Shown here piece after piece: positions 1 to 43,953 of a stretch of DNA of 43,953 nt. The notes under the pieces were generated by a model. The model had not been told where the DNA came from. It saw only the letters and a list, made by a program, of their open reading frames with translations, and ran no database searches. This stretch comes from Pseudomonadota bacterium. GTDB lineage: Bacteria > Pseudomonadota > Alphaproteobacteria > Rhodobacterales > Rhodobacteraceae. The stretch spans positions 1-43,953 of the forward strand of contig JBCCMR010000001.1 in assembly GCA_039026255.1 (NCBI GenBank), read 5' to 3'. The translations under genes were made by a program, and so were the position numbers. The stretch's first letter is position 1. Each line of letters opens with the position of its first letter.

Positions 1-2
1 TG

Positions 3-1157
3 CTTGAAGTACGCGCCTTCGACGGCACGCTGAGCGGGCGCATCACCTTCTCTGGCGGCTCGGGCGTCAGCTTCGACAGTGACCTGCGCGCCAGGGGCAT
101 CCAGATGGAAACGCTTTTGGGTCAGTTTGCGGGCATCACCCGCTTCACCGGAGCGGGCGCCACGGATCTGCGCCTCACTGGGAGGGGCAATTCAGTCGAT
201 GCGCTAATGAATTCGCTTACCGGAACGGGATCCATTGACCTGGGCCAAGGCACCATTCGCGGCATCGACCTCGCCGCGCTTATGCGCAACCTGCAACAGG
301 CGTTTGGCGGGTTTGAAGGCGCGACCGAGTTCACCTCGCTCACAGGTACATTTTCCATGAACGCGGGCGTTCTGGAGAACATCGATCTTTCGCTCATTGC
401 GCCGCTTTTCAGGGCAGGCGGCAAAGGCACCGTGGATGTGGGGGGCCAGGCCATGAATTACACCGTTACGCCTACTCGCTTTGCCGACGGGGCCGAATTC
501 ACCGTGCCGGTGACGATCACCGGCGCCTGGTCGAACCTGCGTATCCGCCCGGATGTGGAAGCGCTGGTTGCGCTTTTGGCCAACGCTGATCTTAGCGGGG
601 CCGAAGAAATCGCCCGCGCCCAAGAAAAACTGGCGGAGGTTAAAGGGCTTCTTGAAAATCCGGAGGCCGCCATCGAGGACCGCCTCAAAGCCGAACTGTC
701 GCGCCGGTTAGCGGAGGAGGTGTCGATCCCCGGCGCCACCCCGGCACCGACGCCTACGGATACGACAATCGGCGGCGGAAAAGAGGTCGCCGCGGCGCCC
801 CAAACTGACTTGCGCGACCAGGTGGAAGACACCTTACGCGATCAGCTTAGGCGCCGTCTTTTGGGGGGCGAATCCGATGTCAAACCCACCCCGGCTCCGA
901 CGCCAAAACCCACCGCCGAGGCCCCTGCATCCCAAGGAGATGGCAACGGCCTTGCGCCTGTGCTGTCGCTACGGCCGCGGGTACGCCCGGCGGGGCTTAA
1001 TACGACGGTGACCGCGGCCCCATCGGCCCCAGATGCGCCCGCCGATACCACCGCGGCGGCTCCCGCAGACAACCGGTCTACGGAAGAGCGGATCAAAGAC
1101 GAACTAGAAGACAAGGCAAAAGACGAGCTACGCAAACTTTTCAAGCTAGGCGACTAG
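3..1157 (+). CDS. AsmA family protein, C-terminal part (5' end outside window)
   Basis: Frame is open from position 3 (LEVRAFDGTLSG...). AsmA-like beta-rich segments (LTGTGSIDLGQGTIRGIDL, TEFTSLTGTF..NAGVLEN.DL, VPVTITGAWSNL) followed by a Pro/Ala-rich tail. Confidence 0.8.
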   Translation, partial: LEVRAFDGTLSGRITFSGGSGVSFDSDLRARGIQMETLLGQFAGITRFTGAGATDLRLTGRGNSVDALMNSLTGTGSIDLGQGTIRGIDLAALMRNLQQAFGGFEGATEFTSLTGTFSMNAGVLENIDLSLIAPLFRAGGKGTVDVGGQAMNYTVTPTRFADGAEFTVPVTITGAWSNLRIRPDVEALVALLANADLSGAEEIARAQEKLAEVKGLLENPEAAIEDRLKAELSRRLAEEVSIPGATPAPTPTDTTIGGGKEVAAAPQTDLRDQVEDTLRDQLRRRLLGGESDVKPTPAPTPKPTAEAPASQGDGNGLAPVLSLRPRVRPAGLNTTVTAAPSAPDAPADTTAAAPADNRSTEERIKDELEDKAKDELRKLFKLGD

Positions 1158-1223
1158 CACCTGCCATTTACGCACCGCATCCCCCCAGCGGGCGCCCGGT
1201 ATCGGAAACCACATCCGCCTTGG

Positions 1224-2009
1224 TCAGGCGTATTTGGCGGGGCGGCCCTGCATCTGAGCAGTCACCGCCTCGATCTGGTTCGGAGCGCCCATGATGTCGG
1301 CCTGCAATTCCCCCTCGAGCGCAAGCCCTTCGACCCCGGCGCCCCAGGTGCGGTCCACCAGTGCTTTTGCGCCGCGCACCGCATCCGGGTTCTTTCCGGC
1401 GATCATGGACGCATAGTCCCGGGCCGCGCCGACCGGATCGTCGTGCAACCAGGTCGCCAGGCCCAGCGACACTGCCTCTGCACCCTCAACAATGCGCCCG
1501 GTCATAATCAGGTCTTTCGCCCGGTCAGCGGGCATCAGTTGAGGCAGGCTTTGGGTCAGGCCCATGTCTGGGATGATGCCCCATTTCATCTCCATAATCG
1601 ACATGCGCGCCCCTGGCGCTACAAAGCGGAAATCCGCGGCCAGCGCCAACTGCACCCCTGCCCCAAAGGCCACCCCTTCGATCGCCGCAATCACCGGCAC
1701 ACCCAGTTCCTGCCAGGCCAGGCTAGGACGCTGGAAGCGGTTACCCTCGGGCGGGGTGCCGCGCAGGATCGCACGGGTGTCGTCAAGCCGCTGGGCCATG
1801 CCCATTAGGCTTGACGTGTCGATGCCTGCGCAAAAGACGCCGCCCGCGCCACGGATCACCACCGCACGCACGTCTGCGCGCCCGGCGAGGCTTTCCGCAG
1901 CCTGGGGCAATTCCTCAAAAAACAACGGATCGAGCGCGTTTTTCTTTTCAGGCCGATTAAGAACCACCTCAGCCACGTGGTTTTCAACGGTGATCTCAAT
2001 GCGTTCCAT
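1224..2009 (-). CDS. enoyl-CoA hydratase/isomerase (crotonase) family protein
   Basis: LNRPEKKNAL, FCAGID, PVIAAIEGVAFGAG, MEMKWGIIPDMG motifs. ATG at 2009 follows GAGGGAG RBS. Confidence 0.92.
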   Translation of the reverse strand: MERIEITVENHVAEVVLNRPEKKNALDPLFFEELPQAAESLAGRADVRAVVIRGAGGVFCAGIDTSSLMGMAQRLDDTRAILRGTPPEGNRFQRPSLAWQELGVPVIAAIEGVAFGAGVQLALAADFRFVAPGARMSIMEMKWGIIPDMGLTQSLPQLMPADRAKDLIMTGRIVEGAEAVSLGLATWLHDDPVGAARDYASMIAGKNPDAVRGAKALVDRTWGAGVEGLALEGELQADIMGAPNQIEAVTAQMQGRPAKYA

Positions 2010-2200
2010 AGGGGTCTCCCTCAACCAGCGGCGTGTCAGTGTGACGATGCCGTGCCCGGCGGCGGATGCAAAGTGGAACGTGGCGTCCCGGGGGTGTCGT
2101 TTTCAGGCGTGACGGCCCGCCAGGCGCAGCGTAACCGAAAAGCGTTGCGGCCCCCCGCGGGTTGCGGCGCGCAGAGGCAATCTGGGTTAGGTTTACGGGC

Positions 2201-4189
2201 GTGAGTATACTTTTGGGCGTAGACACCGGCGGCACGTACACGGACGCGGCGCTTATCGATGGGGACAAGGTCCTGGCATCCGCCAAATCGCTGACTACCC
2301 GCCACGATTTAGCGGTTGGGATTGGTGGCGCGGTGGAGGCGGTGCTGGCCGCGGCGGCGATCAACCCCGGCGATGTGGGGCTTTGTTCGTTATCGACGAC
2401 GCTTGCGACCAATGCGCTGGTGGAAGGCCAAGGCGCACGGGTGGCGCTTGTTTTCATCGGCTTCTCTGAAGGTGATGTGGCGCGCCAGGGTCTTCAAGAT
2501 GCCCTGGGCAGCGACCCGGTGGTGGTGCTTTCCGGGGGGCATACCCATTCCGGCGGCGAAGCAGCTGCCTTCGACGGGGATGCCCTTCGCGCGGCGCTCG
2601 AGCGTCTGGGCCCGGTGTCGGGCTTTGCGGTGGCGGCACAATTTGCCACCCGCAACCCTGCCCACGAGGTTGCAGCCCGCGATATCATTCGCGTCGAAAC
2701 CGGTGCGCCGGTGACCTGTTCCCACGAGCTCAGCGCCAAACTCGGCGGTCCCAAGCGGGCTATGACCGCGGTCTTGAACGCGCGGCTGATCGGCATGATC
2801 GACAGCCTGATCGGCGCCGCCGAACGCTATTTCCGCGCCCTGGGAATTCGCGCGCCGATGATGGTGACGCGCGGGGATGGGGCTCTTATCTCCTCGGCGG
2901 TAGCGCGCGAAAAGCCCATTGAGACGATCCTCTCGGGCCCCGCAGCAAGCCTGGTCGGCGCGCGCTGGCTGACCGGGGCGGATCGGGCGATTGTGTCTGA
3001 CATCGGCGGCACAACCACCGACGTGGCGGTTTTGGCGGACGGTCGGCCCACCATCGACCCCGACGGCGCCCAGGTAGGCGGGTTTCGCACCATGGTCGAA
3101 GCAGTTGCCATGCGCACCACAGGTCTCGGCGGGGATAGCGAAGTCCATGTGCTGGAAAGCGGGCTTGCGGGGGGGCTGACGCTTGGCCCCCGGCGCGTAG
3201 TGCCGCTGTCGCTTGCCGCGCTCCAACACGGGGAAGTGGTGCTAAGCGCGCTAGAACGCCAGGAAGGGGCAGAGCGCCTGGGCGACCACGACGGGCGCTT
3301 TGTGCTGCCGGCCCGCCACGCGGGTCACGCCGCCCACGGCCTGCCCGACCGGGACGCGCGGCTTTTGGAGCGGGTGGGCGACACAGCCTGGGAAATGGGC
3401 AAGCTTCTGAAGAACCGCATGGAACTGGCCGCGCTCGACCGGCTTAGGGCGCGCGGGCTTTTGATGGTGGCGGCGCTGACACCGTCGGACGCGGCCCACG
3501 AACTCGCGCTTTTGGACGCTTGGAACGGCGTCGCCGCGCGCAAGGGCCTCGCGCTATTGGCGCGGCGCCGCAATGGCGCGGGGGAATTGCTGGCTCCCGA
3601 TCCGCGCACCATGGCGCAGCGCATCATCGACCAACTGACCCGCCAGACTGCCCAGGCGCTGATGGAGTGCGCATTTGCGGAGGACCGCATGGACCCGGCG
3701 CTCGCCCGCCATCCGTTGACGCTGGCCGGGCACGCGCGGCACCGGGGGCTTACGCGGCTTGATGCGGGCCTGGCGTTGCCGGTTATTGGGCTTGGCGCCT
3801 CGGCGGGCAGCTACTACCGGGCGGTGGGCCAGATGCTGGGCACTGAGATGGTGCTCCCTGCCCACGCAGGCGTGGCTAATGCCATCGGCGCGGTGGTGGG
3901 GCAAATCACCATGCGGCGCACCGGGCAGATCACCGCCGCCGGGCAAAACCGCTACCGCGTGCACTTGCCCGACGGCCCCGCCGACCATCGCGACCGGGAC
4001 GCGGCCTTTGCCGCGCTCCGCGCCCATCTCGATACCGCCGCCGAAGGTGCCGCCCGGGACGCGGGCGCCGAAGGTATCCGGCTAAGCGCGGAAGAAGACC
4101 TGCGCGAGGCCACGGTCGACGGCAAAACCACCTTTGTAGAGGCAACGATCACCGTCACCGCTACCGGCCGTCCGCGCATCACCGCCTAG
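2201..4189 (+). CDS. hydantoinase/oxoprolinase A-type (N-terminal domain) protein
   Basis: LGVDTGGTYTDA, STTLATNALVEG, ETILSGPAAS, DIGGTTTD, AGVANAIGA motifs. GTG start at 2201 is inferred. Confidence 0.9.
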   Translation: MSILLGVDTGGTYTDAALIDGDKVLASAKSLTTRHDLAVGIGGAVEAVLAAAAINPGDVGLCSLSTTLATNALVEGQGARVALVFIGFSEGDVARQGLQDALGSDPVVVLSGGHTHSGGEAAAFDGDALRAALERLGPVSGFAVAAQFATRNPAHEVAARDIIRVETGAPVTCSHELSAKLGGPKRAMTAVLNARLIGMIDSLIGAAERYFRALGIRAPMMVTRGDGALISSAVAREKPIETILSGPAASLVGARWLTGADRAIVSDIGGTTTDVAVLADGRPTIDPDGAQVGGFRTMVEAVAMRTTGLGGDSEVHVLESGLAGGLTLGPRRVVPLSLAALQHGEVVLSALERQEGAERLGDHDGRFVLPARHAGHAAHGLPDRDARLLERVGDTAWEMGKLLKNRMELAALDRLRARGLLMVAALTPSDAAHELALLDAWNGVAARKGLALLARRRNGAGELLAPDPRTMAQRIIDQLTRQTAQALMECAFAEDRMDPALARHPLTLAGHARHRGLTRLDAGLALPVIGLGASAGSYYRAVGQMLGTEMVLPAHAGVANAIGAVVGQITMRRTGQITAAGQNRYRVHLPDGPADHRDRDAAFAALRAHLDTAAEGAARDAGAEGIRLSAEEDLREATVDGKTTFVEATITVTATGRPRITA

Positions 4190-5061
4190 CGCGCCTTGAG
4201 TTTGGGGTTCAGCGCATCGTTGAGCCCGTCGCCCACCAGAGAGATGCACAGCACCGTCACAAAAATACAAAGCCCGGGGATCGTGACCGTGAAGCTGGCG
4301 TCGAGGATGTACTGGCGGTTCGACCCGATGATCTGACCCCAACTCACGACATTGGGATCGGTGAGCCCCAGAAAGCTAAGCCCCGCCTCAAACAGGATCG
4401 CCGACCCCACCATCAGCGCCGCCTGCACGATGATCGGCGGCAGCGCATTGGGCAGCATCACCCGCAGCATGATGCGCCCGGGCCGCGTGCCCGAGGCGCG
4501 GCTAGCCATCACAAAATCCAGCTCCCGGATGCGCATAAACTCGGCCCGGGTGATACGTGCCACGGCTGTCCAACTCACCACCCCGATAGCGAAGGTGATC
4601 ATTGGCAGCGACGCCCCGAAAAGCGCAACAATGACCATCGAAAAAAGGAGCGTCGGCAGGACCTGGAAGAATTCCGTGATCCGCATGAGAACCTCTTCCA
4701 CCCAGCCCAGGTAAAACCCGGCCAGGGCGCCTACGGTCACGCCGATAACGATGCTCACAAAGGCCGCCGACAGCCCGATCACGATGGAAACACGCGCGCC
4801 GCTTAGGATCTGGCTCATTAGATCGCGGCCCAAGTAGTCCGTGCCCAGAAGAAAACCATCTGCCCCCGGCGGCGAAAACGGCGCCCAAACCATCTCGAAG
4901 GGGTCGCCGCCGTAGAGGAACGGGCCGAAGATCGCCGCCAGCACGATCAGCGTCAGCACCACAAGGGCCGCCATAGCCGCATGGTTGCCGCGAAACCGCG
5001 CAAAGCTTTCAGCTAACGGGGACAGCGCGCGGCTTTGAGTGTCGAGTTGCAGATCGCTCAT
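4186..5061 (-). CDS. peptide/nickel ABC transporter permease (DppC/OppC-like)
   Basis: LGTDYLGRD, EAA-like loop (DFVMASRASG), LPNALPP, EAGLSFLGL, GDGLNDALNPK. Confidence 0.93.
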   Translation of the reverse strand: MSDLQLDTQSRALSPLAESFARFRGNHAAMAALVVLTLIVLAAIFGPFLYGGDPFEMVWAPFSPPGADGFLLGTDYLGRDLMSQILSGARVSIVIGLSAAFVSIVIGVTVGALAGFYLGWVEEVLMRITEFFQVLPTLLFSMVIVALFGASLPMITFAIGVVSWTAVARITRAEFMRIRELDFVMASRASGTRPGRIMLRVMLPNALPPIIVQAALMVGSAILFEAGLSFLGLTDPNVVSWGQIIGSNRQYILDASFTVTIPGLCIFVTVLCISLVGDGLNDALNPKLKAR

Positions 5062-5064
5062 CGC

Positions 5065-6042
5065 TTATCCTTTGCCGCCCACACGCGGGTCCACGGCGCG
5101 CAGGGCGGTGTCGGTCAGGATGTTTCCCACCACCACCACCAGCGCGCTGAAAAAGAGGATGCCCAGGATTGTCGGCGTGTCTCGGGCAATGATCGACTGA
5201 AAGGCCAGGGTGCCGAGGCCGGGCCAACTGAACACCGCCTCCACTAGAACGGCGCCCGAAATGACCGCCGAGAACTGAAGCCCTGCCAGGGTGATCACCG
5301 GCGAAAGCGCGTTTTTGAGCGCGTGTCGGTAGACCACAATATTTTCGGGCATGCCTTTGGCGTAAGCCGTCCGCACATAATCGGTGCGCAGTTGTTCGAG
5401 CATCGTCGCCCGGGTCAGCCGCGAATAGAGCGCCAGAAACACGCTGGCGAGCGTGATCATCGGCAACAGCAGGTGGCGCAGGATGTCGGCGGTTTCGACA
5501 AAGAAATTGCCGTCCACGGTCACGTCGCGCATGCCCGCCACGGGCAGGATCGGGATCTTGAGCGAAAACGCGATCAAAAGCAGGATGCCCGTCCAGAAAA
5601 CCGGCGCGGAATAGCCGAAGAGCGCGATGAAGGTGACCACATAGCTCGCCGCACCGTTCGGGCGCTTGGCCGAGATCACCCCGAGCACCACGCCGATCAA
5701 GAGCGCTAGGATCTGCGCCGAAAAGACCAGCAGAAGCGTCGCCGGAAGGCGTTGCAGGATCAGGTCAGTGACCGGGGTGTTGTAGAAGAATGAATAGCCC
5801 AGGTCGAATTGGAGCACGTTGCCGATGTAACGGCCAAGCTGCGCCAGAAACGGCTGATCGAGCCCGTAATCCTGGCGAATTTGTTCCAGCACCTCGGGGT
5901 CCGCGCCGCCCGAGGCCTGGGCAATGGTGTCGGCCACGTCGCCTGGGGCCAGGTGCATCATGGTGAAGTTCAACACCAGCACCGCCATCAAAAGCAGAGC
6001 CGCATAAACAAGTCGCACCGCGAGATTTTGCAGAAAGACCAA
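5065..6042 (-). CDS. peptide/nickel ABC transporter permease (DppB/OppB-like)
   Basis: APGD, YGLDQP, DLGYSF, DYVRTAYAKG, HALKNAL, VEAVFSWPGLG, DPRV. TTG start preceded by GGAAGGA. Confidence 0.93.
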   Translation of the reverse strand: MVFLQNLAVRLVYAALLLMAVLVLNFTMMHLAPGDVADTIAQASGGADPEVLEQIRQDYGLDQPFLAQLGRYIGNVLQFDLGYSFFYNTPVTDLILQRLPATLLLVFSAQILALLIGVVLGVISAKRPNGAASYVVTFIALFGYSAPVFWTGILLLIAFSLKIPILPVAGMRDVTVDGNFFVETADILRHLLLPMITLASVFLALYSRLTRATMLEQLRTDYVRTAYAKGMPENIVVYRHALKNALSPVITLAGLQFSAVISGAVLVEAVFSWPGLGTLAFQSIIARDTPTILGILFFSALVVVVGNILTDTALRAVDPRVGGKG

Positions 6043-6187
6043 AGTGGTGTTCCTTCCGGACGGGTCGCCGCGGGGAATGGCTCCGCCGGGGCGTCATATT
6101 CGGGCTGAGGCGCGCCACGGCGGGGTTCCGCCGCAGCGGTTTTCTCGTTTCCGGCGGGCCTTTTAGGGCCCGTTCCCCGCGGGAACC

Positions 6188-6230
6188 CCGACCGGGGCCG
6201 CAGCGGCGCGGCCGCGGCCCGGGGTGTCGG
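6188..6230 (-). terminator. GC-rich stem-loop just downstream of the substrate-binding protein gene (mRNA stabiliser or attenuator)
   Basis: Imperfect inverted repeat ccgac-cggggccgc...gcggcccg-gggtgtcgg at the SBP stop. No U-tract. Confidence 0.35.
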
Positions 6231-7811
6231 TCACTCTTTGAGGTAAACCAGGTCAAGCGGGCTAGATGTGGCCCAGATGCCCAGGGGCGCGTTGCCGACC
6301 TTTTCGTTGTAGACCGTGTGGTAGGGCAACGCGTTGGTGAAATAGATCGGCACCTCGTCGGCGATGATCTCCTGGAACTCTTTATAAAGCGCTTTGCGCT
6401 TTTCCGGATCCCCTTCTTTTGCGGCCATCGCCAAGAGGTCGTCCACGCGGGTATTGGCGTAGCCCTGGGTGTTCGACCACACGCCCTTGCCGATGTTCGA
6501 CGACAGGTAGGTGCGGTGCACGCCGATCACCGGGTCGCCCCAGTTAAAGACGGTGTCCCAGCTGAGGTCGAAGTCCATCTCGCCCATACGCTTGGCCCAT
6601 GTCGGGAAGTCGGCGCTGGCGCGTACCTCAACCTCGATCCCCACCTTCTTGAGCGCCGCCTTGACGTATTCAACCTGGGGCTTCACGCCCGGCCAGCCAA
6701 AATCGATGGTCAGATCGAAACGCTTGCCGTCTTCCATAGGAAAGCCCGCTTCATCAAGGAGCGCGTTCGCCTTGTCGAGATCGAGCGGGTAATCCGGCAC
6801 ATCGGCGTTGTAGAAGGGGCTATCCGGGTGAATGCCCGTTTTGGCGTCCGCGGCGGCGCCCAGCATCAGCGCCTTGTGGATAAAGTTCTTGTCGACCGCG
6901 TGGGCAATCGCCTGGCGCACGCGCTTATCCTGGAGAGGCCCGCGCTGGGTATTGATCGCGAGCCAATCAAGTGGCCCGATCGCGCCATAGCCTTCTGGCG
7001 TGACGGTCAGCTTTTCGTTCTTCTTGAGCCGGTTGATGATGCGCGGGATCGATTCGAATGCGCCCATTTGCACCTCGCCGTTTTCATAGGCAATGGCGCG
7101 GGCCGCTGGATCGGTGATAATGCGGAGCACAATTTCGTCCAGATAGGGCCGACCCTCTAGGAAGAAGCCGTCGTAGCGCTCCATGATGACGTATTCGCCG
7201 TTCTTGAACTCTTTGAGCTTGAACGGGCCCGAACCTACTACGTCGGTGGTGTTGCGCGGGTGTGTCTTAGGGTCCTGGCCGTCACCGTAGATGTGTTTTG
7301 GGATAATCGCCATCAACTGGCCAGACATAGCTAACAAAAGTCCCGGATGTGGCTGGCTCAGCCGCAGAATCGCGGTGTGCTCGTCAGGCGTTTCTACTGA
7401 TGCGACAGGGGCAAACATGGATTTAAACGGGTGATGTGCCTTGATGACGTCGACCGAAAAGGCCACGTCCTCGGACGTGATCGGCGCCCCGTCATGGAAG
7501 GTGGCGTTCTTGCGCAAGTTCAGCGTCACGCTAAGCCCGTCTTCGGCCACTTCCCAGCTTTCGGCCAGATAGGGCTGCGGCTCCCAGTTATCGTCATAGC
7601 GCAGCGGCGCGGCAAAAAGCTGGGCGCCGGGATAGCCCGTGACGATGCCTGACTGCACCGCCGGGTTCAGGTTGCGCACGTTGGTGCCCAGAACCGAAAT
7701 CAGCGTGCCGCCGCGGGTGGGCTCTTCGGCCCAACTTCCCGTGGCAACCGTCGCTGTGAGCGCAAGCCCTAGCGCGGCGGTTCGGGCCATGCCCGTGAAA
7801 AAACGTCTCAT
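6231..7811 (-). CDS. family 5 ABC substrate-binding protein (DppA-like)
   Basis: Signal peptide, RGGTL, PYLAESWEV, LRKNATFHDG.PITSEDVAFS, VGSGPFKL, DKRVRQAIAHAVD. Confidence 0.93.
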   Translation of the reverse strand: MRRFFTGMARTAALGLALTATVATGSWAEEPTRGGTLISVLGTNVRNLNPAVQSGIVTGYPGAQLFAAPLRYDDNWEPQPYLAESWEVAEDGLSVTLNLRKNATFHDGAPITSEDVAFSVDVIKAHHPFKSMFAPVASVETPDEHTAILRLSQPHPGLLLAMSGQLMAIIPKHIYGDGQDPKTHPRNTTDVVGSGPFKLKEFKNGEYVIMERYDGFFLEGRPYLDEIVLRIITDPAARAIAYENGEVQMGAFESIPRIINRLKKNEKLTVTPEGYGAIGPLDWLAINTQRGPLQDKRVRQAIAHAVDKNFIHKALMLGAAADAKTGIHPDSPFYNADVPDYPLDLDKANALLDEAGFPMEDGKRFDLTIDFGWPGVKPQVEYVKAALKKVGIEVEVRASADFPTWAKRMGEMDFDLSWDTVFNWGDPVIGVHRTYLSSNIGKGVWSNTQGYANTRVDDLLAMAAKEGDPEKRKALYKEFQEIIADEVPIYFTNALPYHTVYNEKVGNAPLGIWATSSPLDLVYLKE

Positions 7812-7904
7812 GGAGGTCTCCCCGGTTAGTTATTGGTTAACGTGTTATAGCCCAAACCTGCACCGGGACAGCTACGGCGTCAAACTCTTGTTGGTCGCGT
7901 CGTT

Positions 7905-8549
7905 CTATGGGCCATCGCGAACTACTAATCCGGTGAAGATGCGGTCCAAAAAGCCGATGATGCGCGTCTCAAAGGCAATTCCGGGATCAGGCAGCGGCCC
8001 GCCCTCCATGGTGCTGACCACGTCGCAACAGCCATGAAGCAGCGACCAAATCATCAGCGCGGTATCATCGGGGTCGTCCACGGCCAAGTGCCCGGCATCA
8101 ATGCCCTGGGCCAGTTCCCGGGATAAAAGCGCAATGGTTGCGGCGCCCGCGGTTTCGTCGGCGTCGTTCCTGGGGCGCAACATCACGCGCACCCACGACG
8201 CATGATCACGCGCGAAGTGACAGTAGGCCAAGCATCCACCCGTGAGCCGAGCGCGCCAGTTATCCCCGGCCCGATCCAGCGCCGCCACAATTGCCGGCCC
8301 CATGCGGGCGAACCCTTCGTCCGCGACCGCACGCAGGAGCGCGTCTTTATCCTTAAAGTGCATGTAGGGAGCGTTGTGGCTGACACCTGCGGCCCAGGCC
8401 AGGGCACGCAGCGAAAGCGCCTCGGGCGGGGTATCGCGCAAAATATCTAAGGCCCGCGCCACCAGATCGGCCCGTAGGTCGCCGTGGTGGTAGGGCCTTG
8501 TGCTGCGCGGCGGGTCACTGGTTCCAGCGCATATATCGACATCGTCCAT
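7905..8549 (-). CDS. TetR/AcrR family transcriptional regulator
   Basis: YHHGDLR, LSLRALAWAAGVSHNAPYMHFKDKDALL helix-turn-helix, C-terminal IWSLLHG. Start codon uncertain. Confidence 0.9.
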   Translation of the reverse strand: MDDVDICAGTSDPPRSTRPYHHGDLRADLVARALDILRDTPPEALSLRALAWAAGVSHNAPYMHFKDKDALLRAVADEGFARMGPAIVAALDRAGDNWRARLTGGCLAYCHFARDHASWVRVMLRPRNDADETAGAATIALLSRELAQGIDAGHLAVDDPDDTALMIWSLLHGCCDVVSTMEGGPLPDPGIAFETRIIGFLDRIFTGLVVRDGP

Positions 8550-8568
8550 ATTACCGCCCATCCGTTAT

Positions 8569-8612
8569 ATTGACACTGCCCAGGACGCCCGTAGGACCTT
8601 GCCCCTGTCAAG
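8569..8612. promoter_or_regulatory. two imperfect CTTGACA-C-TGTCAAG palindromes (putative TetR operators); the first contains a TTGACA -35 hexamer
   Basis: attgacactgcccag (8569-8583, 12/15 match) and cttgcccctgtcaag (8598-8612, 13/15 match) between divergent genes. Confidence 0.5.
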
Positions 8613-8802
8613 CCACCGCCTGCGCGTCGCGCTCCGTTATCTGCATCTGGCCGCCGGGGCTGTGGTAGCAGCGCTGATCTATAGCCCGCTCAAGGGTGTA
8701 CCGGCAGTCTTTGGGGCCATGGCCCAAGGTGTGCTGCCGGTGCTGATCGCCTCCGGGCTTGTGCTTTGGAAACTGCCGCAGATGCTGCGCGCCCTGCGCT
8801 AG
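8599..8802 (+). CDS. small two-helix membrane protein, divergent from TetR
   Basis: TTG after AGGA. LRVALRYLHLAAGAVVAALIYSP...GVLPVLIASGLVLWK gives two hydrophobic segments. Confidence 0.6.
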   Translation: MPLSSHRLRVALRYLHLAAGAVVAALIYSPLKGVPAVFGAMAQGVLPVLIASGLVLWKLPQMLRALR

Positions 8803-8999
8803 GCCCGCCATGCCTGAGCCCCGGGGGTAGAAAACGGCACTGCCCGGACTATCTGGGCGAGAATTCGCCGACGCTACCCCACCCCGCGCGCGTATTTTTG
8901 CCCTGCCCACCCGCGGCAACCCGCTGGTTATTGCATAACCCTTCCACGCTTCGCATGTTGGGGCATTGAGGACACCGCACACAAAAGGCCCTGGAACCC

Positions 9000-9416
9000 A
9001 TGCGCCCAACTCGCTTGATCCCCGTTGCGATCACACTCGCCGCGCTAGCCCTATCCAGCGGGCCGCTGAGCGCCAAAACCCCGCTGCGCGACAACACGGC
9101 AATCAACGACCAGCTCCTGGTGGTCGGGCTCGCCAACGAGATCCGCAAGACCTGCGGCTCGATCTCTGGGCGACTGGTCAAGGGGGTGTCGACCCTGCGC
9201 GCGATCCACCGCCAGGCCCTGTCCGAGGGCTATTCCAAAGACGAAATCGAAGCTTATGTAGATAATCGCGACGAAAAGAATCGCATGAAAGCGCGCGGGC
9301 GTGCCTGGCTTGCGGCGCGGGGGGCAAGCCCGGATAACCCTGACACCATGTGCCGCGTGGGCCGCGAAGAAATCGCCAAGGCCAGCGCCATCGGTTCACT
9401 TTTGTACGAAAACTGA
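9000..9416 (+). CDS. DUF5333-like secreted protein (nuo-cluster accessory ORF)
   Basis: Signal peptide, KTPLRD..I...L...LANEIRKTC.SI.GR, GYSKDEIEAYV, C.VGREEI...SAIGSLL. Confidence 0.8.
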   Translation: MRPTRLIPVAITLAALALSSGPLSAKTPLRDNTAINDQLLVVGLANEIRKTCGSISGRLVKGVSTLRAIHRQALSEGYSKDEIEAYVDNRDEKNRMKARGRAWLAARGASPDNPDTMCRVGREEIAKASAIGSLLYEN

Positions 9417-9486
9417 CCTGCTGCGCCCGGCACCCACGAGCCCTTGTCGCTTGAGCCGCGCACCCATCCGGTTTAGGCCAAATACG

Positions 9487-9957
9487 ATGGGACGCGCCGC
9501 CGGATACGCATTTGCGGGCGCGCAGGCGGCCGCCTGCGCCATTTTCATTTCAGCCTGCACCCCTGAGGACCCCGCCCGGGACAGGGCCAGCGACCCCACG
9601 ACGTACCCAGTTTTACAAACGGACGCCGATGATGCCCCAGCGGTCGCACCTCCGCGCTACGGCACGATCCGAACCCGTCTGTTGGAAGGCGATCTTGTTG
9701 CCATCGACGTCACCGTGGAAAACGCGCTGTCAGAGGCGGTGGTGCTGCGGTTCGGGGACTGCGCCGCTGCTCGCTATGCGCTGATCCGTGGGGTGCGCTT
9801 TGCCAGTCGGGTTACGAACCAGGTTACCCGCTCGGGGGACACCTGGACTGGGGCCGGGGTCTACACGCTCTGGCGCGCGGACCCGGGATCGACGTCCGTG
9901 ATCGCTGCCCGCGCCACGGTCGCCGGGTGCGAGGCCGACGGCATCCCCACCGTCTGA
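9487..9957 (+). CDS. lipoprotein resembling a Rhodobacteraceae nuo-cluster accessory ORF
   Basis: Lipobox ISAC. LLEGDLV, CAAARYALIRG..FA, VYT and terminal C...GIPTV match my recollection of this family. Confidence 0.7.
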   Translation: MGRAAGYAFAGAQAAACAIFISACTPEDPARDRASDPTTYPVLQTDADDAPAVAPPRYGTIRTRLLEGDLVAIDVTVENALSEAVVLRFGDCAAARYALIRGVRFASRVTNQVTRSGDTWTGAGVYTLWRADPGSTSVIAARATVAGCEADGIPTV

Positions 9958-10105
9958 CCCGGTATGTCCACGTTGCCCTAGGCGTAACTGTGGCAGGCAC
10001 AGCGAAAATGTTACTTGCGGTCAGCGGCGCAGTTCCATTGACTGGACCCACTGGGCAGTCCGCATTAAATGCGCTCGCCCGTAAGACCCCCAAGGAAAGA
10101 CCCCC

Positions 10106-10522
10106 ATGAGCGAACTCGCCAAATTCTTCGACGGCATGATGCGTCAGAGCCAGGACATGGCCGAAAAGATGGGAATGGACACCCGTTTGATGGACCCCTG
10201 GCGCGAGATGATGGTCAAAAACGTCGAACTGGCCGAAGATATGGTTCCAGCGCAGATGAAAGAAGCACTGGAGCATATGGTGGGCCAGGGGCTTGACCCT
10301 AAAGCGCGGGCGCTCACCACCGTGGCAGGCCTGACCGCGCGGGGTGCCGAAGACACCGCGATCCTTACCACAGCCATCAACGCCGCCATCGCAGCGGGGG
10401 CGTCGAACCGCGAAATCTCCGAAACCATATTGCAGATGGCCGGGATCGGCGCCGTCACTGGCGTGCCCAAAGCAATGACCATCGCCATGGGGATCATGGC
10501 GTCGAAAGGAGGCGCGCGATGA
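10106..10522 (+). CDS. carboxymuconolactone decarboxylase/AhpD-like protein (nuo-cluster accessory)
   Basis: RBS AAGGA. Met-rich N-terminus, GLDPKARAL.TVAGLT..GA, A..AGAS..EI.ETI.QM. Confidence 0.8.
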   Translation: MSELAKFFDGMMRQSQDMAEKMGMDTRLMDPWREMMVKNVELAEDMVPAQMKEALEHMVGQGLDPKARALTTVAGLTARGAEDTAILTTAINAAIAAGASNREISETILQMAGIGAVTGVPKAMTIAMGIMASKGGAR

Positions 10523-10899
10523 CGCGTTCATTCAAGAAAATCGCTTTGGGATTGATCTGCGGGGTGGGTTTAAGTGCCTGCGTCACGCAAGAGGATTTTG
10601 AGGCTAGCGTCGATGCCCGTATGGGCCAGCCCGATTTCTCGTTTGTGCAGCTTTGGGGCACGCCTACCGAAACCTATGACACAAGCGGTCGGCGTTTTCT
10701 GGGCTGGACGCGCACCACGACGATGACGCTGCCGTCAACCCCGCCCAGCTTTTACTACGGCGGCGCTGGGCGTATTTACGCGGTTGGCTATTCGGAGCGC
10801 ACCGTCACCCGCACCTGCCAGATCACGGTAGAATTCGCGCGCGCCGGGCGCAACTGGGTGTCGAAACGCTGGGGCTACCGCGGGCGCGGGTGCTTCTAG
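10519..10899 (+). CDS. hypothetical lipoprotein
   Basis: ATGA overlap with upstream gene, RBS AAGGAGG, lipobox LSAC, WGTP motif, two later Cys. Confidence 0.75.
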   Translation: MTRSFKKIALGLICGVGLSACVTQEDFEASVDARMGQPDFSFVQLWGTPTETYDTSGRRFLGWTRTTTMTLPSTPPSFYYGGAGRIYAVGYSERTVTRTCQITVEFARAGRNWVSKRWGYRGRGCF

Positions 10900-10935
10900 G
10901 GCTAGGCGTGGGCTAGCGGGACCGGAGTGTTGGTC

Positions 10936-11460
10936 ATGGGGTGGGCAATCACCTTCTATCTTGCCGGGGCGGGGCTTTTGGGCGGGACGGGACTTGCCAT
11001 ATGTTCTGACAGCACCGGCTGGCGGGCCGCAGGGCTGTTAGCGGCGGGGCTTGCCCTTGGCGTCTTGGGTCTTGTCGCCGGGGCGGGGGCCGTGGCACTG
11101 GTCTTAGGGACCGTCCACGGTGGAATCGCGGCTGCGGGCGTGGTTTGGGCCGAAGCGAGGCTTGACGAAGGCGCGCCAAAACCACCTGGCGCGGGACTGG
11201 CCCTGGGCCTTACGGTCGGCTTGGGATTTATGGTTGTGCTTAGCTTCGCCCTGGGTGAGAGGAGCGCATCCGTGGCGTCATTAGCGGGACATAGCACGAC
11301 GCAATCGGTGTTTTTACTGTCTTTAGGGGCGCTTTTCCTAGTCATCTGCGCCATCGCGGCCTTTGCGCTTTGGCGGCCAGAGGACGGACCAAAGGCATCG
11401 CCGGCGGCCCCGCTTTGGGGGCCTGTACGCAAACGCGACAAACGACGGCCCGGGGGATGA
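10936..11460 (+). CDS. nuoJ: highly divergent NADH-quinone oxidoreductase subunit J-like membrane protein
   Basis: Collinear with NuoJ by eye: FYL...GG...S...L.L..GA..VA..L..VHG....LD and C-terminal FLL.L..L....IAA..L.R. Sits between the CMD gene and nuoK. RBS GGAG. Confidence 0.6.
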   Translation: MGWAITFYLAGAGLLGGTGLAICSDSTGWRAAGLLAAGLALGVLGLVAGAGAVALVLGTVHGGIAAAGVVWAEARLDEGAPKPPGAGLALGLTVGLGFMVVLSFALGERSASVASLAGHSTTQSVFLLSLGALFLVICAIAAFALWRPEDGPKASPAAPLWGPVRKRDKRRPGG

Positions 11461-11996
11461 TCGCGCGCGCCTCGCAGGCCGTCGGACCGCGGACTTCCCC
11501 AAGGTTATTCCGAGGGGCGATGACAGCCGCCGTTTTTTGTGCCACCCTATTGGTCGCAGCAGTCCACGCCGAAGGCAACCAGCCCCAAAACCTATCAGAC
11601 TGCAACCGGCGCACTCACATTAGCCACGGGGGCCAAGACGGCACCCGCGACTATGGCAGCGGCATGGTCGGCTGGGTTGCCTGGTGGGCCCAGGAAGGAA
11701 CTTTCAAAGAGGTCTGGCTTGCCAACTGCCAAAGCGGCCAAGCACTCAGCGTGCGGACCGCAGAAGAACGTATTTCAAACCGCTATATTCCGGATCGCAC
11801 CCTGCGCGCGCGCGCAGCCCTCGCTACCTGGGCCGACACCGGGCCGGGATTTTTCACCGTCGACTGGATGGCCCAGCAGCTGGGCACCTTTGGCAAAGAC
11901 CTGACCGTGCGCGCCATGCGTGAGGAGGTATGCGCCTGCGCCGTCGCCTACCCCGACTTGCGCGGCACTAAGACCCCTTTTGCGGGGCTCGAATGA
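11457..11996 (+). CDS. hypothetical secreted Cys-containing protein between nuoJ and nuoK
   Basis: ATGA overlap with nuoJ stop (alternative start 11520). Signal-like segment, WW.QEG, C-terminal CACAVAYPDLRG.K.PF. Confidence 0.7.
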   Translation: MIARASQAVGPRTSPRLFRGAMTAAVFCATLLVAAVHAEGNQPQNLSDCNRRTHISHGGQDGTRDYGSGMVGWVAWWAQEGTFKEVWLANCQSGQALSVRTAEERISNRYIPDRTLRARAALATWADTGPGFFTVDWMAQQLGTFGKDLTVRAMREEVCACAVAYPDLRGTKTPFAGLE

Positions 11997-12124
11997 GCAA
12001 GGCACGGGGCGGGGAAAACGATGCCGGGGATGCCGAAGCGGTCCGGCGCCCTATATTGCGCCAGGTCGCCCCAGCTGTTGACCGGGCAAAGCCTTAAAGG
12101 ACCGCTGATGAAAGCACGCTTCCT

Positions 12125-12409
12125 ATGATCGGGCCTGACCATGTGCTGACCCTGGCGGCCGCCCTCTTTGCGTTGGGGGCATTCGGGCTTTTCCGCGGCA
12201 CGGGGGCGCTGATGCCCGCTGTTATATCAATCCATGTGATGGCGCTAGCCGCAGCACTTGGCGCCTTCGCCATAGGGGGGCTCTTTCCCGGCGCGGCGAT
12301 CCTGGCGAGCTCGCTGGGGCTGGCGGGGCTTGCCCTTGCCGTCGAGGTCTGCTTTGTGCGCGGGCGCACGGTGGACACCGCACCCGGCGACACGAAGGCG
12401 AAAGGGTAA
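12125..12409 (+). CDS. nuoK: divergent NADH-quinone oxidoreductase subunit K-like protein
   Basis: MIG.DH.LT.AA.LF..G.FGLF, SIHVM (canonical SIELM), GLA..VCF.R, terminal KG, directly upstream of nuoL. Confidence 0.8.
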   Translation: MIGPDHVLTLAAALFALGAFGLFRGTGALMPAVISIHVMALAAALGAFAIGGLFPGAAILASSLGLAGLALAVEVCFVRGRTVDTAPGDTKAKG

Positions 12410-12417
12410 GGCACCCG

Positions 12418-14367
12418 ATGGAAATCACACTTCTGCTGTTGCCGCTTCTGGGCGCTATCCTCTGCGGATGGGGGTGGCGGCTTTTCGGCGACACCGCCGC
12501 CACCTGGATCGCCACCCTCAGCAGCGTCGGCGCCGCCGCGCTTGCCTTTTGGACGGTGCTGACCTTCGACGGACCCCGGGTTGTGGCCCTAGGTCGCTGG
12601 ATCGAGTCCGGATCGCTCAGCACCGACTGGTCTATCTTGATCGACGGACTGTCCGCAGCAATGCTTTTGGTCACAATGACGCTCGTCGCGCTGCTGCAAG
12701 TATACGCCATCGGTTTTATGGCCCGCGACGAAGACTTCCCCGACGGCGAGGTATATCGCCCGCGCTTTTTCGCTTTTTTGTCGCTCTTTGCCTTCGCCCT
12801 AGGCGTGCTTTTCACTGCCGAAAACCTTCTCCAGCTGATTTTCGGTTGGCAGGCGGTGGCCTTTGTGGGCTTTCTTTTGACCGGCTTTTACTTTCGCAAA
12901 CCATCTGCAAACAGCGGAGCGATGCGCGCTTTTGTGACAGGACGGGTCGGCGACTCAGCGCTGTTAGTGGCCCTGGCGGCGCTATTCGCGGTGGCAGATA
13001 GCGCAGTCTTTTCGGACATCTTAGACACTACCACAATTGCCGCACTTCGGGCTGAGATTTGGACCGTGGCGGGCCGCGACATCACCGCGGCAAGCGCCGT
13101 TGGCGGGCTTTTAGCCCTGGCTGCGGCGTTCAAAGCGGCGCTTATATTCGCCCACATATCAGCACCTAGGTCCATGGATGCACCGGCCCCGGGCGCGGCG
13201 CTCATCGTTGTCCTCGGCGGGCTCCTCGTGGCAGTGTTCCTGGTTCTGCGGCTAGCACCGATCTTTAATGCCGCCCCCCTGGCCGGACTGCTGATGGTTG
13301 GGGCGGGCGGGCTCACGACCGTTTTCGGAGCGGGCGCGGCCCTGGCCCAGCGCGAACTAAAGCGTGTGTTGGCCTTCGCTAGCGTGTCTCAGGGCGGCGT
13401 GGTCTTCGTGGCGCTTGGCCTGGGCGCCTATGGCGCAGCATTAACACAGGCCCTGGCGGCGGCGGTGACGCTGACGCTTCTTTACCTGGGGGCCGGATCG
13501 GTAATTCGCGCCATGCAACGAGACCGCGATATGCGCGGCTATGGCGGCCTACGCAGTCGTATGCCTGTCACCTACGCGGCCATGGTTATCGGCGCGCTGG
13601 GGCTTGCGGGTGTGGGTATCCCGGCCACGGGGCTTGGGTTTGGGGGATTTACGTCTCTGGGCGCCATTGCCAGCGCCGCCCAGGACGCAGCCCGGGTGCC
13701 TGTGCTGGGCAACGGACAGACCCTAGCGCAGGCGGCGTTCTGGGCGCTTTGCATAAGCGGGCTTTTGACCGGACTATTTGTAGGGCGGCTGATATTGCTG
13801 ACGTTCCACGGGCGCCCCCGCGGCGAACGCAAGACCCACGACCAGGCCCAAGAGGCCGTCGCGACGGTCACGGTGCCTATGGGCATCCTGATGGCCGCAA
13901 CGGTGGCGGTCCCAGTCGCCGGAGCCTTTGCGGCTGGCCTGATGGGCCTTTCCACCGGGGGACAGGGCCCCGCGCAGGGTCTTAGCGTAATGGCAACGCT
14001 GGCCCCGCTCGGGGGCCTGGCGCTCGCATGGCCGATCTTTGCGCGCGGGTCCGACTGGCCTCAGGGGGCGCAGGGGTTGGGCAACTTCTTGCGCCAGGGT
14101 TGGGGGCTTGACGCCCTCGTGGAGCGGGTGACCATTACCCCGCTTCTTTGGCTGGGAGAGCGGCTTTCACGCCGCCTTGATGGCCAGGTCATCGAAGCTG
14201 GAACCACAACGCTGGCGCGTGTTTTTGCCAGGGGTGCCTTGCCCTGGTTTGCCCGCCCGACCCAGGACCCCGATACCCCCGCGGGCGGGGTCGCTCACTA
14301 CGCCATGGTCAGCCTGTCGGCCGCCGCAATTCTGGTGATCTTTTTCGCGGTGCGGAGCGTCGGCTGA
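12418..14367 (+). CDS. nuoL: divergent NADH-quinone oxidoreductase subunit L-like protein
   Basis: RWIESGSLSTDW, YRPRFFAFLSLF, GFYFRKPSAN, RVGD, KRV.A..SQ, LGAGSVI, DMR.YGGLR, LTFHG.PRG, C-terminal lateral helix region. Confidence 0.9.
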   Translation: MEITLLLLPLLGAILCGWGWRLFGDTAATWIATLSSVGAAALAFWTVLTFDGPRVVALGRWIESGSLSTDWSILIDGLSAAMLLVTMTLVALLQVYAIGFMARDEDFPDGEVYRPRFFAFLSLFAFALGVLFTAENLLQLIFGWQAVAFVGFLLTGFYFRKPSANSGAMRAFVTGRVGDSALLVALAALFAVADSAVFSDILDTTTIAALRAEIWTVAGRDITAASAVGGLLALAAAFKAALIFAHISAPRSMDAPAPGAALIVVLGGLLVAVFLVLRLAPIFNAAPLAGLLMVGAGGLTTVFGAGAALAQRELKRVLAFASVSQGGVVFVALGLGAYGAALTQALAAAVTLTLLYLGAGSVIRAMQRDRDMRGYGGLRSRMPVTYAAMVIGALGLAGVGIPATGLGFGGFTSLGAIASAAQDAARVPVLGNGQTLAQAAFWALCISGLLTGLFVGRLILLTFHGRPRGERKTHDQAQEAVATVTVPMGILMAATVAVPVAGAFAAGLMGLSTGGQGPAQGLSVMATLAPLGGLALAWPIFARGSDWPQGAQGLGNFLRQGWGLDALVERVTITPLLWLGERLSRRLDGQVIEAGTTTLARVFARGALPWFARPTQDPDTPAGGVAHYAMVSLSAAAILVIFFAVRSVG

Positions 14368-15959
14368 TGGATAACCTTTTGTCCATCGTGACTTTCTTAC
14401 CGCTTCTTGCCGCCCTAATCCTGGCGATATTTTTGCGCGGCGACGATGGCGCCGCCCAGCAAAACGCCAAGATTTTGGCGCTTGTGGCCACCGGCGCCAC
14501 TTTTGTGATCTCGGTGGCGATTGTGACGCAGTTTGAGCCAGCTACCACGGATTTCCAACTGGTGGAGCGGTTCGCATGGGTGAGCGATCTAAGCTACGCC
14601 ATGGGGGTCGACGGGGTAAGCCTTGTCTTTGTTATGCTAACCACAGCGCTAATGCCCTTTGTGGTGGGTGCCGCTTGGACAGTAAACACCCGCGTGAAGG
14701 AGTTTATGATTTTGCTCCTGGCAATTGAAACGCTTCTTTTAGCGGCCTTCCTGGCGCTGGATTTGATGCTCTTTTTTGTGGCCGCGGAGGCGGTGCTGAT
14801 CCCCGTGTTCCTGCTGATCGCCATTTGGGGCGGGGCGGAGCGTCTGACAGCAGCTTTCAAATACGCGCTGCTTGCCTTGATCAGCCTGGCTGCGCTTTTG
14901 ACTGCTGTGACACTCCTTTGGACCGCGGCAGGCACAACTGACATGGGCGCGCTCCTGTCAGCCGCCGCCGAAAACGGTCCATTGGCGCTTCTTGGGGACC
15001 AGTATACCGCAGTGATGGCCCTGTTACTGGGCGCATTTGCGGTCAAACTTGCGCTTTGGCCTGCGCATGTCTGGCTGCCCCAGGCCATGGCCCAGGCGCC
15101 CACCGGGGTCACGGTGCTTTTGTCGGCGGTGACAGTGAAACTGGGCGCCTACGGGCTTCTTAGGCTTTGGGTGCCCCTTGGCGCGCCGGGAATGGAACTT
15201 TGGGGGCCCTACCTTTTTGCCCTGGCCCTGGCGGCAATCCTCTTTGGCGGGCTTATGGCACTTGTCCAAGAAGACCTGATGAGGCTTTTGGCCTACGCAG
15301 GCGTGGCGCAGATGGGCTTTGTCGCGCTGGGCGTGCTAGGCGCCACGCGACAGGCGATTGACGGCGCACTTTTTGCGGTTGTGGCCCACGCTATTGCTGC
15401 CGCGGGCCTTTTGATCCTGGTGGGTGCCCTACGCGACCGGGTGGCCAGCACCCAGATCGAAAACTTTGGCGGCTTGGTGGTGCGCATGCCAGTGTTTGCC
15501 GTCGTCTTCATGATTTTTGTCCTTGGCGCGATCGGTTTGCCAGGCACGGCCGGCTTTGTGGGCGTGGTTCTTGTGGTCACCGGCGTCTTTCCCGCCGGGG
15601 CATGGGTGGCGATCCTCGGTGCGCTTGGCCTTGCAGTCGCAGCGGCCTACGGGATCAGGCTTTATCGGCGCGTCGTGGCCGGCGACCTCATTCGCGAAGC
15701 GCTTAAAGCAATCCGAGACCTTGACCGGCGCGAACTGACCCTTGTGGTGCCGCTGATTGCGCTGACGCTGGCGTTGGGTATCGCACCTAGCCTGATGCTG
15801 GATCTTGTGGGCCCCACGACCGAGGCCCTGGCGGCTACCTTTGAAACTGCAGCCCAGGCCGAAACTGATACGGCCACCAACACTTCCGCGCCGATCCACA
15901 TCGACACTGCCGATGCCGCGACCGCGACCGCCGCGCCCACTGCGGGCGCCGGGGATTAA
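14367..15959 (+). CDS. nuoM: divergent NADH-quinone oxidoreductase subunit M-like protein
   Basis: MDNLLSIVTFLP, FQLVE, MGVDGVS, E..LIP, IWGG..R, FAVK...WP.H.WLP, KLGAYG.LR, LVQED, GLPGT.GFVG. Confidence 0.93.
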   Translation: MDNLLSIVTFLPLLAALILAIFLRGDDGAAQQNAKILALVATGATFVISVAIVTQFEPATTDFQLVERFAWVSDLSYAMGVDGVSLVFVMLTTALMPFVVGAAWTVNTRVKEFMILLLAIETLLLAAFLALDLMLFFVAAEAVLIPVFLLIAIWGGAERLTAAFKYALLALISLAALLTAVTLLWTAAGTTDMGALLSAAAENGPLALLGDQYTAVMALLLGAFAVKLALWPAHVWLPQAMAQAPTGVTVLLSAVTVKLGAYGLLRLWVPLGAPGMELWGPYLFALALAAILFGGLMALVQEDLMRLLAYAGVAQMGFVALGVLGATRQAIDGALFAVVAHAIAAAGLLILVGALRDRVASTQIENFGGLVVRMPVFAVVFMIFVLGAIGLPGTAGFVGVVLVVTGVFPAGAWVAILGALGLAVAAAYGIRLYRRVVAGDLIREALKAIRDLDRRELTLVVPLIALTLALGIAPSLMLDLVGPTTEALAATFETAAQAETDTATNTSAPIHIDTADAATATAAPTAGAGD

Positions 15960-15971
15960 CGGGGCCTACCG

Positions 15972-17420
15972 GTGCTGGCGCTAGACCTGGCGACCGCCCT
16001 ACCCGAAACGGTGCTGGCGGTGTTCCTTTTGGCGGCCTTTGCCTTCGCCGTCCTGACCCGCGGCGACACGCTCACAGGCCCGATTATTGGCGCCACAACC
16101 GGCGTCATGGGGGCGCTTGGTCTCTGGATCGCGTTCCTGCCTGCCGCCAACCGAAGCGCCTTTGGCGGTATGCTTGTCGATGACGCCTTCGCCCGCTACA
16201 CCAAAGTGCTGATCCTGTGGACCGCGGGGGTCGTTTTGCCCATGGCCCAAGCGCACCTGCGCCGCACCGGGCAGCACCGCTACCCTTTCCCGATCTTGGC
16301 GGGATTTGCCGTTTTGGCGATGTTGTTGACCGTCTCAGCAGGGGACCTCGTGGCGCTTTTTCTGGCGGTTGCATCCCTGGCGGCCGCGCTGACCGGGCTG
16401 GCCACCCTCGGGCGGCGCACGCCGCGGGCAACCGCGTTGACGCTGCGTTTTACCCTGGGACTGATGGCCGGTCTGGGGCTGATCGCCTTTGGCATTGCAA
16501 TCTTGGTGGCGGCCACCGGCGCCACCGGCTACTCCGCCCTGCGCGCCACTCTAGCCGTGACCGATGGCGGACTGGCGGCGACGGTGGGGCTAGTGCTTTT
16601 GATGGCGGGGCTGGCGGTTTTTGCCGGGGCGGCGCCCTTCCACATCTGGTGTGGGGACATGCAGGCGGGGGCGCCCGGGTCATTGGCGATTGTCCTGGCC
16701 GCCCTCCCAAGGGTCACAGCCTTGGCAGCCTTGGCTAGGCTTGGCGTCGAAACCCAGGGCCCAGCCCAGGGGGACGGCCCACTCATTCTTGTATTGATCG
16801 GTGGTGGCTCGCTGCTTTGGGCGGCGTTTGCCGCCGCCGGGGAGCCGCACCTGCGCCGGCTGATCGCCCACGCGGCAGTCTTTGGGACGGGCCTGGCGGT
16901 CCTTGGCATGGCTGCGGCGCTGGCGACCGGGACCGCCGCGGGGATGCAGGCGGCCCTTCTGGTGCTAACCATGCAAGCCATAACGCTGACTGCGGCCCTT
17001 GCGCTTTTGACTGGGCTCGAACAGGACGGGCGTCCAGTGACCGCCGTGGTCCAGTTGCGCGGCTTTGGCCAAGCCGACCCGCTGCGCGCAGCAGCGCTTA
17101 GCGTTTTGATCCTAAATCTTGCGGGCTTGCCACCGCTCGCGGGGGTAGTGGGGGTAGGGTTCACACTCGGCGCGCTTAGTGCCGCTTGGCCCTGGGCGGC
17201 GGCCGTTGGGGCTGCAGTGCTCGTGCCTTTTGCAGCAGGTATGCTGCGGGTCATCTTTGCCCTCTATACCCCTACCGACGCCGACCCGCCCGATAGCACG
17301 ATGCCCGCCCTATCCTATGCGGCGCTCTTGGGGGGCGCGGCGGTGATGCTTTTGGGCCTTGTCACTACTTGGGGCACGGTCGAGCGCGCCGCGCGCGCGG
17401 CCCAAGCACTTTGGCAATGA
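15972..17420 (+). CDS. nuoN: highly divergent NADH-quinone oxidoreductase subunit N-like protein
   Basis: LPE..LA, AFGGML.DDAFAR..K, YP.PIL, SAGDL..L, PFH.W..D...GAP, LAGLPPLAG. Immediately upstream of birA. Confidence 0.85.
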   Translation: MLALDLATALPETVLAVFLLAAFAFAVLTRGDTLTGPIIGATTGVMGALGLWIAFLPAANRSAFGGMLVDDAFARYTKVLILWTAGVVLPMAQAHLRRTGQHRYPFPILAGFAVLAMLLTVSAGDLVALFLAVASLAAALTGLATLGRRTPRATALTLRFTLGLMAGLGLIAFGIAILVAATGATGYSALRATLAVTDGGLAATVGLVLLMAGLAVFAGAAPFHIWCGDMQAGAPGSLAIVLAALPRVTALAALARLGVETQGPAQGDGPLILVLIGGGSLLWAAFAAAGEPHLRRLIAHAAVFGTGLAVLGMAAALATGTAAGMQAALLVLTMQAITLTAALALLTGLEQDGRPVTAVVQLRGFGQADPLRAAALSVLILNLAGLPPLAGVVGVGFTLGALSAAWPWAAAVGAAVLVPFAAGMLRVIFALYTPTDADPPDSTMPALSYAALLGGAAVMLLGLVTTWGTVERAARAAQALWQ

Positions 17421-18187
17421 CGGTATCGCCGCTTTTCCCGGCGCCGCCCCCATGGCCAAGCGATGTGGACCGCGTGACGCTTCCCTCCGTCGACAGCACC
17501 ATGGCCGAAGTGCGCCGCCGGGCTCCGGTCGCGGGCGTTGACACCTGGGTACACGCCCTGGACCAAAGCGCCGGCACTGGACGGCGCGGGCGCGCCTGGG
17601 CGCAACCGCCGGGGAACTTTTCAGCCTCACTTCTCCTACGCCCGGAGGAGCCACCTTCCCGCCTGGCCCTGCGCAGCTTTGTGGCGTCCTTGGCCTTGCG
17701 GGACGCGTTAGTCGCTGTCACCGGCGAAGAGGACTGGTTTCAGATGAAATGGCCCAACGATGTCCTAATGCACGGCGGCAAAGTCGCCGGTATCTTATTG
17801 GAAACGCTAGCTGAACCCTCAGGTCCCGCGCTGATTGTGGGGATCGGCGTAAACCTGGCAGCAGCCCCTCCGGTGGCAGAACTGGAACCCGGCGCCATCC
17901 GACCCCGGTCGCTAGCTGGGAGCGGCATCAAAGTCGCCCCGGGCGATTTTCTCGACTATCTGGCGCCTGCGTTTTACCGCTGGGATCGGCTTTTGCGCGA
18001 CCAAGGCTTTGATCCCTTGCGCCGCGCTTGGCTAGACCGGGCCGCACGCATAGGTCAGCCGGTGGTGGCGCGCCTGCCCAATGAAGAAATCGCGGGCGTT
18101 TTTCGCACAGTGGACGCCACAGGCGCCCTTGTACTAGACACAGATGCGGGCCCGCGCACCATTGCCGCGGGCGACGTCTTCTTTTGA
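17417..18187 (+). CDS. birA: biotin--[acetyl-CoA-carboxylase] ligase
   Basis: VDSTM, Q.AG.GRRGR.W, KWPNDV, KVAGILLE, VGIGVN, AGDVFF. ATGA overlap with nuoN. Confidence 0.95.
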   Translation: MTVSPLFPAPPPWPSDVDRVTLPSVDSTMAEVRRRAPVAGVDTWVHALDQSAGTGRRGRAWAQPPGNFSASLLLRPEEPPSRLALRSFVASLALRDALVAVTGEEDWFQMKWPNDVLMHGGKVAGILLETLAEPSGPALIVGIGVNLAAAPPVAELEPGAIRPRSLAGSGIKVAPGDFLDYLAPAFYRWDRLLRDQGFDPLRRAWLDRAARIGQPVVARLPNEEIAGVFRTVDATGALVLDTDAGPRTIAAGDVFF

Positions 18188-18205
18188 GAGCGGGGAGGGC
18201 AAGCC

Positions 18206-18979
18206 ATGCTCCTGGCCATCGACGTAGGCAACACAAATTCAGTCTTTGCCATCCATGACGGGGAGAGATTTGTCGCCGAATGGCGCTGCGCAACCGAAGT
18301 GCAGCGCACCGCCGACGAATATTACGCCTGGCTGCGCAACCTAATGTCCTACCAAAACGTGCACGTCCCTATCGAGCGTATCGTGGTCAGTTCAGTGGTG
18401 CCGCGCGTGGTCTTTAACCTGCGGGTTCTGGCCGATAAATACTTCGGCACGCGACCTGTCGTGGTGGGCAAACCCGACTGCAACCTTGGGCCCGAGCCCC
18501 GGGTGGATGCCGGCACGATCGTCGGCGCCGACCGCCTCGTGAACGCCGTGGGCGCCTATGACCGCTATGGGCCCGACCTGATTGTGGTGGATTTTGGCAC
18601 GGCCACCACCTTTGACGTGGTGGACCACGACGGGGCCTATGTGGGCGGGGTGATTGCACCGGGTGTAAACTTAAGCATTGAGGCGCTGCATCGTGCCGCA
18701 GCCGCCCTGCCCCACATCGACGTGACAATGCCCGAAAAAGTCATTGGCACCAACACACTAGTGTGCATGCAAGCCGGGGTTTTTTGGGGTTACGTCGGTA
18801 TGGTCGAAGGGGTCTGCGCCCAGATCAAAGCCGAGTTTGGACGCCCCATGCAGGTGATCGGCACCGGCGGATTGTCGGGGCTATTCCAGCGCGGAACAGG
18901 GGCTTTTGACCACCTGGATGGCGACCTGACAATGCACGGGCTCTGGCTTATTGACCGGTTGAACCGCGACGCAGACTAA
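18206..18979 (+). CDS. coaX: type III pantothenate kinase
   Basis: LLAIDVGNTN, SSVVP, GADR, VVDFGTATTFD, GGVIAPG, IGTGG. Confidence 0.96.
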   Translation: MLLAIDVGNTNSVFAIHDGERFVAEWRCATEVQRTADEYYAWLRNLMSYQNVHVPIERIVVSSVVPRVVFNLRVLADKYFGTRPVVVGKPDCNLGPEPRVDAGTIVGADRLVNAVGAYDRYGPDLIVVDFGTATTFDVVDHDGAYVGGVIAPGVNLSIEALHRAAAALPHIDVTMPEKVIGTNTLVCMQAGVFWGYVGMVEGVCAQIKAEFGRPMQVIGTGGLSGLFQRGTGAFDHLDGDLTMHGLWLIDRLNRDAD

Positions 18980-19018
18980 GCTTCCCAGTCAGCGGTGCCG
19001 CGCGAAGCAGACTTTCCG

Positions 19019-19048
19019 ATTTTGAGTGTTTGGACAAAGAGGAAGAGG
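19019..19048 (-). repeat. dispersed intergenic motif, copy 1
   Basis: Minus strand reads cctcttcctctttgtccaaacactcaaaat. Confidence 0.55.
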
Positions 19049-19178
19049 CGAACCCAGCGCCGATCTATGGAACCCAGGATAATCGCACCGGGTTGGTGAC
19101 CGTTCGGCCGCGCATGGTCCAGAAGGACCCGGACGGCGGCCCGGGGGACCCAGATCGATCTATAACGCGGCGCCAGGG

Positions 19179-19207
19179 CTTGACCCCCGGCGCGCACTGG
19201 CCATAAC
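19179..19207 (+). promoter_or_regulatory. putative sigma70 promoter for rnj
   Basis: CTTGAC-N17-CATAAC, about 57 nt upstream of the ATG. Confidence 0.5.
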
Positions 19208-19264
19208 CCTCAGACCCCGAGCCAAAAGTGAAGGGGGCAGACCACGACCAAGGACACTTTCCCG

Positions 19265-20926
19265 ATGACCGAACGCTTGATCTTTGCCGCCCTGGGCGGG
19301 GCTGGCGAAATCGGCATGAATATGTACCTCTACGGCTGGGGTGCACCGGATGCTGAAGAGTTCATACTGGTGGACATGGGCGTGACGTTTCCGTCGATGG
19401 ACAGCACTCCGGGGGTGGACCTGATCATGCCCGACGTGGCCTGGCTGGCGAAGCGGGCAGATCGCTTGCGCGGCGTGTTTATCACCCATGCCCATGAGGA
19501 CCATATTGGCGCGCTTGGTCACCTTTACGCCCGGCTGGGCGGGCCACGGGTCTTGACCAGGGCGTTTACGGGCGCGGTGGCGCGGGCCAAGCTGGGAGAG
19601 CACGGCGTGGATGTGGATCAGGTCGAGGTGCTGGGCCCAATGCCGCACATGACCGATGTGGGGCCCTTTCAGGTCGGCTTTTTGCCTGTGCCCCACTCTA
19701 TCCCGGAAGCGTCTGGCCTTGTAATCGACACGCCGGCCGGACGTCTGGTGCACACCGGCGACTTTAAGCTCGACCCCGATCCCGTAGTAGGAGAACCCTT
19801 TGACGCCAGCGCCTGGGCCGCTGTCGCAAAACCGGGCGTGCATGCGCTTATCTGTGATTCGACCAATGTCTTTTCCCCGGCGCCGGGCCGGTCCGAGGCG
19901 GGGCTTGCCGAGGACATAGGCGCCCTAATCGAAGGCGCAAACGGGTTGGTGGTCGCCACGACGTTTGCATCTAACGTTGCGCGTCTAAAGACCCTAGCCC
20001 AGGCGGCCCAAGCTGCCGGGCGCAGCGTTTGTGTCCTGGGGCGCGCCATGCAGCGGATGCTGGGCTATGCCCGTGGGGCCGGACTCATCGACGACTTCCC
20101 CCCGGTCGTGGACCTAGAAGACGCCCATGAGATCCCCCGGGACCACCTGATGTTGATCGTCACCGGCAGCCAAGGCGAGCGGCGCGCGGCCTCGGCGCAG
20201 TTGGCCAACGGAAAATACCTAGGCTTTCGCCTGCAAGAGGGCGATCTTTTCCTCTTTTCGTCGAAAACCATCCCCGGCAATGAAGTAGGCGTAAGCCGCG
20301 TCATCAACCAGATGTCGGAGATGGGCGTGCGGGTGATCGATGACAGCGACGGGCGATATCATGTGTCGGGGCATGCAAACCGTCCGGACCTAGAACGGGC
20401 GCACGGGATTTTCAAGCCGCGGATCGTTGTGCCAATGCACGGCGAACACCGGCACCTGCGAGCCCATGCGGACCTGGCGCGGGCCGCGGGAATGGAGAGC
20501 CTTGTCGCTCCGAACGGCACGGTGGTGGACCTAACTCAAAACGCACCCAAGGTGGTGGATGCCATAGAGGCCGGGCGCACATATCTTGACGGGTCCGTCC
20601 TGATCGGAGCCTTTGACGGGGTGGTGCTTGACCGAGTGCGGATGGCCACGCGCGGCACGGTGGTGGTGGCGCTGATGGTGGAAGATGGCGCGCTTGTGGG
20701 CGACCCTTGGGCCGAAGCCCTGGGCATGCCCGAGGACGCAAACGCCCACGCGGCGCTTCAGGACACGATAGAGGCCGCGATTGCCGGTGAGCTTGGCGCC
20801 ATGCTAGCCAAGGGCGCCGACGATGAAGCGATTGAGCGTGCTACGGTGCGCGCAGTGCATCGGGTGACTAAGGACCAGGTCGGCAAAAAGCCTGTTGTGC
20901 GGGTATTAATCAATCACCTGACCTAA
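19265..20926 (+). CDS. rnj: ribonuclease J
   Basis: LGGAGEIGMN, ITHAHEDHIG, HSIPE, HTGDFK, FASNVAR, TGSQGE, IPGNE, HVSGHA, PMHGE. Confidence 0.96.
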   Translation: MTERLIFAALGGAGEIGMNMYLYGWGAPDAEEFILVDMGVTFPSMDSTPGVDLIMPDVAWLAKRADRLRGVFITHAHEDHIGALGHLYARLGGPRVLTRAFTGAVARAKLGEHGVDVDQVEVLGPMPHMTDVGPFQVGFLPVPHSIPEASGLVIDTPAGRLVHTGDFKLDPDPVVGEPFDASAWAAVAKPGVHALICDSTNVFSPAPGRSEAGLAEDIGALIEGANGLVVATTFASNVARLKTLAQAAQAAGRSVCVLGRAMQRMLGYARGAGLIDDFPPVVDLEDAHEIPRDHLMLIVTGSQGERRAASAQLANGKYLGFRLQEGDLFLFSSKTIPGNEVGVSRVINQMSEMGVRVIDDSDGRYHVSGHANRPDLERAHGIFKPRIVVPMHGEHRHLRAHADLARAAGMESLVAPNGTVVDLTQNAPKVVDAIEAGRTYLDGSVLIGAFDGVVLDRVRMATRGTVVVALMVEDGALVGDPWAEALGMPEDANAHAALQDTIEAAIAGELGAMLAKGADDEAIERATVRAVHRVTKDQVGKKPVVRVLINHLT

Positions 20927-21220
20927 GCTGGCATGCAAGGCCACAGACCTGGCGCCGCGGGGCCATTGCGGTGGCCCCTAAGGGGCGACCGCACCGGTGA
21001 TACCGCCAAGAAACCGAGAAAATTTGCCAATCCTGGCGCATGAGCGTACCTGACACACCTTGCATTAAACCACCTCGGCCCGCCATGAAGCTGACTTTCT
21101 GAACCAGAAGACAACCCGCGATGTTGGCGGGGCAGCGCGAAGCCCGATCTCTATTCTTCAAATTGAGTGGACCAATCGCGATCTGGCTCTGCCTACGGCG
21201 GTGCTGCCGGCAGAAACCGA

Positions 21221-21247
21221 TCTTCTTCTTTGCAAAAATACTCAAAT
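21221..21247 (+). repeat. dispersed intergenic motif, copy 2
   Basis: tcttcttctttgcaaaaatactcaaat. Confidence 0.6.
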
Positions 21248-21368
21248 TTCCAAGGCGTGCTGCGTTCTTGGGACCGCACAAACAAGGCGCGCGCCCAACG
21301 CGGCGCTTCCCTGGGCCGTGAAGGCCGGTATCATGGCGCTCGACTCACCCCATCGGAGCCCGACACCC

Positions 21369-22718
21369 ATGCTCACCACGGATCAGATCTTGCGCCAGGA
21401 TGACCACCTCATCCAATCTTTCGCCGACCTAAACGCACTTAAACAACAGGGCGCGCGCACGGTGATTTCCCGCGCAGAAGGGCCTTATGTTTACGACAAT
21501 GATGGCACGCGTATGATCGACGGGATCGGTGGGCTTTGGTGCGTGAACATCGGCCATGGGCGCGAAGAGATCATCACCGCCATCGCCGACCAACTACGCA
21601 CGCTCGACTACTACTCAACCTTTTACAACTTCACCCACCCGAAAGCGGCAGCGCTCGCCGAGAAGATCGCCCAGCTGGCACCCGGGCACCTGAACGCTGT
21701 CTATTTTGGCAATTCAGGCTCCGTGGCTAACGACAGTGCGATCCGCATCCTGCACCACTATAACATCCGCAAAGGCAAACCGGAGAAAAAGCTCGTGCTT
21801 TCGCGCATGGGCGCCTACCACGGCTCAACCCACCTGGCCATCGCCATGACCACGCCGCTTTATTCCGAGGGTTGGCACGGGGCGACCGAAATTGTCCACC
21901 ATCTGCCGTCGGTCCACCACTGGCGCGAAGGCGGCACCATGACCGAGGCGGAGTTCCGCGACCACCTAATCGCCGACATGCGCGCCCAGATCGAACGCAT
22001 CGGCCCGGATAAAATCTGCGCGTTCATCGCCGAACCCATCCAGGGCGCAGGCGGTGTCATCACCGCCCCCTCGGGCTACCACCGCCGCGCCTGGGAGGTC
22101 TGCCAAGACTACGACATCAAATACGTGGCCGACGAGGTGGTCACCGCCTTCGGTCGCCTGGGCCACTTTTTCGCCTCCGAGGACGTCTTCGGAATGGTCC
22201 CCGACATTATCACCACCGCCAAAGGTCTAACCTCGGGCTACCAGCCGCTTTCGGCAACGATCGTGTCGGACGATATCCAAGAGGTGATCACCGGCCCCGG
22301 CGGGCTTTTCCTGCATGGCATGACCTATTCCGGCCACCCGGCTGCGGCAGCCGCGGGTCTGGCCAACATCGCGCTGATGGAGGCCGAGGCCATCCCCGAA
22401 CGGGTGCGCACCACCGGCGCCCGGTTTGAGGCCAACCTGCGCGAGCTCACCGACATTGATATCGTGGGCGAGGTGCGCGGCAGCCACTTTATGATGGGGA
22501 TCGAATTTGTGCGCGACAAAGCCACAAAGGAGACTTTCGCCCCCGAGGCCGAAGTAGGACTAAAGGTTGCCCAGGCCTGCCAGCGCCGCGGGTTGATTGC
22601 GCGCCCCCTGGGCAATGTGCTGATCCTGTCGCCCACGCTGATCATGGACACGCCCATGATCGACGACATAGCCGCCATCTTGCGCGACGCAATCCTGGAA
22701 GTGGCCGCGGGCCTGTGA
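21369..22718 (+). CDS. class III PLP-dependent aminotransferase (omega-amino acid/polyamine type)
   Basis: DGIGGLWCVNIGHG, SGSVAND, AYHGST, AFIAEPIQGAGG, DEVVTAFGRLG, PDIITTAKGLTSGY, HGMTYSGHP. Start 21369 (GGAG) or 21333. Confidence 0.93.
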   Translation: MLTTDQILRQDDHLIQSFADLNALKQQGARTVISRAEGPYVYDNDGTRMIDGIGGLWCVNIGHGREEIITAIADQLRTLDYYSTFYNFTHPKAAALAEKIAQLAPGHLNAVYFGNSGSVANDSAIRILHHYNIRKGKPEKKLVLSRMGAYHGSTHLAIAMTTPLYSEGWHGATEIVHHLPSVHHWREGGTMTEAEFRDHLIADMRAQIERIGPDKICAFIAEPIQGAGGVITAPSGYHRRAWEVCQDYDIKYVADEVVTAFGRLGHFFASEDVFGMVPDIITTAKGLTSGYQPLSATIVSDDIQEVITGPGGLFLHGMTYSGHPAAAAAGLANIALMEAEAIPERVRTTGARFEANLRELTDIDIVGEVRGSHFMMGIEFVRDKATKETFAPEAEVGLKVAQACQRRGLIARPLGNVLILSPTLIMDTPMIDDIAAILRDAILEVAAGL

Positions 22719-23890
22719 CCGAAACCGCCGCGACCTGGGACATCCTGGCGCGGCTTGTGGCCTTTGAGACGCTCACTGATGGGCCGAACCTGGGGCTTAT
22801 CGACTATGTAGAGGCCACGCTGCGCGCCTGCGGCGCAGAGGTCGCGCGCTTTGCGGCACCTTGTGGCGAGCGCGCTGGGCTTTTCGCGCGCCTAGGCCCG
22901 GCGCTTCCAGGAGGCGTGGTGCTTTCAGCGCACAGCGACGTGGTCCCCGCAGCGAGCCAAACCTGGACACGCCCGCCCTTTCGCCTGACGCGGGAGGGGG
23001 ACAGGCTCTACGGGCGCGGCACAACAGATATGAAAGGCGCGCTTGCGGCGATGATTGCGGCTTTCGTTCGCGCAAAAGACGCGCCCCGCCCCGGTGGCGG
23101 GCTGAATGCCCCGCTAATGCTGGCGCTTACCTATGATGAAGAAATTGGCTGCCAAGGCATGGCGGCCATGGCCCCCTGGCTTGCCCCCCGCGTCGCCGGC
23201 GCTTGCGCCGCCCTAGTGGGCGAGCCGACCTCGCTTGCCGTGGCCACCGCCCACAAGGGCAAACGCGCTTGGCGCGCGGACTTCCGGGGCCAGGCCGGCC
23301 ACTCTGCCCTGGCCCCGGGCTACGTCAGCGCACTCCACATGGGCGCCGATTTTTTGGGTGCCCTGCGCGCCCTGCAGGATGACCTGGCCACGCCTGGCGA
23401 CACGACCATCGCCTACCCCACCGTGCACGTGGGTACATTTCAGGCGGGCGACGCGCTCAACCTCGTGCCTGAGACGGCCGAGATGGCATTCGAACTGCGC
23501 ACCAGGGCCGCCCACGACGCCCACGCCATTGCTAACCAGATCGCCCAGGCCGCGCAGCAGGTCGAAACCCGCTACCGCGCGCGCTTCCCCGCCGCGCGGG
23601 TCACGCTTACCCCCGGGGCGGCCTACCCGGCCCTTGCCATCGCAGCCGACCACCCGGTGGTCACCCGCGCCTGCGCCTGGGCCGCAGGCGCAGCGCCGGC
23701 GGAAAAGACTATCACCGTCCCCTTCGGCACGGAGGCGGGGTTTTTTGCCCAGATGGGCCTACCCACGGTGGTCTGCGGCCCGGGTTCCATGGCCGAGGCG
23801 GGCCACCAGCCGGACGAATTTGTCCCCTGCGCGGACCTTGCCGCCATGGACCGGCTCCTCGACCGCATCCTGGACGACCTGCGCGCCTGA
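22715..23890 (+). CDS. argE: acetylornithine deacetylase / M20 family peptidase
   Basis: LSAHSDVVP, LYGRGTTDMKG, TYDEEIGC, VGEPT, GHSA, FGTEAG, CGPGS, HQPDEF. GTGA overlap with aminotransferase. True substrate uncertain. Confidence 0.85.
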   Translation: MTETAATWDILARLVAFETLTDGPNLGLIDYVEATLRACGAEVARFAAPCGERAGLFARLGPALPGGVVLSAHSDVVPAASQTWTRPPFRLTREGDRLYGRGTTDMKGALAAMIAAFVRAKDAPRPGGGLNAPLMLALTYDEEIGCQGMAAMAPWLAPRVAGACAALVGEPTSLAVATAHKGKRAWRADFRGQAGHSALAPGYVSALHMGADFLGALRALQDDLATPGDTTIAYPTVHVGTFQAGDALNLVPETAEMAFELRTRAAHDAHAIANQIAQAAQQVETRYRARFPAARVTLTPGAAYPALAIAADHPVVTRACAWAAGAAPAEKTITVPFGTEAGFFAQMGLPTVVCGPGSMAEAGHQPDEFVPCADLAAMDRLLDRILDDLRA

Positions 23891-24031
23891 CCGGCCAGGG
23901 CCAATTGCGCGCTTACGCCAGGGGGGCACGGGGCAAAAGGCACAGGCCAAAAAGGCAAAGGCCAACGGGCACGCGCCAAACCAAACACCCCTGCCCCCAA
24001 CCAACCGCCATGCCCGGGCCCCACAAGTCCC

Positions 24032-24058
24032 CCTTCTTCTCTGTCGAAATACTCAAAA
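24032..24058 (+). repeat. dispersed intergenic motif, copy 3
   Basis: ccttcttctctgtcgaaatactcaaaa. Confidence 0.6.
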
Positions 24059-24108
24059 GCTCGGCCACCGCATCCGCTGCCCCAGACAGACCAGACAAAC
24101 CGGGCGCC

Positions 24109-24143
24109 AAATAAAAAGGGGCCAGCGCCGCAGAGCCAGCCCC
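24109..24143 (-). terminator. Rho-independent terminator of the PG-binding protein gene
   Basis: Minus strand ggggctggc-tctgcggc-gctggcccc (9-bp stem with two G-U pairs) followed by tttttattt, 24 nt after the stop. Confidence 0.65.
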
Positions 24144-24166
24144 AAAACGTGTACCTGAGACCCCCG

Positions 24167-25738
24167 CTAGCGGGCGGCGGCGCGGGTGACGGTGCTGTCC
24201 ATCGCCTCGGCGAAATCGTGGTCGCCCATGGCCCAGGCAAGCGCCGCACAGGTGCGCAATCCGATTTCATGCTGGGCGGTTTCACCGCCTTTGCAGGTCG
24301 CCAAAAGCGTGGCTGCTTCTTGGCCATAGATCGTGGCCCAAGGCGCGGTCAGCACTGGCGCCATAGCGGCGGTTTTGGCATCGCGCTCCTTTTGCTTTTG
24401 GGCCGCACCGCTGTCGAGAATGTTGGGGAAAGCCATCGTGCCAAGCCCGCCGACCGCGCCGGGTGCGGGCGCCTGGTCGATGGCAGACAGATAGCCCGCC
24501 GCGTCCTGCGTCAGGCCAGGCGCAGTTTCCGCAAGTGCCAAAAGAAGCGGCCCATGGTCGTAATCGGCCACATCCACAAGCGCGGGCGCATCCCCGTCGA
24601 GCGCCCCAACGGTATAGTTCAGCCAGTCAACCGCTGCCTCGGGGTTCTGGGCTGTGCCCAAGCCAAGCCCATGCTGTTCGGCCACAAGCTCCCCGTAGGC
24701 GCCTTCCCCGAGCCCCACCATAAGCGTGGCATAGGTCAAAGCGCGCTCCATATCCCCGTCCGCTTGGGCCAAGCCAAGACACACCGAAAAGTTATTACGG
24801 ATGGCCGCGGTTTGCTCGGGCGAGCCGGTATTCATGCGCGCCGACAAATCCGCAGCCGCCGCAGCCGCGGGCAGCGCCATCAGCTGCTGCATTGTCGCTG
24901 CCTGCTGATCGGCGTAGGCCGCGCAGCCTTCCCGGGCGGTCACCGGGTCAAATGTTGGGCTTTGGCCGACCAGATCGGCAGAGGCTGCCAGGGCATAGGA
25001 CCGCGCAGTGCAGAAACTCTGTGCGAAGACATTGGTGGCACTTTCGGCGCCGTTGCGGGCGCCGATTTCAGACGATTGCGCCACCGCCGGGTGATCGCAA
25101 AGCCGCGCCACAAGAGGCGTATCCGGCGCGGGCGCGGGCTGTTGGCTGGCCGCCTCTGAGGTGCTGTTGAACGCCGTGGCAGTCACCGGCGCAGTAGGCG
25201 CAGGCGTTGTCGTGGGGTTTGACCCCAGCGTAGCCAAAAAGCCCGCCATGGACGCACCCGTTCCCACGGCTGCCACGGTGGTGCCGCCGACACCGCCCGG
25301 TGCGGGCTGACCGCCGCCGTTGCCGGTGCCGAAGACGTCGCCTGAATTTGTGGCCCCCAGGCGCGCGTAGGCCTGCAACAGCTCCGCCCGCTGGGTAGCG
25401 GTCAGATAGCCCGACACCTCGTCCCCGCGGCGTCCCTGGTAGCGGCGTATCGCAGCGCGGGTCCGCTTACCAAAAAGCCCGTCAGGTCGCCCCGCATCAA
25501 AGCCGAATGCGTTAAGCGCGCGCTGAATATTGGCGTCCCCGCGCACCGCCGGATTGCGGTAGGTCTTGCGATAGGTTTTCCGCTTTTTCTTGGCATTGCC
25601 TACGATGGCTGCGCCAATAACTCCGGCGGCGATCCCGGCGATAAAGTCTCCGCTGTCGGCGTGCACTCGCTCCGCCGGGGTGAAAAGAAGCCCAGTCACA
25701 ACGGCCAGGGTGGGTAAGGATTTGCGAAGCGGCAGCAT
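24167..25738 (-). CDS. secreted peptidoglycan-binding domain protein with Cys-containing, Sel1-like C-terminal region
   Basis: Signal peptide. IQRALNAFGFDAGRPDGLFGKRTRAAIRRYQ...SGYL is PG_binding_1-like. YGELV....GLGLGT.QN..AA.DW is Sel1-like. Confidence 0.8.
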   Translation of the reverse strand: MLPLRKSLPTLAVVTGLLFTPAERVHADSGDFIAGIAAGVIGAAIVGNAKKKRKTYRKTYRNPAVRGDANIQRALNAFGFDAGRPDGLFGKRTRAAIRRYQGRRGDEVSGYLTATQRAELLQAYARLGATNSGDVFGTGNGGGQPAPGGVGGTTVAAVGTGASMAGFLATLGSNPTTTPAPTAPVTATAFNSTSEAASQQPAPAPDTPLVARLCDHPAVAQSSEIGARNGAESATNVFAQSFCTARSYALAASADLVGQSPTFDPVTAREGCAAYADQQAATMQQLMALPAAAAAADLSARMNTGSPEQTAAIRNNFSVCLGLAQADGDMERALTYATLMVGLGEGAYGELVAEQHGLGLGTAQNPEAAVDWLNYTVGALDGDAPALVDVADYDHGPLLLALAETAPGLTQDAAGYLSAIDQAPAPGAVGGLGTMAFPNILDSGAAQKQKERDAKTAAMAPVLTAPWATIYGQEAATLLATCKGGETAQHEIGLRTCAALAWAMGDHDFAEAMDSTVTRAAAR

Positions 25739-25948
25739 CGTGGCAACCTCCAGTTTCAGATCGAAAGAGTTGGTGAATTGGGGTTCGGGTCGTTTGAACC
25801 CAGGGGTGTTGAGTATGTCTTAACCGGCGCGCTCGGGCTCGCTGTCATTCCAGGGCCAAGCTTGCGCGACTGCAGGTGGAGCGCTACAGTCCGAGAAGGC
25901 GCTGTGATGCGGCACCTAATTGATTGATATCTTTGACGGACTTCGTCC

Positions 25949-27436
25949 ATGCGTAAACCTGACACGTCAAATCGCCCTACGAATGTGGGAAGGCTAGCAC
26001 TGGTTGCGATGATTTTGCAACTTATGATTGGGGGATTGATCATCGGTCTGGCGGCAGCCTGGCCAGGTTCGGCAGGCGCCTCACCCCGAGTTCTTGTGGA
26101 CCAAGCGCAGGCGCTCAGTGTTACGCCGTCAACCGCACCACAGGGCGAAAAAGACTACCGCATCGGCATCCTTCTTGACCGGGTCTTGGCATTCTATCCC
26201 ACCTCGGCCGAAGCGGATGCCATCCGCGCCCAACGCAGTCCTCCGGGATCAACCCTTGATGTGGTCGCAATCCGCGTGCGCGCCCGGGCGTGGGCGGCGC
26301 AAAATCCTGCTCGGGCCCAAGAGCTTGCCCGCGGCGGCGGCGAAACCCTGGCCCCAATAGCCCCTGGCGCCACAACCCCCGGTCCGGGCGCCCCGGTTCG
26401 GTTGCCAAACGCCGTGGTGACCGACACCGTCACCAAGATTGACGTGACACGCCCCAACGACCCGACCCCAGGGGCCCCCGCAGCGGTGGCAACCGGCCCC
26501 GGCGGCGCCGATAAGGCAGCCACATCTGCTGCCCCTTCGGCCGGCCTGCGCCTGCCGCCGCGGGCCCGCTCCAACACGGACGTACTACGCATACCGCCTC
26601 GGGCGCCGCGGGCCGATGCCTCGACCGCGCTTTTGACGCGCCCGCGGACGGCGCCCCAGGCCGCACCCCAACCGGCGACGCCCCGGGTGGTCCCGCGCCC
26701 CGAGGTGGCCCCCCCACAAAGCCGAACCGCTGTCTTGCGCAAGCTTCGCCAGGCATCGGTCTTGGTCTACTTCGTGGAGTACGGGGCGCGCGGCGTGCGA
26801 ACCCACCACGTCGGGTCCGGCAGCTTTATCACGCCGAGCCATGTGCTCACCAACGCCCATGTGGTCGACGCCTTTGCCCGCGCCCAAGGGACTTGGCTGG
26901 TGATGAATGAAGGAATGGGTGTACGCGTCGCTCAGGTTGTCTCAAACGCCGAGCGGGACACCCCCATAAAGATCGACGCTGCGGTTTTGCAGGTCGACGG
27001 CTATCAAAATCCGGTGCACCTCCCACTTAGCCGCGGCGCTCAGGTGGACGAATGGATCGGCATCGCGGGCTACCCTGGCGACGCATCGGTGCAAGACGCC
27101 CGCTACGACGCACTGAGCATGGCGCTGATTGCCCAGCGCAAGCCCGAACGCTACGAGATCCCAACCGCGCTGGTGGATGAAGGGCGGCTGAACAACATCG
27201 TGCCGGACAAATCTAAAAAAGCGCTGACACTACAGTACACAATGATCACGGCGCCGGGTAACTCCGGTTCGCCCATCATCAACGCGTGCGGCCATCTGAT
27301 CGGGCTCCACTTCGCGGGCTACCGCACCCGGGTGAAATACAACATCGCCGAACATGCGGAACAGGTACTGCTTTATCTGCGCCATGTGGGCCTGCCCCAC
27401 ACGGAGGTGTCCGCCCCCTGCACAGCAGGCGGCTAG
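25949..27436 (+). CDS. secreted or membrane-anchored trypsin-like serine protease
   Basis: Hydrophobic N-terminus, Pro/Ala/Thr linker, GSGSFI, LTNAHVV (His), DAAVL (Asp), PGNSGSP (Ser), CGHLIG. Start uncertain. Confidence 0.88.
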   Translation: MRKPDTSNRPTNVGRLALVAMILQLMIGGLIIGLAAAWPGSAGASPRVLVDQAQALSVTPSTAPQGEKDYRIGILLDRVLAFYPTSAEADAIRAQRSPPGSTLDVVAIRVRARAWAAQNPARAQELARGGGETLAPIAPGATTPGPGAPVRLPNAVVTDTVTKIDVTRPNDPTPGAPAAVATGPGGADKAATSAAPSAGLRLPPRARSNTDVLRIPPRAPRADASTALLTRPRTAPQAAPQPATPRVVPRPEVAPPQSRTAVLRKLRQASVLVYFVEYGARGVRTHHVGSGSFITPSHVLTNAHVVDAFARAQGTWLVMNEGMGVRVAQVVSNAERDTPIKIDAAVLQVDGYQNPVHLPLSRGAQVDEWIGIAGYPGDASVQDARYDALSMALIAQRKPERYEIPTALVDEGRLNNIVPDKSKKALTLQYTMITAPGNSGSPIINACGHLIGLHFAGYRTRVKYNIAEHAEQVLLYLRHVGLPHTEVSAPCTAGG

Positions 27437-27573
27437 GGCGCGCAGCCCTCCCCGCCAAAGACCCTTTGCACAGCGCGCCAGCGGTGCGGCGCTTGCCAGC
27501 GCGCGCATACCCACGCATGGTGCTGGGCAACACTTCGATCCAATGAACCAATAAGACCCAGGGGCAGGCAGCC

Positions 27574-29214
27574 ATGGAAACTGTGATCTACAGCGCCAAA
27601 ACGGTCATCACGATGAACCCCGCCCGCCCCGAGGTCAGCCATGTCGCGGTGCGCGACGGCCGTATCCTGGGCGCCGGTAGCCTTCGGGAACTTGCCATTT
27701 GGGGGGATCACCGGGTGGACGACCGCTTTGCGGACAAAGTACTGATGCCCGGCTTTGTGGAAGGCCACGCCCACACAATGGAAGGTACGCTTTGGCGCAA
27801 CGTCTATTGCGGCTTCTTTGACCGCACGGACCCCGCGGGGCGGACCTGGGAGGGGGCGAAATCGCTCGACGCGGTCTTCGCACGGCTCGCGGAGGCCTCG
27901 GCGGACCTCCCGGACGACGAAACCCCGCTTTCCGGCTGGCAGCTTGACCCGATTTATCTCGACAACGTGAAGGTGTCGCGCGGCCAACTAGATGCGGTGT
28001 CGGCCATCCGGCCGATCGGGGTGCTTCATGCCTCGGGCCATATCATGAACGTTAACACTCGGGCGCTCGAGCTTGCTGGCCTTTTAAAGCCTGGGATCAA
28101 CCACCCAGGCATACCGCTGGGGCGGGATGGGCTACCCACGGGAGAGTTGCGCGGACCCGAAGCCTATATGCCCGTCGGCGTCCACGTAGGCTTTGACCGG
28201 GACGTACTTGCCTGCGATGCGGCGGGGCTTTGGGATTTTGGTAAGCTCTGCGTGCGCACGGGCACCACAACGATCACCGATCTAGCGGCGCGCTTGGGGG
28301 AAGACAGCGTGCCGATGATGCTAGAAGTTACTGGCCACAAAAACTATCCGGCGCGGGTTGTGCCGCTGCGGTTTGCCTTGGGCTCCCCCCCCGAAGAGGT
28401 GATCGCCCATGCCGTTTCCCTGCAAAAGCAGAGCACAGACCGGTTGCGCCTCGGGCGGGTAAAAGTCGTGGCAGACGGGTCGATACAGGGTTTTTCAGCG
28501 CGCCTGCGTTGGCCGGGCTACTTTAATGGGGCCGAAAACGGGCTTTGGTACATCGCACCCGAGCAACTGCGCGAACTCTTTGATCGGGCGCTCGCCGCGG
28601 GCGTGCAGGTGCACACGCACACAAACGGTGATCAGGCCACCGAACTTGTGCTTGACACGCTGGACGAGGTGCTGCGCGACCGCGCCGCCACTGACCACCG
28701 CTTCACACTGCAGCACTGCCAACTGGCCGACACCGCCCAGTTTCGCCGTATGGCGCGACTGGGCATGTGCGTGAACCTATTTGCCAACCACCATTTTTAC
28801 TGGGGGGACGAACACTATCGGTTGACTGTCGGACCAGAGCGGGCCGAACGCATGAACGCCTGCGCGACTGCGCTGACCCACGGTGTGCCGATGGCGATCC
28901 ATTCGGACGCCCCAGTGACGCCTCTGGGCCCGCTCTTCACAGCCTGGTGCGCCGTCAACAGGATCACAGCCAGCGGGCGGCTCCAGGGCAGGCACGAACG
29001 TATTTCGGTGGCCGATGCGCTTTGGGCGATCACCCTAGGGGCAGCGTTCACACTGAAACTCGACGGAGAAATCGGCTCTATCGAAGCGGGCAAGAAGGCG
29101 GATTTTGCTGTGCTCGACGAGGACCCGCGCGCGGTTGAGCCGATTGACCTGCGCCACGTCAGTGTCTGGGGCACAGTGCAGGGGGGACGCGTCTTCGCGG
29201 CGGCAGACTTATGA
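27574..29214 (+). CDS. amidohydrolase (YtcJ/Amidohydro_3-like)
   Basis: MPGFVEGHAH, HASGH, K..ADGSIQG, HTHTNGD, QHCQ, HSDAPV, GSIEAGKKADF.VL. Confidence 0.92.
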   Translation: METVIYSAKTVITMNPARPEVSHVAVRDGRILGAGSLRELAIWGDHRVDDRFADKVLMPGFVEGHAHTMEGTLWRNVYCGFFDRTDPAGRTWEGAKSLDAVFARLAEASADLPDDETPLSGWQLDPIYLDNVKVSRGQLDAVSAIRPIGVLHASGHIMNVNTRALELAGLLKPGINHPGIPLGRDGLPTGELRGPEAYMPVGVHVGFDRDVLACDAAGLWDFGKLCVRTGTTTITDLAARLGEDSVPMMLEVTGHKNYPARVVPLRFALGSPPEEVIAHAVSLQKQSTDRLRLGRVKVVADGSIQGFSARLRWPGYFNGAENGLWYIAPEQLRELFDRALAAGVQVHTHTNGDQATELVLDTLDEVLRDRAATDHRFTLQHCQLADTAQFRRMARLGMCVNLFANHHFYWGDEHYRLTVGPERAERMNACATALTHGVPMAIHSDAPVTPLGPLFTAWCAVNRITASGRLQGRHERISVADALWAITLGAAFTLKLDGEIGSIEAGKKADFAVLDEDPRAVEPIDLRHVSVWGTVQGGRVFAAADL

Positions 29215-30167
29215 CGGCGACCGGAGACCATCCGGTGACGCCTGTGACCGTCGTTGGCGGCTACCTAGGCGCGGGCAAAACAACCCTTGTGAACCACCTT
29301 CTGCGAAACGCAGCGGGTCTTCGCCTGGCGGTGCTGGTAAACGATTTTGGCGCGCTGCCTATCGATGCAGACCTGATTGAGAGCCAGGACGGCGACACTA
29401 TCGCAATCGCCGGGGGCTGCGTTTGCTGCTCCTACGGGTCCGACATGACCGACGCCCTGCGCCAGGTTCTGGCCCGTGACCCGGCGCCCGACCATATCGT
29501 GCTCGAAGCCTCGGGGGTGGCGCTGCCCGGGGTGATTGCCGCAAGCGTTGACTTGATGCCGGGGCTGTCAACAGACGGCGTAGTGATACTCGCCGATACC
29601 GAAAACCTGATATCAGCCGCAGCGCACCCCTACATGGGGGACACCATCACCCGGCAATTGGCGGACGCAGACCTTGTGATCTTGAACAAGATAGACCTGG
29701 CGGACCCGGCCCCGTCGGTTGCGCTTATTGCCCGGTCTGCGGGCCGCGCCGCGGTTGTGCAGGCAAAAGAGGCGGCGGTGCCACCCGACCTGATCTTACG
29801 CCGCTACCCGGACGCACATCGGTCAGCTGCGCGCCACGACACCGCTGGGTACGCTACCCTTAGCCTGCCCATGGTCGGCGCCATCGACCCCCAGGACCTT
29901 GCGCAGCGCCTGGCGAAGCTTGGGCTCTTGCGGGCCAAGGGCTTCGTGCTTGACGCTCAGGGTGCCCGTTGGGAGGTGCAAGCCACTGCCGCCCGCGCCA
30001 CGGCCAGCCCCGTGTCGCCGGGAGGGCCCCTGGGGCTGGTGTTAATCGGCCTGCGTGAGACCTGGGACCCCGATGCGCTGAGCGCCATGCTGAGCCCTTC
30101 GGGAGCGGACGCAAGGTCCAAGGACACCCCGGACACCCACCGTGAAACGGCAAGCCCGCCGCTTTAG
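29211..30167 (+). CDS. CobW/COG0523 family G3E GTPase (metallochaperone)
   Basis: GYLGAGKTT, LVNDFG, GGCVCC, EASGVA, QLADAD..ILNK.D, RAKG. ATGA overlap with amidohydrolase. Confidence 0.92.
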   Translation: MTATGDHPVTPVTVVGGYLGAGKTTLVNHLLRNAAGLRLAVLVNDFGALPIDADLIESQDGDTIAIAGGCVCCSYGSDMTDALRQVLARDPAPDHIVLEASGVALPGVIAASVDLMPGLSTDGVVILADTENLISAAAHPYMGDTITRQLADADLVILNKIDLADPAPSVALIARSAGRAAVVQAKEAAVPPDLILRRYPDAHRSAARHDTAGYATLSLPMVGAIDPQDLAQRLAKLGLLRAKGFVLDAQGARWEVQATAARATASPVSPGGPLGLVLIGLRETWDPDALSAMLSPSGADARSKDTPDTHRETASPPL

Positions 30168-30303
30168 GCCGCCCGACCCCCAGCCCCGAGGCCCCGTCCT
30201 TCCGGTGACCCAGATCCGGCCACCCCGGAGAATGTTCTGCGCCCAATGCCTACACCAAGCGCTTGACCCTTGACCCGGGCGGCAAAAGCTGGGACCCGCG
30301 CGC

Positions 30304-30924
30304 ATGCCCGATCAAAGCCAGCCGCAGATATACCTGATCACACCCCGGGTGTTTGACCTGAACGCCTTTGACACAGACCTTGCACGGCTTCTTGATGCAT
30401 TGCCGGTAGCCTGCGTAAGACTGCGGTCGGGCGAAAGCGTCGATGCACTTTCGCGGGCTGCGGACGCGCTGCGTGACACCTGCCATGGACGCGACGTGGC
30501 GCTTGTGCTCGAAGGCCCCGCGAGTCTGGCCCAAAGTCACGGGCTCGACGGGGTGCACCTACCTGATGGCGCCCGCTCGATCCGCGCGGCGCGCAAAACG
30601 CTTGAGGATGGGGCTATCGTCGGGGCTTTCTGCGACGGGTCACGCCATACCGGGCTTTCAGCGGGCGAGGCTGGCGCAGATTATGTGGCCTTCGGTCCGG
30701 TCACTGCAACCGGGCTAAGCCACCAGGACCCGGTAGACCTGGCAACCTTCGCCTGGTGGTCCGAAATGATCGAGTTGCCGGTGGTGGCTGAGGGGGGCAT
30801 AACCCTTGACGCTGCGGAAACGCTTGCCCCGGTGTGCGATTTCTTGGCCCTAGGACCAGAAATCTGGGCCCAAGGACAAAGTGCCGAGACCGCGCTGCGG
30901 GAATACGTGGCGCGCATCACCTGA
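30304..30924 (+). CDS. thiamine phosphate synthase (ThiE/TenI) family protein
   Basis: QIYLITP, DGVHL, SRH.G..AGEAGADYVAFGPV, WWSEMIELPVVAEGG. Confidence 0.85.
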   Translation: MPDQSQPQIYLITPRVFDLNAFDTDLARLLDALPVACVRLRSGESVDALSRAADALRDTCHGRDVALVLEGPASLAQSHGLDGVHLPDGARSIRAARKTLEDGAIVGAFCDGSRHTGLSAGEAGADYVAFGPVTATGLSHQDPVDLATFAWWSEMIELPVVAEGGITLDAAETLAPVCDFLALGPEIWAQGQSAETALREYVARIT

Positions 30925-31096
30925 CACCTGGACTGCAACATCGCCGCAGGCATTGCCCGATGTCGCCACGCGAGCCATACGTTGACAGCCTATAAACCCC
31001 GGGAAATCTTCGTGAAAGTGACGCCTGTCACTTGCGTGGCAGTATTCCTACCGCGTACGATTTCTTCAAAGATGGGTTAATTGAAAGAGTTCTCCG

Positions 31097-32710
31097 ATGC
31101 CGCCAAAGTTGTCTGCAACCGTGGGCGATCCCAAAGCCACGCCTAAACCAACCAACAAACCGGCCGATGTGGAACTGGTGGAAGCGATGCTGATCGCAAA
31201 CGGCTATCCGCGCCAAATAAAGGGCAAAATCAGCCCGCAACTTATCAAAGAGATTAAGTTTTTTCAGAAAAACAAGGGCAAGGCCAAGGACCCCAGCGGG
31301 GTGATCGACGCCAAAGACCCGGCCTGGGTGAAGGGCTACCCGAAGTTTGTCACCTACTACGACCAGATCACGTCGTTCACCGCCTACAAGGTTAAGGAGA
31401 ACGGCAAGGAAAAAATGATCACCGTCGACGAATACCTGCGCATGGAAAAGGACTGCCGCTACAACATGGAGCGGACCGCCCGCAACATGTACATCGACGC
31501 CGACCAGATCGACCGGCTGATCACCCAGATGCACAAACGCGCCGACGGGTCCGCAGGGTTTGTAAATGCGCTGGCACATATGGGAGTGTCCGGTTGGAAA
31601 GGTATCGAGATCCCCAAAGCCAAAGCCGCCCTGGATGCCCGGGCGGCGGCCACAGACCTCGAAAACCTGGTCAAGCGTACCAAGGTCGACTGGAAAAAAG
31701 TCAACGAACAGCAAAAACGGGCGCGGGCGCTCCTGAACAAGGCCACGAAAGAGTGGAAGGCCTACGAAAAGGTGTATGTCGAAGGCGCCGAACAAGGCGT
31801 CGTGGGCGCCACAATTGTGCGCGAAGGCTCATTTGCGGTGCTCGAAACGCTGGCGACCGCTTATCTGGTGACCACCCGTGGCATGCCACTTAAAAAAGCA
31901 GAAGTCTTGGCCGCCGCCGGGTGCGAGGGGCTAAAGGTCACGGCAGGCGAAATCGGCGAATACGCCGCAAATGACAAGGTCGACATCGCCAAAAGCGCCC
32001 AAAAAATTGTCACTGGCATGGCTATTGCGGGTGGCGCGAAATTTCTTGGCGGCAAGATCGACGCGAAATTCCTGACTAAAGTCGCCACCAAAGCGGTGGG
32101 ACCCATCGCGCGCCGTTTTGCCAGTTCTGGCGTACCGCTTTACCTCATGACCGTTTACGTCAACAAAATCTTCTCCTCGACCATTGGCAGCGAGATGCTA
32201 AAAAATGCCGTGGAAGAGACGTTCAAAACCGTCAGCGGATCGCTGGCGAAGGGCAAACTGCCTGACGAAAAGGCGATCATGGACGGCTCAGTTAACGCGC
32301 TTCTGGGAGCCTTCACTGGCTGCCTGCCGATCAAAAGCCTCCAGAAGTTTGACGACAAATGGGCCGCCAAAGCCTACGACGCCATGATCGACGATTTCTC
32401 GCCCACCTACAAAAAGGCGATCAAAAACCAGTTGGTAAAGCACTTCCCCCACGAGATGGTGAGCAAATGGGTCAAAGTGGGCGGCGATGACGCCATCCAG
32501 AGCGTGGTGCAGAAAGTCCGCGATGAGGCGTTCAAAACCGGGATGAAAGGCGCCATCGAAAGCGCCACCGGCACCGAAAAGAAGCCTGAGGACTTCGAAA
32601 AGATGGCCAAAAAGGCGCTCGCCCGAGATAAACAGCTGCAAGATAAGGTGCAGATGATGCTAGCGATCCGCGCTAAAGCCGAAATGAAAAAAATGGCTAA
32701 GGCGAACTAG
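31097..32710 (+). CDS. Lys-rich hypothetical protein with degenerate PG-binding-like N-terminus
   Basis: 537-aa ORF with strong coding-type codon bias. VG....N.PADV.LV..ML..NGY....I..FQ.....GVID, then a helical/coiled-coil body. Confidence 0.8.
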   Translation: MPPKLSATVGDPKATPKPTNKPADVELVEAMLIANGYPRQIKGKISPQLIKEIKFFQKNKGKAKDPSGVIDAKDPAWVKGYPKFVTYYDQITSFTAYKVKENGKEKMITVDEYLRMEKDCRYNMERTARNMYIDADQIDRLITQMHKRADGSAGFVNALAHMGVSGWKGIEIPKAKAALDARAAATDLENLVKRTKVDWKKVNEQQKRARALLNKATKEWKAYEKVYVEGAEQGVVGATIVREGSFAVLETLATAYLVTTRGMPLKKAEVLAAAGCEGLKVTAGEIGEYAANDKVDIAKSAQKIVTGMAIAGGAKFLGGKIDAKFLTKVATKAVGPIARRFASSGVPLYLMTVYVNKIFSSTIGSEMLKNAVEETFKTVSGSLAKGKLPDEKAIMDGSVNALLGAFTGCLPIKSLQKFDDKWAAKAYDAMIDDFSPTYKKAIKNQLVKHFPHEMVSKWVKVGGDDAIQSVVQKVRDEAFKTGMKGAIESATGTEKKPEDFEKMAKKALARDKQLQDKVQMMLAIRAKAEMKKMAKAN

Positions 32711-32883
32711 CGACCCGAGCCGGGTCGGTCCCGCAAACCAAGCGATGCACTTTGTCCGGTTGCCCCGCTGGCCCGCGGGGCGTCGGGCAACACCTCCGCG
32801 ACCGAAACCTTACCGCCACGACATAGGAAGCCCTACCGTGCGTAAGGCAGGCCGGAGGCGGCACAGACGCCTTGGCCCAACGA

Positions 32884-32908
32884 CTCTCCTCTAGCCAAAT
32901 ACTCAAAT
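32884..32908 (+). repeat. dispersed intergenic motif, copy 4
   Basis: ctctcctctagccaaatactcaaat. Confidence 0.5.
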
Positions 32909-32979
32909 CCCCCGACCAGCGCCGGGCGCGGCGGGAAGTGGCGGTTTACGGCCCCGGGGGCCAGGGCTAACCTCGAGCT

Positions 32980-33924
32980 ATGCTGCGCTACACGGTCCTT
33001 CGCCTGCAATCACTTATCCTCTCGCTCCTGGTGGCGTCGGTGGTCATCTTTGTGACGGTCGAGATCGTGCCCGGGGACCCGGCAAGCTTTATGCTGGGCA
33101 TAAACGCCCAGCCGGACACGGTCGCCGCACTGCGCGCAGAACTGGGACTCGATCAGGGGCCATTCACGCGGTACCTCGCGTGGGTGAGTGGGCTCATGCA
33201 GGGGGACCTGGGCACCAGCTACACCTACCGGGCGCCGGTGGCTGACATGGTTGGCGACCGGCTTTGGATATCTTTGCCACTTGCGATTTACGCGTTGATC
33301 CTATCGACGGCCATCGCTTTTCCGGCGGGAATCCTGGCGGCGACCCGGCGGGGCTCCGCAGCGGATATCGGGGTTATGGGGATGACGCAGCTTGGCGTGG
33401 CCATCCCCAATTTCTGGTTTGCTATGATCATGGTGCTTATCTTTGCCGTGAACCTGCGCTGGTTTTCAGCGGGCGGCTTTCCAGGGTGGGAGAATCCGCT
33501 GCACGCGCTCCATGCGCTGACCCTGCCGGCCATCGCGCTGGCCCTGCCCCAGGCGTCGATTCTGGCGCGGGTGATGCGCTCCGCCCTGCTCGAGACCCTC
33601 GACGAAGACTATATCCGCACCGCGCGCGCCAAGGGGCTGACCCGGCGTCAGGTTCTCTGGCGCCACGCCCTGCGCAATGCCATGATCCCGGTCCTGACCA
33701 TCATCGGCCTGCAATTTGCATTTCTGATCGCCGGCGGCATCATCATCGAGAACGTATTTTACCTGCCAGGTCTTGGGCGGCTGATTTTCCAGGCCATCTC
33801 CCAGCGCGATCTTATCGTTGTGGAAAGCACGGTCATGCTCCTCGTCTTTGCTGTCATCGTGGTCAATTTCGCGGTCGATTTGGCCTATGCGGTGGTCGAC
33901 CCGCGGTTGCGGAGCGCCCGCTGA
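32980..33924 (+). CDS. peptide ABC transporter permease (DppB-like)
   Basis: VPGDPA, LGLDQ, GDLGTS, IPNFW, EDYIRTARAKG, IENVFYLPGLG, VDPR. Confidence 0.94.
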   Translation: MLRYTVLRLQSLILSLLVASVVIFVTVEIVPGDPASFMLGINAQPDTVAALRAELGLDQGPFTRYLAWVSGLMQGDLGTSYTYRAPVADMVGDRLWISLPLAIYALILSTAIAFPAGILAATRRGSAADIGVMGMTQLGVAIPNFWFAMIMVLIFAVNLRWFSAGGFPGWENPLHALHALTLPAIALALPQASILARVMRSALLETLDEDYIRTARAKGLTRRQVLWRHALRNAMIPVLTIIGLQFAFLIAGGIIIENVFYLPGLGRLIFQAISQRDLIVVESTVMLLVFAVIVVNFAVDLAYAVVDPRLRSAR

Positions 33925-33967
33925 TGGCCGCCACCACCCCCGCGGGCCAACATCCCGCCCCTGCCCC

Positions 33968-34789
33968 ATGATCGGCGCGCGCAACCTGATCCTGGGCGGC
34001 ACGCTCACGGCGGTCTTTGTGGCCCTTGCAATCCTGTCATTCCTCTGGACGCCTTACGACTACACCGGCGTTGACGTGGCCAACCGCCTCAAAGGCCCGC
34101 TCAGCCCCGGCTACCTTTTGGGCACCGACCACTTCGGCCGCGACATCCTGAGCATGATCATGGTCGGCGCCCGCACCTCTATCGCCGTGGCCATCGTGGC
34201 GGTGGGCATCGGCATGTCCGTGGGTGTACCGCTGGGCCTTCTTGCCGCATCGGGCCGGGGCGGATGGGTCGACGAAATCACCATGCGCGGCAACGATCTG
34301 GTCTTCGCTTTCCCGTCCCTCGTCATCGCCATTCTGATCACGGCGATCTTTGGCCCGTCGGCCTTTAACGCAATCATCGCCATCGGCATCTTCAACGTAC
34401 CCGTTTTCGCCCGGCTGACCCGGGGCGCCGCGCTGAGCCTTTGGCAGCGCGACTACATCCTGGCGGCGCGGGTGGCGGGTAAAGGCCCGCTGCGCATCAG
34501 CGTGGAACACATCCTGCCTAATGTGGCAAACCTTTTGATCGTCCAGGGCACAATCCAGTTTTCGCTCGGCATCCTGGCCGAGGCGGGGCTATCTTACGTG
34601 GGGCTTGGCGCCCAGCCGCCCACCCCCAGCTGGGGACGTATGCTGGCCGAAAGCCAGACCATGATCACCATCGCCCCCCACATGGCACTTTTCCCAGGGC
34701 TGGCGATTGTGCTGACGGTGCTCGGGCTAAACCTGATGGGCGACGGGCTACGCGACGCGCTTGACCCGCGGCTGCGGGGCCGCTCATGA
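33968..34789 (+). CDS. peptide ABC transporter permease (DppC-like)
   Basis: LGTDHFGRD, DYILAARVAG, HILPN, EAGLSYVGLG..PP.PSWG, GDGLRDALDPR. Confidence 0.94.
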   Translation: MIGARNLILGGTLTAVFVALAILSFLWTPYDYTGVDVANRLKGPLSPGYLLGTDHFGRDILSMIMVGARTSIAVAIVAVGIGMSVGVPLGLLAASGRGGWVDEITMRGNDLVFAFPSLVIAILITAIFGPSAFNAIIAIGIFNVPVFARLTRGAALSLWQRDYILAARVAGKGPLRISVEHILPNVANLLIVQGTIQFSLGILAEAGLSYVGLGAQPPTPSWGRMLAESQTMITIAPHMALFPGLAIVLTVLGLNLMGDGLRDALDPRLRGRS

Positions 34790-36414
34790 CACTTTTGTCG
34801 GTGTCCGGGCTCAACCTTTCTATCGGGACGCTACCGATCCTCCACGACGTGGCCCTGACCGTCGCGCGTGGCCAGATCGTGGGCGTCATCGGCGAAAGCG
34901 GGTCGGGCAAATCCATGACCGCCTACGCGATCACCCAACTTCTACCAGCGGGCGCCCAGGCCCAAGGCACTGTCACCCTGGACGGCCACGACATTCTGTC
35001 CGCCGATGAGCCGACCATGTGCGCCCTGCGCGGCGCCACTGTCTCGATGATCTTTCAAGAACCGATGACCGCGCTTAATCCGGTCAAAACCATCGGCGAC
35101 CAGGTGGCCGAGGCGATCCTCGTGCACGAAAACGTCCCCCGGGCCGAGGCCATGGCCCGGGCGCGGGCCGCGCTCGACCGGGTGGAACTGACCGCCGACC
35201 GCTTCCCGCTGGGCCGTTACCCCCACGAAATGTCTGGCGGCCAGCGCCAGCGGGTCTGCATCGCCATGGCCATTGCCCTGCGCCCGGCGCTCCTCATTGC
35301 TGATGAGCCGACAACCGCGCTCGACGTGACCACCCAGGCAGGGATCCTCACGCTTCTGAAACGGCTGGTGGTGGAAGACGGTATGGGGCTTTTGATGATC
35401 ACCCACGACCTGGCTGTCGTTGCTGATATGGCCGACGAAATCCACATCATGCGCGCGGGCCGCGTGGTGGAGGCAGGCCCCACGGGGCAGGTTTTCCGGG
35501 CCATGCGCCACCCCTATTCGCGCCAACTTCTCGCGGCAAGCGGGCATACCCCCGACCGTGAGACCCGGGCGGAAGAGACGCTTCTGGAGGTCCGCGACGT
35601 GGTGCGCGACTACGTGCTACCGCGGACCCGGCTCTGGTCGCGGCCCGGGCGTTTTCGGGCGCTCCACGGGGTGAGTCTGACATTGCGCCGGGGTGAGAGC
35701 CTGGGACTGGTCGGGGCATCGGGGTGCGGCAAGTCTACGCTAAGCCGGGCGATACTGGGACTTGAGCCAGTGGAGGCGGGCGACATCCACCTGAGCGGCG
35801 TGCCGGTCTGGGCGGGTGGCGCGGTGGACCGCGCCGTGCGGCGGCGCATGCAGGTCGTCTTCCAGGACCCCTACGGCAGCTTCAACCCGCGCTGGCGGGT
35901 TGGGCGCCTAGTCGCAGAGCCCTTCCACCTGTTAGACCGCTGGCCCGATGACGCAGATGACCAAGTGGCCCAAGCGCTCATCGCGGTGGGGCTTACCCCC
36001 GAGGATGCCGCCAAATACCCGCACGAGTTTTCAGGCGGGCAGCGCCAGCGCATCGCCATTGCCCGGGCGCTGATCATCCGCCCCGATCTGATCGTGCTTG
36101 ACGAAGCGGTCAGCGCGCTAGACGTATCCATCCGGGCGCAAATCCTTGACCTTTTGGCGGACCTGGGGGGGCGCTTCGGCCTGAGCTATCTCTTCATCAG
36201 CCACGACCTGTCAGTTGTGCGGTCGATCACCGACCGGGTCCTGGTGATGGATGCGGGCCGAATTGTCGAAGAAGGCCCCACAGAACAGGTCTTTGACGCC
36301 CCGCGCCACCCCTATACGAAAAGCCTAATCGACGCCGCCCCGCGCTTGCCCAATGGCGCGGGAACCGACAGCCCGACCCCACCGCAGACCCTTTCGGAGA
36401 CCCGCGCCCCATGA
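34786..36414 (+). CDS. peptide ABC transporter ATP-binding protein (fused DppD/DppF)
   Basis: Two ABC domains: [19 protein letters not shown] and [19 protein letters not shown], plus HPY motifs. Confidence 0.95.
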
Positions 36415-37865
36415 CCGACGCCGCCCCCTGGTTCCCCACCGATAAATGCTTCATCGCCGGCGCCTGGATTGCGCCCGCGGGGGCGGACACGTTGCCGCTG
36501 GAGAACCCGTCGGACGGGACCGCGCTGGCGGCTATCGCCCGGGGCGGGGCCGCCGATATCGACCTGGCGGTGACAGCGGCCAAGGGTGCCATGGCGGGGC
36601 CCTGGGGCCGCAGCACCGCCGCGGAGCGGGGCCGCTTGCTGATGCGATTGGGGCAGTTGGTGGAGGCCCGCTGCGAAGACTTAGCTCGGCTGGAGGCACT
36701 TGACGTGGGCAAGCCGCTGACCCAGGCGCGGGCCGACGCGCGCGCCCTGGCGCGCTACTGCGAATTCTACGGCGGTGCGGCGGACAAACTACACGGGGCC
36801 ACCATCCCTTACCTGGACGGCTACACGGTCTACACCCTGCGCGAACCCCACGGGGTCACCGGCCATATCGTGCCCTGGAATTATCCGATGCAGATCATCG
36901 GGCGCTCCGTCGGGGCGGCGCTGGCGGCGGGCAACGCCTGCGTCCTGAAACCCGCTGAAGAGGCGTGCCTGACCGCGCTCGCCTTTACCGACCTCGCGCG
37001 GGAAGCGGGACTACCGGCGGGAGCGCTCAACACTGTGCCTGGCACCGGGGTCGAGGCGGGCGCGGCGCTCTCATCCCACCCGGGCGTGGCCCATGTAAGC
37101 TTTACCGGATCGGTGGCGACCGGTGCGCTTGTGCAGCAGGCGGCCGGGGCCAATGTGGTGCCAGTGACGCTTGAACTGGGCGGCAAATCCCCCCAGGTGA
37201 TTTTCGCCGATGCCGACCTCGACGCAGCGATGCCGTTTTTAGTGGGGGCGGGCATCCAAAATGCGGGGCAGACCTGCTCGGCCTCATCACGCATCCTGGT
37301 AGAGCGAGGCGCCTATGACGCCGTGGTGGAGCGTATGGCCTCCGCCTACCGGGCGCTGCGCGCGGGCCCGGCCCTGGCAGACCTTAACCTGGGGCCGCTG
37401 GTGTCCGGGCGCCAGGCGGCCATTGTCGAGGATTTTCTGGCCGCCGGTAGGGACCTCGACCGGTTAGCCGAAGGTCAAATTGTGGACGACGCGCCCGGGG
37501 GCGGCCATTACGTGGCGCCCGCGCTCTTTGCCGGGGTAACACCCGACCACCGCCTGGCGCGCGACGAAATCTTCGGGCCCGTGCAGGTGATCATCCCCTT
37601 CGACAGCGAAGACGAAGCCGTGGCCATCGCCAACGGCACCGACTACGGCCTGGTGGCTAGCGTCTGGACCCGCGACGGGGCCCGCCAGGGTCGCTTGGCG
37701 CGGGCGCTCGACGCAGGCCAGGTCTTCGTCAACAACTACGGCGCAGGCGGGGGCGTGGAACTGCCATTCGGCGGCGTCGGCAAAAGCGGCCATGGCCGCG
37801 AAAAGGGGTTTGAGGCGCTTTTGGGCTTCACCCGGCTGAAGACAGTGGCGAACCTCCATGGCTGA
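36411..37865 (+). CDS. aldehyde dehydrogenase
   Basis: IVPWNYP, LKPAE, FTGS, LELGGKSP, NAGQTCSA, EIFGPV, PFGG.GKSGHGRE. Confidence 0.96.
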   Translation: MTDAAPWFPTDKCFIAGAWIAPAGADTLPLENPSDGTALAAIARGGAADIDLAVTAAKGAMAGPWGRSTAAERGRLLMRLGQLVEARCEDLARLEALDVGKPLTQARADARALARYCEFYGGAADKLHGATIPYLDGYTVYTLREPHGVTGHIVPWNYPMQIIGRSVGAALAAGNACVLKPAEEACLTALAFTDLAREAGLPAGALNTVPGTGVEAGAALSSHPGVAHVSFTGSVATGALVQQAAGANVVPVTLELGGKSPQVIFADADLDAAMPFLVGAGIQNAGQTCSASSRILVERGAYDAVVERMASAYRALRAGPALADLNLGPLVSGRQAAIVEDFLAAGRDLDRLAEGQIVDDAPGGGHYVAPALFAGVTPDHRLARDEIFGPVQVIIPFDSEDEAVAIANGTDYGLVASVWTRDGARQGRLARALDAGQVFVNNYGAGGGVELPFGGVGKSGHGREKGFEALLGFTRLKTVANLHG

Positions 37866-38340
37866 CGACCCATCGCCCACGCGCGCCGCGCCTGCTGCGC
37901 CTGCTGCGCCTCCAGCGCCTACGCCGCGGGTGATCGCCACGCACAGTTTTGAGGTGCGACCCTCGGACTGCGATCCGCTGGGGCATATGAACGTGGCGCG
38001 CTACTTCGACGGCTGCTCGGACGCGGGCTTTTACCTGCAGGGGCTCTGGACGCTGACGCCAGAAGACATCACCGCCGGGCGGCGCATCGCTTTTGTCGTG
38101 CTCAGCGCCGAAAGCCGCTTCCTGCGGGAGCTACGCGTGGGTGACCGGATCGACGTGCGGTCGCACCTGGCGCATATGGGCACCAAATCCCTGCGCGTGA
38201 TGCACCGGTTTTTCCACGAAGACGCGCATGTCTTTGAGACCCAGTTCACCCTTGTGCTGATGGACCTGACTGCGCGGGCGGCGATGGTCATACCGCCGGA
38301 CCTGCGCCAAGCCATCGAGGCCGCCCATGGCACCGCTTGA
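37858..38340 (+). CDS. acyl-CoA thioesterase (4HBT/hotdog fold)
   Basis: V.PSDCD.LGHMN.ARY, FLRELR.GD, GTKS. N-terminal Pro/Ala tandem repeat. Confidence 0.88.
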   Translation: MADDPSPTRAAPAAPAAPPAPTPRVIATHSFEVRPSDCDPLGHMNVARYFDGCSDAGFYLQGLWTLTPEDITAGRRIAFVVLSAESRFLRELRVGDRIDVRSHLAHMGTKSLRVMHRFFHEDAHVFETQFTLVLMDLTARAAMVIPPDLRQAIEAAHGTA

Positions 38341-39505
38341 GATCCCAAACCGCGCGGCGCGGCGGCTTTGGCTTTGGACGACGGGGCTTGCCCCCACGCC
38401 TACGGGGCCCCTCGACGTGGGCGCCATTATCGACCGCATCGGGTTTTTGCAGATCGACACGATCCGCAACGTCACCCGCGCCCACAACCATATCGTCTGG
38501 ACCCGCAATCAGAATTTCCGCGAAGGCCAGCTTTGGCCGCTGCTGAGCAGGCGTCAGCTTTTTGAGCATTTCACCCATGACGCGTCGCTCATTCCTATGG
38601 AGGTTTACCCCTACTGGCGCACCCAGTTTGCGCGCTTGGGCGCCAAGGTTGCCGCCAGCCCTTGGTACGCCAGCGGCCTAGGGCGCCGGGCGGTCGCTGA
38701 TATCAAGGGTCGTATTGCCCGCGAGGGGGCGCTGTCCACCCACGCTTTTGACACCCGCATCGAAGGCCCGCGCGAAATGTGGGCTCGCCCACCCCACAAA
38801 AAGGCGCTCGACGCTATGTGGTACGCAGGCGAGCTTTCGACCTGCTTTCGCGAGAACTTTGTCAAATACTACAACCTGACCGAACGGGTGGTGCCAGCGC
38901 CCCTGCGCGATGCCGATTTGCCCGACGACGCCTGCCAGGACTGGCTTAACCGCCGCGCGCTCGACCGGCTCTCCATGGCCACAACCGGTGATTTGCAGCG
39001 TTTCTGGGGTGCCATGAGCGCCACCGAAGCCCGCGCCTGGGCTGCCGAGGCCCGCGGCCTCGTGCCCCTGCGCGTCGAAGGCGCCGACGGCACCTGGCGC
39101 GACGCCTGGGGCCCGGAAGACATCGAAGCGCGGCTCGCCGCTTGCCCGGCGCCCACGACGCGGCTGCGCGTGCTCAACCCCTTTGATCCGGCCGTGCGGG
39201 ACCGGACCCGTCTGGCACGGCTTTTTGGCTTCGAATACGTTAACGAAATGTTTGTGCCCGCCGCCCAGCGCCGCTGGGGCTATTACGTCTACCCGGTTCT
39301 TGAAGCAGACCGCTTTGTGGGCCGCGTAGAGGTCAAAGCCGACCGCGGTGCGGGTTGGATGCGCCTGACCGGGTTCTGGCCGGAACCTGGCGTGCGGTGG
39401 TCGGCAGCCCGGGTCGGACGGCTCGCCGCCGAACTTTTGCGGTTTGCCCGCCTCGCCGGGATTGGCACAGTGGACATGGATATGCTGGACAGGAGAATGG
39501 AATGA
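38327..39505 (+). CDS. YcaQ/AlkZ-like winged-helix DNA crosslink repair glycosylase
   Basis: LQIDTI (QxD motif), RAH, LFEHFTHDAS, LNPFDP..RDR.R...LFGF.Y..E..VP...R.WGYY. Confidence 0.88.
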   Translation: MAPLEIPNRAARRLWLWTTGLAPTPTGPLDVGAIIDRIGFLQIDTIRNVTRAHNHIVWTRNQNFREGQLWPLLSRRQLFEHFTHDASLIPMEVYPYWRTQFARLGAKVAASPWYASGLGRRAVADIKGRIAREGALSTHAFDTRIEGPREMWARPPHKKALDAMWYAGELSTCFRENFVKYYNLTERVVPAPLRDADLPDDACQDWLNRRALDRLSMATTGDLQRFWGAMSATEARAWAAEARGLVPLRVEGADGTWRDAWGPEDIEARLAACPAPTTRLRVLNPFDPAVRDRTRLARLFGFEYVNEMFVPAAQRRWGYYVYPVLEADRFVGRVEVKADRGAGWMRLTGFWPEPGVRWSAARVGRLAAELLRFARLAGIGTVDMDMLDRRME

Positions 39506-40113
39506 TCCGGGTACACCATCTGAACCGGTCGCGGTCCCTGCGGGTGCTGTGGCTCCTCGAAGAGATTGGCGCGCCCTACGAGGTCGTGCGCCACGAGCGG
39601 GACCCGAAGACAAACCTGGGCCCTGACAGCTTGCGCGCGCTCCACGGCCTGGGCAAGTCGCCGCTGATCGAGATGGACGGGCGGGTGATTTCGGAAAGCG
39701 GGGCGATTGTCGAACATGTCTGCGCCCGCCTGGCGCCGGAAATGCTGCCAGACCCGGGCACGGACGCGGCAATCGCGCACCTGGAATGGATGCACTTTGC
39801 CGAAGGGTCGGCCATGACGCCAATTCTTTTGCGGCTCTACACCGGTAAGCTCGGCGAGGCGGGCGCGCCGCTCGCCCCCCGGATCGACGCGGAACTGGCC
39901 AATCACTTCGCCCATATGGAGCGAGGCCTGCGCGACAGCGGGCATTTTGTGCTGGACCGGCTTTCGGCGGCGGATGTGATGCTGTCCTTCCCGGCGCAGA
40001 TCGCCATGCGCTACGGCATGGCAGGTACCTACCCGCGTCTGGCGGCGTTCTGCGCCATGATCGAAGCACGCCCGGCCTGGGCGCGCGCCGTGGCCGCGGG
40101 CGGGGGCGACTAG
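39502..40113 (+). CDS. glutathione S-transferase
   Basis: HHLNRSRSLRVLWLLEE, H.LGKSP, ESGAI, HFAEGS, LSAADV. ATGA overlap with upstream gene, RBS AGGAG. Confidence 0.94.
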   Translation: MIRVHHLNRSRSLRVLWLLEEIGAPYEVVRHERDPKTNLGPDSLRALHGLGKSPLIEMDGRVISESGAIVEHVCARLAPEMLPDPGTDAAIAHLEWMHFAEGSAMTPILLRLYTGKLGEAGAPLAPRIDAELANHFAHMERGLRDSGHFVLDRLSAADVMLSFPAQIAMRYGMAGTYPRLAAFCAMIEARPAWARAVAAGGGD

Positions 40114-41045
40114 GCGCCCTGCTCCAGGCGGGCCAGCCGGTCCGTCAAAAGCGCAAAGAACGCGTCGGCGTCCAGGTCACGCACCCAGGTGGCATTGGGT
40201 GCGGCCTTGGTCACGCGCCAATAGTCCACCAGCGTGGCGCCGAGCGTCGGACCGTCGCGGGTGTCGATGGTGACGGCTACCCGGCGCCCCTGGAACATCT
40301 CAGGCGCCAAAAGATAGGCGATCACGCAAGGGTCATGGAGCGGCGCCCCCGCGCTGCCGTATTTTTCCTTGTCGAACCGTTCGAAGAAATCGGTGAGTTC
40401 GGCCACCGTGCGGCCCACCGGCCCGAGCGCCCGGAAGGCTTCTACCCGCGGGCGCGTGGTCAGCGCCCGGTGGGTGACATCGAGCGGCAGAAACGTCACC
40501 GGAACACCGCTGCGCACCACGATATCAGCGGCGACCGGGTCCACGTAGATGTTGAATTCCGCGCTCGGTGTGATGTTGCCCTGCTCAAAATACCCGCCGC
40601 CCATGAGCACGACCTCGTGGATGCGCGGGGCAATATCGGGCGCCCGGGTCAGTGCCATGGCAATGTTGGTGAGCGGGCCGAGCGGGCAGAGCGTGACCCC
40701 GTCGGTCTGGCGCAGGGTCTCGATCATCCAAGCGATGCCGTCGCGGGGGTCAAGGGACGTGACCGGATCCGGCAGGTCTGGCCCATCAAGCCCTGTGCGC
40801 CCGTGAACATGCTCGGCGGTGACTAGCGTGCGCCCCAGGGGCCCCGCCGCGCCAGCAAAAACCGGCACCGGGCGCCGGGCCAGGTCAACTACCTTGCGGG
40901 CGTTTAGTGTGGTCAGCGCCAACGGCACGTTGCCTGCCACACAGGTTAATCCCAGCACCTCGAGCTCCGGCGAGGCGAGCGCCAAAAGGATCGCCACGGC
41001 GTCGTCCTGGCCCGGGTCGGTGTCGATGATAATCGGGCGCGCCAT
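40110..41045 (-). CDS. inosine-uridine preferring nucleoside hydrolase
   Basis: IIDTDPGQDD, VAGNV, VHG..GLDG, GPLTN, LMGG, AEFNI.VDP, PLDVT, LHDP. Confidence 0.95.
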   Translation of the reverse strand: MARPIIIDTDPGQDDAVAILLALASPELEVLGLTCVAGNVPLALTTLNARKVVDLARRPVPVFAGAAGPLGRTLVTAEHVHGRTGLDGPDLPDPVTSLDPRDGIAWMIETLRQTDGVTLCPLGPLTNIAMALTRAPDIAPRIHEVVLMGGGYFEQGNITPSAEFNIYVDPVAADIVVRSGVPVTFLPLDVTHRALTTRPRVEAFRALGPVGRTVAELTDFFERFDKEKYGSAGAPLHDPCVIAYLLAPEMFQGRRVAVTIDTRDGPTLGATLVDYWRVTKAAPNATWVRDLDADAFFALLTDRLARLEQGA

Positions 41046-41048
41046 CCC

Positions 41049-42716
41049 CTATCCGTGGTGTTCGCGGCTGGTTTCGGCCATGGCCTGGGAATAGGCCCTC
41101 CAGGCGTCCACCTGCCAGAGCGACCCGATGATTTCCAGTTCGCCCTGGTCGCTCGGGCGGGTAACCGGGACGAAGGGATGCGTGGCGCCGTCAAAGACCG
41201 GTAGGGCCGCCTCAAGGCTGGCCGCCTGGCCGACATAGACCCCCTCGGAAAGAAGCGTCTCGCACCGCTCCGGGTCCCCAGCCCGCGGATGGTCGGGCGC
41301 GCGCATCAAATCGCTGACGGGAATGGTGGCCAAGAGGTAGGCTTGGGGCCCAGCAGCTAGGTGCACGTCGCGACGCTCCAACTGTTCAAGGAAAAAGCTG
41401 CGCGCGACAAATTTCGACGCCAGCGAGGTCGACACGGCGACCGCGACCATGACGGCAAACCCGGTCTGCCAGTCGCCCGTCATCTCAAAGACAATGAGCG
41501 AGGTGGATATGGGCGCCCCCAGCACCGCTGCGGCCACCGCGCCCATGCCCGCCAGGGCGTAAAGCGTCTGGGCACCCGAGACGGTGGGGAAGATCGATGT
41601 GGCCACCAGCCCAAAGGACAGCCCCGTCAGCGCACCAATCATCAACGCTGGCGAAAAGACGCCGCCCCCCATGCGCCCGGCCACGGTGATCGCCACCGCC
41701 GCCACTTTCACCGCCGCAAAAAGGATCGCCACCTGAAACGTCAACGACCCGGTCAATGCGTTCGAGGTCGTCTCATAGCCCACGCCGATGATGTGGGGAA
41801 AGACGATGGCGATGGCACCCAGCGCAGCACCCGCCAGCCCCGGGCGCAGCCAGGGCGGCACCCGCAGGCTTAGGCACACCGTATCCGCCAGCGTTTCGGT
41901 CCAAAAAATCGCGCGCATCATGACCACCGCCACGACCCCGCAGACCAGCCCCAAAAGCACAAACGCCGGCAGTTCCACGTAGAACTCCAGCGTTTGAGCA
42001 GCGAGCGTAAACTCGGTGATGTCGCCGAAGTTGAGCCGCGAAATTAGCGCCCCCGTCACCGCCGCCAGAACCACCGGGCCGAAGGCGTGCACCGCGTAAT
42101 GGCGCAGTACCACCTCCATCGCAAAAATTGTGCCTGCGATGGGGGCGTTAAAGCTCGCCGCGACCGCACTGGCCACAGCGCACCCCAAAAGGTCCCGAGA
42201 CGTCACCCCGTCGGCCCTCAAAACTCGGCTGATCTTCGATGATATGACGGCCGCCAGATGCACCACTGGCCCTTCGCGCCCGGTAGAGCCACCGGTAGAC
42301 AGCGTTATGAAACTGCCAAGGGCGGAGGCAAGCCCGGCCTTGCCCTCGACGCGGCCCTCGGTCAGGGCGGCGGCTTCGATCACATGGGCCACCCCGCGCG
42401 GGCGCCCGTCGTTGGTGAAACGATGCAGGATAAAGCCCACCGCTAGTCCGCCACAGATCGGGATCATAAGCACCCAAAACCACGGCAAGGTGGAGGCAAA
42501 GCTTGCCATCTGCTTATCTGTTTCGCCATAAAGAAAAAGCTGGAGTTCGGCGATACCAATGCGAAACAGCACCGTCGCAAAGCCGCCCGCTACGCCAATG
42601 GCGAGCCCCAGGCCCCAAAACTGCAGGGTGCCTGGCCCGTCCCGGCGAAAGGCCGACAGCACCTCGCGGCTCCATATTCTCTGTTTCCGAAACGGGTAGT
42701 TCGACACCCGCCGCAC
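41049..42716 (-). CDS. ClC family chloride channel/transporter with degenerate CBS tail
   Basis: GGSTGREGP, FNAP.AG..FA.E, G.GY, GGVFSP.L..GA, GM.A....AP....IVFEMTG. Start uncertain. Confidence 0.93.
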   Translation of the reverse strand: MRRVSNYPFRKQRIWSREVLSAFRRDGPGTLQFWGLGLAIGVAGGFATVLFRIGIAELQLFLYGETDKQMASFASTLPWFWVLMIPICGGLAVGFILHRFTNDGRPRGVAHVIEAAALTEGRVEGKAGLASALGSFITLSTGGSTGREGPVVHLAAVISSKISRVLRADGVTSRDLLGCAVASAVAASFNAPIAGTIFAMEVVLRHYAVHAFGPVVLAAVTGALISRLNFGDITEFTLAAQTLEFYVELPAFVLLGLVCGVVAVVMMRAIFWTETLADTVCLSLRVPPWLRPGLAGAALGAIAIVFPHIIGVGYETTSNALTGSLTFQVAILFAAVKVAAVAITVAGRMGGGVFSPALMIGALTGLSFGLVATSIFPTVSGAQTLYALAGMGAVAAAVLGAPISTSLIVFEMTGDWQTGFAVMVAVAVSTSLASKFVARSFFLEQLERRDVHLAAGPQAYLLATIPVSDLMRAPDHPRAGDPERCETLLSEGVYVGQAASLEAALPVFDGATHPFVPVTRPSDQGELEIIGSLWQVDAWRAYSQAMAETSREHHG

Positions 42717-42780
42717 CCCTTTTGACGTTTTCCCCGCAGGTCACCTGCGCTAGGCTCCCCGCAGTACAGGGAGAACGATC

Positions 42781-43953
42781 ATGGGCGACACTGCCGCAGC
42801 CATCCAGGAATTGAAAGCCATTTTGTCAGAAAGGCTTAGCACCTCGCCTTCTGTGATAGACCTGCACGCCCGCGACGAAGCACACCACCCCTACACACCC
42901 CCCGACGCGGTGGCCTTTCCGGAAACCACCCAGGAGGTATCGGAGATCGTGAAGGTCTGTGCGCGCCACCGGGTGCCCGTAGTGCCCTGGGGGGTCGGCA
43001 CCTCGCTCGAAGGGCATGCCCTTGCGGTGCGCGGCGGCATCACCGTAGACACAAGCCGCATGAAATCCATGGTCGAGGTGGCACCCGAAGACCTCTACTG
43101 CGTGGTTCAGCCCGGCATCACCCGCGAAGAGGTGAATACCGAACTCCGCGCCACGGGGCTTTTCTTTCCCATCGACCCAGGCGCCAACGCCACCATCGGC
43201 GGCATGACCGCCACCCGCGCCAGCGGCACCATGGCGGTGCGCTATGGCACCATGAAGGACAATGTGCTCGCGCTAGAGGTGGTGCTGGCCGACGGGCGCG
43301 TGATCCGCACCGGAAGCCGGGCCAAAAAGTCCAGCAGCGGCTACGACCTGACGAGGCTTTTTGTGGGCTCAGAGGGCACGCTGGGCATTATCACAGAACT
43401 GACACTCAAGCTCTATGGCACGCCCGAGGCCATGGCTGCCGCGGTTTGCGAATTCGACAGCACCGGCGGGGCAGTGGATGCGGTCATTGAGGCAGTGCAG
43501 ATGGGCCTGCCGGCGGCGCGCATGGAGTACGTGGACGCCGCAAGCATCCGCGCCATCAACGCCTATTCGCAGATGACCATGGCCGAAAAACCCCACCTCT
43601 TTATGGAATTCCACGGCTCTGAGACGTCCGTGGCCGAAGACGCCGCGCGCATGGCCGAAATTGTTGCCGACCACGGCGGCGGCGGCTTCCAGTGGACCTC
43701 AAAACCCGAAGAACGCACGAAACTCTGGCACGCCCGCCACACCGCCTATTTTGCCATGAAAGCCACCAAACCCGGCGCCATCGGCATCTCCACGGACGTT
43801 TGCGTGCCGATCTCAAAGTTGGCGCAGGCCATTACCGACACCGTGGCCGATGTGGAGGCCCACGGCTGGCCCGCCCCGATCGTCGGCCACGTAGGCGACG
43901 GCAACTATCATTGCCTTTTCCTCTTTGATCCCGACAGCGACGACGACCTGAAA
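42781..43953 (+). CDS. FAD-linked oxidase, D-lactate dehydrogenase/GlcD-like (3' end outside window)
   Basis: Not in the ORF track because it has no stop in the window. ATG after GGGAG. PDAVAFP...EV, G.GTSLEGH, VQPG, FPIDPGA.ATIGGM..T.ASGT.AVRYG, GYDL..LF.GSEGTLG, TDVCVP, GHVGDGNYH. Confidence 0.93.
   Translation, partial: MGDTAAAIQELKAILSERLSTSPSVIDLHARDEAHHPYTPPDAVAFPETTQEVSEIVKVCARHRVPVVPWGVGTSLEGHALAVRGGITVDTSRMKSMVEVAPEDLYCVVQPGITREEVNTELRATGLFFPIDPGANATIGGMTATRASGTMAVRYGTMKDNVLALEVVLADGRVIRTGSRAKKSSSGYDLTRLFVGSEGTLGIITELTLKLYGTPEAMAAAVCEFDSTGGAVDAVIEAVQMGLPAARMEYVDAASIRAINAYSQMTMAEKPHLFMEFHGSETSVAEDAARMAEIVADHGGGGFQWTSKPEERTKLWHARHTAYFAMKATKPGAIGISTDVCVPISKLAQAITDTVADVEAHGWPAPIVGHVGDGNYHCLFLFDPDSDDDLK

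What the first reader, a model, noticed from the sequence alone, without database searches (positions are those of the whole stretch)
9000..17420. Remodelled complex I locus: nuoA-I absent, membrane arm nuoJKLMN and accessory ORFs kept intact
Seen: order is DUF5333-like, lipoprotein, a 148-bp gap, CMD-like, lipoprotein, nuoJ-like, hypothetical, nuoK, L, M, N, birA, coaX, rnj. No nuoA-I ORF is in the window. Known: in Rhodobacteraceae these accessory ORFs interleave a complete nuoA-N operon ending in birA-coaX-rnj, with nuoG-H-I expected between the lipoprotein and the CMD gene. Inference: the NADH module, quinone module, NuoA and NuoH were removed or relocated while intervening small ORFs were spared. 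About 6.5 kb of strongly diverged membrane-arm genes carry no frameshift or stop, which argues for continued selection. Candidates are a stand-alone NuoJ-N transporter or scaffold, or the membrane half of an uncoupled complex I.
Basis: partly seen in the sequence, partly recalled or inferred. Interest (0 to 1): 0.92.

Follow-up and report, generated by a model that had tools for sequence, protein, structure and literature searches.

The report
Complex I remnant without a pump
This marine bacterium has lost the electron-transfer half of respiratory complex I and carries genes for a sodium-pumping substitute, yet selection still keeps complex I's membrane subunits, which lack most proton-pumping residues and likely do a different job, possibly sodium/proton exchange; the same reduction appears in three separate lineages.

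Summary
Observation confirmed. Five open frames (nuoJ-like, K, L, M, N) sit before birA-coaX-rnj; nuoA-I are not found in the 77%-complete genome. The loss looks real: contigs from another run bridge both deletion junctions, three unlinked complex I accessory genes are missing too, and the genome has nqrA/B. Three relatives (95-98% complete) share this and keep only nuoL+nuoM; a tree rejects one origin. A second family repeats it with L-M-N (99-105). The remnants are under purifying selection: no stops where about 46 are expected, strain polymorphism in nuoM 15 silent to 3 replacement. Most pumping residues are gone; only NuoM Glu141 and Lys/Arg232 persist in 8 of 8 remnants. A III-IV supercomplex scaffold cannot be the general reason, since the second family lacks cytochrome b. 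Best guess (0.42): a redox-independent cation/H+ exchanger or leak serving Na+-NQR cells; rival (0.30): non-transporting scaffold. Not found in print in 10 searches.

The parts
9000..9416 (+). DUF5333 protein, accessory ORF of the ancestral nuo operon
   Evidence: Pfam E 3e-38; 57-59% to intact relatives, 79% to G056
9417..9486 (.). deletion junction where nuoG lies in intact relatives
   Evidence: order DUF5333-nuoG-lipoprotein in L040, L045; bridged by an X1 contig spanning 8056-9522
9487..9957 (+). predicted lipoprotein, accessory ORF (between nuoG and nuoH in relatives)
   Evidence: 50-55% to intact relatives' copy; no Pfam family
9958..10105 (.). 148-bp deletion junction where nuoH-nuoI lie in intact relatives
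   Evidence: bridged by an X1 contig spanning 9511-11010; no convincing nuo trace by tblastx
10106..10522 (+). CMD-like accessory ORF
   Evidence: Pfam E 4e-8; 49-53% to relatives
10519..10899 (+). predicted lipoprotein with no homologue in the loci examined
   Evidence: 1 of the loci scored (own); no family
10927..11460 (+). highly diverged NuoJ-like membrane protein (weak assignment)
   Evidence: position; global score above 300 of 300 shuffles, HMM score not above shuffles
11457..11996 (+). hypothetical exported protein; start at 11457 or 11520; lies between nuoJ and nuoK in an intact relative
   Evidence: 55% to G056, 32-33% to G015, G054
12125..12409 (+). NuoK remnant; both conserved Glu lost (E37->H, E73->L, G006 numbering)
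   Evidence: HMM 27.3 bits vs shuffle max 8.2
12418..14367 (+). NuoL remnant; TM5 Glu->Gln, TM7 Lys kept, His267/347/351, Lys355 and TM12 Lys417 lost
   Evidence: strain SNPs 9 silent/5 replacement
14367..15959 (+). NuoM remnant, the most constrained part; keeps Glu141, Lys232, Lys263, His346; lost His246, His320, Arg367, Glu405
   Evidence: model matches Paracoccus 8qby_M, Z 49.1, rmsd 2.2 A over 497 residues; SNPs 15/3
15972..17420 (+). NuoN remnant; Glu134, Lys218, His306, Lys392 lost, Lys248->Arg; stop overlaps the birA start
   Evidence: SNPs 5/6, not distinguishable from neutral
17417..20926 (+). birA-coaX-rnj, the ancestral downstream neighbours (context, not part of the remnant)
   Evidence: same position in all seven remnant loci

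Best explanation
This is what is left of the genome's only complex I operon: the redox half is gone, Na+-NQR genes are present and likely took over NADH oxidation, and the NuoL-NuoM core (here still with N, K and a J-like frame) is kept by selection and likely works as a redox-independent Na+/H+ exchanger or cation leak centred on NuoM's Glu141-Lys/Arg232 pair. Shown: gene loss, co-loss of unlinked accessory genes, nqrA/B, purifying selection, loss of most central-axis residues, repeated origin. Inferred: expression, assembly of an L-M complex, any ion movement, and the benefit (converting the sodium gradient made by Nqr into a proton gradient or pH control for a cell whose ATP synthase c subunit looks proton-coupled). 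The descriptive part I hold at about 0.9; the confidence given is for the transport mechanism.
For: All 7 remnant genomes carry NqrA. NuoM Glu141 is kept in 8 of 8 remnant sequences and position 232 is Lys or Arg in 8 of 8, although background retention of deeply conserved sites is only 0.21-0.62; Glu141 is the only charged residue among the 9 of 208 such sites kept in all. The equivalent Glu is lost in 7 of 7 NuoL and 4 of 4 NuoN remnants, and Paracoccus E141Q has a near-wild-type melting profile (PMC9802314, passages), so fold stability alone does not demand it. In Mrp the TM5 Glu of MrpD is the Na+/H+ coupling point (PMC7419157, passages), and L+M mirrors MrpA(N)+MrpD. NuoL mutants E144Q, K229A and H254A still let a salt-sensitive B. 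subtilis mrpA strain grow at 80 mM Na+ (PMC4938563, passages), so loss of NuoL charges need not exclude a Na+ role. In mitochondria a P-module lacking the N-module shows raised Na+/H+ exchange (bioRxiv 10.1101/2023.05.30.542932, first quarter and passages). The three family-f127 genomes have no other Mrp-type hit and no cytochrome b, which favours an activity intrinsic to the subunits over a respiratory partner. G000's c subunit reads EALGIF around the carboxylate; that this is the H+ type is recalled.
Against: The canonical path through NuoM is broken: His246 and Glu405 lost in 8 of 8, and E405Q or H246F abolish catalysis in Paracoccus. Arg367, whose human equivalent is tied to the exchange activity, is lost in 7 of 8. 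Lys232->Arg in 5 of 8 fits a permanent salt bridge as well as a switch. The best-kept segments are TM1, loops, the beta-hairpins and the C-terminal end, not the core. The small Mrp subunits that line the Na+ path are not in these loci, and the four same-genus genomes already have Mrp-type operons. The Nqr association is confounded, since losing complex I needs a replacement. Two of five Nqr-positive, NuoD-negative class genomes keep no remnant. No RNA or protein evidence.
Confidence: 0.42

Rival explanations
1. Non-transporting scaffold: L-M(-N) is kept as a folded platform that binds or stabilises another membrane complex (complex III/IV in this genus, something else in family f127).
For: Conservation concentrates on surface elements and the same sites are kept in independent lineages (NuoM 66 shared vs 49.2 expected, 0 of 10,000 permutations; NuoL 25 vs 15.9, p 0.0003). 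PDB entries 9g83, 9g9y, 9g9z, 9gae hold both Paracoccus NuoL/M and cytochrome b, 9g83 also COX1. All 4 same-genus remnant genomes keep petB and coxI. Most axis residues are lost.
Against: 0 of 3 f127 genomes (two single-contig) have cytochrome b, yet keep L-M-N; the two genomes with no remnant do have it. Entry 9fks holds cytochrome b and COX1 but is not listed for NuoL/M, so III-IV appears to exist without complex I. No partner gene is shared by all remnant loci. Glu141 retention is unexplained.
Confidence: 0.3
2. Entrenchment: the genes have no function of their own; they stay open and hydrophobic because they are transcribed with birA-coaX-rnj, so stops would be polar and misfolded products harmful.
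For: All seven remnants lie directly upstream of birA; nuoN overlaps the birA start. Constraint is much relaxed against intact copies and looks like fold maintenance. nuoN polymorphism here is 5 silent/6 replacement.
Against: nuoN, the gene next to birA, is cleanly deleted in 3 genomes while L and M are spared, in two independent lineages. Nine genes were deleted with neighbours intact. Between G709 and G807 NuoM has omega 0.07, like rnj 0.075 and coaX 0.093, at about 21% identity to canonical NuoM.
Confidence: 0.15
3. Ordinary decay in progress (pseudogenes not yet broken).
For: Identity to intact relatives is only 25-49%; J and K are barely recognisable; N, J, K are lost in relatives.
Against: About 46 stops expected over J, K, L, M, N under neutral drift to the same divergence, none seen; charges in TM segments stay at ancestral counts (0-2 vs about 9-10 simulated for L, M, N); omega = 1 rejected (2dL 352 for M, 216 for L); pN/pS 0.20 over L+M+N, p 3e-7. 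May still hold for N, J, K.
Confidence: 0.04
4. Split operon or assembly artefact: nuoA-I lie in the unassembled 23% of the genome.
For: G000 is 77% complete in 373 contigs; nqrC-F are also unassembled.
Against: Junctions are internal to contigs and bridged in another run; three 95-98% complete relatives show the same loss; MidA, NDUFA12 and NDUFS4 are missing in the same four genomes, and lgt runs straight into pgeF on C58; subunits lacking the pumping residues could not serve a normal complex I.
Confidence: 0.02

Closest known systems
Respiratory complex I membrane arm, Paracoccus denitrificans Nqo10-14 (PDB 8qby; PMC11522691, PMC9802314)
   Same: Orthologous genes at the ancestral site; best PDB match for L, M, N; NuoM model Z 49.1, rmsd 2.2 A.
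   Different: No N- or Q-module, NuoA or NuoH, no NDUFS4/NDUFA12/MidA; most central-axis Glu/Lys/His lost; in relatives reduced to L+M.
11-subunit complex I-like enzymes (lack only NuoE/F/G; PMC4453560, PMC12361115, passages)
   Same: A partial nuo set that is kept and presumably repurposed.
   Different: Those keep the quinone module and pump; here the quinone module is gone too. PMC4453560 states that subunits are generally lost or transferred together.
Mrp (CPA3) Na+/H+ antiporter, MrpA(N)+MrpD (PMC7419157)
   Same: A NuoL-type plus a NuoM-type subunit working without redox input; the TM5 Glu of the M/D-type subunit is the residue kept.
   Different: Descends from complex I, not Mrp; lacks MrpB/C/E/F/G in the locus and the TM12 and most TM7/TM8 lysines; activity untested.
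SAR116 LGC2-C/D: nuo replaced by nqr with a nuoL gene beside it (PMC8547437, one passage)
   Same: Marine alphaproteobacteria, Nqr replacing complex I, a nuo membrane gene left over.
   Different: There a single nuoL next to nqr, noted without analysis in the passage seen; here L+M(+N,J,K) at the ancestral site before birA, unlinked to nqr. Its Fig. S4A was not seen.
Mitochondrial P-module as Na+/H+ exchanger (bioRxiv 10.1101/2023.05.30.542932)
   Same: Redox-independent ion exchange by the membrane arm.
   Different: There the P-module has intact residues and includes ND1/ND3; the ND4 Arg linked to the activity is lost in 7 of 8 remnants.

Membership tests
Respiratory complex I (14 subunits) | N-module NuoE/F/G | tested here: not met
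   (genome 77% complete; same in three 95-98% relatives at the locus)
Respiratory complex I (14 subunits) | Q-module NuoB/C/D/I with NuoH and NuoA | tested here: not met
Respiratory complex I (14 subunits) | antiporter-like subunits NuoL/M/N by descent and fold | tested here: met
   fold modelled for NuoM only
Respiratory complex I (14 subunits) | central axis of TM5 Glu, TM7/TM8 Lys, TM12 Lys/Glu in L, M, N and two Glu in K | tested here: not met
   only M E141, K232, K263, H346 and L K242 remain in G000
11-subunit complex I-like enzyme | quinone module kept, only N-module missing | tested here: not met
   no NuoB/C/D/H/I
Mrp (CPA3) antiporter | one MrpA/NuoL-type and one MrpD/NuoM-N-type subunit | tested here: met
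   L+M in 7 of 7 remnant loci, but they score as Nuo, not Mrp
Mrp (CPA3) antiporter | small subunits MrpB, C, E, F, G in the operon | tested here: not met
   none among window ORFs; separate Mrp-type operons on C13 and C193
Mrp (CPA3) antiporter | essential LysTMH7, LysTMH8, LysTMH12, GluTMH5 in both large subunits | tested here: not met
   against PMC7419157 passages
Mrp (CPA3) antiporter | measured Na+/H+ exchange | not testable with these tools
   needs reconstitution or complementation
DAB/MpsAB inorganic-carbon transporter (recalled) | NuoL-like subunit paired with a DUF2309 protein | tested here: inconclusive
   no such Pfam hit among the 30 window ORFs scanned; rest of the genome not searched
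Pseudogene cluster | stops, frameshifts or neutral evolution | tested here: not met
   for L and M; N polymorphism not distinguishable from neutral

The most novel reading that the evidence does not exclude
When Na+-NQR replaces complex I, evolution repeatedly strips the enzyme back to a NuoL-NuoM dimer that works as a new, minimal class of secondary Na+/H+ exchanger built on one Glu-Lys/Arg pair: a reversal towards complex I's Mrp ancestry, and a natural isolation of the disputed redox-independent activity of the P-module.
Probability: 0.35. Interest if true: 0.93.

Novelty: new variant of a known kind. Interest (0 to 1): 0.8.

Why it matters
Complex I subunits are described as being lost together (PMC4453560). 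Here the distal membrane subunits outlive the enzyme in two independent lineages of one genus and in a second family, shed the proton wire, and stay under selection. That implies a second function of the membrane arm that is normally hidden by pumping. Whether the P-module exchanges Na+ for H+ apart from redox catalysis is a long-running dispute with a link to LHON. These two-subunit natural versions, with close intact relatives (some named as cultured species) and graded stages (J-N, L-M-N, L-M), make the question directly testable.

Tried and rejected
Homologue search with window NuoL found nothing closer than 46%, so no within-clade dN/dS from close species. Metagenome scan with G056 NuoM gave 12 loci at 24-35%, not followed up; genome scan with G056 NuoL returned only itself. 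Single-sequence fold was poor (pLDDT 47.6) and was replaced by an alignment-based one (79.0). Complex prediction of cytochrome b with NuoM gave no answer (score 0.00); this is no evidence either way. No RNA holder was listed. First codon-model run failed to converge for M, L, birA and was redone; dS is saturated in most pairs, so omega values are upper-bound profiles, and the G068 branch test is weak (omega up to about 0.3-0.4 allowed for M). The first rpoB tree mis-translated G022, which was dropped; the tree uses the 27 genomes having rpoB, rnj and coaX, its AU test 14 of them with 2,000 replicates (program warned that this is few). Five of 400 family genomes lacking NuoD were rejected as assembly gaps (NuoM 75-77% identical, no NqrA), as were G007 and G011; G045 (65% complete) is unresolved. 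A weak nuoN-like hit beside nqr in G543 is a response regulator. DUF5337 and the lipoprotein have no meaningful solved relative. Promoter scan was at chance level (3 vs 2.6). G585's J- and K-like frames are assigned by position and size only. Paper searches with no description of this arrangement: and one supplement search; the paper behind PDB 9g83/9g9y/9g9z/9gae was not found, so which complex I subunits touch III/IV is unknown to me.
Full report
1. Observation. The window is contig C1 of a 2.93-Mb, 373-contig, 77%-complete genome. NuoL, M and N are open, full length and 38, 49 and 37% identical to an intact relative, against 69-98% among intact relatives. Intact relatives' NuoM proteins are labelled Amylibacter/Neptunicoccus by their sources, so the genus is most likely Amylibacter (Rhodobacteraceae). 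In those relatives nuoG lies between DUF5333 and the lipoprotein and nuoH-I between the lipoprotein and the CMD gene, giving two deletion junctions. The nuoJ label rests on position and a global alignment above 300 of 300 shuffles; HMMs do not see it.

2. The loss is real. NuoD, H and F families give no hit in the genome; tblastn and HMMs built from intact relatives find no nuoA-D, F, H, I. The enoyl-CoA hydratase gene that precedes nuoA in relatives is followed by an unrelated gene on C200, and the two small ORFs that follow nuoE sit on C58 without nuoE or nuoF. Contigs of run X1 span 8056-9522 and 9511-11010, bridging both junctions (four runs, one study; X1 differs from the window at some sites but may still be related to its source). 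Of 56 genus genomes, 7 lack NuoD: G000, G018 (98%), G056 (95%), G068 (96%) and three 65-73% complete ones. Those first four also lack the NuoD methylase MidA (missing in 6 of 56), NDUFA12 (5 of 56) and NDUFS4 (7 of 56), all unlinked; among the 42 good genomes the three lacking NDUFA12 or NDUFS4 are G018, G056 and G068. All four carry full-length NqrA, as does one genome with intact nuo, G023. nqrA-B, apbE and a CBS gene are neighbours in all five and the NqrA tree follows the species tree, suggesting Nqr was already there before complex I was lost. nqrC-F are not assembled in G000 (contig ends in nqrB).

3. It recurs. G056, G018 and G068 keep the accessory ORFs plus only nuoL and nuoM before birA. 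A tree of rpoB+rnj+coaX puts G000, G056 and G018 together and G068 beside G055, which has intact complex I; one clade is rejected (delta logL 419). In 400 other genera of the family no further case appeared. In a class-wide sample 14 of 400 genomes have NqrA; 5 of these lack NuoD. Three (family f127; G709 and G807 are single contigs) keep open, very diverged nuoL-M-N directly before birA-coaX-rnj, G585 also two J/K-sized frames; two keep nothing. Earlier notes of this scan describe similar stand-alone arms in other genomes; I did not check them and do not count them as support.

4. Selection. Neutral simulations to the same divergence (40 replicates each) expect 16.9, 9.7, 11.5, 1.8 and 6.5 stops in L, M, N, K, J; none is present. 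Charged residues in hydrophobic segments stay at 0-2 against about 9-10 simulated, and replacements are far milder (the reference branch adds some bias in clade A, little for G068). A codon model on the three clade-A remnants rejects omega = 1 (2dL 352 M, 216 L); dS is saturated, but dN over rpoB dS gives about 0.24 for M and 0.38 for L. Differences between the window and contigs of runs X1 and X2 are 9 silent/5 replacement in L, 15/3 in M, 5/6 in N (pN/pS 0.23, 0.08, 0.53; one search listed 40 of 81 differences, all 37 for X2; depth 3-7, so some may be errors). The order M > L > N matches what other lineages keep. G709 versus G807 gives omega 0.07 for M, like rnj and coaX. Independent lineages keep the same sites more often than expected.

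5. Anatomy. Against 18-22 intact sequences in which these residues are invariant (M numbering equals Paracoccus Nqo13): NuoM E141 kept 8 of 8, 232 Lys in 3 and Arg in 5, K263 5, H346 4, H320 1, H246 0, E405 0; NuoL TM5 Glu 0 of 7, TM7 Lys 1 (Arg 2), TM12 Lys 2; NuoN TM5 Glu, TM7 and TM8 Lys 0 of 4, TM12 Lys 3 (not in G000); NuoK loses both Glu. One of the eight NuoM sequences (P0122) is a protein without known context. G557, which keeps a diverged A-D/H set, was left out of these counts and has lost E141. In Paracoccus E141Q, K232Q, K263Q, E405Q and H246F severely reduce catalysis, so canonical pumping is excluded. Best-kept segments are M's TM1, TM1-2 loop, beta-hairpin, TM13-14 loop and C-terminal end, and L's N-terminus and hairpin. 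The NuoM model keeps the fold.

6. Mechanism. I first favoured a scaffold for a III-IV supercomplex, because PDB entries holding Paracoccus NuoL/M also hold cytochrome b and all four genus remnants keep petB and coxI. One search went against it as a general reason: the f127 genomes lack cytochrome b. A function intrinsic to L-M fits the spread better. Ancestry (Mrp), the identity of the one kept Glu (the Na+ coupling residue in MrpD), tolerance of NuoL charge loss in a Na+ rescue assay, reported exchange by an N-module-less P-module and the presence of Nqr in 7 of 7 point to cation/H+ exchange (0.42). Against: no TM12 exit residue, Arg367 lost in 7 of 8, Lys-to-Arg shifts, redundancy with Mrp in this genus, surface-weighted conservation. 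Scaffold 0.30, entrenchment 0.15, decay 0.04, split or artefact 0.02; the remainder covers other intrinsic roles such as lipid or quinone handling.

7. Relation to what is known. Not a member of complex I, of 11-subunit complex I-like enzymes or of Mrp (see tests). Papers seen as passages: PMC8547437, PMC11522691, PMC9802314, PMC12361115 (plus one supplement search, no hit), PMC4453560, PMC4938563, PMC7419157; first quarter and passages of bioRxiv 10.1101/2023.05.30.542932. Nearest precedent in print: a nuoL beside nqr in SAR116. Ten searches found no description of a selected, pump-less L-M remnant; the library lacks most subscription papers, and unseen supplements (SAR116 Fig. S4A; preprint extended data) may bear on this. 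E. coli residue numbers and the H+-type reading of the c subunit are recalled.

8. Verdict. Real, recurrent and selected; function unproven. New variant of a known kind, interest 0.8.

Noticed in passing
L236 (G557:C6), 5556-14420: Compact, diverged operon nuoA-B-C-D-H-J-K-L-M-N before birA-rnj, without E, F, G and I; NuoM has lost E141 while NuoN keeps its Glu and Lys. A different reduction path in an NqrA-positive genome.
   Followed up: partly
L078:1727-2614 (G000:C58): The ORF that follows nuoE in relatives (two TM helices, Pro/Ala linker, HhH-like end) matches RC-LH1 'protein O' (8yy9, E 1e-30 with the G056 copy) and, with DUF5337, is kept in all four remnant genomes, so neither depends on the redox arm.
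   Followed up: partly
G000:C58, 7819-9511: lgt overlaps pgeF directly, with no midA between them; that midA normally lies there is recalled.
   Followed up: partly
L083:14023-14830 (G018): The CMD accessory gene is in two frames and the lipoprotein is reduced to a trace, while nuoL and nuoM stay open: an internal contrast between decaying and kept genes.
   Followed up: partly
L046 and L087 (G023): Carries both an intact nuo operon and a full nqr operon at the same site as in the remnant genomes: a candidate pre-loss state. All 3 family members in the class sample also have both.
   Followed up: partly
L053 (G009:C63): A second, more distant nuo operon (49-80% identity) in a same-genus genome.
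   Followed up: no
L088 (G058:C49), also G008, G017, G051: Weaker NqrA-like gene followed by shorter NqrB/C-like genes; an Nqr/Rnf variant in genomes with NuoD.
   Followed up: no
window 8500-8802 (+) and 7905-8561 (-): Small hydrophobic ORF without family, divergent from a TetR regulator, now sits upstream of the remnant in place of nuoA-F; may supply its promoter.
   Followed up: no
window 24167-27436: Divergent pair: a peptidoglycan-binding-domain protein and a trypsin-like peptidase.
   Followed up: no
L233, L235 (G585, G807): rpoB-rpoC lies directly upstream of the remnant in two f127 genomes, suggesting it is transcribed with highly expressed genes; these genomes lack cytochrome b.
   Followed up: partly

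Follow-up and report, generated by a model that had tools for sequence, protein, structure and literature searches.

The nuo locus and the genes missing from it

The window, a stretch of 43,953 nucleotides at the start of contig JBCCMR010000001.1 from a member of the Rhodobacteraceae, carries on its forward strand degenerate copies of nuoK (12125..12409), nuoL (12418..14367), nuoM (14367..15959) and nuoN (15972..17420), all of them open and in canonical order. They are followed on the same strand by birA (17417..18187; TIGR00121) and by coaX and rnj (18206..20926; also used as lineage markers), which in Alphaproteobacteria are the native neighbours of the nuo operon on its downstream side, and the position of birA matches that in intact relatives. 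A role in vitamin import, read from the adjacency of birA and coaX, is unsupported, as this gene order is ancestral; a promoter scan of the locus returned one site against 1.6 expected.

Upstream, again on the forward strand, lie a DUF5333 gene (9000..9416; Pfam PF17267; 57% to its copy in the related genome G022), a small hypothetical gene (9301..9957; 54% over 108 aa to its G022 counterpart) whose true start probably lies further in, and a gene of the carboxymuconolactone decarboxylase (CMD) family (10106..10522; PF02627; 49% to the G022 copy). In intact relatives these occupy the nuoF–nuoG, nuoG–nuoH and nuoI–nuoJ intervals, respectively. Here they are adjacent, without the nuoG and nuoH–nuoI that lie between them in G022, i.e., nuoG, nuoH and nuoI have been deleted in place and the accessory DUF5333 gene is left as a marker of the deleted operon. 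The position of nuoJ is taken by an open reading frame for a hydrophobic protein of 177 aa (10927..11460, forward strand), which had no match to the NuoJ HMM and none by hhalign, the only lead from the Atlas being PF00499 at a TM score of 0.54; it is possibly a decayed NuoJ.

A tblastn search with the G022 nuo proteins found no orthologues of nuoA–K elsewhere in this genome, and nuoD, nuoH and NDUFS4 were not found in it, the assembly being 77% complete and fragmented. The redox and quinone-site subunits that define complex I (NuoB, C, D, H and I, usually with E, F and G) are not encoded in this assembly, and three relatives that are 95–98% complete agree with this genome on the missing subunits. 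The genome does encode Na+-NQR, as nqrA, a partial nqrB and apbE, all on contig C270, and has Mrp operons elsewhere.

Charges lost from NuoK, NuoL, NuoM and NuoN

The central axis of complex I, as described in PMC10212512, consists of a TM5 Glu, a TM7 Lys, a TM8 Lys/His and a TM12 Lys/Glu in NuoL, NuoM and NuoN, together with Glu36 and Glu72 of NuoK. The initial annotation had proposed, from a comparison by eye, that this axis was systematically lost in NuoK, NuoL and NuoN, and a MAFFT alignment with E. coli K-12 and intact relatives bears this out at every listed site (E. coli numbering, then the residue here): E36 to H37 and the loss of E72 (L66) in NuoK; E144 to Q145, H254 to V264, H334 to Q344, H338 to A348, K342 to L352, K399 to L414 and D400 to G415 in NuoL; and E133 to A134, K217 to F217, K247 to R247 and K395 to V395 in NuoN, to which H305 to G305 can be added. 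The retention of NuoL K229 and of the RVGD motif was also correctly read, the alignment keeping K229, R175 and D178. The sites had been called near-invariant, and they are invariant in the intact controls (45/45 for NuoL, 52/52 for NuoN and 44/44 for NuoK). Pairwise alignment to the Paracoccus structure 8qby (the annotation had suggested aligning with Paracoccus Nqo11–14) gave the same replacements in an unshifted register, and neither compensating charges nor register shifts were found in the alignments with E. coli, the intact relatives or 8qby.

NuoM, which had been overlooked, is altered as well (E407 to V400, H248 to M241 and H322 to Q315), each of these residues being invariant in 48/48 intact controls; axis charges have been lost in all four subunits. 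NuoK, L, M and N nevertheless remain orthologues with an antiporter-like fold, as had been supposed: AlphaFold2 models, which lean on alignments of intact relatives, reached a pLDDT of 79.9 for NuoM and 84.8 for NuoL, and the NuoM model matches 8qby_M with a TM score of 0.84. Within this fold the proton wire of NuoL is gone while its periplasmic β-hairpin region (aa 55–80) is preferentially kept, and NuoM keeps the E144/K234 pair and helices 1–2. The description of a pump-dead or neofunctionalised module fits this evidence, and NuoK–N are predicted from their sequences to have lost pumping. As an interpretation it was incomplete: the deletion of the rest of complex I, the presence of Na+-NQR and the loss of NuoM Glu407 all lay outside it.

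Remnants across the Alphaproteobacteria and selection on them

Among 44 other genomes of the genus that are at least 85% complete, nuoD is missing in three, and these have kept just nuoL and nuoM in front of birA, with nuoN deleted. All three encode a complete NqrB; beyond them, just one more of 55 genomes has an NqrB above the cut-off. Each of the four remnant genomes of the genus has NQR, complex III and separate Mrp-type subunits. Since the remnant genome G062 is sister to the intact, NQR-less G052 (SH-aLRT 100 for rpoB+rplJ+rplL, with agreement from another tree; one phylogeny was built with FastTree), the genus remnants have two separate origins. The NuoM gene tree instead joins the four (support 97, on long branches), yet a G062+G052 grouping is not rejected (p 0.197). 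A search of genome contigs for related loci yielded no close relative with the NuoL of the window and, with the degenerate NuoM P0253, nothing nearer than distant NuoM. Every one of the 80 metagenome loci retained with alignment A1 is an ordinary operon, with Glu at position 407 in 69, Asp in one and no coverage in 10.

Similar remnants occur in eight nuoH-less genomes of four other families, which makes 12 alphaproteobacterial genomes in all. Thirteen genomes of the class had a NuoM match and 11 were examined (G822, with a normal score, and G649 were left out); G745 (hydrogenase-4-like), G034 (where the contig ends) and G812 (uninformative, with both nuoM and rnj fragmented) were dropped from the remnant set. 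As 22 of the 35 nuoH-less genomes of the class had no NuoM match at E 1e-15, the role of the remnant is not universal among them, and some remnants may have been missed, because the scores of two true ones were no better than 1e-21 and 1e-18. Nor do the 12 genomes count as independent: for the seven distant ones that have rnj, a single clade is not rejected (p-AU 0.665), and at least three origins are counted. Of five distant remnant genomes tested (93–100% complete), none encodes complex III (cytochrome b); when five were tested for NqrB/RnfD, two had neither and one had RnfD alone. NQR is not sufficient for the loss of complex I, as all 56 of the 400 family genomes with NqrB retain nuoD; five nuoD-less family genomes without NqrB, whose L/M/N-type matches score normally, were taken as assembly gaps. 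No comparable remnant of complex I was found in the literature searched.

Comparison across the remnants identifies NuoM and NuoL, not NuoK or NuoN, as the conserved core. In all 12, NuoM has kept E144, a Lys or Arg at 234 (Arg in nine) and the helix-2 Asn and has lost E407 and H248, with K265 kept in only four; only four of the 116 invariant columns survive in every remnant, among them E144, which is absent in several degenerate NuoM proteins that lack genomic context (P0250, P0253, P0282, P0286 and P0378). Position 395 of NuoN is Lys or Arg in eight of the nine remnants that retain the subunit.

Purifying selection still acts on the distal subunits NuoL and NuoM. In neutral simulations, 0 of 200 runs per gene stayed free of stops (means of 11, 6 and 8 stops), whereas the remnant genes have kept their hydrophobicity and the frames of nuoL and nuoM are open, i.e., they do not evolve as pseudogenes. 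Strain SNPs were drawn from low-depth contigs of one study (the best 40 of 45), and among the matches listed the synonymous to nonsynonymous counts were 15/3 for NuoM (pN/pS 0.08, p 1e-6), 9/5 for NuoL (pN/pS 0.21, p 0.004) and 2/5 for NuoN (seven SNPs, pN/pS about 1). NuoM is the most constrained part of the remnant, and NuoL decays faster. Conservation along NuoM is inverted: identity to the genus consensus over aa 1–50 is 0.48–0.88 in the remnants versus 0.40–0.48 in nine distant intact homologues, and over the core (aa 131–290) 0.28–0.47 versus 0.64–0.78 (site-shuffle 0/20000). The distant remnants show this N-terminal bias too; in the genus remnants it is weak when the consensus is class-wide.

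A candidate second role for NuoM and NuoL

The reading that we favour, which as a whole has about an even chance of being right, is that the locus is what remains of the cell's native complex I operon, stripped of its quinone-site and electron-transfer genes, in which a predicted leak-proof NuoL–NuoM unit has been retained as a scaffold for a putative partner. As a series of events, nuoG, nuoH and nuoI were cut out between the accessory genes that remain, and NQR would have made the pump dispensable, likely by taking over NADH oxidation. To interpret the losses, the residues of the isolated modules in the published liposome work are presumed equivalent to those of the remnant NuoM and NuoL in the numbering used here. 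According to PMC11496545, isolated Nqo13 and Nqo12 conduct protons, removal of the terminal Glu or Lys blocks conduction, and removal of the ion-pair Glu raises it. The orphan NuoL and NuoM would, to judge from such mutants, leak protons, and for that reason may have lost the terminal residues NuoM Glu407 and NuoL Lys399 along with the wire histidines, the closed Glu144–Lys/Arg234 pair having stayed; by analogy, the pattern in 12/12 remnant NuoM proteins would match the one that seals isolated NuoM. The helix 1–loop–helix 2 surface of NuoM and the periplasmic hairpins may have been kept as a binding surface, NuoK and NuoN would be dispensable and in the course of being lost, and the putative partner, not complex III in every lineage, would dock on NuoM helices 1–2. 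Anchoring of PIMT was rejected, as PIMT binds the hydrophilic domain according to PMC11522691.

NuoL and NuoM were likely kept in the 12 genomes for another task that does not involve pumping, that of a docking scaffold. The wider proposal, put forward with slightly less assurance, is that NuoM (ND4) together with NuoL may have, in Alphaproteobacteria (the mitochondrial lineage), a further function that does not depend on respiration, and may be repeatedly undeletable with or without complex III; the remnants would then expose a candidate surface (helix 1–loop–helix 2, Asn33 and Glu144–Arg/Lys234) for a membrane partner or substrate.

The strongest competitor, though unlikely, is that the remnant acts as a channel or transporter, residual or repurposed, in which NuoM Glu144–Lys/Arg234 and the helix-2 Asn, with NuoN Lys395 where kept, would make up a site that takes Na+ or a small solute without a proton wire. 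The persistence of E144 when so few invariant columns survive and the Lys or Arg at NuoN 395 speak for it, as does NQR, which makes the cells that bear both Na+-cycling. The Arg found at NuoM 234 in most remnants does not fit as well, since Arg does not readily release a proton; NuoL, which is the candidate for Na+, decays faster, and the genus genomes already have separate Mrp-type subunits. Mutants of NuoL (E144Q, K229A and H254A) did support salt growth of B. subtilis without mrpA, as reported in PMC4938563, but changes equivalent to the loss of E407 in 12/12 and of K265 in all but four block conduction in PMC11496545. That the remnant serves as a respirasome scaffold for complex III is improbable, as the five tested distant genomes, which do not encode cytochrome b, show the same NuoM pattern.

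Marginally less probable again is a functionless, slowly decaying relic, preserved since polar effects on birA–coaX–rnj, or toxicity, would follow from stops or misfolded fragments. The essential genes directly downstream, the neutral-looking SNPs of NuoN, the very long branches and the many nuoH-less genomes in which no NuoM was seen are all in keeping with it. Yet in the same lineages nuoA–K was cleanly deleted, and nuoN was deleted right before birA, while nuoL and nuoM stayed each time; polarity also leaves the low pN/pS of NuoM, the N-terminal bias and the universal E144 and Asn unexplained. An artefact of assembly is very improbable, as is a spare copy whose intact counterpart operon escaped an incomplete and fragmented genome: the deletions lie inside one contig, the nuoH–I gap is bridged by a contig of run X1 (possibly the source sample), another assembly encodes a NuoM (P0122) that is nearly identical, and the three nearly complete relatives show the same remnant state.

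The remnant can be set beside several known systems. It descends directly from complex I's membrane arm (Paracoccus Nqo11–14, E. coli NuoK–N), as judged from the native locus before birA–coaX–rnj and the predicted fold, but differs in lacking nuoA–I and the axis charges of K, L, M and N, the sister remnants being further reduced to L and M. Like MrpA and MrpD of the Mrp/Pha antiporter, it is a pair of antiporter-like subunits that stands alone, with no redox module; its sequences, however, are NuoL/NuoM (best NCBIfam matches NuoL/M/N), adjacent mrpB, C, E, F and G are absent, and the TM12 and TM8 charges are lost. The inorganic-carbon pumps DabA/DabB and NdhD3/F3 also use a NuoL-like subunit outside complex I and keep the proton path; the DAB type is defined by an adjacent carbonic-anhydrase-like gene, DabA, and none was found among 14 neighbouring ORFs scanned.

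The distal (P_D) assembly module of mitochondrial complex I consists of the same two subunits, ND4 and ND5, and is described, in bioRxiv 10.1101/2025.06.10.658862, as a separately assembling unit. That module occurs transiently, on the way to a working enzyme, whereas the remnant is a final state from which the chemistry has gone. Complex I has here been dissected by nature: the redox arm and proton wire were removed at least three times, and NuoM and NuoL were left each time. The remnants would separate the pumping residues from those serving another role, point to a second role of ND4/ND5 homologues, and caution that a nuoL/M/N annotation in a genome may not mean a proton-pumping complex I. 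Closest in design are the engineered, isolated Nqo12 and Nqo13 (PMC11496545), likewise orphan subunits, whose blocking changes the natural ones match by role. The natural remnants differ in being convergent and under selection, with a sealing that is predicted, and they would offer natural variants for testing the ion-pair and terminal-residue models of gating.

A degenerate nuo locus and its charge axis

In the window, nuoK, nuoL, nuoM and nuoN (12125-17420) are open frames followed by birA, coaX and rnj. The initial annotation had described NuoK, NuoL and NuoN as subunits stripped of their proton-pumping charges on a seemingly maintained fold, and alignment with E. coli K-12 and intact relatives bore out all of its substitutions. 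The sites that it had called near-invariant were invariant in the controls (genomes of the genus and at most four from outside it; 45/45 for NuoL, 52/52 for NuoN and 44/44 for NuoK), alignments to the Paracoccus structure 8qby revealed no register shift, and the predicted folds appear intact. NuoM, which had been missed, has lost Glu407, His248 and His322 (E. coli numbering), retained in 48/48 controls, and keeps Glu144, Lys234, Lys265 and His348.

The intact operon of the relative G022 runs nuoA-E, DUF5337, nuoF, DUF5333, nuoG, a small gene, nuoH, nuoI, a CMD-family gene, nuoJ-N and birA. In the window, DUF5333, the small gene that in G022 separates nuoG from nuoH, and the CMD gene adjoin each other, which indicates that nuoG, nuoH and nuoI were excised in place; the nuoH-I gap is spanned by one contig of metagenome run X1. 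At the nuoJ position lies an ORF whose identity as NuoJ could not be demonstrated. Elsewhere in the genome (2.93 Mb, 77% complete; nearest protein matches to Rhodobacteraceae-type sequences), tblastn with G022 proteins recovered no NuoA-K orthologues, the sole matches of the nuo queries being NuoE C-terminal-like domains and a 24% NuoG-like match, and family searches of the same incomplete assembly gave no match to nuoD, nuoH or NDUFS4. It does carry nqrA, the beginning of nqrB and apbE on contig C270, and Mrp-type operons on contigs C13 and C193. Most of the window is also present in two marine metagenome runs, both from one study, one of which may be its source.

Upstream of DUF5333, a peptide-type ABC transporter and a TetR regulator (4186-7811 and 7905-8561, both on the minus strand) sit where nuoF and the operon front would be expected. 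DUF5337 with a NuoE-C-terminal-like gene (contig C58, 5710-6190) and an enoyl-CoA hydratase (contig C200, 664-3068) lie elsewhere, nuoA-F being beside neither; with these upstream flank genes on other contigs, the locus has also been rearranged. A soluble-looking hypothetical gene (11370-11996, plus strand) separates the nuoJ position from nuoK. It has no Pfam match, and a homologue (55%) occupies the same place before nuoL in the remnant of G053 (locus L048, 5752-6297).

Recurrence in the genus and the class

Comparison with 44 further genomes of the genus, each 85% complete or better, showed nuoD missing from three (G018, G053 and G062), in which nuoH and NDUFS4 were likewise not found. Apart from the accessory genes, nuoL and nuoM are all that is left of their operons; the two stand immediately in front of birA and share 29-45% identity with the G022 copies (75-95% in intact relatives). 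Cytochrome b, CtaD and Mrp-type subunits are still encoded in each genome. All three encode a full NqrB, for which the cut-off was passed by only one of 55 other genomes, G023, whose operon is intact. In a family survey of 400 genomes, one per genus, nuoD occurred in 395 and NqrB in 56, all 56 with nuoD, so that NQR permits the loss of complex I and does not force it. Marker trees grouped the window's genome with G018 and G053 and placed G062 apart, as sister to G052, an NqrB-less genome with an intact operon. The NuoM tree united the four long-branch genus remnants; since the alternative of G062 with G052 was not rejected (p-AU 0.197), and the G062 locus looks native by its GC3 and on both flanks, the L+M-only state was likely reached twice in the genus. 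In G018 the CMD-family gene is broken into two frames (locus L040, 14008-14398) next to open nuoL and nuoM, an internal control for decay. BirA of two nuoN-less remnants (L048, 9691-10452; L040, 9229-10161) is 40-42% identical to that of G022, most relatives reaching 49-59%.

Across the Alphaproteobacteria, nuoH was found in 365 of 400 genomes with a completeness of 92% or more; for 16 of the 35 negatives, absence was deduced from their not being among the matches listed. A NuoM-family match was present in 13 of these 35, and none at E 1e-15 in the other 22. Loci were examined in 11 of the 13, and in eight genomes from four families (G527, G582, G702, G796, G508, G753, G842 and G482) they had a nuoM that is strongly diverged (21-32% identical to that of G022) and has an L-sized membrane gene upstream; seven additionally have nuoN and directly precede birA-(coaX)-rnj. 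Some of the L-position proteins lack a Pfam match, which makes their residue mapping unreliable. A single clade of the seven rnj-bearing genomes was not rejected (p-AU 0.665), and the origins supported are therefore at least three. In NuoM, all 12 remnants retain Glu144, Lys or Arg at 234 (Arg in nine) and the helix-2 Asn33 (11/15 in intact class controls), and all have lost Glu407 and His248; only 4 of 116 control-invariant columns were kept in every one. A profile search added examples without genomic context: position 407 is not Glu in 20 of 143 cluster representatives, including G062's own protein, one with an aberrant end, two with Asp and several that have lost Glu144 too.

A small unnamed protein is encoded immediately upstream of the remnant in G527 (L299, 12889-13218), G753 (L301, 6745-7065) and G508 (L303, 11406-11774), a candidate partner or former operon accessory gene; the one scanned had no credible Pfam match. 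In G477, G625, G734, G824, G515, G521 and G554 the best NuoH-family match was very low (E 1e-38 to 1e-62), and such matches might represent hydrogenase subunits, fragments or the same decay at an earlier stage.

Selection on the remnant

The remnant is under selection. Neutral simulation (random point mutation only, started from intact genes), run to the observed identities, introduced on average 11, 6 and 8 stops into nuoL, nuoM and nuoN, with 0/200 runs stop-free for each, and reduced hydrophobicity, which the real proteins retain. Strain differences, taken from contigs of the two metagenome runs (low depth, one study), gave synonymous/non-synonymous counts of 15/3 for nuoM, 9/5 for nuoL and 2/5 for nuoN (pN/pS 0.08, 0.21 and 1.0) among the differences listed (40 of 45), an order that agrees with that of gene survival. 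Conservation is inverted in the remnant NuoM, the N-terminus being kept and the core diverged: against the genus consensus, residues 1-50 scored 0.48-0.88 in the four genus remnants and 0.40-0.48 in nine distant intact homologues, whereas residues 131-290 scored 0.28-0.47 and 0.64-0.78. Against the class consensus the N-terminal bias holds for the distant eight and is weak for the genus four. The NuoL hairpin 55-80 is likewise prominent.

Sealing, docking and other uses

According to the available text of PMC11496545, isolated Nqo13 and Nqo12 (NuoM and NuoL) conduct protons in proteoliposomes, conduction being blocked by removal of the Nqo13 terminal Glu, the Nqo13 middle Lys or the Nqo12 terminal Lys and raised by removal of the ion-pair Glu; the roles of axis residues follow the available part of PMC10212512. 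A sealed subunit would be expected to look like NuoM in the remnants, where the ion pair is kept, often fixed with Arg, and the terminal Glu is missing. The mutated Nqo residues are taken to be E407, K265, K399 and E144, matched by role and numbering. NuoL has lost the ion-pair Glu, but the entire downstream wire as well. The redox arm would have gone first, leak-sealing changes may then have been tolerated or favoured, and selection would now maintain NuoM's shape, including the surface of helices 1-2, beside NuoL.

The remnant is real and convergent as well as selected, and as to its function, we infer that its most likely use, at about an even chance, is the putative docking of a membrane partner. 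Complex III would be attractive as that partner within this genus, and Paracoccus complex I has been found in supercomplexes (accessible part of PMC11522691), but it is unlikely to be the answer, as it cannot be the general partner across remnants; cytochrome b was encoded in 0/5 distant remnant genomes tested, of which two have NqrB, one RnfD and two neither. Residual Na+ or solute transport is possible though doubtful; NuoL with the mutation E144Q, K229A or H254A could still rescue B. subtilis deleted for mrpA (available text of PMC4938563). Mere decay under polarity constraints is unlikely, leaving unexplained why neighbouring genes were deleted cleanly and nuoM and nuoL were not.

Such remnants are not described in the available text of a genome survey reporting 2,171 species with incomplete complex I (PMC12361115), and charge-stripped NuoL/NuoM remnants were not found in the openly accessible full-text articles searched. 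The remnant belongs to neither complex I nor Mrp, and resembles a distal (ND4+ND5) module of complex I left on its own, as far as the accessible part of the report on that module goes (bioRxiv 10.1101/2025.06.10.658862).
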